A stretch of 32,000 nucleotides of DNA from Thermoflexales bacterium. Its GTDB lineage: Bacteria > Chloroflexota > Anaerolineae > Fen-1058. Each line of letters opens with the position of its first letter. Position 1 is the first letter of the stretch. This document shows positions 1-32,000 of this stretch, one piece after another. The stretch spans positions 45,320 through 77,319 of the forward strand of contig JBGSPW010000227.1 of assembly GCA_041738395.1 (NCBI GenBank), in the 5' to 3' direction. The position numbers were made by a program, and so were the translations under genes. The notes below the pieces were generated by a model. It searched no databases, was not told the origin of the DNA, and saw only the letters and a program-made list of their open reading frames with translations.

Positions 1-30
1 ATTGCTTCGCATACAACGCTCGCAATGACG
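1..30. repeat. Family A long-palindrome repeat (GTCATTGCGAG...GCGAAGCAATC type), right arm only, cut by window edge
   Basis: 1-30 attgcttcgcatacaacgctcgcaatgacg matches 18956-18985 attgcttcgcaaacggcgctcgcaatgacg at 27/30 by hand alignment. It lies just downstream of the stop (39-41) of the minus-strand lipoprotein gene. Confidence 0.6.
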
Positions 31-38
31 ACACACGA

Positions 39-2519
39 CTACTGCACCGGCTGCACGACAATCTCGACACCCGTGAACGGAGCGCCCTGCGTCAACACGA
101 CGATGGGCACCGGTGTGTCGAACAACGGTTGATTGCCCAACGTGATGCGGGCTTGCACGGTGTAGACGTGCGTCGGATCGATGAGATCGGCGGGGTACTC
201 GATGCGATAAGCGATGGGCACTTGCTTGCCCTGCGCGGAAATCAACTGCTGCCCGCCCAACTGCGCGGCCAGTTCCGTCGCGGACGTGTCCACCAGGATC
301 ACTTCAATCTGGGCGTCCTGGGGCAAAGCGATGCGCTCCACATACGTCACCGTGCCGGTGATGACACCAGTCAACTGCGGCGCGGCGGGGTTCGCGGTTG
401 TTCCGACCGGTTCCACGACGATGTTCATATCGCCGCTGGGGTTATCGCGCGTGATGACGGGATAGGCCGTGGTGTTGGTGTATTTCAAGACATCGCCGTC
501 GAAGATCTGCGCGCGCACGGCGTAAGTGTGCTCGGGCAAAATCGCGGCCTGCTCATACTCGATCGCGAACGGCACGGGCAGCGCCTGTTCTTCGCCCGCT
601 AAGCTGAACTGTCCGATCGTGACCGCGGGCGCGTCTGGCAGCGACGTGTCCTGCAGCGTCACTTCCAAACGCAGGCCAGCCGTCAACGTCACCGGTATGG
701 CCGCGCTGACTGCGCCGGTAACACTCGCCTGCGCTTGCAGCGGCACGGCTTCTTGGCTGAGGAATTCCAGATCGGCAATGAGGATCGATCCGGTCGGTTG
801 GCCGTCCAACGCCAGAGCGATCGAGTCGACGCGGCTCAGATCGACGCCGTCGAAATCGTTCAACGAAATTCGGATCGAGCTCATGGGCGCGAGGCCGCTC
901 CACCCGTAGAACTTCGTATCGGGTGCGCCGGGTTGATAGGCCAGCGCAGGTGTCTTGGCGGGCACTTTCACCGTGGAGGTATCACCATCTGCGTCTTGCA
1001 CGATCACGCTGAACGACTGCGGCAGTTGCGGCGCGTTGAGGAAAGCAGTCGGATCGGCCAGCGCGCGCAGGTGCAGCATCTCGAACTGACTGAGGTCCTG
1101 CGCTTCGTAAGGCAGCGTCGTGCTGAACACGGCGTTAGGCCCTGTCCACGAGAGCCGCAGCTGATCGGGCTGGCCGGGCTGCACATCCCAGGTTAGGCAC
1201 GGACGATTCGTTTCGCAATACGCCACATCGAGCGGGCCGTTGATCGTATTGGCTTGCCCGAAGTTGTTCTGGAAGCGATTCGTTTCGGTGGGCAGCAGAA
1301 CGATGCGACGCTGGGCAGAAGGCAATGACAACGAAGTCAGCACGTGATAGCCGTACAACCGATCGGGCGCAGCTACAAACGGATCAAGCCCGGCGGCCTG
1401 AGGATAGGGCTTCACCCCGAAGGCGGCATCCATGAAATCGGGCGTGTACTGCGCCAGGAAAGCATGCTGCTCATCGGCGTTGAGACGATTCTGTGCTTCA
1501 CAACCCGCGCGCTTTGAGTCTTGGGCTTCATCCGGCAAGATGCTGTTGAAGAAGTTGTGATTCGCGCCCTTGAGATAAACCGACGCGGCAAAGCTCGTCC
1601 GATCGGGTGACAGGCGAGCCGCTTCGTAATATTTCTGCCCGGCCAGATCGCCGAGGTCGTCATCGCACGCAGGCAGGATCACGCTCAACGGCACAGCGGG
1701 CGCAGTGCTCGCTTCGACGCCATAGACTGGCGCAAGATAGAGCATGCTGCTGATCGGTCCGAAGCCCTGCGCGATCAATTCGGGGCTGATGTTAGGCTTG
1801 CGGACTTCGATGACGTTGGTCGCCAGTTCACCGCTTTGCGAATGCGCCACGAAAGCGATCTTCGCTAGATCGGCTTTACCGGCGAGCGGCGCGCCGAAGC
1901 CCACATCTTGATCGGCATTAGCCACGGCCAGCGAAACAAGATATAGATCGACGATCTGCGGGAAGCGCGTAATGCCGCTGGTATCTTCGCCCCAGCCGTT
2001 GGTGTACGCAGCGTTCACATTGATGGACAAGGCCAGGTAACCGCGCGCGGCCAGCGCACTAGCCAGATAATCGAAGCCGGTGTAATTGGGCTGCTCGTTC
2101 TCACACGGCCATTGCTCCAGCAGGTCCTGACCTTCGACCTTCGGGCAAGCGCCATGCCGGCCGTGTATCAACACCACCACGGGAAACGGGCCGGTTCCTT
2201 CCGGCACGGCCAGCAGCCCAGTGAGGCGCAGCGGCATGGTATAGAACTTGTGATCTTGTGGATACTGCGGCTGAATGAGGGAGACCTCGCCCAGATCAAA
2301 CTCGATCGCCGGCGGCCCTTTGACCACAAAGGGTGTGGCCGTGGGCGGTAGAGCGGTCGCGGTCGGGCGAGGTGTCGCGGTCGGCGCGAGCGTCGCCGTG
2401 GGTTCGATCGTATTCGTGGCCGTGGGCACCGGCGCAGGTTCGGGCGCGGGAGCGCCGCACGCAGCGAGCAAGCAGATCAACACCAACAACATTGCCAAGA
2501 GACGAAAGTTAACGCGCAT
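39..2519 (-). CDS. Secreted lipoprotein: alpha/beta-hydrolase core fused to two C-terminal YbaY-like lipoprotein domains
   Basis: The track ORF is 39..2582. I prefer the internal ATG at 2517-2519 (MRVNFRLLAMLLVLICLLAACG). It has GGAG 6 nt upstream and gives a signal peptide plus lipobox (LLAACG). The protein continues with a Pro/Thr-rich linker and a hydrolase core (PFPVVVLIHG, nucleophile elbow AHSQSG). Two repeats follow that resemble E. coli YbaY: VTLQDTSLPDAPAVTIGQF..PVPFAIEYEQAAILPEHTYAV and IALPQDAQIEVILVDTS..PIAYRIEYPADLIDPTHVYTV. Confidence 0.8.
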   Translation of the reverse strand: MRVNFRLLAMLLVLICLLAACGAPAPEPAPVPTATNTIEPTATLAPTATPRPTATALPPTATPFVVKGPPAIEFDLGEVSLIQPQYPQDHKFYTMPLRLTGLLAVPEGTGPFPVVVLIHGRHGACPKVEGQDLLEQWPCENEQPNYTGFDYLASALAARGYLALSINVNAAYTNGWGEDTSGITRFPQIVDLYLVSLAVANADQDVGFGAPLAGKADLAKIAFVAHSQSGELATNVIEVRKPNISPELIAQGFGPISSMLYLAPVYGVEASTAPAVPLSVILPACDDDLGDLAGQKYYEAARLSPDRTSFAASVYLKGANHNFFNSILPDEAQDSKRAGCEAQNRLNADEQHAFLAQYTPDFMDAAFGVKPYPQAAGLDPFVAAPDRLYGYHVLTSLSLPSAQRRIVLLPTETNRFQNNFGQANTINGPLDVAYCETNRPCLTWDVQPGQPDQLRLSWTGPNAVFSTTLPYEAQDLSQFEMLHLRALADPTAFLNAPQLPQSFSVIVQDADGDTSTVKVPAKTPALAYQPGAPDTKFYGWSGLAPMSSIRISLNDFDGVDLSRVDSIALALDGQPTGSILIADLEFLSQEAVPLQAQASVTGAVSAAIPVTLTAGLRLEVTLQDTSLPDAPAVTIGQFSLAGEEQALPVPFAIEYEQAAILPEHTYAVRAQIFDGDVLKYTNTTAYPVITRDNPSGDMNIVVEPVGTTANPAAPQLTGVITGTVTYVERIALPQDAQIEVILVDTSATELAAQLGGQQLISAQGKQVPIAYRIEYPADLIDPTHVYTVQARITLGNQPLFDTPVPIVVLTQGAPFTGVEIVVQPVQ

Positions 2520-2585
2520 GAGATTCTCCGTGAGAAGGGATGTTGAATGAGGCTTTTCCAAGTTGAACGGGATCAACGTCAACCA

Positions 2586-2654
2586 AGAAACCGGGGTTCT
2601 CCGTTTTAGAAGGAATGGAACGATTAGCCCCGCTTACGCGGCAACCCGGTTTCT
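2586..2654. repeat. Family C paired palindrome (AGAAACCGGGGTTCTCC ... AACCCGGTTTCT)
   Basis: agaaaccggggttctcc at 2586-2602 and aacccggtttct at 2643-2654 are mutually complementary. The same GAAACCSGGTTTC motif recurs at 11637, 13564 and 17442. The right half overlaps the last codons (..GRNRVAA*) of ORF 2634..3455. Confidence 0.55.
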
Positions 2655-3455
2655 GCCGAGATTCAGCCCGCGCAGGCCAATCGCCAACACGATGAGCTGC
2701 ACCGCGATGATCCACAACATGATGAATGTGAGGGCGGCCATGAAGAGGGTCACGTAAGTGGGCACGCCGTCGCTGATCTGCTGCACGGCCGTCGTCGCGC
2801 GGGCCAGCTGGGCCGCGTATTCCTGGATGACCGTTTGCGCTTTGGCTAAGGTCGTCGCGATGGCGCTGATGGTCGTGCCCAAGCCTTGCACCGCTTTCAC
2901 CACGTCCGGCAGACTGCCGCTGACGCTGTCCAGATCGGCGCCAATCTTTTCCAACGTAGGCGGAAGGTTAGTCAGGCTGTTGCCAATATGGGTAATGGAT
3001 TGATCCAGCGGCACTTCCGGGTTGTAGTTGATGTTCAGGAATTGGATGCGACTGATGCCGCTCAAAAAACTGTCCACCACTTTTGCGGTGGAAGCCGCCG
3101 ATTCGAGTGCCGTCTGCGTCGCGTCGATCGTGTCCGGCAGATCTTGCTTCACCAACTGCGTCACTGAATTCAATGCAGCCTGCGTGCTGCCGATCGAATT
3201 CGCCAACGAGGCGGTCGATCCCGATAATACCGTCACGCTGCTGGTCGCATCCTGCAAAGCTTGATCGGCCACCGTCAACGCTTTTTGGGAGGTGGCCAAT
3301 GTTTCGAATGCCAATTGGAAGGTATCTTGCAGGGCAGTCGTGATGGCCGGGCGCGCGCCCCACAGTGCGATAACGCCACTCGCGCTGATGATCAGACTGA
3401 CGATTGAGACGATCACTAAGACGAGACCGAGGATGCGTTTGAGTTGAGAAGTCAT
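2634..3455 (-). CDS. Hypothetical membrane protein (N- and C-terminal TM helices flanking an Ala/Thr/Ser/Leu/Gln-rich helical region)
   Basis: 273-aa ORF with GGAG 9 nt upstream of the ATG at 3453-3455. Hydrophobic segments are ILGLVLVIVSIVSLIISASGVIAL (N-terminal) and YVTLFMAALTFIMLWIIAVQLIVLAIGL (C-terminal). I recognise no family. Confidence 0.6.
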   Translation of the reverse strand: MTSQLKRILGLVLVIVSIVSLIISASGVIALWGARPAITTALQDTFQLAFETLATSQKALTVADQALQDATSSVTVLSGSTASLANSIGSTQAALNSVTQLVKQDLPDTIDATQTALESAASTAKVVDSFLSGISRIQFLNINYNPEVPLDQSITHIGNSLTNLPPTLEKIGADLDSVSGSLPDVVKAVQGLGTTISAIATTLAKAQTVIQEYAAQLARATTAVQQISDGVPTYVTLFMAALTFIMLWIIAVQLIVLAIGLRGLNLGRNRVAA

Positions 3456-3490
3456 GATCTTAGCTCCGTGAATGATTAAAGCCCGGCGAT

Positions 3491-3518
3491 ATTATAACGC
3501 ACACCGGTTGTATTTCGA
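3491..3518 (-). promoter_or_regulatory. Possible sigma70-type promoter for the 2634..3455 gene
   Basis: On the minus strand there is a perfect TATAAT (plus coordinates 3491-3496), a 16-nt spacer and a weak -35 TCGAAA (3513-3518). It sits about 35 nt upstream of the ATG. Motif match only. Confidence 0.2.
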
Positions 3519-3535
3519 TTTGAGCGGTAATCCGT

Positions 3536-4708
3536 TTAGCCTGCGCTCAGTGCCTGCTTCATCCGCAGCAACGCCTCTTCCAACATCGAACGCGGGCAAC
3601 CGAAATTCAGACGCACAAAGCCCTGCCCGCCCGTCCCATACGACGCGCCGTCGTTCAGCGCGACCTTGGCCTTGTTCAAAAAGAATTGAAATGGATTCTC
3701 CAGTCGCGCTTCGCGGCAATCGAGCCACGCCAGATACGTGCCTTCCGGTTTCGCCATGCTCACGCCGGGCAATTCCGCGCGCACGAAGTCGGTGAGGAAG
3801 TCGCGGTTCGCTTCCAGATACACCAGCAGTTGATCGAGCCACTCTTGCCCGTCGCGATACGCGGCCTGCAAAGCGATGAGGCCCATCAAGTTGACCCACG
3901 GCACCAGGCCCTGTCGCGCCGCTTGAAAACGTTGACGCAGCTCCGCCTTGGGGATGATCGCCACCGAGGCTTGCAGTCCGGCCAGATTGAAGGTCTTGCT
4001 TGGCGCGATGAAGGTAATGGTGTGCTGCGCGATCTCCGGATCGAGTGAGGCGATCGGGAGGTGCTGCTGGCCGCGATAGATCAGATCGCTGTGAATTTCG
4101 TCAGAGCAGATCAGCACGCCGTGCGACAGACTCAACTCGGCCAGGCGTTCCAATTCATCACGGCGGAACACGCGCCCTACCGGGTTGTGCGGATTACACA
4201 GCAGGAAAAGACGCGTATCCGCGCCTAACGCTGGCTCGAACGCGACCCAATCGATGGCGTACGAACCATCGGGCTGATACACCAGCGGCGCGTCACGGCG
4301 CGTCAAACCGGCAGTCTGCGCCGCATCGAGAATGGGCGTATAGACCGGGGGTTGTACCAGCGCCGCGCCGCCCTGCTCGCGGAACATGTGACAGACGGTA
4401 TTGAAGCCGACGACTACGCCGGGAACAAAGATCACATCTTGCGGCTGAATGATCCAGCCATACCGATCCGCCATGCGCTCGACGATGAGCTGCGCATATT
4501 CCGGCAGATCCGTCGCGTCGCCGTGCAAGCCGCGCGGATAGCCGAACAGTCCATGATCAACTGCTTCCCGCAGGGCGCGCACCACCGGCTCGGGCGAAAC
4601 AAAATCCATGTCAGCCACCCACAAGGGCAAGACCTCTTCCGGGAAGAGCCGCCACTTGAAATTTTCAGTGCCACGGCGCGGGGGAAATTGATCGAAGTTG
4701 TAGCGCAT
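3536..4708 (-). CDS. PLP-dependent class I/II aminotransferase-fold enzyme, MalY/PatB-type cystathionine beta-lyase (C-S lyase)
   Basis: 390 aa. The N-terminus (YNFDQFPPRRGTENFKW) is typical of MalY/PatB. The PLP-lysine motif is APSKTFNLAGL, and the protein is full length for the family. Confidence 0.85.
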   Translation of the reverse strand: MRYNFDQFPPRRGTENFKWRLFPEEVLPLWVADMDFVSPEPVVRALREAVDHGLFGYPRGLHGDATDLPEYAQLIVERMADRYGWIIQPQDVIFVPGVVVGFNTVCHMFREQGGAALVQPPVYTPILDAAQTAGLTRRDAPLVYQPDGSYAIDWVAFEPALGADTRLFLLCNPHNPVGRVFRRDELERLAELSLSHGVLICSDEIHSDLIYRGQQHLPIASLDPEIAQHTITFIAPSKTFNLAGLQASVAIIPKAELRQRFQAARQGLVPWVNLMGLIALQAAYRDGQEWLDQLLVYLEANRDFLTDFVRAELPGVSMAKPEGTYLAWLDCREARLENPFQFFLNKAKVALNDGASYGTGGQGFVRLNFGCPRSMLEEALLRMKQALSAG

Positions 4709-4828
4709 GTTATTCCTCGTCTGTCAAATTTCAGACTATTATAACTTTTGACCGTTAAGCGGTAAAATCACTGCAGCTGCACCCGGGTTGTAGCAAGCGC
4801 ATCATCAACTTTCACCCTGGATGATACC

Positions 4829-6403
4829 ATGCCTCTCTCGATCGAAAACACCATCGGCCAAAAATTGATGCTCGGTTTTCATGGCACGCAGCCACCCGTC
4901 GAAGTGCTGGAGAGGTTGAAGCGCCATCACGTCGGCGGCGCGACCCTGTTTCGCTCGATGAACCTGGAGCATCCCGCGCAGATCCGTGAATTGACAGACG
5001 CGCTGCAACGCGCCGCGCGCGAAGCAGGCCAACCCCCTTTGTTACTCGGAGTCGATCAAGAAGGCGGCACGTTGATGGCGGTGCCGGGCACATCACGCTT
5101 TCCGGGCAATCTGGCGCTCGGCGCAGCCCGATCGACTGAGCTGGCCTATCGGACCGGCCTCGCCATCGGGCGCGAGTTGTCCGCCCTGGGCCTCAACGTC
5201 AACTATGCGCCCGTGTGCGATGTCAACAACAATCCGCACAACCCTGTTGTGGGGCCGCGCTCCTTCGGAAGTGATCCACAGATGGTGGCGCAATTGGCCG
5301 CCGCCGTGATCGATGGACTGCAGGCGGCCGGCGTGGCAGCCACCGCCAAGCACTTCCCCGGCCACGGCGATGTCTCCAGCGATCCGCATTTTTCGATGGC
5401 CGCGATCGTGCCGCACGACGAAAAGCGCCTGCGTTCGATCGAGTTTGTGCCGTTCAAAGCGGCAATCCGATCGGGCGTGAAGCTGATCATGACGGCGCAC
5501 ATCGCCCTGCCCGAATTCGATCGCGGCTACTACCGACCGGCCACGCTCTCACCCCGCATCCTGACCGAGCTGCTGCGTGACGAGTGGAAGTATCCGGGCG
5601 TGATCATCAGCGATGCGCTGGATATGCACGCCATTCTGCAAGGGACGTTGAATCCGTTGGAAGCGGTCTGCGGCGCGGCCGCCGGATTGGATTTGCTGCT
5701 GATGACGGCCTTCGTCGATCAGGCGGCGATCTATGAAGGATTGTGCCACGCTGCGCAGCGCGGCCTGCTGCCACACGCCGCGCTCATGGCTTCGGTGCAG
5801 CGCATTCTGGCGTTGAAAGAGTGGGTGAGCCAACAAACGCCACCAGCGTTGGAGGTAGTGGGCTGCGCGGAACATGCCGCGCTGGCCACTGAAATTGCAG
5901 AAAGATCAATTACGCGGGTACGTGATACAGCGCAGTTGCTGCCGCTGCGTTTGAACAGCGACGATCGGATTGTGGTAATTGTGCCGCAGCCCCAAGACCT
6001 GACGCCCGCCGATACGTCATCGTACGATAAGCCGGCGCTGGCTGAAGTGATTCGCGCGCAGCATGGCAACGTCGATGAAATGGTGATCCCGATCGATCCC
6101 GGTGAAGCCGAAGTCGCCGCGTTAGCCGATCGGGGGGCCGGGGCTGCGCTGGTCATTGCCGGCACGATCAACGCGAATCAACATCCCGGTCAAGCCGCCT
6201 TGATCAACACGTTGATCGATCGCGGCCAACCGATCATCGCGATCGCGTTACGCATGCCGTATGATGTGAGCGCTTATCCGCGTGTGCCGACGTATGTGTG
6301 CGCGTATAGCTTGCAGCGGCCTTCGCTGCAAGCCGTGGCGCAAACCCTGTGGGGTAAACTGCCCTTCCGAGGTCAGTTGCCCGTGGAGATTCCCGCAGCA
6401 TGA
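4829..6403 (+). CDS. nagZ: Glycoside hydrolase family 3 beta-N-acetylhexosaminidase (NagZ-like), two-domain form
   Basis: 524 aa. GH3 N-terminal domain motifs are present: GVDQEGG, NYAPVCDV and KHFPGHGDVSSDPH. An additional C-terminal alpha/beta domain follows. Confidence 0.8.
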   Translation: MPLSIENTIGQKLMLGFHGTQPPVEVLERLKRHHVGGATLFRSMNLEHPAQIRELTDALQRAAREAGQPPLLLGVDQEGGTLMAVPGTSRFPGNLALGAARSTELAYRTGLAIGRELSALGLNVNYAPVCDVNNNPHNPVVGPRSFGSDPQMVAQLAAAVIDGLQAAGVAATAKHFPGHGDVSSDPHFSMAAIVPHDEKRLRSIEFVPFKAAIRSGVKLIMTAHIALPEFDRGYYRPATLSPRILTELLRDEWKYPGVIISDALDMHAILQGTLNPLEAVCGAAAGLDLLLMTAFVDQAAIYEGLCHAAQRGLLPHAALMASVQRILALKEWVSQQTPPALEVVGCAEHAALATEIAERSITRVRDTAQLLPLRLNSDDRIVVIVPQPQDLTPADTSSYDKPALAEVIRAQHGNVDEMVIPIDPGEAEVAALADRGAGAALVIAGTINANQHPGQAALINTLIDRGQPIIAIALRMPYDVSAYPRVPTYVCAYSLQRPSLQAVAQTLWGKLPFRGQLPVEIPAA

Positions 6404-7581
6404 GCACTGAACTTGAGTTTTCTATTCAAGCCCCCCACGCCGACTTCATTCAACCGCTGCTCAATGAATTTGAAGCGAAGTATCACATTCACGTGAAGGT
6501 GCGCTTGCTGAGCTGGGACACGGCGTGGAGTGATCTGGTGAAAGTGGCGCTGTATAACGACGGGCCGGATTTGTCCGAAGTGGGCAGCACCTGGCTAGGT
6601 GATCTGGTCGCGATGAGCGCGCTGCACGTTTTTGCGCCCGAAGAGATCAACCAGATCGGCAAGCCGGGACGCTTTCTGCCAGCGGCATGGCAGGGCTGTC
6701 AGCTGCTCGATCAGCCGGAGGTGTGGGCCATCCCCTGGCTGGTCGGGGCGCGTTTCGTCTTTTATCGTCGAGACTTCGTGCTGCGCGCCGGAGTCGACGA
6801 AGAGACTGCGTTCGCCACCCCCGAGAATTTCGATCTGACGCTGCATCGCTTGCAGGAACACGGCGTGCCCGTGCCGTGGATTGTGCCGACGGTGGCAACA
6901 CACACCACGCTCCTCAATGCGGCCAGCTGGGTGTGGGCAGCCGGTGGGAACTTCGTGTCGCCCGACGGGAAGCACATCCTCATCGCGCAGCATCACGCGA
7001 TTGCAGGCCTGCGCAATTATTTCGCGCTAGGTCGTTTCGTGCCGCCGGCGCTGCGGCAGCTCAACGCGCTACTGCCCGATGGACAGTTCTTGCAACACGA
7101 CGATACCGCCGCCACACTGAGCGGCCCGTGGCTCTTCTCGCTGCTTTCGCCGACCTTGCGTGAGAATGTGGGCCTGGCGGTACCGCCCGGTGCGCCGTTC
7201 CTGGGCGGATCGCATCTGGTCATTTGGAAACACAGCCGCAAGCAAGATGCAGCCCTGAAGTTGATCCGGTTCCTGTCGCAGACGGAGATCCAGGTTCAAT
7301 ACGCTCAGCGGATTGGATTGTTGCCGGCCGTAGTGGAAGCGCTCAACGAAGCGCCGTTCAGCACCGATCGATTGTGGCAGCTCGCCGGGCAAGCAGTGAA
7401 GGTAGGCCGTGTCGTGCCGATCACACGCACCTGGGGCTTGATGGAAGATCGACTGGCGGCTGAATTCGGAGCCGTGTGGGCGGAGCTGTATGCGAATCCG
7501 CAACTCGATCTGGTGCTGGCCCTCCAGCGCCGCTTGGGACCTCTGGCGAAGCGGCTCGATCTGGTACTGGCGCAGGCGTAA
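6400..7581 (+). CDS. Family-1 solute-binding-protein-fold protein with no signal peptide or lipobox
   Basis: 393 aa. The start overlaps the nagZ-like stop as ATGA (6400-6403). The sequence runs straight into the mature SBP fold (FIQPLLNEFEAKYHIHVKVRLLSWDTAWSDLVKVALYNDGPDLSEVG..). No ABC permease or ATPase genes are adjacent. Confidence 0.7.
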   Translation: MSTELEFSIQAPHADFIQPLLNEFEAKYHIHVKVRLLSWDTAWSDLVKVALYNDGPDLSEVGSTWLGDLVAMSALHVFAPEEINQIGKPGRFLPAAWQGCQLLDQPEVWAIPWLVGARFVFYRRDFVLRAGVDEETAFATPENFDLTLHRLQEHGVPVPWIVPTVATHTTLLNAASWVWAAGGNFVSPDGKHILIAQHHAIAGLRNYFALGRFVPPALRQLNALLPDGQFLQHDDTAATLSGPWLFSLLSPTLRENVGLAVPPGAPFLGGSHLVIWKHSRKQDAALKLIRFLSQTEIQVQYAQRIGLLPAVVEALNEAPFSTDRLWQLAGQAVKVGRVVPITRTWGLMEDRLAAEFGAVWAELYANPQLDLVLALQRRLGPLAKRLDLVLAQA

Positions 7582-7590
7582 TATTCTCGG

Positions 7591-7618
7591 ACGCAGATTC
7601 ACGCAGATTTCGCAGATA
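7591..7618 (+). promoter_or_regulatory. Three tandem CGCAGAT direct repeats at helical spacing upstream of the SIS gene
   Basis: acgcagattc / acgcagattt / cgcagata. CGCAGAT starts at 7592, 7602 and 7611 (spacing 10 and 9 nt). The repeats lie 17-44 nt upstream of the ATG at 7635. Confidence 0.3.
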
Positions 7619-7634
7619 GTGAAGGGATACGTTC

Positions 7635-8672
7635 ATGGGACTTAAAGACGAAATCTTCGAACAGCCCGCCGTGCTGCAAAACTGGCTCGATACGCAGCTC
7701 GGGCAGGCGCAGAAGATCGCGCAGGCCATTCGCCAACGTGAAATCGACTACGTGTTTCTGGCAGCGCGCGGTACTTCCGATCATGCCGGCGTGTACGCGC
7801 AGTATCTGTGGGGCTCGCTCAACGGCCTGCCCGTGGCGTTCGCCGCGCCGTCGTTGTTCACACGCTATTCGGGCTGGCCGCGTTTGGAGCGAGCCCTCGT
7901 CGTCGGCATTTCGCAATCGGGACAATCGCCCGACATCGTCAGTGTGATCGACGAAGGCCGCCGCCAGGGCGCGTTGACGCTCGCCATCACCAACGCCGTC
8001 GATTCGCCGTTGGCCGATGCGGCCGAGTTCGCGCTGGATGTGAGCGCCGGGCCGGAGAAAGCCGTGGCCGCCACGAAGTCTTACACGGCGCAGCTGCTGG
8101 CGCTGGCGGCGTTGGGCGCGGCAATTTCAGACGAGGAAGACAAACTCGCTGCGTTGTGGTGCGTGCCGCACGCCGTGAATGAAGCGTTGCAGCTCGACCA
8201 GGCGATCGCGCAGGTGGCCGCCGAATACAAGGCGATGGATCGCTGCGTGGTGCTGGGGCGCGGCTTCAACTATGCCACCGCGCACGAGTGGGCCTTGAAG
8301 CTCAAGGAACTGGCCTACGTGTTTGCCGATCCCTATTCAGCCGCCGATTTTCAACACGGACCGATCGCCATTGTGGAACCGGGCTTCAACATGCTGGCCG
8401 TCGCCCCGCACGGCGCGGTGCTGGCCGACATCATCAGCTTGCTGCACCGCTTGCGCGAAGAACTGCAAGCCAATCTGCTGGTACTGTCGGACGACGACGA
8501 AGCGCTGGCGCTGGGCAATGCTTCGTTCCATCTGCCGCCCGATGTGCCCGAATGGTTGACGCCGTTGGTGGCGATTGTGCCTGCGCAGTTGTTCTGCTAT
8601 CACCTGACGCAGGCCAAAGGTTACGATACCGAAGCGCCGCGCTCGCTCCACAAAGTGACGCTGACGAAGTAA
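7635..8672 (+). CDS. Tandem SIS-domain sugar-phosphate isomerase/deaminase (GlmS C-terminal-like; NagB-II/AgaS/FrlB type)
   Basis: 345 aa. The first SIS domain carries VFLAARGTSDHAG and GISQSGQSPD. A second SIS-like half follows (VVLGRGFNYATAHEWALKLKE). Its position after the GH3 NagZ-like gene suggests amino-sugar catabolism. Confidence 0.8.
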   Translation: MGLKDEIFEQPAVLQNWLDTQLGQAQKIAQAIRQREIDYVFLAARGTSDHAGVYAQYLWGSLNGLPVAFAAPSLFTRYSGWPRLERALVVGISQSGQSPDIVSVIDEGRRQGALTLAITNAVDSPLADAAEFALDVSAGPEKAVAATKSYTAQLLALAALGAAISDEEDKLAALWCVPHAVNEALQLDQAIAQVAAEYKAMDRCVVLGRGFNYATAHEWALKLKELAYVFADPYSAADFQHGPIAIVEPGFNMLAVAPHGAVLADIISLLHRLREELQANLLVLSDDDEALALGNASFHLPPDVPEWLTPLVAIVPAQLFCYHLTQAKGYDTEAPRSLHKVTLTK

Positions 8673-8843
8673 CTTACCTTAGCCGTCATGCCCGAACGCT
8701 TTCGCCTAGCGCGCCCCCGCTTCGTCCTTCGGCAGGGCGTGTCGGGCATCCAGGCTCACCGTTGACGCGCGATGCTGACTGGGCCTCTGGATTCCCTGCG
8801 CGGGAATGACGAATTCTGCAAGACTTTCGTGGCTGGACCTAAG
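8673..8843. repeat. Family B compound palindromic element, copy 1 (degenerate ends)
   Basis: It shares these modules with 16818-16947: agccgtcatgccc, gtcgggcatcca, ggcctctggattccc and gcgggaatgac. Internal stems include atgcccga-acgc (8687-8699) with gcgtgtcgggcat (8737-8749), and attccc/gggaat around 8791-8807. The outer inverted repeats are only partly preserved (cttag / ctaag). Confidence 0.6.
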
Positions 8844-8889
8844 CGGCTGCACCCGAAATGAAGCATCCATGGTGTGCAAGGAGTTCATC

Positions 8890-10752
8890 ATGCTCAACCC
8901 AATCAACCTCGATCCGAACGCCCCGTGGAAACAGCGCTTCAAAGCCACGCGCTTTTTGCTGGCCTATATGGCGCGCACGAATCCTGATCGCGGGATTGTG
9001 ATCGGCAATCAGGTGAATTCGTATCAAGTCTACGCGTGGCAGACGACCAGTGGCGAATTGCAGCTGCTCACCGAGCGATCGGGGCCTACCAATCGCGGCT
9101 GGATTGCGCCCGACGGTCAATACGTGTACTTCCTCGACGATCAAGCGGGCAATGAGTTGGGCCATCTCACCCGCGTGCCGTTTGAAGACGGCGCGTTCGA
9201 AGATGTGACACCGCATCTGCCGCCCTACACCTTGCGCGGCCTGGGCCTCAGTCGCAATGGCAGAATGTTGGCCTTCGACGCTGTGAACAAGGACGGCTTT
9301 CAACTCTATGGCGTCACACTCGGCCCGCACGGCGAATTGAGCGAGCCGCGCTTGATCTTCAAGAGCGAGAAAGAAGCGTGGGGCGCACTGCTCTCCAGCG
9401 ATGGCACGATCGCCGGGATGATGTCCACGGCGCGCGCTGCCGGCCAACGGCGGCGCAGCCTGCTCGCCATCGATACCGACGATGGTCGCCTCGTGAATGA
9501 AGTGTGGGATGGCCCGCAGGCCGACATCGAGATTGTGACCTTCTCGCCGCAGCCTGACGATTCGCGCATTTTAGCCATGACCTCTCGAGCGGGTTTCAAG
9601 CGCCCCTTCGTTTGGAATCCGTTGACCGATGAACGACTCGATCTGGAGTGCGGTGATCTACCCGGCGAGATCGTGCCACTCGATTGGTCGCCGGACGGCA
9701 CGAGTATTTTGCTGTGCCAGCTCTTTCGCGGGGGACAACAGCTCTACGGGTACCGCTTAGCCGATCGGGCTTTGACGCGCCTCGATCATCCCGAAGGCAC
9801 GTTCTACGATCCCATCATTGGCGTGCCGGGTGAAGGCGAGAGTCCCTGGTTTGGATCGAATGAAGAGATCTGGGGCATCTGGGAAGACTCGGCCTCGCCC
9901 ACGCGCCTCATCGCGCTGGACGCAGAGACCGGAACTCTGACGCGTATCATGATCCCCGCGCTCGAAGTGCCGCCCGGTCGGGCGTTGCGATCGATCACGT
10001 TCCCTTCATCAGATGGTCAGGAAGTTCAAGCGTGGCTCGGCCTGCCCGCTGGTGACGGCCCGTTCCCGCTCGTGTTCGACATTCACGGCGGGCCGCATGC
10101 GGTGCGCACCAACTACTTCCGTTTGACCGGCCAGGCCTGGCTCGATCACGGCTTCGCCTACTGCGCCCTCAACTATCGCGGCTCGCTGACGTTTGGGCGC
10201 GCCTTCAAAGAACAAATCTGGGGCGACATCGGCCACTGGGAATTGGAAGACCTCGTCGCCGCGCGCGCGTATCTGGTGGAACAGGGATTTGCGATCCCCG
10301 AAGCTGTCTTTCTCTTTGGCGAATCCTACGGCGGATACATGACGCTGTTTGCGTTGGGCAAACGACCAGAACTATGGGCCGGTGGCATGCCGATGGTGGC
10401 CATCGCCGATTTCGCGCTGGCTTACGAAGACGCCTCGGATGCGCTGAAAAGTTTCTTCGCCGGTCTGTTCGGCGGCACGCCCGCGCAGAAACCGGAGCAG
10501 TACGCCGCCAGCTCGCCGATCACCTATGCCGAAAACGTGCGCGCGCCGATCTACATCATGCAAGGCAAACACGACACGCGCACGCCGCCGCGCCAGATCG
10601 AGTTGTATGAAGCGAAGTTGAAGGCGCTGGGCAAATCGATCGAGGTGGAGTGGTTCGACGCCGGTCATACCGGCCTCAGCGCCGAACTGTGGATTCACTT
10701 TCAAGAGCGCATGCTGGTGTTCGCGCAGCAGGCGCTCAACAATCATGCATGA
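8890..10752 (+). CDS. S9 family serine peptidase (prolyl oligopeptidase / acylaminoacyl-peptidase type) with N-terminal beta-propeller
   Basis: The track ORF starts at 8806 inside the repeat. I prefer the ATG at 8890 (MLNPINLD..), which has AAGGAG 6 nt upstream. Catalytic motifs are GESYGGYM (Ser), GKHDTRTP (Asp) and DAGHTG (His). Confidence 0.85.
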   Translation: MLNPINLDPNAPWKQRFKATRFLLAYMARTNPDRGIVIGNQVNSYQVYAWQTTSGELQLLTERSGPTNRGWIAPDGQYVYFLDDQAGNELGHLTRVPFEDGAFEDVTPHLPPYTLRGLGLSRNGRMLAFDAVNKDGFQLYGVTLGPHGELSEPRLIFKSEKEAWGALLSSDGTIAGMMSTARAAGQRRRSLLAIDTDDGRLVNEVWDGPQADIEIVTFSPQPDDSRILAMTSRAGFKRPFVWNPLTDERLDLECGDLPGEIVPLDWSPDGTSILLCQLFRGGQQLYGYRLADRALTRLDHPEGTFYDPIIGVPGEGESPWFGSNEEIWGIWEDSASPTRLIALDAETGTLTRIMIPALEVPPGRALRSITFPSSDGQEVQAWLGLPAGDGPFPLVFDIHGGPHAVRTNYFRLTGQAWLDHGFAYCALNYRGSLTFGRAFKEQIWGDIGHWELEDLVAARAYLVEQGFAIPEAVFLFGESYGGYMTLFALGKRPELWAGGMPMVAIADFALAYEDASDALKSFFAGLFGGTPAQKPEQYAASSPITYAENVRAPIYIMQGKHDTRTPPRQIELYEAKLKALGKSIEVEWFDAGHTGLSAELWIHFQERMLVFAQQALNNHA

Positions 10753-10771
10753 ATTTCATTGGAGGATGATC

Positions 10772-11632
10772 ATGGCCGTCAATTACAAATACGAACTCGT
10801 CGGAGTGCTGGGCTATCCCGTAGCCGAGAATCCCACCTGCGTCATGCAAGAAGCGGGATTCGCCGCATTGGGGTTGCAGTGGCGCTATCTGACGATGGAG
10901 GTCAAGCCCGAAGCCTTGCCCGACGCGATGCGCGGCGTGCGCGCGCTGGGCCTGCGAGGCATCAACCTGACCATTCCGCACAAGGTGGCGGTGATGGCGC
11001 TGCTCGACGACATCGCGCCCGATGCGAAGCTGATCGGCGCGGTGAACACCGTGCGGCGTGAAGGCGATCGCTTGATCGGTGAGAACACGGACGGCAAAGG
11101 CTTTCTGCGCGGCCTGCGCGAATCCGGCATCGAACCACGCGGCAAACGCATCGTCGTGTTAGGCGCGGGCGGCGCGGCGCGCGCCATCACGGTCGAGCTC
11201 GCTTTAGCGGGCACGGCCGAACTGATCGTGATTAACCGCGGCGTCGAGCGCGGCCAGGCATTGGTGGCCGATCTCAAATCTCGTACGGGAGCCAATGCGC
11301 AATTCAAGCCGTGGAGCGCGACGGTTGCGATCGGGCCGGAGACAGACGTCTTGGTCAACGCCACCTCGATCGGCCTGTACCCCGACGTCGATGCGACGCC
11401 CGACGTCGATCTGAAATCCGCGCGAACCGATCTGTTGGTCTGCGATGTGATCCCCAATCCGCCAGAGACGCGTTTGATCCAGCGTGCGCGGGCGCAAGGA
11501 TTGAAGACGCTGACCGGCCTGCCCATGTTGGTGTATCAAGGCACCATCGGCTTCGAGATGTGGACGGGGCAGCCGGCACCCGAAGCGGCGATGAAGCACG
11601 CGCTCGAACTGGCTTTTGGAATCAACGGATAA
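10772..11632 (+). CDS. aroE: Shikimate dehydrogenase
   Basis: I place the start at ATG 10772 (MAVNYKYELVGVLGYP..), which has GGAGG 6 nt upstream. AroE motifs are GINLTIPHK, GAVNTV, NTDGKGF and the Rossmann motif VLGAGGAARA. Confidence 0.85.
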   Translation: MAVNYKYELVGVLGYPVAENPTCVMQEAGFAALGLQWRYLTMEVKPEALPDAMRGVRALGLRGINLTIPHKVAVMALLDDIAPDAKLIGAVNTVRREGDRLIGENTDGKGFLRGLRESGIEPRGKRIVVLGAGGAARAITVELALAGTAELIVINRGVERGQALVADLKSRTGANAQFKPWSATVAIGPETDVLVNATSIGLYPDVDATPDVDLKSARTDLLVCDVIPNPPETRLIQRARAQGLKTLTGLPMLVYQGTIGFEMWTGQPAPEAAMKHALELAFGING

Positions 11633-11636
11633 ACGA

Positions 11637-11697
11637 AGAAACCGTGTTTCTCCGGTTAGGCAGGAATTGAAGGTTATCATGGAGAAACCCGGTTTCT
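11637..11697. repeat. Family C paired palindrome; possible terminator after aroE
   Basis: agaaaccgtgtttctcc at 11637-11653 and ggagaaacccggtttct at 11681-11697. Each is self-complementary and the two are complementary to each other. The element begins 5 nt after the aroE stop. Confidence 0.55.
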
Positions 11698-11747
11698 GAT
11701 CGACGCTTTCCCACGAAATGAAAAACAGCAGTGACCAGGAGACAGTC

Positions 11748-12173
11748 ATGAACCAGTACACCAGTTTAGGTCATGCCGAAGCACAACGGGCCAGCCAGGC
11801 CATTCAAACCGAATTGGTGAAGCGCGGCCAAGCGGCGGTAATCGCAGTAGCCGACGCCCACGGCGAATTGATCAGTCTGCTGCGGCTCGATGGCGCACCC
11901 CTGCCCTCGATCGTGATTGCGACCAACAAGGCGTGGACGGCCGCGCGCGAGCGTAAGCCCAGCCGTGACATCGGCCAGGCCGCACGTGATCCGGTTCACG
12001 GCTTTGACCTGGCCAACTTCGGCGATGCGCGTTACATCGGTTGGGGCGGCGGCGTGCCGGTGATCATCGATGGCGTCGTCGTCGGTTCGGTGGCCGTGAG
12101 TGGCTTGCCGGAACAAGAAGATATGGAAGTGGTGCAGATCGGCGTGGCGGCGATTCTCGACACGCTGAAGTAA
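11748..12173 (+). CDS. GlcG/HbpS-like (DUF336) protein
   Basis: I place the start at ATG 11748 (MNQYTSL..), which has AGGAGA 5 nt upstream. The family pattern is AVIAVADAHGELISLLRLDGAP..ATNKAWTAA..WGGGVPVIIDGVVVGSVAVSGLPEQEDMEV. Confidence 0.75.
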   Translation: MNQYTSLGHAEAQRASQAIQTELVKRGQAAVIAVADAHGELISLLRLDGAPLPSIVIATNKAWTAARERKPSRDIGQAARDPVHGFDLANFGDARYIGWGGGVPVIIDGVVVGSVAVSGLPEQEDMEVVQIGVAAILDTLK

Positions 12174-12182
12174 TCGACCATC

Positions 12183-12539
12183 ATGCGCCTTCAACACGCC
12201 GATTCGATAGCGGCCAAAGGTTGGTACGTTGGCCCGTGGAATTCTGATTTACCGATCGCGATCGGGTATGCCAACGCCGGCGTTGACGAACCACACGCGC
12301 ACATCGCCATTACCGAAATCTATGTCGTCGCGCGCGGCACGTCTGAAATCCGTATCGAGCAGGAAACGATCACTTTGCAAGTTGGCGATCTGCTCGTCGT
12401 CGAACCGGGCGAAGCGCATACGTTCTTATCCAATTCACCCGACTACTTTCACATCGTGCTGCACACACCGGCTTTGTCCGGTGATCAGGCCCGTCTTGAT
12501 AAACAGTCGGTGCCGCGATCACGGTTGGGCCTGGACTGA
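12183..12539 (+). CDS. Cupin-domain protein
   Basis: 118 aa with the two cupin motifs: HAHIAITEIYVVARG ... GDLLVVEPGEAHTF. Confidence 0.7.
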   Translation: MRLQHADSIAAKGWYVGPWNSDLPIAIGYANAGVDEPHAHIAITEIYVVARGTSEIRIEQETITLQVGDLLVVEPGEAHTFLSNSPDYFHIVLHTPALSGDQARLDKQSVPRSRLGLD

Positions 12540-12566
12540 TAACTACCGAGCAGAGGAGACGCGTCT

Positions 12567-13550
12567 GTGACCCCCATCTATGAAAATGATCTCGGCGATC
12601 CGCGCGATCTATTCTTGCGCGACGCGCAAGCTGAAACCGTCGAATGGCGGGGACGCCGCGCGTTGAAGTTGAGCGGTCTGGCCGTGGTTCCGACTCTGTC
12701 GCTGGCGGAGGGCCACGTCGAGGTTCAGATCGGAGCGGACGGGACGGCTTATCCAGGCATCGTTTTTCGCATGGCCGATGTGCTGAATTACGAACTGGCT
12801 TACGCGCAACCTCACACCAGCGGTAAATGGGATGCGCTGCAATACGATCCGGTGTTTCACGGCTCCAATACGTGGCAGCTCTATCACGGCGAAGCGTATC
12901 AAAAAGCAGCCAAGGTCCCGACCGGCGCGTGGTTCAAGTTCTCGATCGATTTCAAAGACCAGTGGGCGCGGATTCGTCTCGGCGATCAAGCGCCGCTCAT
13001 CGTTCCGCGCTTAGCGCAGCCGCAGGCAACCGGGTTCATCGGCCTGTGGACTTTCTTGCCCGCCTACTTCTGCGACTTGCGCGTCTCAACGCTGTCAGGC
13101 GATGCGCCGTTAGCAGCTGCCCTATCACCGATCGATCCTTCGACCATCACGGCGTGGTTCATGGAAGGTTTCGGAGCGATCGAGTGTGAGCCAACCGGCA
13201 GTTTGAATCTCAATCGTTATCTGCCGGCTTCATTCGGCCACGTGCGTCTCTCACGCTGGATCGAAGTCCTCAGCGCCGAACCGATCGAGCTGGAGTTTGG
13301 CTTCAGCGATGAGCTGACCCTGCGCCTCGATGATCAAGTCGTCTTCACCGGGCAGAACATTTTTCACGACGCGCCGGAATGGGAGCAGCGCGGCTACGTC
13401 GCACCGACGAATTGCCTACGGCACACGCTGGCGCCGGGGCGGCATCAACTCAGCGCCGAATTGAAGGGCAGCGAACCCTATTTCGGTTGGGGATTGATTA
13501 TGAAGCTGCGGGGAGAGAATCTCAAGCTGCGGCCTGTCAATCTTGGATGA
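12567..13550 (+). CDS. Hypothetical protein, probably a beta-sandwich (concanavalin/LamG-like) two-domain protein
   Basis: 327-aa ORF with a GTG start at 12567 and GAGGAG 8 nt upstream. The N-terminal half loosely resembles DUF1080-type jelly rolls (GHVEVQIGADGTAYPGIVFR..NYELAY). The family call is weak. Confidence 0.5.
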   Translation: MTPIYENDLGDPRDLFLRDAQAETVEWRGRRALKLSGLAVVPTLSLAEGHVEVQIGADGTAYPGIVFRMADVLNYELAYAQPHTSGKWDALQYDPVFHGSNTWQLYHGEAYQKAAKVPTGAWFKFSIDFKDQWARIRLGDQAPLIVPRLAQPQATGFIGLWTFLPAYFCDLRVSTLSGDAPLAAALSPIDPSTITAWFMEGFGAIECEPTGSLNLNRYLPASFGHVRLSRWIEVLSAEPIELEFGFSDELTLRLDDQVVFTGQNIFHDAPEWEQRGYVAPTNCLRHTLAPGRHQLSAELKGSEPYFGWGLIMKLRGENLKLRPVNLG

Positions 13551-13563
13551 AAGCAATGCCAAT

Positions 13564-13616
13564 GAGAAACCGGGGCTCTCCTAGTAAATCGTGGAGAGCC
13601 CCGGTTTCTTTGTTTA
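13564..13616. terminator. Bidirectional intrinsic terminator built from a family C palindrome
   Basis: A 17-bp perfect stem pairs agaaaccggggctctcc (13565-13581) with ggagagccccggtttct (13593-13609). The loop is 11 nt and a T-rich tail follows (ttctttgttt). It sits between the convergent genes ending at 13550 (+) and 13678 (-). Confidence 0.6.
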
Positions 13617-13677
13617 TCGTGCAGTGGCTATGAACTCCGCGTGAGGTTCAGTCGCCGAGACACTGGAGCGATCCGGT

Positions 13678-15315
13678 TCAGTCCTTGCTCCCCAGCTCGA
13701 TGATCACACTCTCGTAAGGACGGAGCGCAAAAGAGTTCAGCGTCACCGGTTCTTCACGATCCAAGTGCGTGGACAACACGATCGTGCCTTTGTCTTCACC
13801 GTGGATCGTCACTTGTCTCGATTCAGCGGCAAAGTTCAGCGCGATGAGACGGCGCGCATCATCAGCCTCGCGCACGTAAACAAAGCAATTATCGGCCTCC
13901 ACATCGATCGGGCGATAGCGACCGCCGTACAACGCAGGCTGCTGGCGGCGGTACCACACCAAGCGCCGATAGAGACTCAGCAGCGATGTTGGATCTTGTG
14001 ATTGCTGCGCGACGTTGCGTGTGACGAAATCCGTCGAGACCGGCAGCCACGGTTCAACCGTGGAGAATCCAGCATTAGGACTGGCATCCCACTGCATCGG
14101 CGTGCGGGTTACATCCCGTGTGCGGGCAGCGCCCAAATTCTTGCCCTGCGGATCTTGTATCTTCTCCGGCGGAATCAGGCCGTTCTCCAAGCCCAGCTCA
14201 TCGCCGTAGTACAGGGTGGGCGTACCGCGCAGCGTGAGTAACATCATCGCCGCCAGGCGCGCTTGCGCCTGTCCGCCAAAACGCGAAGCGAGACGCGGTT
14301 GATCGTGATTGCCCAACACGTAATTGGGCCACGCAAAATCGGGCAGCGTTGCTTCCATTTCATCCACGGATCGGCGCATGGCTTCCGCCCGCCAGGGTTC
14401 ATACATCAAACGAAAGTTGAAGGGCAGCTGCAACTCATCGCCCTGCTCGCCGTAATAGCGCACCCAGCGCGGCAGCGGCCCCCACAATTCGCCGATGCCG
14501 CAGCGATCGTCGAATTCATCCAGCACCCCGCGAATCTCACGAATGACGTCGTGCACCTCGTCCTGATCCATGTTGTAGATGTGCAGCAAGCGGCTCTGGA
14601 GATCGTTGGGCGGCAGATTCGGATCGGCGTCAGGATTGGGCGGATTGTCGCGCAGGTCTTGGTCTTTGATGATCAACCCGATCACATCCATGCGAAAGCC
14701 GTCGACGCCGCGCTTGAGCCAGAAGCGCAGCACATCCAGCATCGCCGCGCGCAGCGCCGGATGGCGCCAATTCAGATCGGGCTGTTCTTTGACGAATTGA
14801 TGCAGATAATACTGGCCCGTCGCCGCATCGAACGTCCAGGCCGGGCCGCCGAAGAAGCTGCCCCAGTTGTTGGGCGGTGATCCATCGGACTTGGGATCGC
14901 GCCAGATGTACCAATCGCGCTGAGGATGGTTACGACTGCTGCGCGAGGCGGTAAACCACGGATGCTGATCGGAGGTGTGATTGGGCACCCAATCGATGAT
15001 GACTTTGATGCCGCGCCGATGGGCTTCGGCCACCAACCGATCGAACGTGGCGAGATCCCCAAAGAGCGGATCGACGTCGCAGTAATCGGCCACATCGTAG
15101 CCGAAATCTTTCATGGGCGAAGGGTAGAACGGGCTGAGCCAGATCGCATCCACCCCCAGCGACGCGGAGGTGCCATCGTTCAGATAGTCGAGATGCGCGA
15201 GGATGCCGGCGAGATCGCCGACGCCGTTCTGCGTTGTATCTTGAAAACTGCGCGGGTAGATTTGATAAACGACGCCGCGCTGCCACCAATGCAGGATTGA
15301 GAGATCGTTGGTCAT
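13678..15315 (-). CDS. GH13 alpha-glucosidase / oligo-1,6-glucosidase family enzyme
   Basis: The track ORF extends to 15396. I prefer the ATG at 15313-15315 (MTNDLSILHWWQRGVVYQIYPRSF), which matches the usual N-terminus. GH13 regions are DWVPNHTS, GVDGFRMDVI, IGELWG and LGNHDQPR. Confidence 0.88.
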   Translation of the reverse strand: MTNDLSILHWWQRGVVYQIYPRSFQDTTQNGVGDLAGILAHLDYLNDGTSASLGVDAIWLSPFYPSPMKDFGYDVADYCDVDPLFGDLATFDRLVAEAHRRGIKVIIDWVPNHTSDQHPWFTASRSSRNHPQRDWYIWRDPKSDGSPPNNWGSFFGGPAWTFDAATGQYYLHQFVKEQPDLNWRHPALRAAMLDVLRFWLKRGVDGFRMDVIGLIIKDQDLRDNPPNPDADPNLPPNDLQSRLLHIYNMDQDEVHDVIREIRGVLDEFDDRCGIGELWGPLPRWVRYYGEQGDELQLPFNFRLMYEPWRAEAMRRSVDEMEATLPDFAWPNYVLGNHDQPRLASRFGGQAQARLAAMMLLTLRGTPTLYYGDELGLENGLIPPEKIQDPQGKNLGAARTRDVTRTPMQWDASPNAGFSTVEPWLPVSTDFVTRNVAQQSQDPTSLLSLYRRLVWYRRQQPALYGGRYRPIDVEADNCFVYVREADDARRLIALNFAAESRQVTIHGEDKGTIVLSTHLDREEPVTLNSFALRPYESVIIELGSKD

Positions 15316-15514
15316 GGAACACCGTCCGGGATGTGAGCGGCGATATTGTACCTGTTCTTCACGTGATCCACAAACAACTAAGCCGCTCCGCAGCAATTCT
15401 CAATATGGCCGCAGTAGCGGCATCCGCAGCAGAGGCGGCTCCCACGCCGCCGGTTTCGCGGGCATGGGAGCCCGCGCGGCTAGTGATGTTGCTCTGCAAA
15501 TCTCAAAAAGAGAA

Positions 15515-15540
15515 TTGCTGGCTGCTCCGCGTGATATAAT
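15515..15540 (+). promoter_or_regulatory. Possible extended -10 promoter for the LCP gene
   Basis: TGATATAAT, i.e. TGnTATAAT with the -10 at 15535-15540. TTGCTG lies at 15515-15520, but the spacer is only 14 nt. It is about 40 nt upstream of the ATG at 15579. Motif match only. Confidence 0.3.
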
Positions 15541-15578
15541 CGCAACGCAGTCATTCACCGCGGAGTTCGATCGGTATT

Positions 15579-16805
15579 ATGCGTGTTTCGCCTCGTTCCC
15601 GCCGCTCGCGCACCCCCGTCATCTGGCTAGTGTTGATGATGGTGTGCGGGGTTGGCTCTGTGATTACCGTCAGTCTCGTACGCGACGCCACGCGCGGCTT
15701 CGATGAAATTTCACTCGCCGCCAGCGATCAGCGCGTCAACGTGTTGCTGCTGGGCATCGATCAGCGTGAAGGCCAGACCGAACCGGCCCGCACCGATACG
15801 ATACTGCTGTTCACGATCGATCCGCAGACAAAAACGGCGGGGATGTTGTCCATCAACCGCGATCTGTGGGTGAAGATTCCGGGGCAGGCGCGCGAAGGCA
15901 AAATCAACACGGCCCACTTCCTGGGCGAAGTGGAACATGTCCCCGGCGGCGGGCCAACTTTAGCCATGCAGACCGTGCAGGCCACCCTGGATATTCCAGT
16001 GCCATACTACATCCGCTTGAACTTCACGGCCTTTGAAAAACTGATCGATATGATCGGCGGCATCGACCTCTTGGTGGCGGAGCCGATCGATGATCCCGAC
16101 TATCCCGATGCGGGCTTCGGCTACGAACCGTTCCACCTCGACGCGGGCTGGCAGCATATGGACGGTCGCACCGCGCTGAAATACGCGCGCACCCGCGCAA
16201 CTCCCGGCAGCGACCTCGATCGCGTCAAGCGCCAGCAGCAAGTGATCCTGACAGTGCGCGACAAAATCTTGAAGAACAAGCAGCTGCCCAACGTGTTGAC
16301 GCAGCTGGGGCCGCTGCTGCAATTGCCCGGCGGGCCGGTGCAGACCAACCTCACGCCCGGCCAGATCGTGGAGTTGAGCAATCTCGCCGCCCAGATCGAT
16401 CGGGACGAGATTCACGCTGTCACTTTGACCGGCGACATGATCAATCCGTACCTCTCGCCGGACGGGCAGGAAGCAATCGTGTTGAAGCCCGGCGTCGTCC
16501 AGCAGCTCCGCGCGCAGTTGTACGCTTCAGTGATCACGCCGAGCGCACCCGCGACCAACGCAGCGGTGCCCCACTCCCCCTTGCCCAGTGTGACGATCAA
16601 TCGGCCGGTCATGACCGTCACCATCGTTCCGCTGGCAACGTCGACCGCGACCGGCCCGCAGATGCATGTGGTGCAACAGGGTGATACACTGTTTTCATTG
16701 GCGCGGCGTTACGGCGTCACCGTCGACGATCTGGTGCGCGCCAATCAACTGGTGGGCGACAGCATTTTCGTGGGACAGCAGTTGATCATTCCATCACCGG
16801 AATAA
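15579..16805 (+). CDS. LytR-CpsA-Psr (LCP) family cell-envelope transferase with C-terminal LysM domain
   Basis: The N-terminus is basic and is followed by a TM anchor (RSRRSRTPVIWLVLMMVCGVGSVITVSL). LCP core motifs are NVLLLGIDQRE..RTDTILLFTID..SINRDLWV. The LysM domain is HVVQQGDTLFSLARRYGVTVDDLVRANQL..GQQLIIP. Confidence 0.85.
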   Translation: MRVSPRSRRSRTPVIWLVLMMVCGVGSVITVSLVRDATRGFDEISLAASDQRVNVLLLGIDQREGQTEPARTDTILLFTIDPQTKTAGMLSINRDLWVKIPGQAREGKINTAHFLGEVEHVPGGGPTLAMQTVQATLDIPVPYYIRLNFTAFEKLIDMIGGIDLLVAEPIDDPDYPDAGFGYEPFHLDAGWQHMDGRTALKYARTRATPGSDLDRVKRQQQVILTVRDKILKNKQLPNVLTQLGPLLQLPGGPVQTNLTPGQIVELSNLAAQIDRDEIHAVTLTGDMINPYLSPDGQEAIVLKPGVVQQLRAQLYASVITPSAPATNAAVPHSPLPSVTINRPVMTVTIVPLATSTATGPQMHVVQQGDTLFSLARRYGVTVDDLVRANQLVGDSIFVGQQLIIPSPE

Positions 16806-16817
16806 ACACAGGAGATG

Positions 16818-16947
16818 GTTACTGCTCAGCCGTCATGCCCCGCGAAGCGTGCTTCTGTCGGGCATCCAAATTCGCAGCTAACACGGCCTCTGGATTCCCG
16901 CCAGAAGCACGCGGGAATGACAGTGCTGCCGTGGACTGAGCAGTAAC
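16818..16947. mobile_element. MITE-like family B element, copy 2, with perfect 12-bp terminal inverted repeats and 8-bp target-site duplication
   Basis: The TIRs are gttactgctcag (16818-16829) and ctgagcagtaac (16936-16947). They are flanked by identical AGGAGATG at 16810-16817 and 16948-16955. The interior is an inverted pair of about 32-nt hairpin units: gtcatgccccgcgaagcgtgcttctgtcgggcatcc and ggattcccgccagaagcacgcgggaatgac. The element has no coding capacity. Confidence 0.65.
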
Positions 16948-16958
16948 AGGAGATGAGC

Positions 16959-17438
16959 ATGTCAGCCAACTCACGCACTTGGATTTTGATCGGCCTCATC
17001 GGGTTGATCTTGATCGGCGCCGCACTGATCATATTGCCCTTGCTCACTCCATCGGCAGCGGTACCGTCGACCAGCGTGCCCACCGTTCCACCGCAGCAGC
17101 TCGATCAAGGCCCGGCCCCCGAAGTGCCGCGCGTCAGTGTCGGTGAGGCGTATGCGGCTTACACCGCGAAACAGGCCGTCTTCGTCGATGTCCGCAGTGT
17201 GGGTCAGTATGAGGCCAGTCACGTGACCGGTGCGCTGCCCATGCCGTTGGGCGAATTGGAAAGCTATCTGAGCGAACTCGACAAGGCGCAGTGGATCATC
17301 ACGTACTGCACCTGACCAGCTGAGGAAAGCAGCGCCCGTGCGGCGCAGATTATGCTGGCGAACGGCTTCCAGAAGGTGACACCGCTCAAGGGTGGTTTTC
17401 AAGCGTGGATCGACGCGGGGTATCCGGTAGAGCTGTGA
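16959..17438 (+). CDS. Membrane-anchored single-domain rhodanese (sulfurtransferase) interrupted by an in-frame TGA at 17313-17315 (candidate Sec codon, or a pseudogene)
   Basis: The track ORF 16953..17315 ends at ..WIITYCT*. The same frame continues for 40 codons (PAEESSARAAQIMLANGFQKVTPLKGGFQAWIDAGYPVEL) to a TGA at 17436-17438, which completes the rhodanese fold. I prefer the ATG at 16959, with AGGAG 6 nt upstream. The N-terminus is a TM anchor followed by a Pro-rich linker. Confidence 0.6.
17316..17358 (+). promoter_or_regulatory. Stem-loop immediately 3' of the in-frame TGA (SECIS-compatible geometry, unproven)
   Basis: The lower stem pairs CCAGC (17316-17320) with GCTGG (17354-17358). 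The apical stem pairs GCGCC (17332-17336) with GGCGC (17342-17346), closing a 5-nt loop CGTGC. The apical loop begins 21 nt after the TGA. Confidence 0.25.
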
Positions 17439-17441
17439 ACA

Positions 17442-17501
17442 AGAAACCGGGTTTCTCCAGTCCCAACGTCGTGACGTGTCAGGAGCAGAGAAACCCGGTT
17501 T

Positions 17502-17503
<2 letters not shown>
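17442..17503. repeat. Family C paired palindrome between convergent genes; probable bidirectional terminator
   Basis: agaaaccgggtttctcc at 17442-17458 and gagaaacccggtttct at 17488-17503. It sits between the rhodanese stop (17438) and the GH1 stop (17502-17504). Confidence 0.55.
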
Positions 17504-18851
<1,348 letters not shown>

Positions 18852-18875
18852 CTATTCGAGCCTCGACAATGTCAG

Positions 18876-18985
18876 GTTAGACCGTCATTGTGTTAGACCG
18901 TCATTGCGAGGAGCGCCGTTTGCGACGAAGCAATCTCCGTTCAACCGGGCCTGAGATTGCTTCGCAAACGGCGCTCGCAATGACG
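18876..18985. repeat. Family A long palindrome (about 87-nt hairpin) preceded by a 16-bp tandem duplication
   Basis: The left arm is cgtcattgcgaggagcgccgtttgcgacgaagcaatctc (18899-18937). The loop is 18938-18952. The right arm is gagattgcttcgcaaacggcgctcgcaatgacg (18953-18985), and the arms differ by two 3-nt indels. gttagaccgtcattg occurs twice in tandem (18876-18890 and 18892-18906). Confidence 0.7.
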
Positions 18986-19029
18986 TAAGCCACGGAAACT
19001 AACATTGTTGAGGCACTTACTTCCCGGCT

Positions 19030-19914
19030 TTACAACAACAGCGACGACACCCACTCGCTCAGTCCTTCAATCGTCTGCGGCACGGCCACGTCCCGATAAA
19101 TCTCCCACGTCTCCACGTGCACGCTCGCTTGGCCAGGCTCCAACACACTCAACGGCGCCAGCGTTTCCAGTTCAATGAAGCGATGATTACAGTACAGTTG
19201 GGCGTTGGTGTTGTAATCGGGATGCAGCAACTCCAGTTGCGGATCGAAGCGCTTGAGAAAGAAGGTGCCTTTACGCAAATAGCCCAGCCAGCCGCGCGCC
19301 AGCAGCCCCACTTTGAATTCTTCCTCATCCGGCTGCGCGTCGATCCACACGTAGTCGTCATCGGCAAAGAGCCGCGCATCCTGCCAGGAAGTGTACGGCC
19401 ACAAGACCAACTGCCGATCGGGCCGGTGACGATTGCCGTCCTGCCGGGTGCGCAGCGGTGCGACTGCCAGGCCGCCCAGCGGCAGCTGCGTGATCGACCA
19501 GGCCGCAATCTCGATCGGTTCGGATCGATCGTTGCGCACGGCCTGCCGCAGGGTGAGCGCGGGCCGATCGGGGTGCAGCTGAACCTCGATCGATTTGCTC
19601 ACGCCGGAGCCGATCTCCGTCGGGCGGATCAGCCGCACGCCCGCAGGCAGCTCTTCGACGATCAAGCCGGCGTTGTCCGGCACGTACGATAGTTCCAACG
19701 CTTCCGGCGCTAGCGCCACGCGATGCCCGCCGCGCAAGAAGTATTCGCCGAAGGGCGTGGGCCAGTGCACCTCGGGCACTTCGGCTAGCAAATTTTCCGG
19801 GGAGTCAGCTAAAAACAATCGGACGAGGCGCGGCCCGGCGTCTGCCAGAAAATCCAGCTGCAAGTGATCGTTGGCGATGGAGCGAATGGGCAAACCGTGA
19901 AAGTCAGTCATCAT
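19030..19914 (-). CDS. Hypothetical protein, possibly galactose-mutarotase-like fold (DUF4380-like)
   Basis: 294-aa ORF with core-like GC content. GGHRVALAPE..YVPDN resembles the GGHRLW.APE pattern of mutarotase-like DUF proteins. It lies upstream of the GH1 gene on the same strand. The family call is tentative. Confidence 0.5.
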   Translation of the reverse strand: MMTDFHGLPIRSIANDHLQLDFLADAGPRLVRLFLADSPENLLAEVPEVHWPTPFGEYFLRGGHRVALAPEALELSYVPDNAGLIVEELPAGVRLIRPTEIGSGVSKSIEVQLHPDRPALTLRQAVRNDRSEPIEIAAWSITQLPLGGLAVAPLRTRQDGNRHRPDRQLVLWPYTSWQDARLFADDDYVWIDAQPDEEEFKVGLLARGWLGYLRKGTFFLKRFDPQLELLHPDYNTNAQLYCNHRFIELETLAPLSVLEPGQASVHVETWEIYRDVAVPQTIEGLSEWVSSLLL

Positions 19915-19923
19915 CGTGCTTTA

Positions 19924-20062
19924 ATACTCACTTTCCGATCGGCCAAAAGGGGGTTTTCAGCGTGCCTGAATTCACGTTCAATTCAAGTGCGGCACTGTAC
20001 ATAAGTATTCGCTGCGCTGGAATACGCCAAAAACTCACATTCAGCGAGCGGAAAATGAGTAT
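19924..20062. repeat. Imperfect 18-bp inverted repeats bracketing a low-GC 139-bp spacer at the core/island junction
   Basis: atactcactttccgatcg (19924-19941) matches the reverse complement of cgagcggaaaatgagtat (20045-20062) at 16/18. The right arm abuts and overlaps the stop codon (20062-20064) of the RCK-RyR gene. Confidence 0.4.
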
Positions 20063-21834
20063 CAAGGAACTCGTCCGCTAACACCATTCTCTTGCGGAAT
20101 GATCTGGTAACCGGCTCGACTCAGAAAAGATGGAATGCCGCGGACTGCCGTACGGTTTTTCTCTCTTTCGGCCTCGGGCAGCGCATCCCAGTCCACCAGG
20201 TGGGGATGGGTTCGAGCGGCTAGATCTTTCGGGCCAAGGGCGTAGCGCCAACCGTCGTTCTGCCTGTCCTGGCACCACAGCTGGTGTTCCAGCTGGGCCA
20301 TGCGCTCCAGCTCAGCCAGGGAGAATTCAAGCGCCGGTGAATCCCAACCGATCAGCGGGACCAGAGTATATCCGCCCTCTTTCAAGACCTGATTGATATG
20401 GTCTACCCATTGGTAATTCGCTTTCCGATACTGTTCGTCCAGCTGTGCCCAGGGTTGCATTGAAGGATCAGACGGCACAGCAGTGCCCGTTTTCATCTGC
20501 TGCTGAACATATTCTTCGTGAGCCGCCCGGGCGAGGACATCGTGGGTGGTATCGTTCAGCAGGTCGGGCGTACAGGTGTGATCGAGATACCCGAAAGCGT
20601 ACAGATTCTGGTAGGTTCCCCGGTCATTTTTTCGGTCCCCCAATAGCCGCGCCAGCCCGCTTTGTTCGGCCATGCGGATCACGATCGGAATGCCGCTGTT
20701 TGGCCGCTGGCGCAACAGAACCAATCCGGCATGTAAGCCAAGTGAGTCATTGTCCACACAGATATAAACGTGATCGATCCCCCGTTTGCCTGGAGCCGGG
20801 GAGAGATATGCGCCACTTTCAAACTCGGGAGAATGGATTTCTATCTGGTGCGGAATCAACTCACAGGCCTGTGCCAACTGTGGGTAGCGAATATAGAGCG
20901 ACTCGACCTTTCGCAGCGCGTAACGATCGATGATCGTCACTTGTAAACGACTGGACTTATCCGGTCGTTGGTCCCACCAACTCCGCGCCGTGTGTAACAC
21001 CAGACTTTCGCCCATGCGTCCGAGTCCCACCACCAACAGATGGGGAACAACCCCGGTCTGGACCAACTCATCGCGCCAGGCCGGATGTTCCTGCAACAAC
21101 CGACGCGCCCCACGCTCAAACACATTGAACAGCTCCAGCCGGAAAGGTCCCCCTTCCAAGGTCGCTTCCTGCTCACGCAGTAGCGCACACAGCTGAGGAT
21201 CAGAGACGTGAATCAAACACGGCAACGGCTCAACCCGGCGGTCTCGCACTATCGCCTGGACACTGAGCGCAATTTCGATGTTAAGGCCATCGTTGTCGCA
21301 CACCGCAAACAGGCCGCGCGCACGCTTGACGCCAGCCCGCAACAACAAGGCGGAGGTGGTCGCATCGCCCGGCAGGACAAACAGCCCTAGCGCGTGACAG
21401 GCAGCGATCCAACTGTTCTTCTCATCGCGCTCGATCACCACGACCCTGGCGCCTTTCTTCCGAAACTGCTGGGCCAGCAGAAAGCCCTTGCGGCTGAGAC
21501 CGCAGATGATGATGTGCCCGCGCAGGCGGCGCAGCCGGGCCGCGTCGATCTGCTGGCGAAACAAATCCAGCAGGACTTTCACCACCGCCAGGCCGGTCAG
21601 GAAGGGAACGGCGAAGCGGGCCAGGTTCAGTTCCAGCGGCAGGGGCGGCGTGACCGCGCCAGAATTCATCGGGATCAATTGCAGGGTCAGATAAAACGAA
21701 TCGGCCAGCGAATAGGGCAGCTGATTCCAGGTGGCATACCGGGTAAAGCCCACCAGCCCGGCGGTCAGGGCCAGCATCCAGAGAATCCCTAGGCCGAGCC
21801 ATTGGTATTTTTGCCAGATCTTTAACTTGTGCAT
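20062..21834 (-). CDS. Membrane protein: 2-TM channel-like N-terminus + tandem RCK/TrkA-N Rossmann domains + two C-terminal RyR (ryanodine-receptor) domains
   Basis: 590 aa. The TM helices are WLGLGILWMLALTAGLVGF and FAVPFLTGLAVVKVLLDLF, with a re-entrant-like segment between them (SFYLTLQLIPMNSG, no TVGYG). The Rossmann motifs are HIIICGLSRKGFLLAQQF..VVVIERDE and HLLVVGLGRMGESL. RyR-type repeats occupy the last 160 aa (about 20065-20544): LARAAHEEYV...GGYTLV and AQLEHQLWCQDRQNDGWRYALGPKDLAARTHPHLVDWDALPEAEREKNRTAVRGIPSFLSRAGYQI. Confidence 0.75.
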   Translation of the reverse strand: MHKLKIWQKYQWLGLGILWMLALTAGLVGFTRYATWNQLPYSLADSFYLTLQLIPMNSGAVTPPLPLELNLARFAVPFLTGLAVVKVLLDLFRQQIDAARLRRLRGHIIICGLSRKGFLLAQQFRKKGARVVVIERDEKNSWIAACHALGLFVLPGDATTSALLLRAGVKRARGLFAVCDNDGLNIEIALSVQAIVRDRRVEPLPCLIHVSDPQLCALLREQEATLEGGPFRLELFNVFERGARRLLQEHPAWRDELVQTGVVPHLLVVGLGRMGESLVLHTARSWWDQRPDKSSRLQVTIIDRYALRKVESLYIRYPQLAQACELIPHQIEIHSPEFESGAYLSPAPGKRGIDHVYICVDNDSLGLHAGLVLLRQRPNSGIPIVIRMAEQSGLARLLGDRKNDRGTYQNLYAFGYLDHTCTPDLLNDTTHDVLARAAHEEYVQQQMKTGTAVPSDPSMQPWAQLDEQYRKANYQWVDHINQVLKEGGYTLVPLIGWDSPALEFSLAELERMAQLEHQLWCQDRQNDGWRYALGPKDLAARTHPHLVDWDALPEAEREKNRTAVRGIPSFLSRAGYQIIPQENGVSGRVP

Positions 21835-21889
21835 GCGACGATTTTAGACTCCTTGCCAGGCGGCGTTCAGCCGTTAGTGTGAGAATAGC

Positions 21890-22180
21890 ATGATATACGC
21901 CGCTGTCGAGCGAGAAATGCTATCCTCCGCGCGTGAATTGGAATTCGTGCATGTGCGGATTTCCCCGCACCGGCCCTGTACCAATGGCATCGTCGAGCGC
22001 CTGGTCCGCACCGTGAAAGAGTGGCTCGAAACCCACTCGTGGAGCAGCCCCGAAGACTTGCAGGCGTTGCTGGCCGAGTTCATCACGGACTATAACGACC
22101 GCCCACATCAAGGGGCCGAACTGGACGGATTGTCTCCCAACGAGCTCGCCCGGCGGCTCGCTGGCTGTTCAACATGTTAG
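21890..22180 (+). pseudogene. Truncated DDE (rve-type, IS481/IS3-like) transposase remnant, C-terminal part only
   Basis: The 96-aa ORF contains ..HRPCTNGIVERLVRTVKEWL..FITDYNDRPHQG.., which is the last catalytic-Glu region of the integrase core. The upstream D,D part is missing because the fragment begins 55 nt from the RCK-RyR gene start. I did not identify terminal inverted repeats. Confidence 0.7.
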
Positions 22181-22709
22181 CGAACAATACAATAATCGAT
22201 CAGTTGTTGCAGCACCCACTGCTGGATGGCCGCAAATTATCCCCAGGCAACAGTGGTAGCACCCTCATTGTGTTGGGTGTCGGTCTTATCGCTACGTTGC
22301 TCGTCGTATTGGCTTATGGTCTCAGCTTGCTGTACACACGCCTTTTGCCGTTCGACATCGGCCAGGCGACACTGTTCGCACTGAGCGCCATCATCGCGGT
22401 GACGGCGCTCGTTTGGCGCTGCGCTCACCTTCCACGTCGGTCTGGATGAATCTGGCCGTGCCACGATCGAGCTCGTTGACCAGGCGTGCTATAGCGTCCT
22501 GTCCGGCACGTTGATTGATCTCGGCCATCACGGCGCGCACCAATCGCTTATTTGTGCTTCAGGGTCTCAAGAAGTCGCTGGGCGGTTGTCTCTCATTCCG
22601 ATCAAGAACGAGTCGTGCTTAAGTGTCGCGGGCATATCTGTTGCCTCTTTAGCATAGTTTAAGATCTCTCAAGGTCCGTTTGCCCTTGTGCTTTGTCGGC
22701 CTCTGCTCA

Positions 22710-25700
22710 CTACTTGCTTTCTGGCAATGCTTCGCACGTTTTCCGATACGGCTCATTCCCAAGATACTGCTTCCATTCCGCTCGCGTCAGGTTGCGATTG
22801 GCAATGCGGCATGCGCTTGCTAGCCACGATCTAATATCAAGATCCCACAAGATGACGGCATAAAAATTGGCTGAGGAAGCCAGCCATCTGCCATCAGGGC
22901 TAAAGGCAATGCTGCCTACACCAACCTGACCAAAGAGTGGCGTGGTGAACTGAGCAGGAGATTTGTGATCAGAGATATCCCATAGCGCAATGGCCCCATA
23001 GTCATCCCCACGCGAAGCCAAAGTCTTGCCGTCAGGGCTGAGTGCAATGGGAGCACTGCCGGCAAGCGCCACGCCGAGTTGGACCGGCAACGTCGGTGTA
23101 GAAATATCGTATAAAAGAATGTCGTTGCCGGCTACCAAAATCAATGTCTTGCCGTCGGGGCTCAACAGGATATCAACCAGCGGTCCCTTCAATCCAGATA
23201 GCGACGCATTGAGATACGGGGGATCGGAAATCTTCCACAATTGAACTTTGCTTTGGTTACAGACCATGCCGAAGTCAGCGCACCCACCCACGACTAATAA
23301 CTTACCATCAGGACCAAAGGCGACCTTTGATAATCCGAGTGTATTACTGGAAATCGGCGCACCCAGTTGGATGGGTGATTCAGGGTCGGAAACATCCCAT
23401 AGAACTAGATTGCTAAATGTGGCGAAGTTCATTGTATTCCACCACACCAGTGTCCTCCCGTCCGGACTGAATACAACTTCTGGCCAATCGCCACCGTTGG
23501 GTATCGTGACAGAAAATGGCGTACCAAGTTGAATCGGAGTTCGAGGATTAGAAACATCCCATAGGACTATGACAGCCACTTTTCCGCGTCTGCTCCATGC
23601 CAATATTTTTCTATTGGGGTCTAGAACAATGCTGTCACCGTGTTCAACCCTGAGAGGTTCTTTAGAAAGCAATATATCAAGCTGGACAGGAGTCTGGGAA
23701 TTAGAGACATCCCGGAGGACGATGGCGTTGTCTTTGACGCTCAATGCCAATATCTCGCCATTGGAGCCAAAAGTTATCTTGGAGTCAGAAGGGAGTTCGC
23801 CAACGAGAACGGGCAAGCGAAGGACAGAAACGTCCCACAGGTTTATATGGGCCGTGCTGCCTGACACCAATGTCTTGCCGTCGGGACTGAAAGCAAGATC
23901 TCCTACACGCTCTTCGGGACCGAAAACATGTACAACAGACGAAATAGACAAAGGTGACCGGTAATCGGAAATGTCCAACAAAGCAACGGTGTAGTTGCCG
24001 CCGCCTAAGGCTAGCATCTTCCGACCAGGACTGAAAGCCGCGCCTCCAAAGCCTGAAGGGCCGGAAATTGTTGCACCAAGTCGGGCAGGCGATTTGGGAT
24101 TGGAAATGTTCCACTTGGCAAGAGTGCCGTCACCCCCCACAAGTAATGTCTTACCATCAGTAGCAAAGGCAACAGTTACCACAGGAAATGTATGGGAGAG
24201 TGGGCTGCCGATCGGGATAGGCAAACCGGGGTCGGAGGTATCCCACAGGATAACCGATTTGTCACTACTTCCAGAGGCCAGAATTTTTCCATTGGGACTA
24301 AAGGCAACGCTCGTCACAGCAGCTGCATGTCCAGAAAGGGTGGTGCCGAGAAGAGCTGGTAACACAGGACGAGAAACGTCCCATAAACGAATTTCACCTG
24401 AGCGAGGTTCGTTAGGGCTACCTCCTTCATCAGCTTTTCCTCCGCTGCCAGAGGCCAGCAGCTTGCCATCCGGGCTGAAAGCAACACTTTCTACTGGAGC
24501 AGAATGACCGGTGAGTGGCGCGCCGAGAAGAACCGGCGAAGAAAGATTAGAGACATCCCACAGATAGGTTTGGCCTAGCTTAGGGAAACGAGAGAGATCG
24601 AGTTTCACATTACCGCCTGCGGCCAACAATCTTCCGTCAGGGCTGAAGGCAACATCATAAACCGGTCCAGGAGGGCCGGAAAGTGGTTCACCCAAAGGCT
24701 GGCGACTGACAATATCCCACAACTGAACCTCTCCTTGAGAACAATAGTATTTAACAAAATTTACTGCACACCCTCCTGAAGCCAATGTTCTACCATCGGG
24801 GCTAAAAACAAGGCTATAGACACCGGCTTTATGGCCTGCGAGTGGTGGGGCAAGCTGAACGGGCAACGATGGATTGGAAATATCCCATAGATAGATCTTG
24901 CCCTGGGCACAGCCACCCGCTTGATCATCAAACTCGCTGCAAATGCCCATTGCCAGCATCTTTTCATCGGGACTGAAAGCGAGACCGGACACCTCAAGTC
25001 GCTGCGACGTTCGCTCCGACGCGCTGGATGCGGGAGAGCGCAGAAAGGTTACAAGACGTGGGCTATGCTGTAAGGCGGCCAGCAAACTGCTGCGCGCCTC
25101 GATGGTATCCATCATTCGGTAGGCTTCCGCGCCCAACAGCAAAGCCAAGTCAAGTTCTTTGTCCAAATGCGAAATCGCTTGCACTGATAGTTGGCGAGAG
25201 AGCGCAGTTTTGGCTTGTCGCTGGGCTTCATCGCGTTGTTCCACAGCCCGAGTGCTGGCGGCTTGAGCTGTGGAGGCATTTTGATTTGCGCGAATGGCAT
25301 TCTGGTTGGATTGCAATCCAAAGAAAACCGCAATCATAGCGGCGAGAAGCGCCGCTGCGCCAGCAGCGGTGATAATTCGGTTGCGCGTGCGCAGACGCCT
25401 GGCCGACTGCTGTTGCTCCTGGAGTTTTTCGGCGGCTTCACGGTCAGCTTCCTGCCGGCTGGTCAGCACATACTGACGCTGTAATGGCGTGGGTTGGGGA
25501 GTTCTTTCCACATCGATTCCGGCCAAGCGCTGCTCCGCCTCCAGCAAATCGGTGCCACGCAAAAGAAAACTGGCGTCTCGTGTCTTTTTCTCCCACTCTA
25601 CTGCACGCATCTGCAGCCGGGTATGCACTTTAGTCCATTCCAAGTCGGTCTGAATGGCGACGAGCAGGGTGTCAAACGCCTTCTGATAATCATCCTGCTG

Positions 25701-26036
25701 CTCGCGGAAGAAAATCCAATTGAGCCGGGTGACTGTTTCGGGCGCGGCGCGCGGTTCCACTTCCCGCGGCACAATGGGGATGAGGCGCTTGCCATTCTGT
25801 GCAGCGTGGGCAATCTCTTTGCTGCAAATTTCCGAGCTAATCGAATCGGGGCTGACGACGAACACAAAGGTATTGGCCTGCTCGATGGCCGTATAGACTT
25901 CGGCCAGCCAGTCGGCGCTGGGGGGAATATCCTGCCAGTCAATCCAGGTGTCCAGTTGGCGCTCTTGGAGCAACTGGTGCAAAACGCGGGCAAAGGCAAT
26001 ATCTTTACGAGAGTAGGAGATAAAAACGTCGCTCAT
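22710..26036 (-). CDS. TIR domain / single TM helix / WD40 beta-propeller repeat protein (about 15 blades)
   Basis: 1108 aa. The N-terminal TIR is MSDVFISYSRKD..TFVFVVSPDSISSEICSKEIAHA (Glu74 codon at 25815-25817). A conserved helical module follows (HTRLQMRAVEWEKKTRDASFLLRG..). A basic stretch RRLRTRNR precedes the TM segment IITAAGAAALLAAMIAVFFGL (about 25311-25376). Repeated AFSPDGK/R.LASG..(I/V).LWD blades follow. I found no P-loop. Confidence 0.9.
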   Translation of the reverse strand: MSDVFISYSRKDIAFARVLHQLLQERQLDTWIDWQDIPPSADWLAEVYTAIEQANTFVFVVSPDSISSEICSKEIAHAAQNGKRLIPIVPREVEPRAAPETVTRLNWIFFREQQDDYQKAFDTLLVAIQTDLEWTKVHTRLQMRAVEWEKKTRDASFLLRGTDLLEAEQRLAGIDVERTPQPTPLQRQYVLTSRQEADREAAEKLQEQQQSARRLRTRNRIITAAGAAALLAAMIAVFFGLQSNQNAIRANQNASTAQAASTRAVEQRDEAQRQAKTALSRQLSVQAISHLDKELDLALLLGAEAYRMMDTIEARSSLLAALQHSPRLVTFLRSPASSASERTSQRLEVSGLAFSPDEKMLAMGICSEFDDQAGGCAQGKIYLWDISNPSLPVQLAPPLAGHKAGVYSLVFSPDGRTLASGGCAVNFVKYYCSQGEVQLWDIVSRQPLGEPLSGPPGPVYDVAFSPDGRLLAAGGNVKLDLSRFPKLGQTYLWDVSNLSSPVLLGAPLTGHSAPVESVAFSPDGKLLASGSGGKADEGGSPNEPRSGEIRLWDVSRPVLPALLGTTLSGHAAAVTSVAFSPNGKILASGSSDKSVILWDTSDPGLPIPIGSPLSHTFPVVTVAFATDGKTLLVGGDGTLAKWNISNPKSPARLGATISGPSGFGGAAFSPGRKMLALGGGNYTVALLDISDYRSPLSISSVVHVFGPEERVGDLAFSPDGKTLVSGSTAHINLWDVSVLRLPVLVGELPSDSKITFGSNGEILALSVKDNAIVLRDVSNSQTPVQLDILLSKEPLRVEHGDSIVLDPNRKILAWSRRGKVAVIVLWDVSNPRTPIQLGTPFSVTIPNGGDWPEVVFSPDGRTLVWWNTMNFATFSNLVLWDVSDPESPIQLGAPISSNTLGLSKVAFGPDGKLLVVGGCADFGMVCNQSKVQLWKISDPPYLNASLSGLKGPLVDILLSPDGKTLILVAGNDILLYDISTPTLPVQLGVALAGSAPIALSPDGKTLASRGDDYGAIALWDISDHKSPAQFTTPLFGQVGVGSIAFSPDGRWLASSANFYAVILWDLDIRSWLASACRIANRNLTRAEWKQYLGNEPYRKTCEALPESK

Positions 26037-26154
26037 ATGGTGATTTTCTCGCTATTTTTGCGGCGAATGGCTTATTTCTGGAGCGCAATGCGCTCCAATG
26101 TCGAAATGACGAACATACGGAAAATGCGGGATGTTTGGGCCAGAACAACCTCTC

Positions 26155-29100
26155 CTATTGAGCCAGCTGGCACGTGGCGTGGTAAACTGCCTGATCGAAA
26201 TAGAGGGACCATTCTTCCTGGGTGAAATTGCGGTTGGCAATCTGACAGACGCGGGTCAGCCAATCTTGCGGGTCCAGGGACCACACAGTCATTTTGCTAA
26301 TCTCAGAGGTATACAGAAACCGGCTGTCGGGGCTGAAGCCCAAGACTGTGACGCTGGAGTCTGGGTTGCGGATGGGCTGGCCGACAGGTTGCCGTTTTTG
26401 AACGTCCCACAAGGTAATCAGACCGACCCCGCAGCCTGAGCCGTTGCCACTATCGCAGCCGACGCTGACCGAATAGCGCCCATCCGGGCTTCTGAGCCAT
26501 GCAACGGTCAGAGTGTTCATCAGCGGATCGGGCTGCCCGCTCTCGATATCCCACCAGATGTCTTGCTGTTTGAGAGACAGGTAGGTGCTAATGCCGATCT
26601 TTTTCCCGTCGGGGCTGAATTCCAGCAGTTTGACACTCCCGTTCGTGGAGCCATCAAACGGCTTGCCGATCGTTTTGCCGGTCTCCATATCGTACATTTC
26701 GATCCGATAAGTCTGGCAGCTTTGAACTCCCTTGATGCATCCGGCGGCAGCCAGGGTTTTCCCGTCCGGACTGAAGGCCAGCGTGATGAACCCCGGGTCG
26801 AGAGTCATCGATATCTGGTGGACAACCTGGCCGATGGCTGGATCCCAGACCAGGAAAGTCCCATGTGGTCCGTCACTGACCATCCAACGGTCATCCGGGC
26901 TGAACTTCAGATTCAGTGCCCACCCGTCGATCATAACCGGCGCGCCAATCGACTGTCGGGTGGCAACGTCCAGGAAATGCATCCGGGTGGATTGGACGTT
27001 GCCGATTAGCTCTGTGTAGACCAGAACCTTACCGGAGTGGCTGAGGAAAATACGGGAAATATCGACATCCGGTGCGGTCATGAAAGGCTGCCCGGCCGGT
27101 TTGTTTTTCTCGACATCCCAAACAACGATATCTTTCGTGGAAGCAGCGACAACAATTGGTTCTTGCGGGGCAGCGGGGTCAAAGCCAACCTGCCAGTAGC
27201 TCCACGGCGAGGGATCGCTGTTGTTGAAAACTTTCGCCACCGGCTGCCAGGAAAACAGGTTCCACAGGTAGATCTGACTTTCTTTGCAGTCCATATAGAG
27301 CCCGGCTACAGCGCATGAGCTGCTGGCTAAGAAACGGCCATCCGGGCTGATGGCCAGCGCATTGACGAATCGGGTTGTTTGGTAAGGCTCCAGAGTGAAG
27401 GCGTCCCTGGAATTCGTAGCGGAGTGAATCGCAAGTGGAGATCCGAAACTAAGGCTGGCCAAAATCTGGTCGCTACCCGACCGGCTGAAGAGCAGGCTGT
27501 CAATCTCTGATTTCTGCGTGTAGGAGGCTGCCTGCTTCCAGTTTGCCACGTTAATGATGTGGACGATCCCCGCCGCCTCCCCAGCAGCCAGCAGCTCGCC
27601 ATCGGCGCTCACGTCGACCGAGACGATCGCGCTGGTTGTGCCTTCAATCGGATGCGCCTGCATGCTTCCATCCGGCAGGTTCCAGGTTTTTACTTCTCCC
27701 TTCTGACAAAAATCCATTTTGGATTTACCAGTTCCTTGGGTTCGCAGGCCGGCACAGTCGCCGGCGTACAGACGGTCACTCTGCGGACTGAAGGCCAGGT
27801 TATGCATCTGCGTTCCCACCCCTTTAAGTGCCACCCCAGGTGGGTTAGCGATGCTCAAATCCCAAAGAACGATTCCTCCCGTGTCGCACAACCCGCCAGG
27901 CATGGAAAACCCATGGCACCCACCACTGGCCATGTATTTCCCGTCCGGGCTGATGGCCACCATTCCGCTGCTGTTGGCGAAAGCCGGCAGAGGAATGGGG
28001 GCCGGCTGGCCTCCTGCAGATAGATCGAAGCGATAAATCCGATCTCCGGCGATGGCAGCAAACAGAGCCGACCCATCCGGGGTAAAAGCCAACCCGGTCG
28101 GCCGGCCTCCGCCGGCAGCCAGGACCCGGCCCATCTGCCCGCTGGCAAAGTCGTAGAAGACGATCTTATTTTGCAGGCAGGCATCATGCTTCTCATCGCG
28201 CTGGGCGCATCCCGCCACCGCAATCCACTTTCCATCCGGCGAAAAGGCCAGTGCAGTGATTTGCTCCGGATAGCGGTCGATGCGTGCCAGTTGAGGACTC
28301 TGCTCCAGTGCCAGGAGCAAACTACTGCGAGCGTGATAGGTATCGGCAGCCAGGTACGATTCGGCAGCCAGGAGCATCGCCAGGTCAAGATGATGAGTCA
28401 ACTGGGTCTGGGACTGGGTCGACAGCTGGCCAGACAGGGCTATCTTCGCCTGGCGTTGAGCCTCGTTGCGCTGTTCCACGGCCAGTGTGCTGGCGGCCTC
28501 GGCGGTAGCCCGCTGGTTGATCGCATTGGCCTCGGCCGTGGCGCGAGTGAATGATTCGGCCACGGCTGTCGAGCGGGCATAGGACTCGGCCAGGGCATTG
28601 GCCTGTGCCAGATTGCTTTGAACCAGGGCGACAATTGCTAGCGCCACAGCAATCACAAATCCGATCGTCACCGCACCGAGCGTGATACGCTGACGCCGGT
28701 CGGCATCCCGACGGCCGGCTAGCAGGTACTGCTTTTGCAGAGTGGTGGGCTGGGGTTCTTTTTGCCCGGTGGCCTGCGCCAGCCAAGTCTCGGCGTCGCG
28801 CAATTCCCGCCCACGCAGCAGAATGCTGGAGTCACCCTGTTTATTTTCCCATTCCAGGGCGCGCACCTGGAGGCGGGTGTGGACTTTCACCCAGGCCAGG
28901 TCGGTCTGAATGGCAGTCAGCAGTTTATCGAAGGGCTGCTGGAAGTCGGATTCTTGCGGTGAAACGTTCTCGCGTGCGGGGAAGAAGATCCAGTTTAGGG
29001 CTGCAATATCGGGCAGCAGTTCTTCAGACTTGATCTCCGGGTGGATAACAATAGGGACTAGCCGCTTGTGGTTATCGATGGCGTGCTGCACCTCTTTGCT

Positions 29101-29313
29101 GCACACTTCTGAGTTCTTGGAATTGTGGCTGACGATATATACAAAAGTATCTGCCGCTTCGATGGCGTGGTAAATCTCGCTGAGCCAATCAGCTGAAGGG
29201 GGGATGTCCTCCCAGTCGATCCAGGTTTCAAGGTTTCTAGCTTTAAGGGCATCGACCAGGATGTGAGCAAAGGCCACATCTTTGCGGGAGTAGGAGATAA
29301 AAACGTCGCTCAT
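26155..29313 (-). CDS. TIR domain / single TM helix / divergent WD40-like beta-propeller repeat protein (about 14 blades), paralog of 22710..26036
   Basis: 1052 aa. The TIR is MSDVFISYSRKDVAFAHIL..NSEVCSKEVQHA (Glu74 codon at 29092-29094). It is about 60/90 identical to the downstream paralog over the first 90 aa by hand alignment. The TM segment is ITLGAVTIGFVIAVALAIVALV (about 28618-28686). The start overlaps the stop of the upstream gene (ATGA at 29310-29313). Confidence 0.9.
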   Translation of the reverse strand: MSDVFISYSRKDVAFAHILVDALKARNLETWIDWEDIPPSADWLSEIYHAIEAADTFVYIVSHNSKNSEVCSKEVQHAIDNHKRLVPIVIHPEIKSEELLPDIAALNWIFFPARENVSPQESDFQQPFDKLLTAIQTDLAWVKVHTRLQVRALEWENKQGDSSILLRGRELRDAETWLAQATGQKEPQPTTLQKQYLLAGRRDADRRQRITLGAVTIGFVIAVALAIVALVQSNLAQANALAESYARSTAVAESFTRATAEANAINQRATAEAASTLAVEQRNEAQRQAKIALSGQLSTQSQTQLTHHLDLAMLLAAESYLAADTYHARSSLLLALEQSPQLARIDRYPEQITALAFSPDGKWIAVAGCAQRDEKHDACLQNKIVFYDFASGQMGRVLAAGGGRPTGLAFTPDGSALFAAIAGDRIYRFDLSAGGQPAPIPLPAFANSSGMVAISPDGKYMASGGCHGFSMPGGLCDTGGIVLWDLSIANPPGVALKGVGTQMHNLAFSPQSDRLYAGDCAGLRTQGTGKSKMDFCQKGEVKTWNLPDGSMQAHPIEGTTSAIVSVDVSADGELLAAGEAAGIVHIINVANWKQAASYTQKSEIDSLLFSRSGSDQILASLSFGSPLAIHSATNSRDAFTLEPYQTTRFVNALAISPDGRFLASSSCAVAGLYMDCKESQIYLWNLFSWQPVAKVFNNSDPSPWSYWQVGFDPAAPQEPIVVAASTKDIVVWDVEKNKPAGQPFMTAPDVDISRIFLSHSGKVLVYTELIGNVQSTRMHFLDVATRQSIGAPVMIDGWALNLKFSPDDRWMVSDGPHGTFLVWDPAIGQVVHQISMTLDPGFITLAFSPDGKTLAAAGCIKGVQSCQTYRIEMYDMETGKTIGKPFDGSTNGSVKLLEFSPDGKKIGISTYLSLKQQDIWWDIESGQPDPLMNTLTVAWLRSPDGRYSVSVGCDSGNGSGCGVGLITLWDVQKRQPVGQPIRNPDSSVTVLGFSPDSRFLYTSEISKMTVWSLDPQDWLTRVCQIANRNFTQEEWSLYFDQAVYHATCQLAQ

Positions 29314-29903
29314 AGGGTAACTTTCTCGCTATTTTGGCGGCGTGGTTTTTCTGCCGGAAAATTCTCGTAGGTCACACTGGCCTGGATTGGCGCCGATGCA
29401 CTCGCCTCCACCACGCTGGGTTGATAGTTTGGGGCATAGACCCAGGCGATCGGCAAGCCCCGCTGACGCGCCTCTAAAACTATTTGCCCGGTGCCGCCCT
29501 GGCCTCTTGGCGGCTGGCCATCCCAAAGCGCAACGAGCACATCCACCTGATCGAGCATGTAACGCCCGGCGAATTCATAGGCCGCAACGCGCGTTGAACT
29601 GACTGGAAGTTCGATTACCCTGTCAGCGCGCGTCAATAGATCCAGGAATTCCAGCCTTGAATCTTTAGAGAAATCGGTCAAATACTCTTCTTTCTTCAAG
29701 GGGAGCGGCACGACCAGGCGGGTCTCGATCACTTCGAAGGCGCGTTGAACAACCAGTCGGTCCGCGCCGTCCGCCAACGAACTGTAGAGGCGGAATGGCC
29801 CGGCGAACCTCGCCTGGATTTTTTCCAGCACATTATCGACCTGGCGAATAAGCCGGTTCAGGTCGTATAAAACGCGGTGGCCTGTCACGCCGATGTTTGT
29901 CAT
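29310..29903 (-). CDS. Stand-alone SLOG-superfamily (DprA/LOG/YpsA-like Rossmannoid) protein
   Basis: 197 aa with GGTGG upstream of the ATG at 29901-29903. SLOG-like motifs are IGVTGHR at the N-terminus, SLADGADRLVVQ (the GxD glycine-rich loop), and VLVALWDGQPPRGQGGTGQIVLEARQRGLPIAWV (comparable to LOG PGGxGT and DUF2493/YspA patterns). That it is coding is secure; the family call rests on motifs only. Confidence 0.6.
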   Translation of the reverse strand: MTNIGVTGHRVLYDLNRLIRQVDNVLEKIQARFAGPFRLYSSLADGADRLVVQRAFEVIETRLVVPLPLKKEEYLTDFSKDSRLEFLDLLTRADRVIELPVSSTRVAAYEFAGRYMLDQVDVLVALWDGQPPRGQGGTGQIVLEARQRGLPIAWVYAPNYQPSVVEASASAPIQASVTYENFPAEKPRRQNSEKVTL

Positions 29904-29970
29904 CCGCCCACCTTACAAGATTTTTTCAGAAGTGCGATTGTATTGGCGCGTATTCGGTCGTCGGTTAGAA

Positions 29971-32000
29971 TTAGCCTTTGTCAGATCTCGCAATGGCGTA
30001 CCCCGCCCTGGCCAGGATCTCCGGGATGCCGCGCACCAGGTCACGGTCCTTCACCTTCTCTTCTTCAGGCAGCTGCTCCCAGGAGACAAGACATGTGTGT
30101 ATCTTTTTGGCCGCATCAGTTTCGGAGGCATAGACCCAGCCGTCATCGAGTTTGGATTGCATCCAACGTTCGTGTTCCGCCTTCGCCAGCGTCTCCATGG
30201 GTTCACCGGGGAAGTTAAAGGGTGGTTCGTTGCTGCGCGCCGGGATCATGATATAGCCGGCCGCCGCCAGTTTGGCCGGGATATCACGCACGTATAGCCG
30301 GTTCTGCTCCTTCAGGAAGTCGGGCAGCTCCGCATACGAGACGAGGGCCATGTGGGTCTTGAGCGCCTCGTCGGTCTTGGAGCCATACTGGTAGCCGCGT
30401 TTTTTCAGCCCCTCGCAAAAAATCGTGTGATTAGCCTCGGCCAGATCTTCGAGCATCTGCCCTTCCAATTCAACTTGCTGGACCAGGGAGAGGAAGCGTT
30501 TGCCGTCCACGTGCAGGTCGAGCTGCGATTCGGACGGCAGGCAGGAGCGCTCAAAGGCGGTCTTGCCGGTTAACTGGCTCATGGCGAACAGCGACTCGAT
30601 CGAACGCGCGCCATGCCTGTATTGCCCAATCTTCAGCAGGGCGCGCAGCACCCCGCGGTCGATGTTGAGCCATTCCTGCCCGCCGCGTTTCTCGAACAGT
30701 TGAGGCGTGCCGCGCTTCAGGCACGATCGTAACAGGATCGCCCGGCGGATGATAAAGTACGGGTCTTCGCTGTTTCCCTTGACCGGGTTGGGCCCCAGGA
30801 CGTTGATGTAACCCTTGAGGCGGCTGACGAAATCGGGCCCTTTGGCCGACTTGAAGTTCTTGTCGATCCCCTTGTCGAATTCCGCCATGCTGCTACTGGT
30901 CCCGCCGGCGAAGACGAAAATCGAGCGACCGATCGGGTGGTTGATCTGGCCTTCCTGGAATTTACCATCCTGCATGGGAGCCAGGAAGTAGCGCAACCAG
31001 CCGAGCGGCATTTCGCCCAGAGAGGTGTCGAACTCATCCCAGAATACCAGCGGGATCTTGCCACTCAGGCCGACGTCGCGCACTTGGTGGAGGGCAGACA
31101 ATAAACCATCGACGGAATCGAACTGGGACAGGTTGAAAGTGATCGGTTCGATCTGGCCGGGCAGGAGGGATTTGGCCATCTCGGTGACACCGAAGGACTT
31201 GCCTGACCCGGGCGTGCCGAACACCGCGATCGAAAGCGGACGCGTCACCTGCTTTTGTCCGGCATACTCGGCGACCAGGTTGCGGATGCTGCGGTAGCTT
31301 TCGATCTCCTGGCGGTCGACCGTCAGCAGGTTGCCGAACTGTCCCCAGGGCACTCCTTGCAGAGCCACTTCCGGTCCTTCCAAGACGACCTGCATGGCGA
31401 CCTGATCCAGCCCTCCCTTAAATTTGTCTTGCAGGATCGTCCAGAAGCCTTCCGTCAGCGGTTTCTCGGCCGGTTCCCCGGTTTGATGGATGAAGCGCAT
31501 CGGATCCTGGATTGGGGCGACTGTGAACTGTTTCGTCGGCTGGGCCAGAGCGGCCGCGACCTTGACGATGGGGAAAACGAGTTTGGCCTGCGAGGCAGGC
31601 GTGCCCCGTTCACCGTAGCCCTCCAAGTGCAGAATTCGCATGGCCGCCAGGCCAGACTGGATCCCAGACTGGATATCGGGCTGATCGGGCGAGACCATCA
31701 GCTGGCGGGCGATTCCGGCCGTCAGGCAGGTGGTGTAGCCGATCATCCTGCCGGGATAGTCCTTCTCCCACATGTGCTCGATGCCTTTCGGATCGAAGAA
31801 TAGAGAACACTGGAAGGTGGGCTGGTCTTTTCCTTCCTGCCGCGACAGGAGGATCGCCCCGGCAGGCCCAAAGGAAATGATCACGTGGGCGCAGTGCGAA
31901 AGCGAGTTGATACACGGGTTATGCACTAGCTCCCAGAAGACGTCCTGAGCGGTGCGTTCCCAGGAGAGTTCCCGGCTGATCTGGACTTCGCTCAAGCGCA
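29971..32000 (-). CDS. AAA+ ATPase with two C-terminal RyR domains and an N-terminal domain of unknown (possibly degenerate PfkB-like) fold; 5' end probably beyond the window
   Basis: The stop is TAA at 29971-29973. Walker A is GTPGSGKS (31195-31218, checked against the DNA). Walker B is IPLVFWDEFD and sensor-1-like is IFVFAGGTS. The two RyR repeats are in the last 161 aa (about 29974-30456): AEANHTIFCEGLKKRGYQYGSKTDEALKTHMALVSYAELPDFLKEQNRLYVRDIPAKLAAAGYIMI and AKAEHERWMQSKLDDGWVYASETDAAKKIHTCLVSWEQLPEEEKVKDRDLVRGIPEILARAGYAIA. The only in-window start candidate is TTG at 31993-31995, and the frame stays open to the edge. Confidence 0.8.
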   Translation of the reverse strand, partial: RLSEVQISRELSWERTAQDVFWELVHNPCINSLSHCAHVIISFGPAGAILLSRQEGKDQPTFQCSLFFDPKGIEHMWEKDYPGRMIGYTTCLTAGIARQLMVSPDQPDIQSGIQSGLAAMRILHLEGYGERGTPASQAKLVFPIVKVAAALAQPTKQFTVAPIQDPMRFIHQTGEPAEKPLTEGFWTILQDKFKGGLDQVAMQVVLEGPEVALQGVPWGQFGNLLTVDRQEIESYRSIRNLVAEYAGQKQVTRPLSIAVFGTPGSGKSFGVTEMAKSLLPGQIEPITFNLSQFDSVDGLLSALHQVRDVGLSGKIPLVFWDEFDTSLGEMPLGWLRYFLAPMQDGKFQEGQINHPIGRSIFVFAGGTSSSMAEFDKGIDKNFKSAKGPDFVSRLKGYINVLGPNPVKGNSEDPYFIIRRAILLRSCLKRGTPQLFEKRGGQEWLNIDRGVLRALLKIGQYRHGARSIESLFAMSQLTGKTAFERSCLPSESQLDLHVDGKRFLSLVQQVELEGQMLEDLAEANHTIFCEGLKKRGYQYGSKTDEALKTHMALVSYAELPDFLKEQNRLYVRDIPAKLAAAGYIMIPARSNEPPFNFPGEPMETLAKAEHERWMQSKLDDGWVYASETDAAKKIHTCLVSWEQLPEEEKVKDRDLVRGIPEILARAGYAIARSDKG

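Follow-up and report, generated by a model that had tools for sequence, protein, structure and literature searches.

The rhodanese gene described here occupies positions 16959-17438 of the forward strand of the window, the 32,000-nt stretch of DNA that was analysed. It is flanked by a LytR-LysM gene and by a convergent gene for a GH1 beta-glucosidase, a synteny shared with close relatives. The features of the locus are listed below by position in the window.

16818..16947, no strand assigned: MITE-like insertion of 130 nt, with perfect 12-nt terminal inverted repeats and the direct repeat ACAGGAGATG at its flanks
16947..16951, + strand: Shine-Dalgarno sequence AGGAG, 7 nt 5′ of the ATG at 16959, part of the downstream one of the two 10-nt ACAGGAGATG copies
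16959..17438, + strand: predicted selenoprotein ORF, 159 residues including Sec119, with the ATG at 16959 taken as start as in database protein P0001
16980..17045, + strand: N-terminal hydrophobic segment WILIGLIGLILIGAALIILPLL of the translated sequence, residues 8-29, preceded by Arg6
17307..17309, + strand: TGC codon of Cys117, first residue of the C-T-U motif, invariant in the Cys forms of the family and TGA in four homologues
17313..17315, + strand: TGA, inferred selenocysteine codon (Sec119), with TGA at 79 of 81 homologous sites and Cys in homologues with the motif YCxCP
17316..17358, + strand: outer stem CCAGC/GCTGG, 17316-17320 with 17354-17358, in the MFE fold of the UGA plus 45 nt, window sequence only
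17332..17346, + strand: apical SECIS-like hairpin, in which the GCGCC/GGCGC stem pairs 17332-17336 with 17342-17346 around the loop CGUGC (17337-17341)

Translation of 16953-17438, which takes in a second possible start (an in-frame ATG at 16953), gives ...AQWIITYCT*PAEESSARAAQIMLANGFQKVTPLKGGFQAWIDAGYPVEL*. The reading frame contains one in-frame TGA (17313-17315) and no frameshift, as the preliminary description of this DNA had reported, and the gene terminates at TGA 17436-17438. With X placed at the internal stop, the Pfam Rhodanese model PF00581 matches residues 64-154 at 52.3 bits (cut-off 22.2) and runs unbroken over the TGA, so that the roughly 40 codons beyond it do complete the domain, as had been proposed. 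An AF2 model of the homologue P0014 has a mean pLDDT of 83.8; it carries W at the Sec position, and its loop geometry is therefore indicative only. A Foldseek search of the PDB with this model returned rhodanese domains as all of the top 50 matches, and at the level of the predicted structure the rhodanese fold of the family is confirmed. The same model has a helix at residues 7-27. Judged from the translated sequence, the hydrophobic N-terminus would act as a signal anchor and place the domain outside the cytoplasm; lipoprotein-type lipoboxes replace this anchor in about 9 of 79 homologues.

A protein search (5.8 billion) yielded more than 100 homologues with 38-78% identity, nearly all of them 113-120 residues long and ending in ...WIITYCT. 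The few full-length database entries have W at the Sec site; the corresponding DNA reads TGA, and these entries are therefore code-4-style gene calls. Scanning GTDB with one genome per species identified at least 537 relatives, almost all in Chloroflexota/Anaerolineae MAGs. The best 80 of the 537 genome loci, together with four Logan loci and the window, contained 81 matches to the motif: 79 read TGA, one (homologue P0024/L004) reads CGA (Arg) and retains the hairpin, and one was a false pattern match. The homologues with TGA at the site come from about 75 species-level genomes, and their proteins share 37-100% identity with the window protein (median 50%). Whether relatives would show Cys or TGA at this position had been left to an orthologue alignment; both are found, TGA at the 79 sites and Cys in the YCxCP relatives.

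The DNA seems to come from a metagenome-assembled contig, in which a sequencing or assembly error could in principle create a stop codon. The sequence, TGA included, is identical in an independent Logan assembly (1.8-kb contig L001, SRR28170473), and the same codon recurs in dozens of unrelated assemblies, which leaves an error with a negligible probability. Reassignment of TGA throughout the genome is ruled out, since TGA ends 6 of the window's 18 large ORFs as well as the rhodanese gene itself; recoding is therefore local and the genetic code unchanged.

Across 73 distinct sequences, mean column identity at codon positions 1/2/3 was 0.62/0.72/0.43 in the 20 codons before the TGA and 0.67/0.77/0.35 in codons +12 to +38 after it. 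Coding-type periodicity thus continues 3′ of the TGA, from which we conclude that the codons beyond it are translated and that purifying selection acts on them. These values argue against the alternative raised in the preliminary description, in which a recent nonsense mutation inactivated the gene, the MITE belonging to the same decay. Such a change, from TGC or TGT to TGA, needs a single substitution, and GenBank annotates orthologues at 118 residues; a pseudogene would nevertheless have to account for the same TGA at 79 of 81 sites in about 75 species-level genomes, whose proteins span 37-100% identity, and for the selection still acting on the codons beyond it. The remaining point in its favour is the mobile element in the rhodanese leader. 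This MITE-like insertion separates the LytR-LysM gene from the rhodanese gene and lies outside the selenoprotein itself, and the two copies of ACAGGAGATG occupy 16808-16817 and 16946-16955. The intergenic gap at this place is 10-16 nt in relatives, of which L141 has the empty site ...GCAGGAGATGAGCATG... and shares the AGGAGATGAGCATG context with the window. The insertion, earlier read as a possible sign of decay, is not evidence of it, because the target-site duplication regenerates both a Shine-Dalgarno sequence and an ATG; close relatives that are free of the MITE have the TGA as well. Given the conserved TGA and the downstream coding signal, we consider inactivation by nonsense mutation to be effectively refuted and to have only a very slight probability.

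We then have to ask which residue the TGA replaces. An exhaustive profile search recovered full-length, single-domain relatives with the motif Y-C-[T/A/K/D]-C-P-[A/H/Y]-E, both cysteines being invariant in their alignment; for the DNA of these Cys forms we used 47 distinct sequences from a metagenome scan (56 loci). The TGA column matches the second Cys of the Cys forms, and the motif in the window protein is therefore C-x-U. In four genomes a further TGA takes the place of the upstream Cys codon, giving U-x-U, and at the TGA position itself Ser, Tyr or Pro occurs in a small number of full-length relatives. In the window protein the active-site loop reads Cys117-Thr-Sec119-Pro-Ala-Glu-Glu-Ser. 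The TGA had been assigned to the catalytic Cys of the rhodanese, a point on which the comparisons conflict. The assignment agrees with phmmer alignments to the solved rhodanese PDB 6mxv, in which the catalytic Cys lies opposite the Sec position and 'CT' is inserted. Two other comparisons favour the upstream Cys117 instead: profile-profile alignment with hhalign of both the Sec and the Cys families to canonical Y-C-R-S-G-x-R-S domains sets Y-C on Y-C and treats U-P/C-P as a two-residue insertion, and AF2/DSSP of P0014 shows a strand WIITY, a six-residue loop C-T-U-P-S-E that starts from the upstream Cys, and a helix from the next Glu. Either way, the active-site loop exceeds the classical one by two residues and is acidic, with Cys and Sec two apart.

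The preliminary description had also pointed to a hairpin directly 3′ of the TGA. Its apical part was located just as claimed, with the loop CGUGC 21 nt from the UGA; the 5-bp stem begins after 16 nt, and the whole hairpin is encoded within the codons Ser-Ala-Arg-Ala-Ala. RNAalifold, applied to the 73-sequence alignment, returned a single helix, columns 23-27 with 33-37, which corresponds to window positions 17332-17336/17342-17346. Standard pairs fill 97.8% of the cells of this stem in the 73 sequences, and compensatory changes from C-G to U-A are present at pair 24:36 in 10 sequences and at pair 27:33 in 4. The covariation score was matched by none of 500 column shuffles, and a control in which the 3′ arm was moved 1-3 columns out of register lowered pairing to 19-59%. 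Third-codon-position identity reaches 0.68-0.92 in codons +6 to +10 against about 0.3 elsewhere, which is a constraint on synonymous sites at the hairpin. Loop position 2 is G in 73 of 73 sequences, the commonest loops being CGUGC (49), GGUGC (11) and CGUGU (7). The lower stem of the earlier description, 17316-17320 with 17354-17358, fared less well: it forms in the MFE fold of the window sequence and was not recovered by RNAalifold across the 73 homologues, so that the pairing stands for the window and its conservation does not.

The bSECIS model, as set out in the relevant part of PMC13188914, specifies an apical loop of 3-9 nt, a stem of 4-16 bp, a G within the first two loop positions, a distance of 16-37 nt from UGA to loop and an MFE of −7.5 kcal/mol or below. 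The window hairpin lies within every one of these limits: its stem has 5 bp, its 5-nt loop carries G at the second position, the spacing is 21 nt and the MFE of the UGA plus 45 nt is −15.7 kcal/mol. Over the same stretch, the MFE is −7.5 kcal/mol or lower in 69 of the 73 sequences. The window fold shows no thermodynamic excess over dinucleotide shuffles (z = 0.17), and support for the hairpin is for this reason comparative, not thermodynamic. In the 47 distinct Cys forms, the hairpin columns pair in 51.9% of cells and the full five-pair stem is possible in one sequence.

Conservation of the TGA at 79 of 81 sites, coding periodicity downstream of it, its pairing with Cys forms and a covarying hairpin confined to the TGA forms all speak for selenocysteine and not nonsense, as the preliminary description had suspected. 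From these sequence comparisons we judge, with a probability of roughly 0.9, that TGA 17313-17315 truly encodes selenocysteine, next to a SECIS that looks functional, in the gene of a probably exported rhodanese.

The machinery for selenocysteine insertion bears on a further alternative. ARAGORN found no tRNA, and hence no tRNA-Sec, in the 32-kb window; the 8 tRNAs that it recovered from 143 loci plus the window do not include tRNA-Sec, and Pfam models detected no sel genes among the 18 window ORFs. In all, selA, selB, selD and tRNA-Sec were absent from the sequence covered by this search, the window and about 1.5 Mb of homologous loci. With an approximate E. coli SelD query, tblastn against 1.49 Mb of loci gave one match, L049 5108-6226(-); we rejected it as SelD, since by the NCBIfam models it is a generic relative of the AIR synthases (HypE/ThiL/SelD-like) that stays below every cut-off, with 79.5 bits where 125 are required.

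The UGA could be recoded without selenocysteine, the hairpin either stimulating read-through by a near-cognate tRNA (Trp, Cys, Arg or Gly) or tuning the ratio of truncated to full-length product. Besides the absence of Sec genes from the sequence searched, this explanation can draw on the small size of the hairpin, on L004, where the hairpin is kept although the site reads CGA (Arg), and on the Ser, Tyr or Pro found at the site in a few full-length relatives. It sits poorly, in contrast, with the nearest non-TGA homologues, whose invariant Cys in C-x-C is the classical Sec/Cys signature, and with a hairpin that satisfies all bacterial SECIS constraints, apical G-U included, as given in the corresponding part of PMC13188914. 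The change of the upstream Cys codon to TGA in four relatives likewise fits Cys/Sec exchange better than leaky termination. Selenocysteine use is, moreover, on record for the phylum: single-cell genomes of Chloroflexi are reported to encode formate dehydrogenases that contain Sec (PMC5736913), and NCBIfam includes a Roseiflexus-named selenoprotein family. We therefore regard recoding without selenocysteine as unlikely.

If the codon does specify selenocysteine, the gene product would be a 159-residue single-domain rhodanese with an N-terminal membrane anchor, probably extracytoplasmic. Decoding of the UGA would be SelB-dependent: the hairpin at 17332-17346, its loop G-U 21 nt past the UGA, would act as a bacterial SECIS and bring SelB-GTP-Sec-tRNA(Sec) to the oncoming ribosome, so that Sec is inserted and termination avoided. 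The ribosome would then continue to the real stop, TGA 17436-17438. As for the chemistry, a C-x-U selenol/thiol redox pair is the most likely arrangement. Sec may make the nucleophilic attack, either to accept sulfane sulfur or as part of a thiol/selenol oxidoreductase, and the neighbouring Cys117 would resolve it via a selenenylsulfide. Because the loop is acidic and has two residues more than that of classical thiosulfate sulfurtransferases, the substrate is probably not an anion such as thiosulfate. Taken together, we infer an extracytoplasmic role in selenol/thiol redox reactions or sulfur handling.

Neighbourhoods of the gene are poorly conserved, and no strongly conserved operon partner was present across 74 loci. 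The commonest neighbours in these loci encode a heavy-metal P-type ATPase (13), MoeA (9), peptidase M3 (9), ArsR (8) and a DsbA-like thioredoxin (8), which offer weak hints to function. In the homologue L082, the rhodanese is joined to a DsbA-like CPYC domain in one protein.

On a broader scale, the WIITYCTU proteins may form a distinct and very large Anaerolineae-wide clade of exported or anchored Cys-x-Sec rhodaneses, with at least 537 GTDB matches, that lies outside the NCBIfam family NF041203, is systematically truncated in public databases, includes U-x-U, tandem-domain and DsbA-fused variants, and carries out an undescribed extracytoplasmic, selenium-dependent redox, sulfur- or metal-handling reaction distinct from classical thiosulfate transfer. 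We offer this wider proposal tentatively, at a little under even odds. For annotation, a complete 159-residue selenoprotein should take the place of the 118-residue fragment, and the same error affects GenBank orthologues such as that of Chloroflexi bacterium CFX2, a 118-residue 'rhodanese-like domain-containing protein'. The mis-annotation probably extends to hundreds of Chloroflexota MAGs, since the curated NCBIfam model misses this branch. Selenocysteine is likely in use in the source organism and in a large part of the Anaerolineae, which bears on the trace-element ecology of wastewater, sediment and groundwater communities. The natural series C-x-C, C-x-U and U-x-U in an exported rhodanese with an acidic loop could show what Sec contributes outside the cytoplasm.

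Several known systems resemble the window protein in part. Among them are the Cys-form rhodaneses (for example P0267, P0247, P0263 and L085-L140), which share the domain, the acidic extended loop C-x-C-P-A-E-E-S-S-A and the C-terminal motif G-G-x-x-A-W...G-Y-P, and often have the N-terminal anchor too. They differ in having TGC or TGT for the TGA and in lacking the hairpin (51.9% pairing, 1/47 full stems).

YgaP is a membrane-anchored rhodanese, and PspE is extracytoplasmic. The fold of GlpE, PspE and YgaP (1gmx, 2jtq and 5hbo) matches that of the P0014 model with a Foldseek probability of 1.00 and target-normalised TM-scores of 0.78-0.85. Their classical loop has six residues and is basic (C-R-S-G-x-R), whereas that of the window protein has eight and is acidic (C-T-U-P-A-E-E-S), and, unlike them, the window protein contains a predicted Sec. 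Its equivalog scores, 49.6 for GlpE and 27.7 for PspE against a cut-off of 102 in each case, place the translated sequence outside the classical thiosulfate sulfurtransferases of the GlpE/PspE type.

The hairpin, for its part, resembles the SECIS of E. coli fdhF in its location inside the coding region immediately 3′ of the UGA, in presenting G-U in a small apical loop and in a spacing inside the 16-37 nt range stated in that part of PMC13188914. It differs in that the conserved part is limited to a 5-bp stem and a 5-nt loop; a conserved lower helix and the bulged U are missing. Rfam families gave no match anywhere in the 32-kb window.

Rhodanese selenoproteins with a CxU motif are themselves catalogued, as NCBIfam NF041203 'rhodanese_LYCAU' with the example TKB26178.1, and the passages of PMC13188914 and PMC9312934 concerned with them credit the first prediction to Zhang & Gladyshev 2005, using bSECISearch. 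On the account in these passages, the protein is nothing new in kind, CxU-motif rhodanese selenoproteins having been predicted since 2005. NF041203 is the best NCBIfam match of the window protein, covering profile positions 17-124 of 126, at 73.5 bits when the site is written as X and 80.4 bits when it is written as C, both under the curated cut-off of 115; seven relatives score 75-102 bits, again all under 115. Like that family, the window protein has one rhodanese domain, a Sec two residues past a conserved Cys (Y-C-x-U) and a bacterial SECIS, here a candidate, right after the UGA, and the C-x-U motif follows the Tyr that ends the central beta-strand (Y-C-T-TGA). Unlike it, the motif is WIITYCTU-P-x-E-E-S-S-A-R-A-A in place of LYCAU, and the branch consists mostly of Anaerolineae/Chloroflexota MAGs and carries an N-terminal membrane anchor. 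A position outside NF041203 fits GenBank's 118-residue call for the CFX2 orthologue. The kind of selenoprotein is thus known and bioinformatically predicted, and its Chloroflexota branch is routinely mis-annotated as a truncated protein: by domain and motif the gene is a member of the CxU kind, and by the NF041203 model it belongs to an unrecognised branch.

Four independent Anaerolineae assemblies carry a rhodanese gene in which TGA stands at the Cys as well as the Sec codon of the active-site motif, giving Y-TGA-T-TGA at the following sites:

L036, 2595-2603
L040, 10313-10321
L064, 474-482
L075, 10226-10234

The same downstream hairpin is retained at each of these loci, whose products are candidate double-selenocysteine (U-x-U) proteins. 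The selenocysteine-type loop also occurs in tandem: locus L072 (10001-10663) encodes a protein with two rhodanese domains, each with IITYCT-TGA and a hairpin of its own. At L082 (ORF around 9708), a C-A-U rhodanese is fused at its C-terminus to a DsbA-like CPYC domain, for which the best match was NF041057, ‘Rcas_1661 family thioredoxin-like (seleno)lipoprotein’ (165 bits, below the cut-off of 190). This fusion hints at a link between the rhodanese and extracytoplasmic thiol-disulfide chemistry. One homologue, L004 from Logan assembly SRR12953253, has CGA (Arg) in place of the TGA (6185-6187) and retains the hairpin sequence AGCGCCCGTGCGGCG; the CGA reflects a recent substitution or else a read error.

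GenBank/IMG entries list the CFX2/Anaerolineales orthologue on 442 contigs with a length of 118 residues, under the name ‘rhodanese-like domain-containing protein’ or ‘SseA’; public annotation systematically cuts the protein short at the Sec codon.

The leader of the rhodanese gene in the window is interrupted by an insertion that occurs once in these 32,000 nucleotides:

16818-16947, MITE-like element of 130 nt (16808-16955 with flanking duplications)

The element ends in perfect 12-nt terminal inverted repeats (GTTACTGCTCAG/CTGAGCAGTAAC), contains a 22-nt inverted repeat and is flanked on both sides by a 10-nt duplication, ACAGGAGATG. Its insertion point coincides exactly with the Shine-Dalgarno/ATG of the gene; the insertion regenerated both, and a 43-codon ORF across the element now starts at the old ATG. 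The rhodanese gene converges with the GH1 (beta-glucosidase) gene, and two near-identical palindromes occupy the space between them:

17442-17456, palindrome AGAAACCGGGTTTCT
17489-17503, palindrome AGAAACCCGGTTTCT

The first is also found in L141, the relative with an empty MITE site; the second shares bases with the stop codon of GH1. Bidirectional termination is a possible role for the pair, which may alternatively represent a repeat element. The minus strand at 20062-31995 holds a cluster of large genes of signalling or defence-like type:

20062-21834, minus strand, TrkA_N-RyR protein
22710-26036, minus strand, TIR-WD40 protein (1108 aa)
26155-29313, minus strand, TIR-WD40 protein (1052 aa)
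29971-31995, minus strand, RyR-domain protein

Some domains of the multi-domain rhodanese proteins P0123, P0133, P0138 and P0153 have two cysteines in a loop of another type, Y-C-x4-C (examples are YCSSDQC, YCDGVGC and YCSNNDC), and these domains make up a further extended-loop rhodanese class.

Follow-up and report, generated by a model that had tools for sequence, protein, structure and literature searches.

The 590-residue protein encoded at 20062–21834 on the minus strand of the window (the whole 32,000-nucleotide stretch of DNA analysed) has a GsuK-type build with an added C-terminal tandem RyR domain resembling Repeat12 (R12) of ryanodine receptors. We lean towards the view that this RCK-RyR protein belongs to a Thoeris-like system in which a RyR-gated pore serves as the effector, and that it forms the membrane output of multi-gene TIR nucleotide signalling; as judged from sequence, its probable role is that of ion-leak output in a TIR immune-signalling system. 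The gene and the parts of its product are positioned as follows.

20062–21834, minus strand: RCK-RyR gene, an intact open reading frame of 590 aa with a 2TM pore-loop module, two RCK domains and a tandem RyR domain
21742–21798, minus strand: TM1, aa 13–31 (Kyte–Doolittle window 1.89; within AF2 helix 2–37)
21652–21708, minus strand: pore helix and P-loop, aa 43–61 (D45..Y48..Q52-L53-I-P-M-N57-S58-G59 in place of TVGYG)
21568–21624, minus strand: TM2 or inner helix, aa 71–89 (hydropathy; AF2 helix 67–102 extends into the RCK linker)
21085–21522, minus strand: RCK1 Rossmann domain, aa 105–250 (Pfam TrkA_N; G112-x-S-x-x-G117, E135)
20560–21051, minus strand: RCK2 Rossmann domain, aa 262–425 (AF2 beta-alpha-beta; G270-x-G272-x-x-G275, D303)
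20335–20547, minus strand: RyR repeat 1, aa 430–500, degenerate (H439, Y442, D456, N473; RyR match at a lax threshold; aligns with repeat 1 of the ATPase-RyR protein)
20089–20322, minus strand: RyR repeat 2, aa 505–582 (Pfam RyR; H517, W520, H543, N560)

Pfam matches were judged against the curated gathering cut-offs (27.4 bits for RyR, PF02026; 23.8 bits for TrkA_N, PF02254). On this basis the protein matches TrkA_N at residues 108–200 (E 1.8e-17, 64.2 bits) and RyR at residues 510–578 (E 1.4e-15, 57.8 bits), while NCBIfam returned sub-threshold TrkA/Kch/Kef matches only, via the RCK domain. An AF2 model (pLDDT 86) has as its top Foldseek match GsuK (4gx0, 4gx1 and 4gx5, entries that hold ADP and NAD; E about 3e-11), with full-length chains aligning at low full-length TM-scores of 0.35–0.39 and sequence identities of 14–18%. 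Further matches are the tandem-RCK proteins TrkA and CASTOR (CASTOR/DMI1 gating rings). As in GsuK, MthK, the TrkA ring and CASTOR/DMI1, the same chain holds a 2TM pore module and, after it, two RCK Rossmann domains; unlike GsuK-type channels, the RCK-RyR protein lacks TVGYG, carries the extra C-terminal tandem RyR domain and is linked to TIR, SLOG and ATPase-RyR genes. Pfam, AF2 and Foldseek thus agree with an earlier reading of the window made from sequence alone (hereafter the sequence-only reading), which had described a 2TM-RCK channel-like protein with C-terminal RyR repeats at this position. The full-length family is large, comprising 2049 cluster representatives (50%-identity clusters, E<=1e-30), and its pore-loop, RCK and RyR residues are strongly constrained among 117 members. 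A promoter and terminator scan around the gene gave counts not above those of shuffled sequences.

Upstream of the RCK-RyR gene, the window holds an insertion sequence (IS) remnant, two TIR genes, a SLOG gene and the truncated gene of a second RyR protein.

21890–22180, plus strand: IS remnant, a C-terminal integrase-core fragment (Pfam rve_3, 2.5e-12)
22710–26036, minus strand: TIR-TM-WD40 protein A, 1108 aa (Pfam TIR_2 5e-26; WD40 4e-55, propellers)
25644–26036, minus strand: TIR domain of protein A, aa 1–131 (Pfam)
25320–25376, minus strand: TM helix of protein A, aa 221–239 (hydropathy)
26155–29313, minus strand: TIR-TM-WD40 protein B, 1052 aa (Pfam TIR_2 9e-25)
28972–29313, minus strand: TIR domain of protein B, aa 1–114
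28621–28677, minus strand: TM helix of protein B, aa 213–231
29310–29903, minus strand: stand-alone SLOG protein, 197 aa, YpsA-like (AF2 pLDDT 90, Foldseek)
29971–32000, minus strand: ATPase-RyR protein, C-terminal 674 aa of 883, cut by the right edge of the window
31195–31218, minus strand: Walker A motif of the ATPase-RyR protein
29974–30456, minus strand: tandem RyR of the ATPase-RyR protein

The start of TIR-TM-WD40 protein B and the stop codon of the SLOG gene share 4 nt, and 875 nt with the IS remnant, on the opposite strand, lie between the RCK-RyR gene and the TIR genes. GC content falls in the window, which together with the IS remnant is as expected of a mobile island; the left flank is ordinary sugar metabolism and not a defence island. 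The window TIRs match the ThsB models of PADLOC (E about 1e-10), and Glu74, which we take, by TIR motifs, to be the catalytic residue, is kept in 60/60 linked TIRs of related loci. The 197-residue protein, called a SLOG in the sequence-only reading, keeps that name by fold: its best Foldseek match is YpsA (2nx2; E 2e-8, TM 0.64/0.71), followed by DprA, LOG and the ThsA SLOG domain with 3'cADPR, with a TRPM2 chain also among the matches. The Rossmannoid SLOG fold, its N-terminal Gly-rich loop and its GGT-type motif are all present, and GVTGHR, AEGAD and GGTG stand out as conserved motifs. Pfam, searched with the same protein, gave nothing significant, with sub-threshold YpsA/YAcAr matches only. 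The second RyR protein, labelled 'AAA+' in the sequence-only reading, is a P-loop/AAA ATPase by its Walker motifs. Its full length of 883 aa was taken from a 100% identical sequence (P0241); Walker A and B are invariant in 84 ATPase-RyR sequences, while Pfam AAA matches are weak (22/24 members), and the N-terminal ~440 aa match nothing in Pfam or the PDB. A ribokinase-like motif considered for the N-terminus was dropped after Pfam and PDB searches gave it no support.

Linkage of the RCK-RyR gene to these partners is real, frequent and not obligate. Flanking sequence of at least 5 kb to either side was available for 31 homologous loci, of which 17 have a TIR gene within 10 kb, 15 an ATPase-RyR gene and 10 a SLOG gene; any of the three is present in 21. 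The commonest layout is a tight operon, ATPase-RyR → SLOG → RCK-RyR → TIR (for example loci L029 and, in Bacteroidales, L076), which is found in Chloroflexota, Bacteroidales, Ignavibacteriales, Gemmatimonadota and others. The partners directly adjoin the RCK-RyR gene on the same strand: the SLOG gene ends <=250 nt upstream in 19/25 loci, and in 13 loci the start of a TIR gene lies <=500 nt downstream (binomial p about 7e-11). Reciprocal searches agree, with SLOG and ATPase-RyR homologues recovering TIR_2 and TrkA_N/RyR genes nearby, and the distance matrices of RCK-RyR and ATPase-RyR proteins are correlated (Mantel r 0.55, p <= 5e-4). An RCK gene accompanies only 7 of the 52 ATPase-RyR loci that have at least 1.5 kb downstream, and the channel is therefore an optional module. 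Accidental linkage, the first idea after the context of the first homologue, was overturned by a survey of 80 loci. The co-occurrence proposed in the sequence-only reading, which had judged the proximity of RyR, TIR and SLOG genes unlikely to be chance, is borne out by the same counts.

The loci without partners bear on a different explanation, namely a housekeeping role as a cation channel that responds to the everyday adenine or pyridine nucleotides of the cell (ATP/ADP, NAD(H)), like GsuK, TrkA and KtrA, with the TIR vicinity being secondary or opportunistic. About a third of the well-flanked loci (10/31) have no TIR, SLOG or ATPase-RyR gene within 10 kb, and the closest relative of the window protein with known context (P0007, 58% identity) has none of the partners; its neighbours are metabolic genes, as are those on the left flank of the window. 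A family of this size with no relative among the viral contigs searched would also suit a housekeeping role, as would the dinucleotide-binding signatures kept in both RCK domains, the ADP and NAD bound by the closest structures, and the ADP or AMP-PCP bound to RyR3 R12 according to PDB titles. However, near-abutting SLOG, ATPase-RyR and TIR genes on the same strand recur across several phyla, far beyond chance, and a role in K+ homeostasis is not obvious for a pore with no K+ filter. We consider a housekeeping function improbable.

The RyR domains of the two proteins are clearly related. In the open reading frame at 29971–31995, RyR PF02026 matches two stretches (E 2.8e-24, 85.6 bits), and a second, weaker stretch appears in the 590-residue protein at a lax threshold. 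An alignment of the two C-termini extends over 159 aa (33% identity, E 4e-24); it spans 20065–20544 and 29974–30456 and exactly covers the repeats as placed by the sequence-only reading. Searches of PDB sequences matched both C-termini to Repeat12 of RyR1/2/3 and to the RyR protein of Bacteroides thetaiotaomicron. Foldseek recovered RyR3 Repeat12 with ADP (E 5e-6) for the RCK-RyR model; specifically, aa 430–580 match RyR3 Repeat12 (9l9b, 9ls7) and a Bt-hRyR chimera (6uhi) over 176–191 columns (E 5e-6 to 2e-5, target TM-scores of 0.52–0.59), and in the model the two repeats form a pseudo-symmetric, R12-like fold. The assignment of both C-termini as RyR repeats therefore holds by profile, sequence and fold, while the accompanying statement that RyR domains are uncommon in bacteria does not stand, given the number of RCK-RyR cluster representatives alone and a further 258 phage records with RyR proteins.

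Phage RyR-domain proteins provide a functional comparison for repeat 2. According to a 2026 preprint (PMC13232231), they bind 2'cADPR/3'cADPR at nanomolar affinity or cleave them, via an H/W/H/D set of residues, and can act purely as sponges or as enzymes, RyDEP being a cADPR glycosidase. The phage RyDEP and sponge proteins and the B. thetaiotaomicron RyR protein (3NRT/6UAG) share Pfam family and fold with the repeats described here, and H-x-x-W ... H ... D occurs with the same spacing. Residues H517/W520/H543/N560 of the channel are equivalent to RyDEP H75/W78/H100/D117, with Asn in place of Asp, in a mapping drawn from motif spacing identical with that of the B. thetaiotaomicron sequence and from the residue description in PMC13232231 rather than from the RyDEP sequence itself. 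Among the 117 family members, H517 is kept in 111 and W520 in 99 (Phe in a further 8), the H543 position is H in 55, N in 32 and S in 19, and the N560 position is N in 76 and D in 26; the complete tandem is retained in nearly all. Most channel sequences have Asn where RyDEP has its catalytic Asp; ATPase-RyR proteins retain the Asp, with repeat 2 H/W/H/D present in 82/80/67/80 of 84 sequences. The proteins of the window also differ from phage RyDEP and sponges in setting: the latter are small, single-repeat, viral and signal-destroying or sequestering, whereas here the domains occur in tandem, are encoded by the host and form part of a pore protein or an ATPase.

The RCK domains offer another possible route of gating. 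Both contain the GxGxxG signature with an acidic residue: in RCK1, G112, G117 and E135 are invariant or almost so in 117 family sequences, and in RCK2, which is recognized by fold and motif, the motif is kept in 116–117/117. The channel might accordingly act in a TIR system and yet be gated via these Rossmann sites, for example by the drop in NAD+ or the increase in ADPR that TIR NADase activity would bring about, with the RyR tandem serving as sponge, glycosidase or dock to the ATPase-RyR protein. This arrangement would fit the conservation of both sites and the binding of NAD and ADP by the GsuK RCK, as well as the precedent of RyR proteins that are pure sponges or enzymes, the retention of the phosphate-contacting His543 in fewer than half of the members, and a locus (L092) in which a short 2TM-RCK protein without RyR adjoins ATPase-RyR and TIR genes. 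Nevertheless, H517 and W520 are kept in >90% of members, the RyR tandem is seldom lost, and the Asn at the catalytic position speaks against hydrolysis by the channel. Gating through the RCK sites with an accessory RyR tandem is, in our estimation, unlikely.

The membrane module is the least conventional part of the protein. Hydropathy and AF2 suggest the order TM1, pore helix, filter and TM2, with a short helix and loop (aa 43–61) between the TM helices, yet neither Pfam Ion_trans_2 nor a PDB profile match accompanies it: the protein matched no ion-channel family in Pfam, Ion_trans_2 included, even at E <= 5, and a TM-module profile of the family found no channel and nothing relevant among PDB sequences. 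In a BLASTP comparison with an approximate sequence of MthK, L53–N57 (L-I-P-M-N) lie opposite TVGYG. In the loop, D45, Y48, Q52, L53, S58 and G59 are each kept in 110–116 of the 117 sequences, and at position 57, 72 have N and 32 have E. The family consensus at the place of the filter is Q-L-x-x-[LM]-[NE]-S-G; the K+ selectivity filter T-[VI]-G-[YF]-G is absent, and both of its glycines are missing throughout. The sequence-only reading had remarked on the missing TVGYG filter in the window protein, and the loss extends to the whole family. Because both filter glycines are absent, the sequences indicate that the RCK-RyR protein should not be classed with the K+ channels. A likeness of the 'TLESG' variants of the loop to the 'TLESW' filter of bacterial sodium channels is, given the outcome of the PDB profile search, no more than a lead. 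That the 2TM module is degenerate and non-conducting, and merely anchors or oligomerizes a nucleotide-binding platform, as scaffold or regulator, beside membrane TIR receptors, is very unlikely: the missing profile matches and filter glycines, a pLDDT that falls to 70 in the pore loop and partner TIR proteins that are themselves membrane proteins would all fit, but a simple anchor would hardly account for the near-invariant loop residues, and the build is that of known tandem-RCK channels, some of which have non-canonical filters (CASTOR/DMI1 gating rings being among the matches).

Under the preferred reading, in which a RyR-gated pore acts within a Thoeris-like system, the following sequence of events may be envisaged. 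TIR proteins that cross the membrane once, and whose WD40, TPR or lectin repeats lie on its far side, would sense the threat, and would turn NAD+ into an ADP-ribose-derived signal. The channel would capture this signal with RyR repeat 2 (H517/W520/H543/N560), and possibly also with the two RCK dinucleotide sites, upon which the cytoplasmic ring would open a non-K+-selective pore; collapse of the membrane potential or a cation leak would then stop growth of the infected cell. The ATPase-RyR protein, with its RyDEP His/Asp dyad kept, and the SLOG protein may read, process or remove the same signal. An arrangement of this kind, with a TIR-made nucleotide, RyR or SLOG readout and an RCK pore, was the proposal of the sequence-only reading; it is supported here by sequence-level evidence, and neither the RyR scoring nor the enrichment analysis in silico refutes it. 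More tentatively, R12 could be the receptor of TIR-made cyclic ADP-ribose-type messengers and directly gate a pore fed by sensors of Toll-like receptor shape (TIR inside, one TM helix, repeats outside), and the R12 of animal ryanodine receptors could derive from such a nucleotide-sensing immune module, a proposal that we regard as possible but doubtful.

The likeness to Thoeris, above all to type II with its membrane-pore effector and to type X, lies in TIR genes, with the putative catalytic Glu kept, that adjoin genes for proteins in which a nucleotide-sensor domain is joined to a membrane or enzymatic output, and in the presence of SLOG in the cluster, as in ThsA. The putative sensor differs, being RyR/R12 instead of SLOG, Macro or another known sensor, and four or more genes are involved. 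No PADLOC model matched the channel, the SLOG or the ATPase protein, and by this comparison none of the three falls into a known Thoeris effector family (ThsA, ThsC to ThsL). Membrane pores are known among the effectors of Thoeris systems, as is an ion channel in type X (TIR + ThsK, for which the signal is unknown; 10.64898/2025.12.03.692087), and neither RyR nor TrkA is mentioned among the 29 effector types of that study, or in Kaur et al. 2020 (eLife). The TIRs of window type are large TIR-TM-WD40/TPR membrane proteins that are unrelated in sequence to type X ThsB. ThsK was compared by description only; when the type X ion-channel effector was sought via its TIR cluster in a plasmid collection, 4/4 loci inspected were of Macro type (type II). 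The RCK-RyR system itself was not found in PADLOC or the searchable literature, with a mention in Burroughs et al. 2015 (NAR, SLOG/TIR systems) being possible.

A further comparison is with the animal RyR Repeat12/cADPR and ADPR–TRPM2 axes, with which the locus shares an R12-type domain on a putative cation channel, TIR enzyme genes nearby and a SLOG domain, as in TRPM2. In contrast, the 2TM RCK pore architecture is unrelated to the six-TM RyR superfamily, and the likeness to animal cADPR–RyR signalling is best taken as an analogy of logic together with one domain, not of the whole protein. We know of no proof that cADPR binds animal ryanodine receptors directly.

Binding or cleavage of TIR-made 2'/3'cADPR by RyR domains has so far been known only for phage counter-defence proteins. 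The locus described here suggests that the host uses the RyR domain as a signal receptor, fused both to a pore and to an ATPase. If so, RCK-RyR proteins would represent a new sensor–effector type for TIR/Thoeris immunity, frequent in Chloroflexota and also found in several further phyla and an archaeon, and the membrane-anchored TIR-TM-WD40/TPR/lectin partners would add a build like that of Toll-like receptors to prokaryotic immunity. The 590-residue protein may also provide a tractable test of whether R12 couples an ADP-ribose-derived messenger to channel gating, a long-standing question for animal ryanodine receptors and cADPR, and would in that case be a prokaryotic prototype of an ADPR-derived messenger opening an R12-bearing cation channel.

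The cluster lies on the minus strand, where a predicted membrane protein with RCK and RyR domains (RCK-RyR, here the channel) is preceded by two TIR-WD40 genes, a SLOG gene and an ATPase that ends in RyR repeats of its own (ATPase-RyR):

20062-21834, minus strand: RCK-RyR gene, intact ORF, 590 aa
20089-20322, minus strand: channel RyR repeat 2, putative ligand residues H517, W520, H543 and N560 by motif spacing
21652-21708, minus strand: predicted pore loop, family-specific Q-L-[IVF]-x-[LM]-[NE]-S-G
21890-22449, plus strand: IS remnant and small ORF, a 96-aa rve_3 fragment and then an overlapping 91-aa hydrophobic ORF
22710-26036, minus strand: TIR-WD40 A, N-terminal TIR_2 and WD40 propellers (Pfam)
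26155-29313, minus strand: TIR-WD40 B, N-terminal TIR_2 and WD40 propellers (Pfam)
29310-29903, minus strand: SLOG, 197 aa, fold match to YpsA
29971-31995 as listed (runs to 32000), minus strand: ATPase-RyR, Pfam RyR in two stretches (2.8e-24)
29974-30222, minus strand: ATPase-RyR repeat 2, H/W/H/D by motif spacing

The SLOG stop and the TIR-WD40 B start overlap by 4 nt, and gaps of 67 nt and 118 nt separate ATPase-RyR from SLOG and the two TIR genes from each other. TIR-WD40 A and the channel gene are 875 nt apart, and this gap holds the opposite-strand rve_3 integrase fragment; the hydrophobic ORF after it matched no family. GC content is ~0.61 on the window's left side and drops to 0.50-0.57 in the cluster; the 20-30 kb stretch is poorer in GC than the left half, where the flank carries sugar-metabolism and other ordinary genes. 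Within that otherwise metabolic neighbourhood, an 847-aa protein (39-2582, minus strand) carries a pair of YscW (type III secretion lipoprotein chaperone-like) domains at its C-terminus.

In the channel, Pfam places TrkA_N at aa 108-200 (E 1.8e-17) and RyR at aa 510-578 (E 1.4e-15), both well over the curated cut-off. The AlphaFold2 model (alignment of 35 homologues; pLDDT 86, pTM 0.77) begins with a long helix (hydrophobic core aa 13-31 in hydropathy windows), followed by a short helix at aa 43-51, a loop, and a second long helix at aa 67-102 (hydrophobic core aa 71-89); the cytoplasmic part is modeled as two Rossmann domains and a helical C-terminal domain. Its top PDB fold matches in Foldseek are full-length and ring structures of the RCK channel GsuK, including ADP- and NAD-bound entries (E ~3e-11), with TrkA, KtrA, the CASTOR/DMI1 gating rings and MthK ranked after them; full-length TM-scores against GsuK are low because the domain arrangement differs. 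In its predicted fold, the channel has the build of a tandem-RCK channel. Across 117 family members, G112-x-[SG]-x-x-G117 and E135 of RCK1, and G270-x-G272-x-x-G275 and D303 of RCK2, are essentially invariant. The family comprises 2049 cluster representatives at E <= 1e-30, and a search of viral contigs found no member. Database labels of homologues ('NAD-binding protein', 'Kch', 'TrkA-N domain/RyR domain') already make the architecture visible.

To survey gene linkage, the family alignment was scanned against one genome per GTDB species, giving 80 loci that span Chloroflexota, Bacteroidales, Ignavibacteriales, Gemmatimonadota, Aminicenantes, Armatimonadia, a deltaproteobacterium and others, although taxonomy labels of the surveyed MAGs may be unreliable. 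Searching these loci with the window proteins (tblastn) located the ATPase, by its non-RyR part, in 28, SLOG in 25 and TIR in 32, the last an undercount of divergent TIRs, as the queries were the window's own. Of the 31 loci whose flanks reach 5 kb or more in each direction, 21 have at least one partner (TIR 17, ATPase-RyR 15, SLOG 10). In 19 of its 25 loci, SLOG is on the same strand as RCK-RyR and its end lies no more than 250 nt upstream; in 13 loci a TIR gene begins no more than 500 nt downstream of RCK-RyR (binomial p ~2e-37 and ~7e-11 under uniform placement); enrichment is argued here from positional clustering and family-specific partners, without a random-locus control from the same genomes. 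The association of RyR-RCK and RyR-AAA+ genes with TIR and SLOG genes, which the sequence-only reading had judged unlikely to be chance, is frequent and stereotyped in placement, but not universal. A housekeeping nucleotide-gated channel is the rival to be weighed against this distribution: one third of the well-flanked homologues have no partners within 10 kb, and one homologue, P0007 (58% identity), has no partner genes nearby.

Two loci illustrate the arrangement:

L029 (Anaerolineales) operon: ATPase-RyR (881 aa), SLOG (183), RCK-RyR (591), TIR_2 (398), TIR-WD40 (995) and DUF4062-NACHT-WD40 (1429), with gaps of 16-181 nt
L076 (Bacteroidales) operon: TIR_2-TPR, an outer-membrane barrel protein, ATPase-RyR, SLOG and RCK-RyR

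The window's order of ATPase-RyR, SLOG, TIR and RCK-RyR is seen again in L083/L084, where a transposase splits the channel gene, and a similar order (ATPase-RyR, two TIR-WD40 genes, RCK gene) occurs in L064, where no SLOG gene was detected. Reciprocal searches placed SLOG homologues after a ~900-aa RyR protein and before TIR_2 and TrkA_N/RyR genes, and others beside NACHT-WD40 and RCK-RyR genes. Among ATPase-RyR homologues, one in a Halobacteriota archaeon adjoins a TIR_2-RDD membrane protein; one in a Chloroflexi genome (L092) adjoins three TIR proteins and a short 2TM-RCK protein (11628-12398, 256 aa), which lacks RyR, has a different loop motif and takes the channel's place between ATPase-RyR and the TIRs; a third context had no partner alongside. 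Of 80 metagenome loci of ATPase-RyR, 52 extend 1.5 kb or more downstream of the gene, and 31 of these carry a partner (TIR 17, SLOG 11, RCK 7). ATPase-RyR and TIR genes thus look like the core, with SLOG and the RCK-RyR pore as frequent modules. Distance matrices of channel and ATPase correlate over 24 linked pairs (Mantel r 0.55, p <= 5e-4), which fits co-inheritance, a correlation to which shared organismal history alone could contribute. In an Acidobacteriota locus (L086:4168-5190), a HigB/HTH toxin-antitoxin pair has a small TIR_2 gene on one side and the ATPase-RyR/SLOG pair on the other, in keeping with a mobile defence context.

ATPase-RyR had been described as an AAA+ ATPase with a RyR C-terminus; the RyR assignment stands, whereas the gene extent needed correction, since it runs off the window and the real product (P0241) is 883 aa. 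All members of its family keep the Walker A Lys and the Walker B Asp-Glu, and the N-terminal ~440 aa matched no Pfam family or PDB sequence. Identity across many metagenomes is 65-85%, and the protein extends to the Halobacteriota archaeon; it is thus much better conserved than the channel.

Aligned over their last 159 aa, the channel and ATPase-RyR are 33% identical (E 4e-24). Among PDB sequences, both C-termini match RyR1/2/3 Repeat12 and the 'putative ryanodine receptor' of Bacteroides thetaiotaomicron; by fold, that of the channel matches the Bt-hRyR chimera as well as human RyR3 Repeat12 in complex with dantrolene and either ADP or AMP-PCP, at E 5e-6 to 2e-5. Together with Pfam RyR in both proteins, these matches bear out the RyR-type repeats, coordinates and motif that the sequence-only reading gave for the two C-termini (about 20065-20544 and 29974-30456). 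A May 2026 preprint (PMC13232231) describes RyDEP, a phage RyR-domain cADPR glycosidase, and other phage RyR-domain proteins that are sponges with nanomolar affinity for the TIR products 2'cADPR and 3'cADPR; the ligand is recognized through H75, W78, H100 and D117, which PF02026 members and animal R12 domains share. The same spacing is seen in the B. thetaiotaomicron sequence (H-x-x-W, with His +25 and Asp +42 from the first His), and through this register the residues were mapped by motif spacing. In channel repeat 2 (117 members), the H517 position is H in 111, W520 is W in 99 (+8 F), H543 is H 55/N 32/S 19, and N560 is N 76/D 26; repeat 1 has H439, Y442 and N473, the second His being lost. 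In ATPase-RyR repeat 2 (84 homologues) the counts are H 82, W 80, H 67 and D 80. The His/Asp pair that is catalytic in RyDEP is thus kept in 80-82 of 84 ATPase-RyR homologues, whereas Asn is usual at the Asp position in the channel, which hints that the two proteins share out the processing and the reading of the signal. The H/W/H/D set recurs in a Ruegeria phage RyR protein, which may be the sponge homologue that the preprint tested from a Ruegeria phage; if so, Asp versus Asn alone cannot decide between binding and catalysis. That the ligand is a TIR product and that the RyR domain binds it seems to us an even call. In a rival reading, NAD+ depletion would gate the protein through its two RCK sites, and the RyR domain would serve as a buffer. 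Separately, at L090:15964-18963, a 264-aa RyR-domain protein adjoins a RelA_SpoT-TPR protein and a NUDIX hydrolase, pairing RyR again with nucleotide-messenger enzymes.

The re-entrant loop is strongly constrained, with D45, Y48, Q52, L53, S58 and G59 kept in 110-116 of 117 members and position 57 N in 72 and E in 32. BLASTP against MthK sets L53-I-P-M-N57 opposite T-V-G-Y-G; both filter glycines are therefore absent, as the earlier remark on a missing TVGYG had it. Judged by sequence, the channel lacks the filter that defines a K+ channel and so lies outside that family in the strict sense. Pfam matched no ion-channel family, and a TM-module profile retrieved no channel from PDB sequences. 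We infer a pore function from topology, fold and the constraint on the loop, and regard ion conduction as possible, a little short of even; a non-conducting membrane scaffold is the rival reading of the same features. In roughly a quarter to a third of the family the loop reads 'T/V/A-L-E-S-G', a variant that we take to resemble the TLESW filter of bacterial sodium channels; sequence searches give this no support.

Both window TIR proteins have a single strong TM helix just C-terminal of TIR (aa 221-239 in A, 213-231 in B), with an Arg run on its TIR side. E74 of TIR-WD40 A is presumably the catalytic Glu, as assigned from known TIR motifs, and Glu is kept there in 60/60 TIRs of related loci. 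The same build is found at L029:11802-16166, L076:2214-3764 and L092:12415-19532, with WD40, TPR, fn3 or C-type-lectin repeats (Pfam) after the TM helix. These TIR proteins are, by predicted layout, shaped like Toll-like receptors (TIR, one TM, repeats), and the repeats would lie outside the cytoplasm. The 197-aa gene had no significant Pfam match; its model (pLDDT 90) best matches YpsA (2nx2, E 2e-8; Foldseek), followed by DprA, LOG and the SLOG domain of ThsA with bound 3'cADPR. With its conserved GVTGHR, AEGAD and GGTG motifs, it is by fold a stand-alone SLOG protein.

The firm, observed part is how the protein is built, which of its residues are conserved, and that its operon with TIR, SLOG and a second RyR protein recurs. 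According to a systematic TIR survey (10.64898/2025.12.03.692087), effectors of Thoeris systems are activated by ADPR-derived signals from the TIR proteins; several of these effectors breach the membrane, and one validated type (X) has an ion-channel effector whose signal is unknown; RyR-domain proteins bind signals of this kind (PMC13232231). As we read it, the membrane TIR receptors would make a nucleotide, read by channel RyR repeat 2, perhaps jointly with the two Rossmann sites; the pore would open, with cation leak and growth arrest, and ATPase-RyR, with its glycosidase-type His/Asp pair, and SLOG would read, process or clear the signal. In this proposed way of working the channel would resemble both tandem-RCK ligand-gated channels and a Thoeris effector, although PADLOC matched it to no catalogued Thoeris effector and the cluster TIRs are unrelated in sequence to type X ThsB. 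RyR and TrkA are absent from the accessible text and tables of the TIR survey, Kaur et al. 2020 mention neither, and the RyDEP preprint covers viral RyR proteins only. On balance, we think it somewhat probable that the cluster is a TIR-signalling system with a RyR-domain pore effector, all of whose functions we infer; the novelty would lie in the sensor domain and in the pore effector that carries it, both new to TIR signalling.

What the first reader, a model, noticed from the sequence alone, without database searches (positions are those of the whole stretch)
22710..32000. Operon-like AAA+/RyR - SLOG - TIR - TIR array: candidate undescribed NAD-derived nucleotide signalling / conflict system
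Seen in the sequence: four co-directional minus-strand genes with short or negative spacers.
- AAA+ ATPase with 2x RyR (stop at 29971), then a 67-nt gap.
- SLOG-like gene (29903 to 29310), then an ATGA overlap at 29310-29313.
- TIR-TM-WD40 gene (29313 to 26155), then a 118-nt gap.
- Paralogous TIR-TM-WD40 gene (26036 to 22710).
Both TIRs keep the SxxCSKE helix with the Glu that is catalytic in NAD+-cleaving TIRs (codons 25815-25817 and 29092-29094).

Established knowledge: bacterial TIRs such as Thoeris ThsB convert NAD+ into cADPR-isomer signals. The SLOG domain of ThsA is the receptor for that signal.

What differs here: the SLOG is a free 197-aa protein with no fused effector. The TIRs are giant membrane proteins. 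An AAA+ ATPase carrying RyR repeats heads the array. I do not recognise this combination as any named defence system. It is not canonical Thoeris (no SIR2, macro or TM effector on the SLOG) and not Avs/STAND (no NTPase in the TIR proteins).

Inference: TIR is the signal generator, SLOG (and perhaps RyR) is the signal binder, and the AAA+ ATPase and/or a nearby channel is the output.
Basis: partly seen in the sequence, partly recalled or inferred. Interest (0 to 1): 0.9.

Follow-up and report, generated by a model that had tools for sequence, protein, structure and literature searches.

The report
TIR-linked RyR/SLOG ATPase and channel system
This is a real, widely conserved and apparently undescribed bacterial gene cluster in which NAD-cleaving TIR sensor proteins sit next to an ATPase and a putative ion channel carrying the ryanodine-receptor "RyR" domain, recently shown in phages to bind cyclic ADP-ribose signals, which points to a new kind of NAD-derived alarm pathway.

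Summary
**Observation.** It is confirmed base for base: four co-directional minus-strand genes with 67-nt, ATGA-overlap and 118-nt junctions, and Glu74 in both TIRs.

**Domain calls.**
- TIR_2 (E~1e-25), WD40 and RyR×2 (E 3e-24) hold.
- The 197-aa protein has no Pfam hit but folds as a YpsA-like SLOG (pLDDT 91).
- The AAA+ call rests on invariant Walker A/B motifs and weak profile hits.

- The ATPase runs off the window. It is 883 aa, with an N-terminal ribokinase/PfkB-like domain.
- A 2TM–RCK–RyR channel-like gene (20062–21834) belongs to the cluster, separated by an IS remnant.

**Conservation.**
- The ATPase→SLOG pair recurs in hundreds of species across more than 10 phyla (median gap 18 nt, 7 fusions).
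- 65% of well-flanked ATPase loci carry an adjacent TIR or DUF4062 (TIR-like NADase) sensor.
- These sensor genes are 12-fold enriched near the core (p≈2e-16).

**Literature and libraries.** A May 2026 preprint shows phage RyR domains bind or cleave 2′/3′cADPR, and its four ligand residues are present here. I found no PADLOC model and no paper describing this system.

**Best model.** A Thoeris-like pathway with RyR and SLOG receptors and ATPase/channel outputs. The mechanism is inferred, not shown.

The parts
29971..32000 (-). 3' 674 codons of an 883-aa protein with the architecture ribokinase/PfkB-like domain, then AAA+ P-loop ATPase, then two RyR repeats forming a Repeat12-like module. The first 209 codons lie beyond the window.
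   Evidence: ORF. Full length comes from L001. RyR scores E 2.8e-24. Foldseek matches the N-terminus to ribokinase, PUKI and HldA, and the C-terminus to RyR Repeat12 structures 6uhi and 9l9b. More than 5759 homologues were found, and the top 120 are at least 65% identical.
31195..31218 (-). Walker A motif GTPGSGKS (residues 469-476 of the full-length protein).
   Evidence: G, P, G, S, G, K and S are invariant in 52 homologues.
31027..31047 (-). Walker B motif VFWDEFD (residues 526-532 of the full-length protein).
   Evidence: FWDEFD is invariant in 52 homologues.
30238..30459 (-). RyR repeat 1. The ligand positions are H732, F735, H757 and N774, so the acid of the RyDEP catalytic dyad is replaced by Asn.
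29989..30198 (-). RyR repeat 2. The ligand positions are H817, W820, H842 and D859, with the same +3/+25/+42 spacing as RyDEP H75/W78/H100/D117.
   Evidence: The RyDEP residues come from PMC13232231. H817 and D859 are invariant.
29310..29903 (-). Stand-alone 197-aa SLOG-superfamily protein (YpsA-like) with conserved motifs GVTGHR, SLAEGADR and WDG..GxGGTG.
   Evidence: AlphaFold2 pLDDT is 91. Foldseek matches YpsA 2nx2 (E 2e-7, TM 0.65), DprA, LOG and the ThsA SLOG domain with 3'cADPR. 786 homologues were found. Alignment is A1.
26155..29313 (-). TIR-A, 1052 aa. The N-terminal TIR domain (nt 28972-29304, Glu74 at 29092-29094) is followed by one TM helix (nt 28621-28677) and then WD40 beta-propellers that are predicted to lie outside the cytoplasm.
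22710..26036 (-). TIR-B, a 1108-aa paralogue of TIR-A. The TIR domain (nt 25662-26027, Glu74 at 25815-25817) is followed by one TM helix (nt 25320-25376) and WD40 propellers.
21890..22180 (+). Integrase-core (rve_3) fragment. This IS remnant separates TIR-B from the channel gene and is not a functional part of the system.
   Evidence: E 2.5e-12. In other loci the channel gene directly follows SLOG or TIR.
20062..21834 (-). 590-aa putative ligand-gated ion channel. It has two TM helices (residues 13-31 and 71-92) flanking a conserved loop (D..YLTLQL..(E/N)SGAV), then two Rossmann/RCK (TrkA_N) domains, then a RyR module (second-repeat positions H517, W520, H, N).
   Evidence: TrkA_N scores E 2e-17 and RyR E 1e-15. 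Alignment is A4. PDB profile hits are to TrkA, GsuK RCK and eukaryotic RyR at E 1e-29. More than 425 homologues share this architecture, and JGI names some of them Kch.

Best explanation
The cluster at 20062 to beyond 32000 is one multi-gene NAD-derived nucleotide-signalling system, most likely an anti-phage or conflict system, built on Thoeris logic but with different receivers.

**Sensor and signal generator (inferred).**
- The two TIR-TM-WD40 proteins are membrane receptors with cytoplasmic TIR domains and external beta-propellers.
- When triggered, their TIRs, which keep the catalytic-position Glu, convert NAD+ into an ADPR-type signal such as a cADPR isomer.

**Receivers (the domains are shown, ligand binding is inferred).**
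- One receiver is the stand-alone SLOG protein.
- The others are the RyR Repeat12 modules carried by the PfkB-like-AAA+ ATPase and by the 2TM-RCK channel-like protein.
- SLOG works together with the ATPase. The two genes are translationally coupled, and in other genomes they are fused or SLOG takes the place of RyR.

**Output (inferred).**
- Ligand binding opens the channel, giving ion flux and membrane depolarisation.
- Ligand binding also switches on the AAA+ machine, whose substrate is unknown.
- The outcome would be growth arrest or death of the stimulated cell.

In other genomes the TIR sensors are replaced by DUF4062 (TIR-like NADase)-NACHT-WD40/TPR proteins.
For: **Domains**
- TIR, WD40 and RyR match Pfam models.
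- The 197-aa protein has a SLOG fold.
- The ATPase has a PfkB-like fold at the N-terminus and a RyR Repeat12 fold at the C-terminus.
- Walker A and B motifs are invariant.

**Gene linkage**
- SLOG-anchored genome scan: at least 563 species carry a relative. Of 50 loci with a stand-alone or fused SLOG, 40 have the ATPase, 18 the channel, 15 a TIR (12 of them within 500 bp) and 11 a DUF4062 protein.
- ATPase-anchored metagenome scan, 52 loci with at least 2.5 kb of flank: SLOG in 29, channel in 15, TIR in 20, DUF4062 in 18, TIR or DUF4062 in 34, any partner in 44.
- TIR and DUF4062 genes are about 12 times denser within 2.5 kb of the core than further out in the same loci (65 in 404 kb against 7 in 511 kb, binomial p 2e-16).
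- The order ATPase then SLOG on one strand holds in 62 of 86 co-occurrences. The median gap is 18 nt, and 7 cases are fusions.
- In L040, L045 and L046, SLOG replaces RyR on the ATPase.

**Ligand logic**
- Phage RyR-domain (PF02026) proteins bind or cleave 2'/3'cADPR through H75, W78, H100 and D117 (PMC13232231).
- RyR repeat 2 here has H, W, H and D at the same spacing, and the first H and the D are invariant.
- Sister proteins of this SLOG are SLOG+SLATT four-TM proteins, and 21 of 30 lie next to a TIR gene. This matches the 'SLOG and 4TM' predicted Thoeris configuration of 10.64898/2025.12.03.692087.
- DUF4062 is a TIR-like NADase (10.64898/2026.05.01.722283).

**Origin**
- No relative of the ATPase was found in 2.9 million viral contigs, so it is host-encoded.
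Against: - No biochemistry has been done on any of these proteins.
- About a third of well-flanked ATPase loci have no TIR or DUF4062 gene within reach. The core may therefore answer to signals made elsewhere, or to ordinary metabolites such as ADPR, NAD or ATP.
- RyR Repeat12 of human RyR3 binds plain ATP and ADP (PDB titles), so the ligand need not be a TIR product.
- The AAA+ core is modelled poorly (pLDDT about 40) and reaches only E about 0.1 against classical AAA structures.
- The membrane part of the 'channel' has no profile hit and no K+ selectivity filter.
- The ATPase is unusually conserved for a defence gene: 65-85% identity across phyla.
- The window flanks are housekeeping genes, not a defence island.
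- In the Thoeris screen, the 'SLOG and 4TM' relatives did not protect E. coli.
Confidence: 0.6

Rival explanations
1. NADase-effector model. The TIR and DUF4062 proteins are the terminal NAD+-depleting effectors of self-contained sensors (WD40, TPR or NACHT), not signal generators. The RyR/SLOG/PfkB-like ATPase and the channel read the resulting ADPR or NAD+ drop as a secondary amplification or checkpoint layer.
For: DUF4062 enzymes were reported to hydrolyse NAD+ to plain ADPR and nicotinamide. In STAND proteins the N-terminal domain is usually the effector (DUF4062-NACHT-TPR/WD40 neighbours). RyR Repeat12 binds simple adenine nucleotides.
Against: The tight operonic coupling to three separate ligand-binding modules mirrors generator-receiver systems. 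The sister SLOG proteins are fused to SLATT pore effectors beside TIR genes, which is the classical signal-receiver arrangement.
Confidence: 0.17
2. Signal-clearing or recycling model. The ATPase's RyR repeat 2 is a RyDEP-like glycosidase that degrades cADPR-type signals. The PfkB-like domain and SLOG handle the ribose-containing products. On this reading the ATPase-SLOG pair is an off-switch or NAD-salvage module, and only the channel is the effector.
For: The H817/D859 dyad at the RyDEP catalytic positions is invariant in 52 homologues. Repeat 1 and the channel's RyR carry Asn at the acid position, which looks like a binder rather than an enzyme. The strong sequence conservation is typical of enzymes. 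NUDIX genes lie near two loci.
Against: Most RyDEP homologues that keep these residues were sponges, not enzymes. The 'GAGD' catalytic motif of ribokinases appears to be replaced by G-Y-T-T-C (the motif assignment is my own reading). This model gives no reason for an AAA+ motor.
Confidence: 0.13
3. Physiological, non-immune signalling. The channel and ATPase regulate ion homeostasis or development in filamentous bacteria in response to NAD(H) or adenine nucleotides. The TIR-WD40 receptors would be cell-surface signalling proteins.
For: RCK domains classically bind NAD(H) or ions. The cluster sits among housekeeping genes. It is frequent in Chloroflexota and Actinomycetota, and the ATPase is highly conserved.
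Against: The distribution is patchy across more than 10 phyla and includes an archaeal MAG. IS and toxin-antitoxin genes lie nearby. GC content dips across the island. The sensor partners vary from locus to locus. All of these are typical of mobile conflict systems.
Confidence: 0.08
4. Chance juxtaposition of unrelated genes in this one genome.
For: None beyond the IS remnant that splits the cluster.
Against: The same gene set recurs in hundreds of genomes, with gaps of a few nucleotides and with gene fusions.
Confidence: 0.02

Closest known systems
Thoeris defence systems (type I ThsA/ThsB, and the predicted 'SLOG and 4TM' and SLATT (type VII) configurations)
   Same: A TIR-domain sensor gene sits next to a SLOG-domain gene. 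The SLOG here is homologous (about 40-50% identity) to SLOG+SLATT proteins that lie beside TIR genes. The inferred logic is also the same: a TIR-made NAD-derived signal is read by a receptor.
   Different: The SLOG here has no fused effector and is coupled or fused to a PfkB-like-AAA+-RyR ATPase. RyR domains act as additional receptors, and there is a separate channel-like gene. The TIRs are roughly 1,050-1,100-aa membrane proteins with external WD40 propellers. No ThsA model matches.
RyDEP, the phage RyR-domain anti-Thoeris proteins (PMC13232231)
   Same: Both have a PF02026 RyR/Repeat12 fold and the same four ligand or catalytic positions. The model structurally matches phage RyR-domain proteins.
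   Different: RyDEP proteins are small, phage-encoded counter-defence proteins. Here the domain is host-encoded (no IMG/VR relatives). It is fused to an ATPase and to a channel, and it lies in cis with TIR genes.
Eukaryotic ryanodine receptor and TRPM2 channels
   Same: An ion channel carries a RyR Repeat12 nucleotide-binding module (E 1e-29 to RyR1-3). A SLOG-type module sits in the same pathway. TRPM N-termini are SLOG/LSDAT domains, which is my own knowledge; an LSDAT_prok hit appears in L082. cADPR or ADPR is the proposed ligand.
   Different: The pore here is a minimal 2TM-RCK protein unrelated to the RyR or TRP pores. The RyR module is C-terminal and single. No Ca2+ selectivity is implied.
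Type X Thoeris (TIR plus ion-channel effector, signal unknown; 10.64898/2025.12.03.692087)
   Same: A TIR gene is paired with a predicted ion-channel effector.
   Different: The supplements of that paper contain no RyR, TrkA, PF02026 or PF02254 annotation. Its examples come from Bacillus and Vibrio. Whether the channels are related could not be tested.
MthK/GsuK/Kch-type 2TM-RCK channels
   Same: The protein has two TM helices around a loop, followed by RCK (TrkA_N) domains. JGI names some homologues Kch.
   Different: There is no TVGYG filter. The conserved loop reads LQL..(E/N)SGAV. The protein also has an extra C-terminal RyR module.

Membership tests
Thoeris (type I/II) | A TIR-domain ThsB-like protein | tested here: met
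   TIR_2 scores E about 1e-25. PADLOC ThsB models hit the TIR domains at E 1e-10.
Thoeris (type I/II) | A ThsA effector in which SLOG or Macro is fused to SIR2 or a TM effector domain | tested here: not met
   The SLOG protein is 197 aa, has no TM segment and no second domain. No ThsA model matches in PADLOC or NCBIfam.
Thoeris (type I/II) | A TIR-made signal activates the effector and protects against phage | not testable with these tools
   This needs biochemistry and phage challenge.
SLOG superfamily | A Rossmann-like SLOG fold with Gly-rich ligand loops | tested here: met
   The pLDDT-91 model matches YpsA, DprA, LOG and the ThsA SLOG domain. GVTGHR and GxGGTG are conserved. One fused homologue gives a weak YAcAr hit.
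RyR / Repeat12 domain (PF02026) as in RyDEP | A PF02026 profile match and the Repeat12 fold | tested here: met
   E 2.8e-24 for the ATPase and 1.4e-15 for the channel. Foldseek TM-score is 0.72 to 6uhi.
RyR / Repeat12 domain (PF02026) as in RyDEP | Ligand or catalytic residues H75, W78, H100 and D117 | tested here: met
   H817, W820, H842 and D859 have identical spacing. H817 and D859 are invariant.
RyR / Repeat12 domain (PF02026) as in RyDEP | A phage-encoded small counter-defence protein | tested here: not met
   No relative was found in the IMG/VR contigs. The protein is an 883-aa multidomain protein in a chromosomal context.
AAA+ ATPase | Walker A and Walker B motifs | tested here: met
   GxPGSGKS and (V/I)FWDEFD are invariant apart from the x and the V/I position.
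AAA+ ATPase | A significant match to an AAA profile or fold | tested here: inconclusive
   Pfam AAA and AAA_22 score E 0.01-0.1, below the cut-off. PF00004 is precomputed for a few homologues. The PDB profile search gives E about 0.1 to the AAA ATPase 4d81 and proteasome subunit 7 (Rpt1). The AF2 model of this region has pLDDT about 40.
Ribokinase/PfkB family | The ribokinase-like alpha/beta fold | tested here: met
   Foldseek matches PUKI, HldA, ribokinase and KHK at E 1e-7 to 1e-6 with target-normalised TM-score about 0.5. pLDDT is about 90 over residues 10-375.
Ribokinase/PfkB family | The catalytic GAGD / anion-hole motif | tested here: not met
   The corresponding stretch reads G-Y-T-T-C and is conserved, with no Asp. 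The motif position was assigned by eye, so treat this as provisional.
STAND / Avs | A STAND NTPase (NACHT or NB-ARC) in the sensor protein | tested here: not met
   No NTPase domain is found in TIR-A or TIR-B. DUF4062-NACHT proteins occur in other loci but not in this window.
2TM-RCK potassium channels | An RCK/TrkA_N domain after a 2TM pore module | tested here: met
   TrkA_N scores E 2e-17. Two TM helices and a conserved loop are present.
2TM-RCK potassium channels | A TVGYG-type selectivity filter or an Ion_trans_2 profile match | tested here: not met
   There is no Ion_trans hit. The loop consensus is YLTLQLxxxESGAV.

The most novel reading that the evidence does not exclude
Prokaryotes have a host-encoded signalling pathway in which TIR or TIR-like NADases make a cADPR/ADPR-type messenger. 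RyR Repeat12 domains read that messenger on a ligand-gated ion channel and on an AAA+ machine, assisted by a SLOG protein. This would be a bacterial counterpart, and a possible evolutionary source, of the cADPR-RyR and ADPR-TRPM2 (SLOG) axes of animals. It would also be the likely natural target against which the phage RyDEP proteins evolved.
Probability: 0.4. Interest if true: 0.92.

Novelty: new variant of a known kind. Interest (0 to 1): 0.82.

Why it matters
**Defence systems.**
- If the model holds, this adds a large family to the TIR/Thoeris-type immune repertoire. There are at least 2,000 clusters at 50% identity, hundreds of species, more than 10 phyla and at least one archaeal MAG.
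- The receptor (RyR Repeat12) and the output (a PfkB-like AAA+ ATPase plus an RCK channel) would both be new.

**Origin of the RyR domain.**
- It would give a cellular function to the bacterial RyR domain, which so far is known only from animal Ca2+ channels and from phage anti-defence proteins.
- It would make a long-debated question testable in a simple system: whether Repeat12 of ryanodine receptors is a cADPR/ADPR sensor.

**TLR-like receptors.**
- The TIR-TM-WD40 proteins have a Toll-like-receptor topology, with the sensor outside and the TIR inside.
- This suggests the trigger could be sensed at the cell surface.

Tried and rejected
**Searches that found nothing**
- Pfam, NCBIfam and PADLOC scans of the SLOG-like protein gave no hit, even at E 10. 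A profile search of PDB sequences gave only noise. Only structure prediction followed by Foldseek resolved it.
- Sequence and profile searches of the AAA core against the PDB gave nothing or only E about 0.1. The AAA+ clade stays unassigned.
- The promoter/terminator scan of 19800-32000 found sites at the chance level and says nothing about co-transcription.
- The cluster look-up for the organism name returned no names. The nearest named relatives are Chloroflexota/Anaerolineae MAGs.
- The viral-contig scan for the ATPase gave no relatives.
- One DUF4062 preprint (10.64898/2026.09.04.749371) could not be opened.

**Ideas considered and rejected**
- Canonical Thoeris: the SLOG carries no effector.
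- Avs/STAND: the TIR proteins contain no NTPase.
- A phage-borne anti-Thoeris RyDEP operon: the cluster is host-encoded and lies in cis with TIR genes.
- Chance adjacency: rejected by the neighbourhood statistics.

**Literature**
- Searches for RyR+SLOG, RyR domain+TIR, PF02026 and SLATT+ryanodine found no description of this system.
- The library lacks most subscription-journal papers, so prior description elsewhere cannot be excluded.

Full report

Yes. The ORF listing finds four co-directional minus-strand ORFs at the stated coordinates:
- 29971..31995, still open at the window edge
- 29310..29903 (197 aa)
- 26155..29313 (1052 aa)
- 22710..26036 (1108 aa)

The junctions are a 67-nt gap, a 4-nt ATGA overlap (read directly) and a 118-nt gap. 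When TIR-B is aligned to solved TIR domains, Glu74 lines up with the Glu of the WCxxEL motif of the NADase Cat1 and of the TLR TIRs.

The two large proteins are paralogues, 32% identical overall and much closer over the first 200 residues. Each has a single hydrophobic helix (residues 213-231 and 221-239) with five Arg/Lys just upstream and at most one downstream. This predicts a cytoplasmic TIR and extracytoplasmic WD40 propellers, the topology of Toll-like receptors.

**2. Domain identities**

*TIR, WD40 and RyR.* Pfam gives TIR_2 at E 9e-25 and 5e-26, many WD40/beta-propeller models, and RyR (PF02026) at E 2.8e-24 with two stretches in the first gene.

*The SLOG-like gene.*
- It matches nothing in Pfam, NCBIfam or PADLOC, even at E 10. 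A profile search of PDB sequences gave only noise.
- It has 786 homologues with conserved GVTGHR, SLAEGADR and WDG..GxGGTG motifs.
- An AlphaFold2 model built on 37 of them has pLDDT 91.
- Its best Foldseek matches are YpsA (2nx2, E 2e-7, TM 0.65), DprA, TM1055, LOG enzymes and the ThsA SLOG domain bound to 3'cADPR. The protein is YpsA-like, and one JGI homologue is even named 'YoqJ'.

*The ATPase gene.*
- It is cut by the window end. An identical contig (L001) shows the full protein is 883 aa.
- Its model is confident for residues about 10-375 and 700-883 and poor for 460-620.
- Foldseek assigns the N-terminus to the ribokinase/PfkB fold: pseudouridine kinase, HldA, ribokinase and ketohexokinase, at E about 1e-7.
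- Foldseek assigns the C-terminus to the RyR Repeat12 module: Bt-hRyR chimera 6uhi at TM 0.72, and human RyR3 Repeat12 bound to ADP, ATP or dantrolene.
- The AAA+ assignment rests on motifs, not profiles. GxPGSGKS and (V/I)FWDEFD are invariant apart from the x and the V/I position. Profile evidence is sub-threshold.
- The ribokinase GG motif is kept. What I read as the GAGD catalytic motif is G-Y-T-T-C. This suggests a ligand-binding domain rather than a kinase, but that is inference.

**3. The cluster is larger than the finding**

Downstream of TIR-B lies an rve_3 integrase fragment on the other strand (21890-22180). Beyond it is a 590-aa minus-strand gene (20062-21834) with TrkA_N (E 2e-17) and RyR (E 1e-15) domains.
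- It has two TM helices (13-31 and 71-92) with N- and C-termini inside, flanking a conserved loop D..YLTLQL..(E/N)SGAV.
- Two GxGxxG Rossmann/RCK domains follow, then a RyR module.
- Its profile hits TrkA and the GsuK RCK domain, and eukaryotic RyR1-3 at E about 1e-29.
- More than 425 homologues share this architecture, and JGI names some of them 'Kch'.

I read it as a 2TM-RCK ion channel with a RyR ligand module. The pore function is inferred, because there is no TVGYG filter and no Ion_trans profile hit. Genes further left in the window are ordinary housekeeping genes. GC content falls from about 0.61 to 0.50-0.57 across the cluster.

**4. Conservation elsewhere**

*Individual homologues.* The neighbourhoods of four SLOG homologues already showed the set RyR-ATPase, SLOG, TIR and TrkA_N(-RyR).

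*SLOG-anchored genome scan.* A scan of one genome per species found at least 563 species with a relative. The hits span Chloroflexota, Actinomycetota, Acidobacteriota, Ignavibacteriota, Bacteroidota, Armatimonadota, Gemmatimonadota, Planctomycetota, Proteobacteria and others. I called ORFs in the 80 returned loci and searched them with HMMs built from the window proteins.

| Class of locus | n | Partners found |
|---|---|---|
| SLOG stand-alone (41) or fused to the ATPase C-terminus (9) | 50 | ATPase in 40; channel in 18; TIR in 15 (12 within 500 bp); DUF4062-NACHT-WD40/TPR in 11 |
| SLOG fused to a four-TM SLATT-like domain | 30 | TIR gene adjacent in 21 |

The SLATT-like assignment rests on weak SLATT_3, SLATT_1 and DUF4231 hits. 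This second class matches the 'SLOG and 4TM' predicted Thoeris configuration of Yirmiya et al..

*ATPase-anchored metagenome scan.* It returned 79 distinct loci, of which 52 have at least 2.5 kb of flank.

| Partner | Loci out of 52 |
|---|---|
| SLOG | 29 |
| Channel | 15 |
| TIR | 20 |
| DUF4062 | 18 |
| TIR or DUF4062 | 34 (65%) |
| Any partner | 44 (85%) |

*Statistics and gene order.*
- Using the outer flanks of the same loci as an internal control, TIR/DUF4062 genes are about 12 times denser within 2.5 kb of the core: 65 in 404 kb against 7 in 511 kb, binomial p 2e-16.
- The order ATPase then SLOG on one strand holds in 62 of 86 co-occurrences. The median distance is 18 nt, and 7 cases are fusions.
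- In L040, L045 and L046 the SLOG domain replaces RyR at the ATPase C-terminus.
- Four further ATPase homologues on long contigs show the same partners, including one on a contig of a MAG labelled Halobacteriota archaeon.

*Family size and origin.* The ATPase family has 2,029 clusters at 50% identity with E ≤ 1e-30. No relative occurs among 2.9 million viral contigs.

**5. What the literature adds**

- A May 2026 preprint (PMC13232231) shows that phage RyR-domain (PF02026) proteins, named RyDEP, bind 2'/3'cADPR with nanomolar affinity or cleave them. The residues involved are H75, W78, H100 and D117, and they are conserved in animal RyR Repeat12.
- RyR repeat 2 of the ATPase has H817, W820, H842 and D859 at exactly this spacing. 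H817 and D859 are invariant in 52 homologues.
- Repeat 1 of the ATPase and the channel's second repeat carry Asn at the acid position.
- The model's RyR part also matches phage RyR-domain proteins in BFVD.
- DUF4062 was reported in 2026 to be a TIR-like NADase.
- The systematic Thoeris study lists 29 putative effector classes, including SLATT (type VII, signal cADPR), an ion channel (type X, signal unknown) and 'SLOG and 4TM'. Neither its text nor its supplements contain RyR, TrkA, PF02026 or PF02254.
- Full-text searches for RyR+SLOG, RyR domain+TIR, PF02026 and SLATT+ryanodine found no description of a host RyR/SLOG/TIR system.
- PADLOC has no model for the ATPase, the SLOG protein or the channel.

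**6. Most likely mechanism**

*Shown by the data.*
- The domain identities.
- The operonic coupling and fusions of ATPase and SLOG.
- The recurrent adjacency of TIR or TIR-like NADase sensors and of the RCK-RyR protein.
- The retention of the TIR Glu and of the RyR ligand residues.

*Inferred.*
- The TIR-TM-WD40 receptors sense an external or envelope cue and make an ADPR-type messenger from NAD+.
- The messenger is read by the RyR modules and the SLOG protein, and perhaps by the PfkB-like domain.
- The outputs are opening of the 2TM-RCK channel and activation of the AAA+ motor, whose substrate is unknown.
- The result is arrest or death of the stimulated cell.

I give this about 0.6.

*Rivals.*
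- The NADases are terminal effectors, and the RyR/SLOG module senses ADPR or the NAD+ drop (0.17).
- The ATPase-SLOG pair is a RyDEP-like signal-clearing or salvage module, and only the channel is the effector (0.13).
- The system is a physiological, non-immune ion or nucleotide signalling system (0.08).
- The genes are adjacent by chance (0.02, effectively refuted).

*Points against the main model.*
- A third of well-flanked cores have no NADase gene nearby.
- Repeat12 also binds plain ATP and ADP.
- The ATPase is unusually conserved for a defence gene, at 65-85% identity across phyla.
- The 'SLOG and 4TM' relatives failed to protect E. coli.

**7. Comparison with known systems, and novelty**

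The cluster works like Thoeris: a TIR generator paired with a SLOG-type receiver. It is not a member of any described type.
- Its SLOG lacks a fused effector.
- No ThsA model matches.
- The RyR-bearing ATPase and channel have no counterpart in PADLOC or in the papers searched.
- It shares the RyR module with phage RyDEP but is host-encoded and multidomain.
- It shares the Repeat12 module with animal RyRs and the RCK architecture with MthK/GsuK-type channels, but it lacks their pore signatures.

I classify it as a new variant of a known kind: a new, large Thoeris-like family with new receptor and effector modules. Interest is high because it gives bacterial RyR domains a cellular role and links TIR signalling to the two ligand modules (Repeat12 and SLOG) found in animal cADPR/ADPR-responsive channels.

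Noticed in passing
window 21890-22449 (+): An rve_3 integrase-core fragment (96 aa) and an overlapping 91-aa ORF with a hydrophobic stretch lie on the opposite strand between TIR-B and the TrkA_N-RyR gene. This is an IS remnant that splits the cluster. In other genomes the channel gene directly follows SLOG or TIR.
   Followed up: partly
window 20000-30000 versus 1-19000: GC content is 0.50-0.57 across most of the cluster, lowest over TIR-B (23-25 kb), and about 0.60-0.62 in the housekeeping part of the window. This is consistent with horizontal acquisition.
   Followed up: no
L082:5910-8402; L091:15964-18487: A second RyR-containing architecture was seen. It is RelA_SpoT (alarmone synthetase-like)-TPR-LSDAT_prok (SLOG)-RyR, present as one protein in L082 and split in L091. 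It sits between TIR genes and a SLOG-SLATT gene in L082 and next to a NUDIX gene in L091.
   Followed up: partly
L040:7946-10540; L045:1104-3842; L046:7979-10549: In these genomes the PfkB-like-AAA+ protein ends in a SLOG domain instead of RyR repeats. This suggests SLOG and RyR are interchangeable sensor modules on this ATPase.
   Followed up: partly
P0121-P0240; L092: The ATPase is 65-85% identical among Chloroflexota and other bacterial MAGs, and in a MAG labelled Halobacteriota archaeon. Its SLOG partner is only about 50% identical between the same kinds of genomes. Such conservation is unusual for a conflict gene.
   Followed up: no
L091:18541-18963; L092:7031-7522: NUDIX hydrolase genes lie within a few kb of RyR-domain genes in two loci. 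Some members of this family degrade ADP-ribose. This may be incidental.
   Followed up: no
L093:11628-12398; L024:10573-11346; L010:9349-10125; L045:4019-4807: A short form of the channel-like protein (about 256-263 aa, 2TM plus one TrkA_N domain, no RyR) replaces the 590-aa form in several loci.
   Followed up: no
L007:6491-7190; L004:13001-14086: HigB/HTH toxin-antitoxin genes and DDE transposases lie inside or beside some clusters, and one transposase interrupts the channel gene in L004. This is consistent with mobile, island-like behaviour.
   Followed up: no

Follow-up and report, generated by a model that had tools for sequence, protein, structure and literature searches.

The window, a 32,000-nt stretch of a contig from a Thermoflexales bacterium, carries two adjacent genes for large paralogous proteins, A and B, which share 32–34% identity, together with neighbouring genes for SLOG- and RyR-domain proteins (Table 1). 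Both open reading frames named in the first-pass annotation were recovered with the same ends, both on the minus strand, and its reading that neither protein has a signal peptide held, the TIR fold beginning at residue 3. Pfam assigned TIR_2 to aa 4–125 of A (E 5e-26) and aa 4–114 of B, and the rest of both proteins to WD40 (in A, E 4e-55) and beta-propeller families. Protein A is identical to entry P0001 of a public collection, and its AlphaFold model has a mean pLDDT of 86. Behind the TIR domain of A lies a conserved region that matched no Pfam family, modeled as helices at aa 132–150, 161–172 and 184–235, in which H138, W148 and L164 are invariant in our homologue alignment (A2). The part following the hydrophobic helix, earlier described as about 800 aa of beta-propeller, indeed comprises 869 aa in A and 821 aa in B, but the propeller itself accounts for only ~740 aa, while ~90 aa form a helical stalk and cap. 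The A2 consensus of the stalk and propeller N-cap holds a conserved motif, DLALLL..EA....DT...R..LL, and the closest PDB match of the A propellers was a tandem propeller from Nostoc (2ymu, E 3e-33).

Table 1. Genes and predicted features at the locus, by position in the window.
Feature	Position	Strand	Basis or remark
RCK-RyR membrane protein	20062..21834	minus	Pfam TrkA_N E 2e-17; C-terminal RyR E 1e-15
Transposase integrase core fragment (rve_3)	21890..22180	plus	Pfam rve_3 E 2.5e-12; between TIR genes and RCK-RyR gene
Protein A, 1108 aa	22710..26036	minus	TIR, juxtamembrane helices, one predicted TM helix, stalk, tandem WD40 propellers, C-terminal cap
A, C-terminal cap, aa 1066–1108	22713..22841	minus	Invariant C1076/C1101; two helices in model
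A, ~15 WD40 blades in tandem propellers, aa 328–1065	22842..25055	minus	Blade segmentation, AlphaFold strands
A, B-C loop 3, C919–C926	23259..23282	minus	Both Cys together in 17/60 homologues
A, B-C loop 2, C423–C432	24741..24770	minus	Both Cys together in 2/60 homologues
A, B-C loop 1, C366–C376	24909..24941	minus	Both Cys together in 17/60 homologues
A, helical stalk aa 244–289 and helical propeller N-cap aa 295–324	25056..25319	minus	AlphaFold pLDDT 75–97
A, single predicted transmembrane helix, aa 221–239	25320..25376	minus	Mean Kyte-Doolittle 2.43; K+R 5 before, 1 after
A, predicted cytoplasmic helical region, aa 131–220	25377..25646	minus	Conserved; ends in SARRLRTRNR
A, TIR domain, aa 1–130	25647..26036	minus	Pfam TIR_2; conserved C71, invariant E74
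Protein B, 1052 aa	26155..29313	minus	A paralogue of like architecture; ~14 blades, six Cys-bracketed loops and cap pair
B, predicted extracytoplasmic region	26158..28620	minus	
B, Cys pairs after the helix			369/379, 466/476, 520/536, 667/676, 859/866, 953/961, cap 1023/1048
B, single predicted transmembrane helix, aa 213–231	28621..28677	minus	Mean Kyte-Doolittle 2.76; K+R 5 before, 0 after
B, TIR domain	28939..29313	minus	Pfam TIR_2 E 9e-25
p197, stand-alone predicted SLOG-fold protein, 197 aa	29310..29903	minus	Stop overlaps B start by 4 nt
P-loop ATPase with C-terminal tandem RyR domains	29971..32000	minus	Pfam RyR E 3e-24; N-terminus beyond window end

As had been described, each protein contains a single hydrophobic helix after about 210–220 residues, preceded by a basic stretch (RRDADRRQR in B). 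The 19-residue windows concerned (IITAAGAAALLAAMIAVFF in A and GAVTIGFVIAVALAIVALV in B) are free of charged residues and asymmetrically flanked by Arg, and a Kyte-Doolittle scan of both whole proteins found no further 19-residue window above 1.5. A hydrophobic helix recurs at aa ~200–210 in 119 of 120 homologues, and 115 of these 119 show a positive-inside charge bias, taken as Lys plus Arg in the 15 residues before versus the 15 after the helix (means of 4.61 and 1.90). The same arrangement extends to relatives in which the WD40 and cap module follows other N-terminal domains: whether the N-terminal domain was TIR, trypsin-like, caspase-like or an NTPase (assigned by eye from sequence motifs), a hydrophobic helix preceded the module in 24 of 25 full-length representatives, and the positive-inside bias was present in all 28 relatives with a domain other than TIR. 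Upon checking the alternative of a buried soluble helix, we found that in the AlphaFold model of A a helix runs through aa 184–235, its hydrophobic part isolated, of low confidence (pLDDT 47–66) and without a packing partner. Furthermore, relatives bear FGE-sulfatase (1e-65), ricin B lectin (3e-33), LysM (1e-7) and PPC (2e-4) domains after the cap, and as these are domains of extracytoplasmic type, they support outward-facing propellers. In one relative (P0027), a second hydrophobic helix leads into a Lys-rich tail, KSKKNSKGRIK. Another (P0219) lacks the helix altogether, its stalk motif, its propellers and the Cys pair of its cap following directly on a STAND NTPase. Hence, several independent in silico lines, resting on hydropathy, charge bias and model confidence, support the proposed plan of an intracellular TIR, one membrane helix and external propellers as the most likely topology; the helix itself is firmly conserved, and its orientation is the predicted part.

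The Cys residues of A and B are strikingly paired. A single Cys (C71) precedes the helix in either protein, and those after it fall into close pairs, 4 from 8 Cys in A and 7 from 14 in B. Out of 100,000 random placements of equally many Cys per protein, 106 reached such pairing for A and 24 did for B. All nine Cys-bracketed loops and both C-terminal motifs quoted in the first-pass annotation were present verbatim, and all loop pairs fall at one blade site, where GSxDxT normally forms the turn from strand B to strand C. Among 1245 blade loops, 1100 had no Cys, 22 had one, 121 had two and 2 had three, which is opposite to the trend in generic WD40 proteins without the helix (524, 34, 10 and 2 loops, respectively). 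The few stapled loops of this control set were in N-terminally truncated fragments, two of them with apparent Ig-like surface domains as judged by eye, and control WD40 proteins with signal peptides had no stapled loops among 91 blades. No stapled loops were present in the helix-less P0219 either.

Conservation of the pairs differs between cap and loops. All 60 A2 sequences have both cap Cys, the cap motif W..aC..a.RNlT..EW..Y....Y..TC is matched by 110 of 120 homologues, and its profile matches 14,459 representative clusters; individual loop pairs, by contrast, are not conserved in position, each occurring in 2–17 of 60 homologues, with equal homologue counts for the two partners of almost every pair. 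The earlier argument that paired Cys mark an external domain is half supported: it gains weight from the loops, whose Cys come and go strictly as pairs and are paired far beyond those of generic WD40 proteins, but not from the cap, as the presence of its pair in P0219 means that it needs no oxidising compartment and is no evidence for an outside location. A Cys pair at a loop base is probably a disulfide staple. In loop 1 of A, the modeled hairpin is extended (strands 360–370 and 375–385), a register in which C366 may not lie opposite C376, and in 47 of 116 family members the Cys count after the helix is odd. The relatives come mostly from metagenome-assembled genomes of Anaerolineales, an order whose cultured members are mostly anaerobes and may not oxidise Cys that they export.

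The TIR domains appear suited to catalysis. In A2, E74 is invariant and 59 of 60 sequences keep C71, E74 aligns to the WCWDE catalytic motif of the NADase Cat1 (PDB 9mud), and there are matches to PADLOC ThsB models at E 2e-10 and 9e-10. As the catalytic Glu is retained, a role of the TIR of A and B as an enzyme that consumes NAD+ is likelier than one as an adaptor, judging from sequence. The likeness to Toll-like receptors that had been drawn is formal only: the domain order is reversed, with the TIR N-terminal, a signal-anchor takes the place of a signal peptide, the ectodomain consists of WD40 instead of LRR, and the TIR role probably differs.

Although p197 had no match in Pfam, NCBIfam, PADLOC or PDB sequences, its AlphaFold model (pLDDT 92) has a SLOG fold, with Foldseek matches to YpsA (2nx2, E 1.6e-8), ShosA, DprA and the ThsA SLOG domain with 3'cADPR (7uxs, E 5e-4). 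The gene for the P-loop ATPase-RyR protein, which is 883 aa long on the full contig (L001), directly precedes the SLOG gene in 6 of the 8 contexts, and the RCK-RyR protein, which has two N-terminal hydrophobic helices (aa 13 and 71), adjoins TIR-TM-WD40 genes in four other loci as well (L002, L007, L008, L016). The cassette of AAA-RyR protein, stand-alone SLOG protein, TIR protein(s) and membrane RCK-RyR protein is conserved: RyR-domain proteins and a SLOG gene lie beside TIR genes in independent metagenomes and assembled genomes, and the AAA-RyR, SLOG, TIR order is repeated in unrelated samples with different TIR partners. In another cassette (L022), both TIR proteins likewise have a helix, at aa ~164, as well as a C-terminal domain that contains Cys. 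The partner genes matched no PADLOC model. Roughly half of the related loci with TIR-TM-WD40 genes that were retrieved lack RyR and SLOG genes within 10 kb, indicating that the family can work without the cassette. The island has a lower G+C content than its surroundings. The SLOG domain of ThsA binds 3'cADPR (PDB 7uxs; preprint 10.64898/2025.12.03.692087), and RyR-domain proteins encoded by phages bind 2'/3'cADPR or cleave it (PMC13232231). Because the TIR genes sit in this conserved cassette, the locus points to nucleotide signalling downstream of TIR rather than to a stand-alone receptor, and by analogy it suggests a Thoeris-like pathway, here with an outward-facing sensor.

Several other readings were weighed. 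The ectodomain could, with the same topology, be a structural or adhesive part of the envelope that contacts wall, sheath or a neighbouring filament cell, with a constitutive or scaffolding TIR and Cys pairs that merely stabilise long loops. WD40 propellers serve broadly as platforms for interaction, some relatives carry LysM and ricin lectin domains that bind wall or glycans, and the family resides mostly in filamentous groups (Anaerolineales, filamentous cyanobacteria, Marithrix). Yet we regard this as unlikely, given the invariant catalytic Glu, the grouping of A and B with signal-binding SLOG and RyR partners, and the family-wide fusion of the ectodomain module to death-type effectors (proteases, NTPases, TIR), which is typical of triggerable conflict systems; moreover, the loops are hypervariable in sequence and position, resembling diversifying recognition and not a fixed structural contact. 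Quite unlikely, in our view, is that A and B are suicide effectors whose clustering directly exhausts NAD+, as in SARM1 or TIR-STING, the SLOG and RyR genes belonging to a separate system in a shared defence island. The loci without such neighbours, the transposase fragment between A and the RCK-RyR gene and the lower island G+C would fit this, whereas the overlap of the SLOG gene with the start of B on the same strand and the recurring gene order with different TIR partners argue against it.

Improbable, too, is a wholly cytoplasmic or peripheral location, in which the hydrophobic segment would dip into the membrane or serve oligomerisation, the Cys would be reduced structural, redox or metal sites, and the cues would be intracellular, as for ordinary ThsB or NLR-type sensors. 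Characterised bacterial TIR sensors are all intracellular (10.64898/2025.12.03.692087; PMC13232231), the architecture of P0219 indicates that the module can fold in the cytoplasm, and the number of Cys is odd in 40% of relatives. Against this stand a 19-residue uncharged segment of hydropathy 2.4–2.8 with an asymmetric Arg flank that is conserved almost throughout the homologues and unpacked in the model, the LysM, ricin lectin and PPC extensions, the second helix and Lys-rich tail of one relative, and the stapled loops, absent from P0219 and rare among generic WD40 proteins.

We favour, with somewhat better than even confidence, the explanation that A and B are single-pass membrane sensors with a cytoplasmic N-terminus, whose TIR signal is read by the SLOG and RyR partners. 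The cytoplasmic part of ~210–220 aa would combine a TIR predicted to be catalytically competent with the conserved helical module, and the external part of 820–870 aa would present the stalk, two WD40 propellers and the small Cys-paired cap, with enlarged B-C loops on several blades at the usual ligand-binding face of WD40 proteins. TIR NADases require self-association to form their active site. An outside ligand or a change in the envelope could change how far apart the ectodomains lie or how they oligomerise, thereby bringing the cytoplasmic TIR domains together, upon which they would convert NAD+ into an ADPR-derived signal. The co-encoded SLOG protein may read this signal, as may the P-loop ATPase and the membrane RCK protein by means of their RyR domains, and these readers could act as effectors, for example through ion leak or growth arrest. 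If this holds true, the locus may encode a bacterial alarm system that senses trouble outside the cell.

Proteins A and B, the two neighboring TIR proteins of the window, each combine an N-terminal TIR domain, one membrane-length helix and a long WD40 region, in open reading frames that were found intact on the minus strand, where the first-pass annotation had drawn them. In Pfam, TIR_2 (PF13676, gathering score 28 bits) starts at residue 4 in both (A, 92.0 bits, E 5e-26; B, 88.0 bits, E 9e-25), and the C-terminal two thirds match WD40/propeller families (E 4e-55 in A and 2e-20 in B), which we segmented into ~15 and ~14 blades, respectively. At 32-34% identity, A and B are tandem paralogues; such pairs occur again at two other loci (L008 and L022), and the two proteins may recognize different cues or form a heteromer. 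The spacer between their genes holds a perfect 7-bp inverted repeat (GGAGCGC-ATT-GCGCTCC on the coding strand) with no T-run after it, which could form an RNA hairpin between the paralogues.

Features of the window discussed in this part, by position
Feature	Position	Strand	Remarks
847-aa protein	39-2582	-	
RCK/TrkA_N + RyR protein	20062-21834	-	two N-terminal hydrophobic helices; downstream of A
rve_3 transposase/integrase-core fragment and 91-aa ORF	21890-22449	+	2-3 hydrophobic helices in the ORF; both located between the RCK-RyR gene and A
Protein A	22710-26036	-	intact, 1108 aa
B-A spacer	26037-26154		118 nt
Protein B	26155-29313	-	intact, 1052 aa
p197	29310-29903	-	197 aa, predicted SLOG fold
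P-loop ATPase with tandem RyR (PF02026)	29971-32000	-	883 aa in full contig

Modeled by AlphaFold from 60 homologues (mean pLDDT 86), A begins with a confident TIR fold at aa 1-130 and a helical module. One long helix (aa 184-235) then spans both the basic and the hydrophobic residues, and after it come a stalk helix of 45 residues (aa 244-289), a pair of short cap helices, beta-strands over aa 328-1065 and, at the C-terminus, two helices bearing C1076, with C1101 in the tail. The nearest solved structures in Foldseek were tandem seven-bladed propellers, namely, Nostoc 2ymu (E 3e-33), Aip1 and full-length Apaf-1; these are generic tandem propellers only and give no information on topology. The cytoplasmic helical module and stalk (A aa 120-340) matched no Pfam family.

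As the first-pass annotation had claimed, each protein has just one strongly hydrophobic helix, a 19-residue window (A aa 221-239, B aa 213-231) with a Kyte-Doolittle mean of 2.43 in A and 2.76 in B, every other such window staying at or below 1.5. The reported basic stretch ahead of it is also there, with 5 Arg/Lys in the 15 preceding residues and 1 or 0 in the 15 following, and the start of TIR_2 at residue 4 agrees with the reported absence of a signal peptide. A and B thus show the sequence features of single-pass N-in/C-out proteins: a transmembrane-length helix, no signal peptide and a positive-inside bias. The pLDDT of the A model falls to 47-66 exactly across aa 220-250, indicating that the modeled segment packs against nothing, and the segment is conserved whatever domains flank it, for which reasons we rejected the alternative of a buried helix in a soluble protein. 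A matching helix was found at ~aa 200-210 in 119 of the 120 best homologues, which come mostly from Anaerolineales and other Chloroflexota MAGs, with some from filamentous cyanobacteria, Marithrix and one actinobacterial MAG. Lysine and arginine averaged 4.61 before the helix versus 1.90 after it, and were more numerous before than after in 115/119.

The same arrangement extends to a much wider set. A 43-column profile of the cap, the C-terminal Cys-pair region of A and B (motif W..aC..a.RNlT..EW..Y....Y..TC), matched 14,459 representative clusters in a search of 1.84 billion proteins. Its top 150 matches included 25 full-length proteins, of which 24 had one strong hydrophobic helix ahead of the propellers; judged by eye, their N-terminal regions resembled domains of the TIR, trypsin-like, caspase-like, STAND/AAA or KGGVGR-type NTPase kinds. 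In a slightly broader selection, taken at a length of at least 700 aa, the charge bias was present in all 28 proteins that have the helix. Judging from sequence, the membrane would lie between the NTPase switch and the repeat sensor of NTPase-helix-WD40 relatives, an arrangement unexpected for NLR-like proteins. A single helix parts a by-eye NTPase-, trypsin- or caspase-like N-terminus from WD40 in relatives P0144, P0146, P0176, P0181, P0186, P0188, P0215, P0216, P0222, P0229, P0261 and P0265.

Some relatives continue beyond the cap, often through Pro/Thr-rich linkers, into FGE-sulfatase (E 1e-65), ricin B lectin (3e-33), LysM (1e-7) or PPC (2e-4) domains. LysM, ricin lectin and PPC are typically extracytoplasmic; the LysM- and ricin-bearing relatives are fragments, so that any helix of their own lies beyond view. 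In P0027, a second hydrophobic helix follows the cap and leads into KSKKNSKGRIK, a basic tail that is presumably cytoplasmic and would place the propellers on the opposite side, between the two helices. The predicted N-in/C-out topology, for which the conservation of helix and charge, the domains of relatives and P0027 all argue, is well supported computationally, and we regard it as the best reading and probably correct. Another post-cap extension, a TPR-like tail, recurs in P0041, P0062, P0065, P0083, P0096-P0098, P0101, P0171, P0249, P0250 and P0259; the tail carries a conserved Cys pair of its own (..CW.GSL.G.A..V...C..AV, spacing 16) as well as the motif DSRGLARAL.GD..GAI.DF, and in Pfam it matches TPR_9 weakly and nothing else.

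All nine Cys-bracketed loops quoted in the first-pass annotation, and both C-terminal motifs, were recovered verbatim. Apart from C71 in the TIR domain, all cysteines lie C-terminal to the helix and all are closely paired (4 pairs in A, 7 in B), a degree of pairing reached by random placement in ~1 of 1,000 trials (A) or 2 of 10,000 (B). Every loop pair occupies a single structural site, the turn between blade strands B and C that reads GSxDxT in ordinary blades. Scoring this B-C loop across 121 family members (1245 blades), we counted 1100 loops with no cysteine, 22 with one, 121 with two and 2 with three, where independent placement at equal density would give ~218 one-Cys and ~24 two-Cys loops. 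The control, 103 matches to a synthetic consensus WD40 query kept only if they lacked a hydrophobic helix, gave 524, 34, 10 and 2, such that one-Cys loops were commoner than paired ones; its few stapled loops occurred in N-terminally truncated fragments, two of them with Ig-like surface domains by eye, and its WD40 proteins with signal peptides had none. Two-Cys loops are long (median 18 residues versus 8) and follow the pattern [GSA]-C-x(6-12)-C-x-[QG]-G-[EKT]-[IV]-x-L-W-[DN], with freely variable sequence between the cysteines. Across the family, 624 of 715 post-helix cysteines lie in close pairs, and the count per protein is even in 69 and odd in 47 of 116 relatives.

Conservation of the pairs was uneven: in an alignment of 60 homologues the cap pair is present in 60/60, whereas the loop pairs are not conserved by position, each occurring in 2-17 sequences. 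The two columns of nearly every loop pair nevertheless have the same count (17/17, 2/2, 17/17, 12/12, 4/4, 4/4 and one 6/3), which indicates that loop pairs are gained and lost as units. Such behavior is expected of disulfide partners, although the spreading of one blade type by duplication would be expected to produce it as well. That two loops might together build a four-Cys metal site was rejected, as proteins have 0 to 6 pairs and these sit in separate blades. Several points count against the disulfide reading or limit it: the odd cysteine counts in 47 of 116 relatives, the lack of stapled loops in the control WD40 proteins with signal peptides, the descent of many relatives from lineages whose cultured members are anaerobes, and, in loop 1 of A, a modeled hairpin extended with a strand pairing that may leave C366 and C376 unopposed. 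On balance, we slightly favor disulfide stapling. The earlier proposal that paired cysteines mark an extracytoplasmic domain survives in part. The loop pairs have good evolutionary support and are plausible disulfides, but the cap pair was dropped as independent evidence of export because P0219, a helix-less TIR-NTPase-WD40-cap relative, retains it. P0219 has no stapled loops, a single example that fits with loop staples accompanying export.

On the cytoplasmic side, the TIR domain keeps the catalytic-type glutamate. Residue E74 is invariant in 60/60 homologues and aligns with the glutamate of the WCWDE motif in the filament-forming NADase Cat1 (PDB 9mud), so that A has the (W)C..E catalytic-glutamate motif of enzymatic (NADase/cyclase) TIR domains. 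C71 is the conserved cysteine of this motif, which accounts for the lone cytoplasmic cysteine. The TIR domain of A and B thus probably acts as an enzyme rather than as an adaptor scaffold. In SARM1, plant TNLs, TIR-SAVED, TIR-STING and Cat1, the active site is formed by TIR self-association.

The genes of A and B lie in a cassette: the ATPase-RyR gene is followed after 67 nt by the p197 gene, whose end shares 4 nt with the start of B, and A follows B after 118 nt. PF02026 matches in the neighboring RyR genes range from E 1e-15 to 3e-24. Within aa 1-100 of the RCK-RyR protein, two hydrophobic helices flank the segment SLADSFYLTLQLIPMNSG; this N-terminus is reminiscent of 2-TM K+ channels, where a pore helix precedes the RCK domains, but it has no GYG filter and matched no Pfam ion-channel model. 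Outside the cassette the window holds housekeeping genes, among them those for glycosidases, an aminotransferase, shikimate dehydrogenase and a LytR-LysM protein, and the G+C content there is ~0.60, compared with 0.50-0.57 in the cassette. Together, the rve_3 fragment and the low G+C of 20001-30000 suggest an acquired island. The sole Pfam match of the 847-aa protein is two YscW-like stretches near its C-terminus (E 2e-45); YscW-like denotes a type III secretion lipoprotein chaperone, an odd annotation in a Chloroflexota-like genome.

The protein encoded between the ATPase-RyR gene and B, p197, has no sequence match in Pfam (up to E 5), NCBIfam, PADLOC or PDB sequences, and was identified solely by structure prediction and Foldseek. 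Its model (pLDDT 92) is a SLOG-type Rossmannoid that matched YpsA (E 1.6e-8, TM 0.64-0.70), ShosA, DprA, LOG and the ThsA SLOG domain with 3'cADPR (E 5e-4). It has some 786 homologues and the conserved motifs GVTGHR, GADR and GGTG, and with its Rossmann-like fold and Gly-rich loops p197 appears, on the strength of the model, to represent a SLOG family that the sequence models of these databases do not cover. PADLOC has no model for the RyR and SLOG partner genes.

These associations recur elsewhere. RyR-domain genes flank TIR-TM-WD40 genes in 5 of 16 related loci (L002, L007, L008, L014 and L016), and among 8 SLOG-gene contexts 6 have a ~900-aa RyR protein directly upstream, 5 include a TIR gene and 5 a TrkA_N or RyR gene. 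The cassette of ATPase-RyR, SLOG, one or more TIR genes and RCK/TrkA_N(-RyR) was seen in the window and in L002, L007, L008, L016, L018, L019, L020, L022 and L025. The TIR partner differs by cassette, being of the TM-WD40 type in the window and L002 and a cytoplasmic 517-aa protein in L018. L022 (2734-5290) encodes two tandem TIR proteins (409 and 418 aa), each combining a hydrophobic helix around aa 164 with a C-terminal domain of ~230 aa that contains cysteines; we predict that they represent another kind of membrane-anchored TIR sensor for the TIR/SLOG/RyR cassette, unrelated to the first.

Thoeris combines the TIR sensor ThsB with an effector that binds the TIR product, and its types I and III use SLOG domains. 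It is the known system closest to the A/B cassette: both have a TIR domain with the catalytic glutamate and a co-encoded SLOG-fold protein, and in place of the Thoeris pairing of a TIR gene with a product-binding effector gene, here the SLOG gene overlaps a TIR gene and RyR genes flank it. PADLOC ThsB and NCBIfam type III ThcB4 match the A/B TIR at the domain level (ThcB4 at 33 bits against a cut-off of 220), PADLOC ThsA models matched none of the cassette genes, and several TIR genes per locus are likewise reported for type III Thoeris (10.64898/2025.12.03.692087). Unlike the known cytoplasmic ThsB, A and B are single-pass membrane proteins with ~800 aa predicted outside; furthermore, the SLOG protein stands alone here, without SIR2 or another killing domain, and the RyR-domain ATPase and RCK-RyR membrane protein are additional. 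In type I Thoeris, SLOG domains receive 3'cADPR (PDB 7uxs; 10.64898/2025.12.03.692087), and phage PF02026 RyR-domain proteins bind or cleave 2'/3'cADPR (2026 preprint, PMC13232231). The cassette neighbors share PF02026 with these phage RyDEP-type (RyR Repeat12) domains, whose ligands are made by TIR enzymes. In the cassette, however, the RyR domains are encoded by the host as parts of a P-loop ATPase and of a membrane RCK protein, and their genes are linked to TIR genes, a linkage for which we found no description in the open-access literature searched. The host RyR domains would be receivers rather than anti-defense sponges or enzymes, and the most economical reading is a Thoeris-like signaling module in which the TIR proteins would act as sensors and signal generators, and the SLOG and RyR proteins as receivers and effectors.

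The first-pass annotation had likened A and B to Toll-like receptors, an analogy that holds for function and not for descent. Both are single-pass receptors with a repeat-built ectodomain and a cytoplasmic TIR, in both activation would proceed through ectodomain-driven TIR apposition, and TLR TIR domains in the PDB gave weak sequence matches (E 1e-4 to 8e-3). However, animal TLRs have a signal peptide, an LRR solenoid and a C-terminal TIR that serves as an adaptor scaffold, whereas A and B have a signal-anchor, WD40 propellers and an N-terminal TIR that is probably an enzyme; nothing pointed to common descent of the architecture as a whole, and membership was rejected on the ectodomain, the missing signal peptide and the position of the TIR. 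Mycobacterium tuberculosis PknD, a receptor Ser/Thr kinase with a TM helix and an extracellular NHL propeller, shows the same order of N-terminal cytoplasmic enzyme, single helix and extracytoplasmic propeller sensor. Activation of such kinases is thought to work by dimerization. A and B have no kinase and so do not belong with them; they differ in their TIR output, two WD40 propellers, Cys-bracketed loops and conserved cap. Effector-STAND-WD40 conflict proteins of multicellular bacteria (Kaur et al., eLife 2020/2021; PMC7159879, PMC8195603) share the bias toward filamentous bacteria, the TIR, caspase or trypsin N-terminal effectors and a presumed WD40 sensor. In contrast to these, A and B lack an NTPase domain, for which reason STAND/NLR membership was rejected even though some relatives have one, and a membrane helix separates their effector from WD40. 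In text searches, neither the A/B topology nor the Cys-paired loops nor the cap turned up in the reports of Kaur et al. or in surveys of prokaryotic WD40 proteins and metacaspases. A 2012 metacaspase survey uses an 'inside-helix-outside' notation for some architectures, showing that single-pass effector-sensor proteins as such are not new. The TIR-TM-WD40 topology and Cys-bracketed WD40 loops had no description in the open-access literature searched, an absence that is no proof of novelty.

We propose a mechanism in which the ectodomain, comprising the stalk, two propellers and the enlarged B-C loops on the usual binding face, would respond to an external or envelope cue. This response would alter how far apart the transmembrane and juxtamembrane helices lie, bringing TIR domains together; the joined domains would make an ADPR-derived product, to be read by the SLOG and RyR domains, with growth arrest or ion leak through the ATPase or the membrane protein as the possible output. 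In its fullest form, stapled and diversifying WD40 ectodomains would sense, e.g., phage contact, wall damage or the lysis of a neighbor, cluster their TIR domains, and through the TIR product gate host RyR effectors, including the membrane RCK-RyR protein, together with the stand-alone SLOG protein. This complete outside-in innate-immune pathway is a tentative reading that we consider unlikely to hold in every part.

To our knowledge, the characterized bacterial TIR, Thoeris and NLR-like sensors all detect invaders inside the cell. A and B appear to belong to a large family (>14,000 cap-bearing sequence clusters) with a repeat sensor outside and a death or signaling domain inside; such outward-facing propeller sensors apparently form a very large, undescribed class, of which the A/B instance is additionally embedded in a conserved TIR-SLOG-RyR cassette. 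If the sensor indeed lies outside, bacteria too would have surface pattern-recognition receptors wired to TIR chemistry, and it would become testable how a transmembrane signal activates a TIR enzyme and what filamentous bacteria sense in their envelope. The cassette supplies candidate host receivers of TIR products, namely, the RyR domains and the stand-alone SLOG protein. The binding of cADPR isomers by phage RyR domains has been known only since 2026, and bears on the origin of animal cADPR-RyR signaling. Should the joint outside-in reading be true, the system would parallel, in prokaryotes, two animal arrangements: surface sensing of the TLR type and the coupling of cADPR to the ryanodine receptor.
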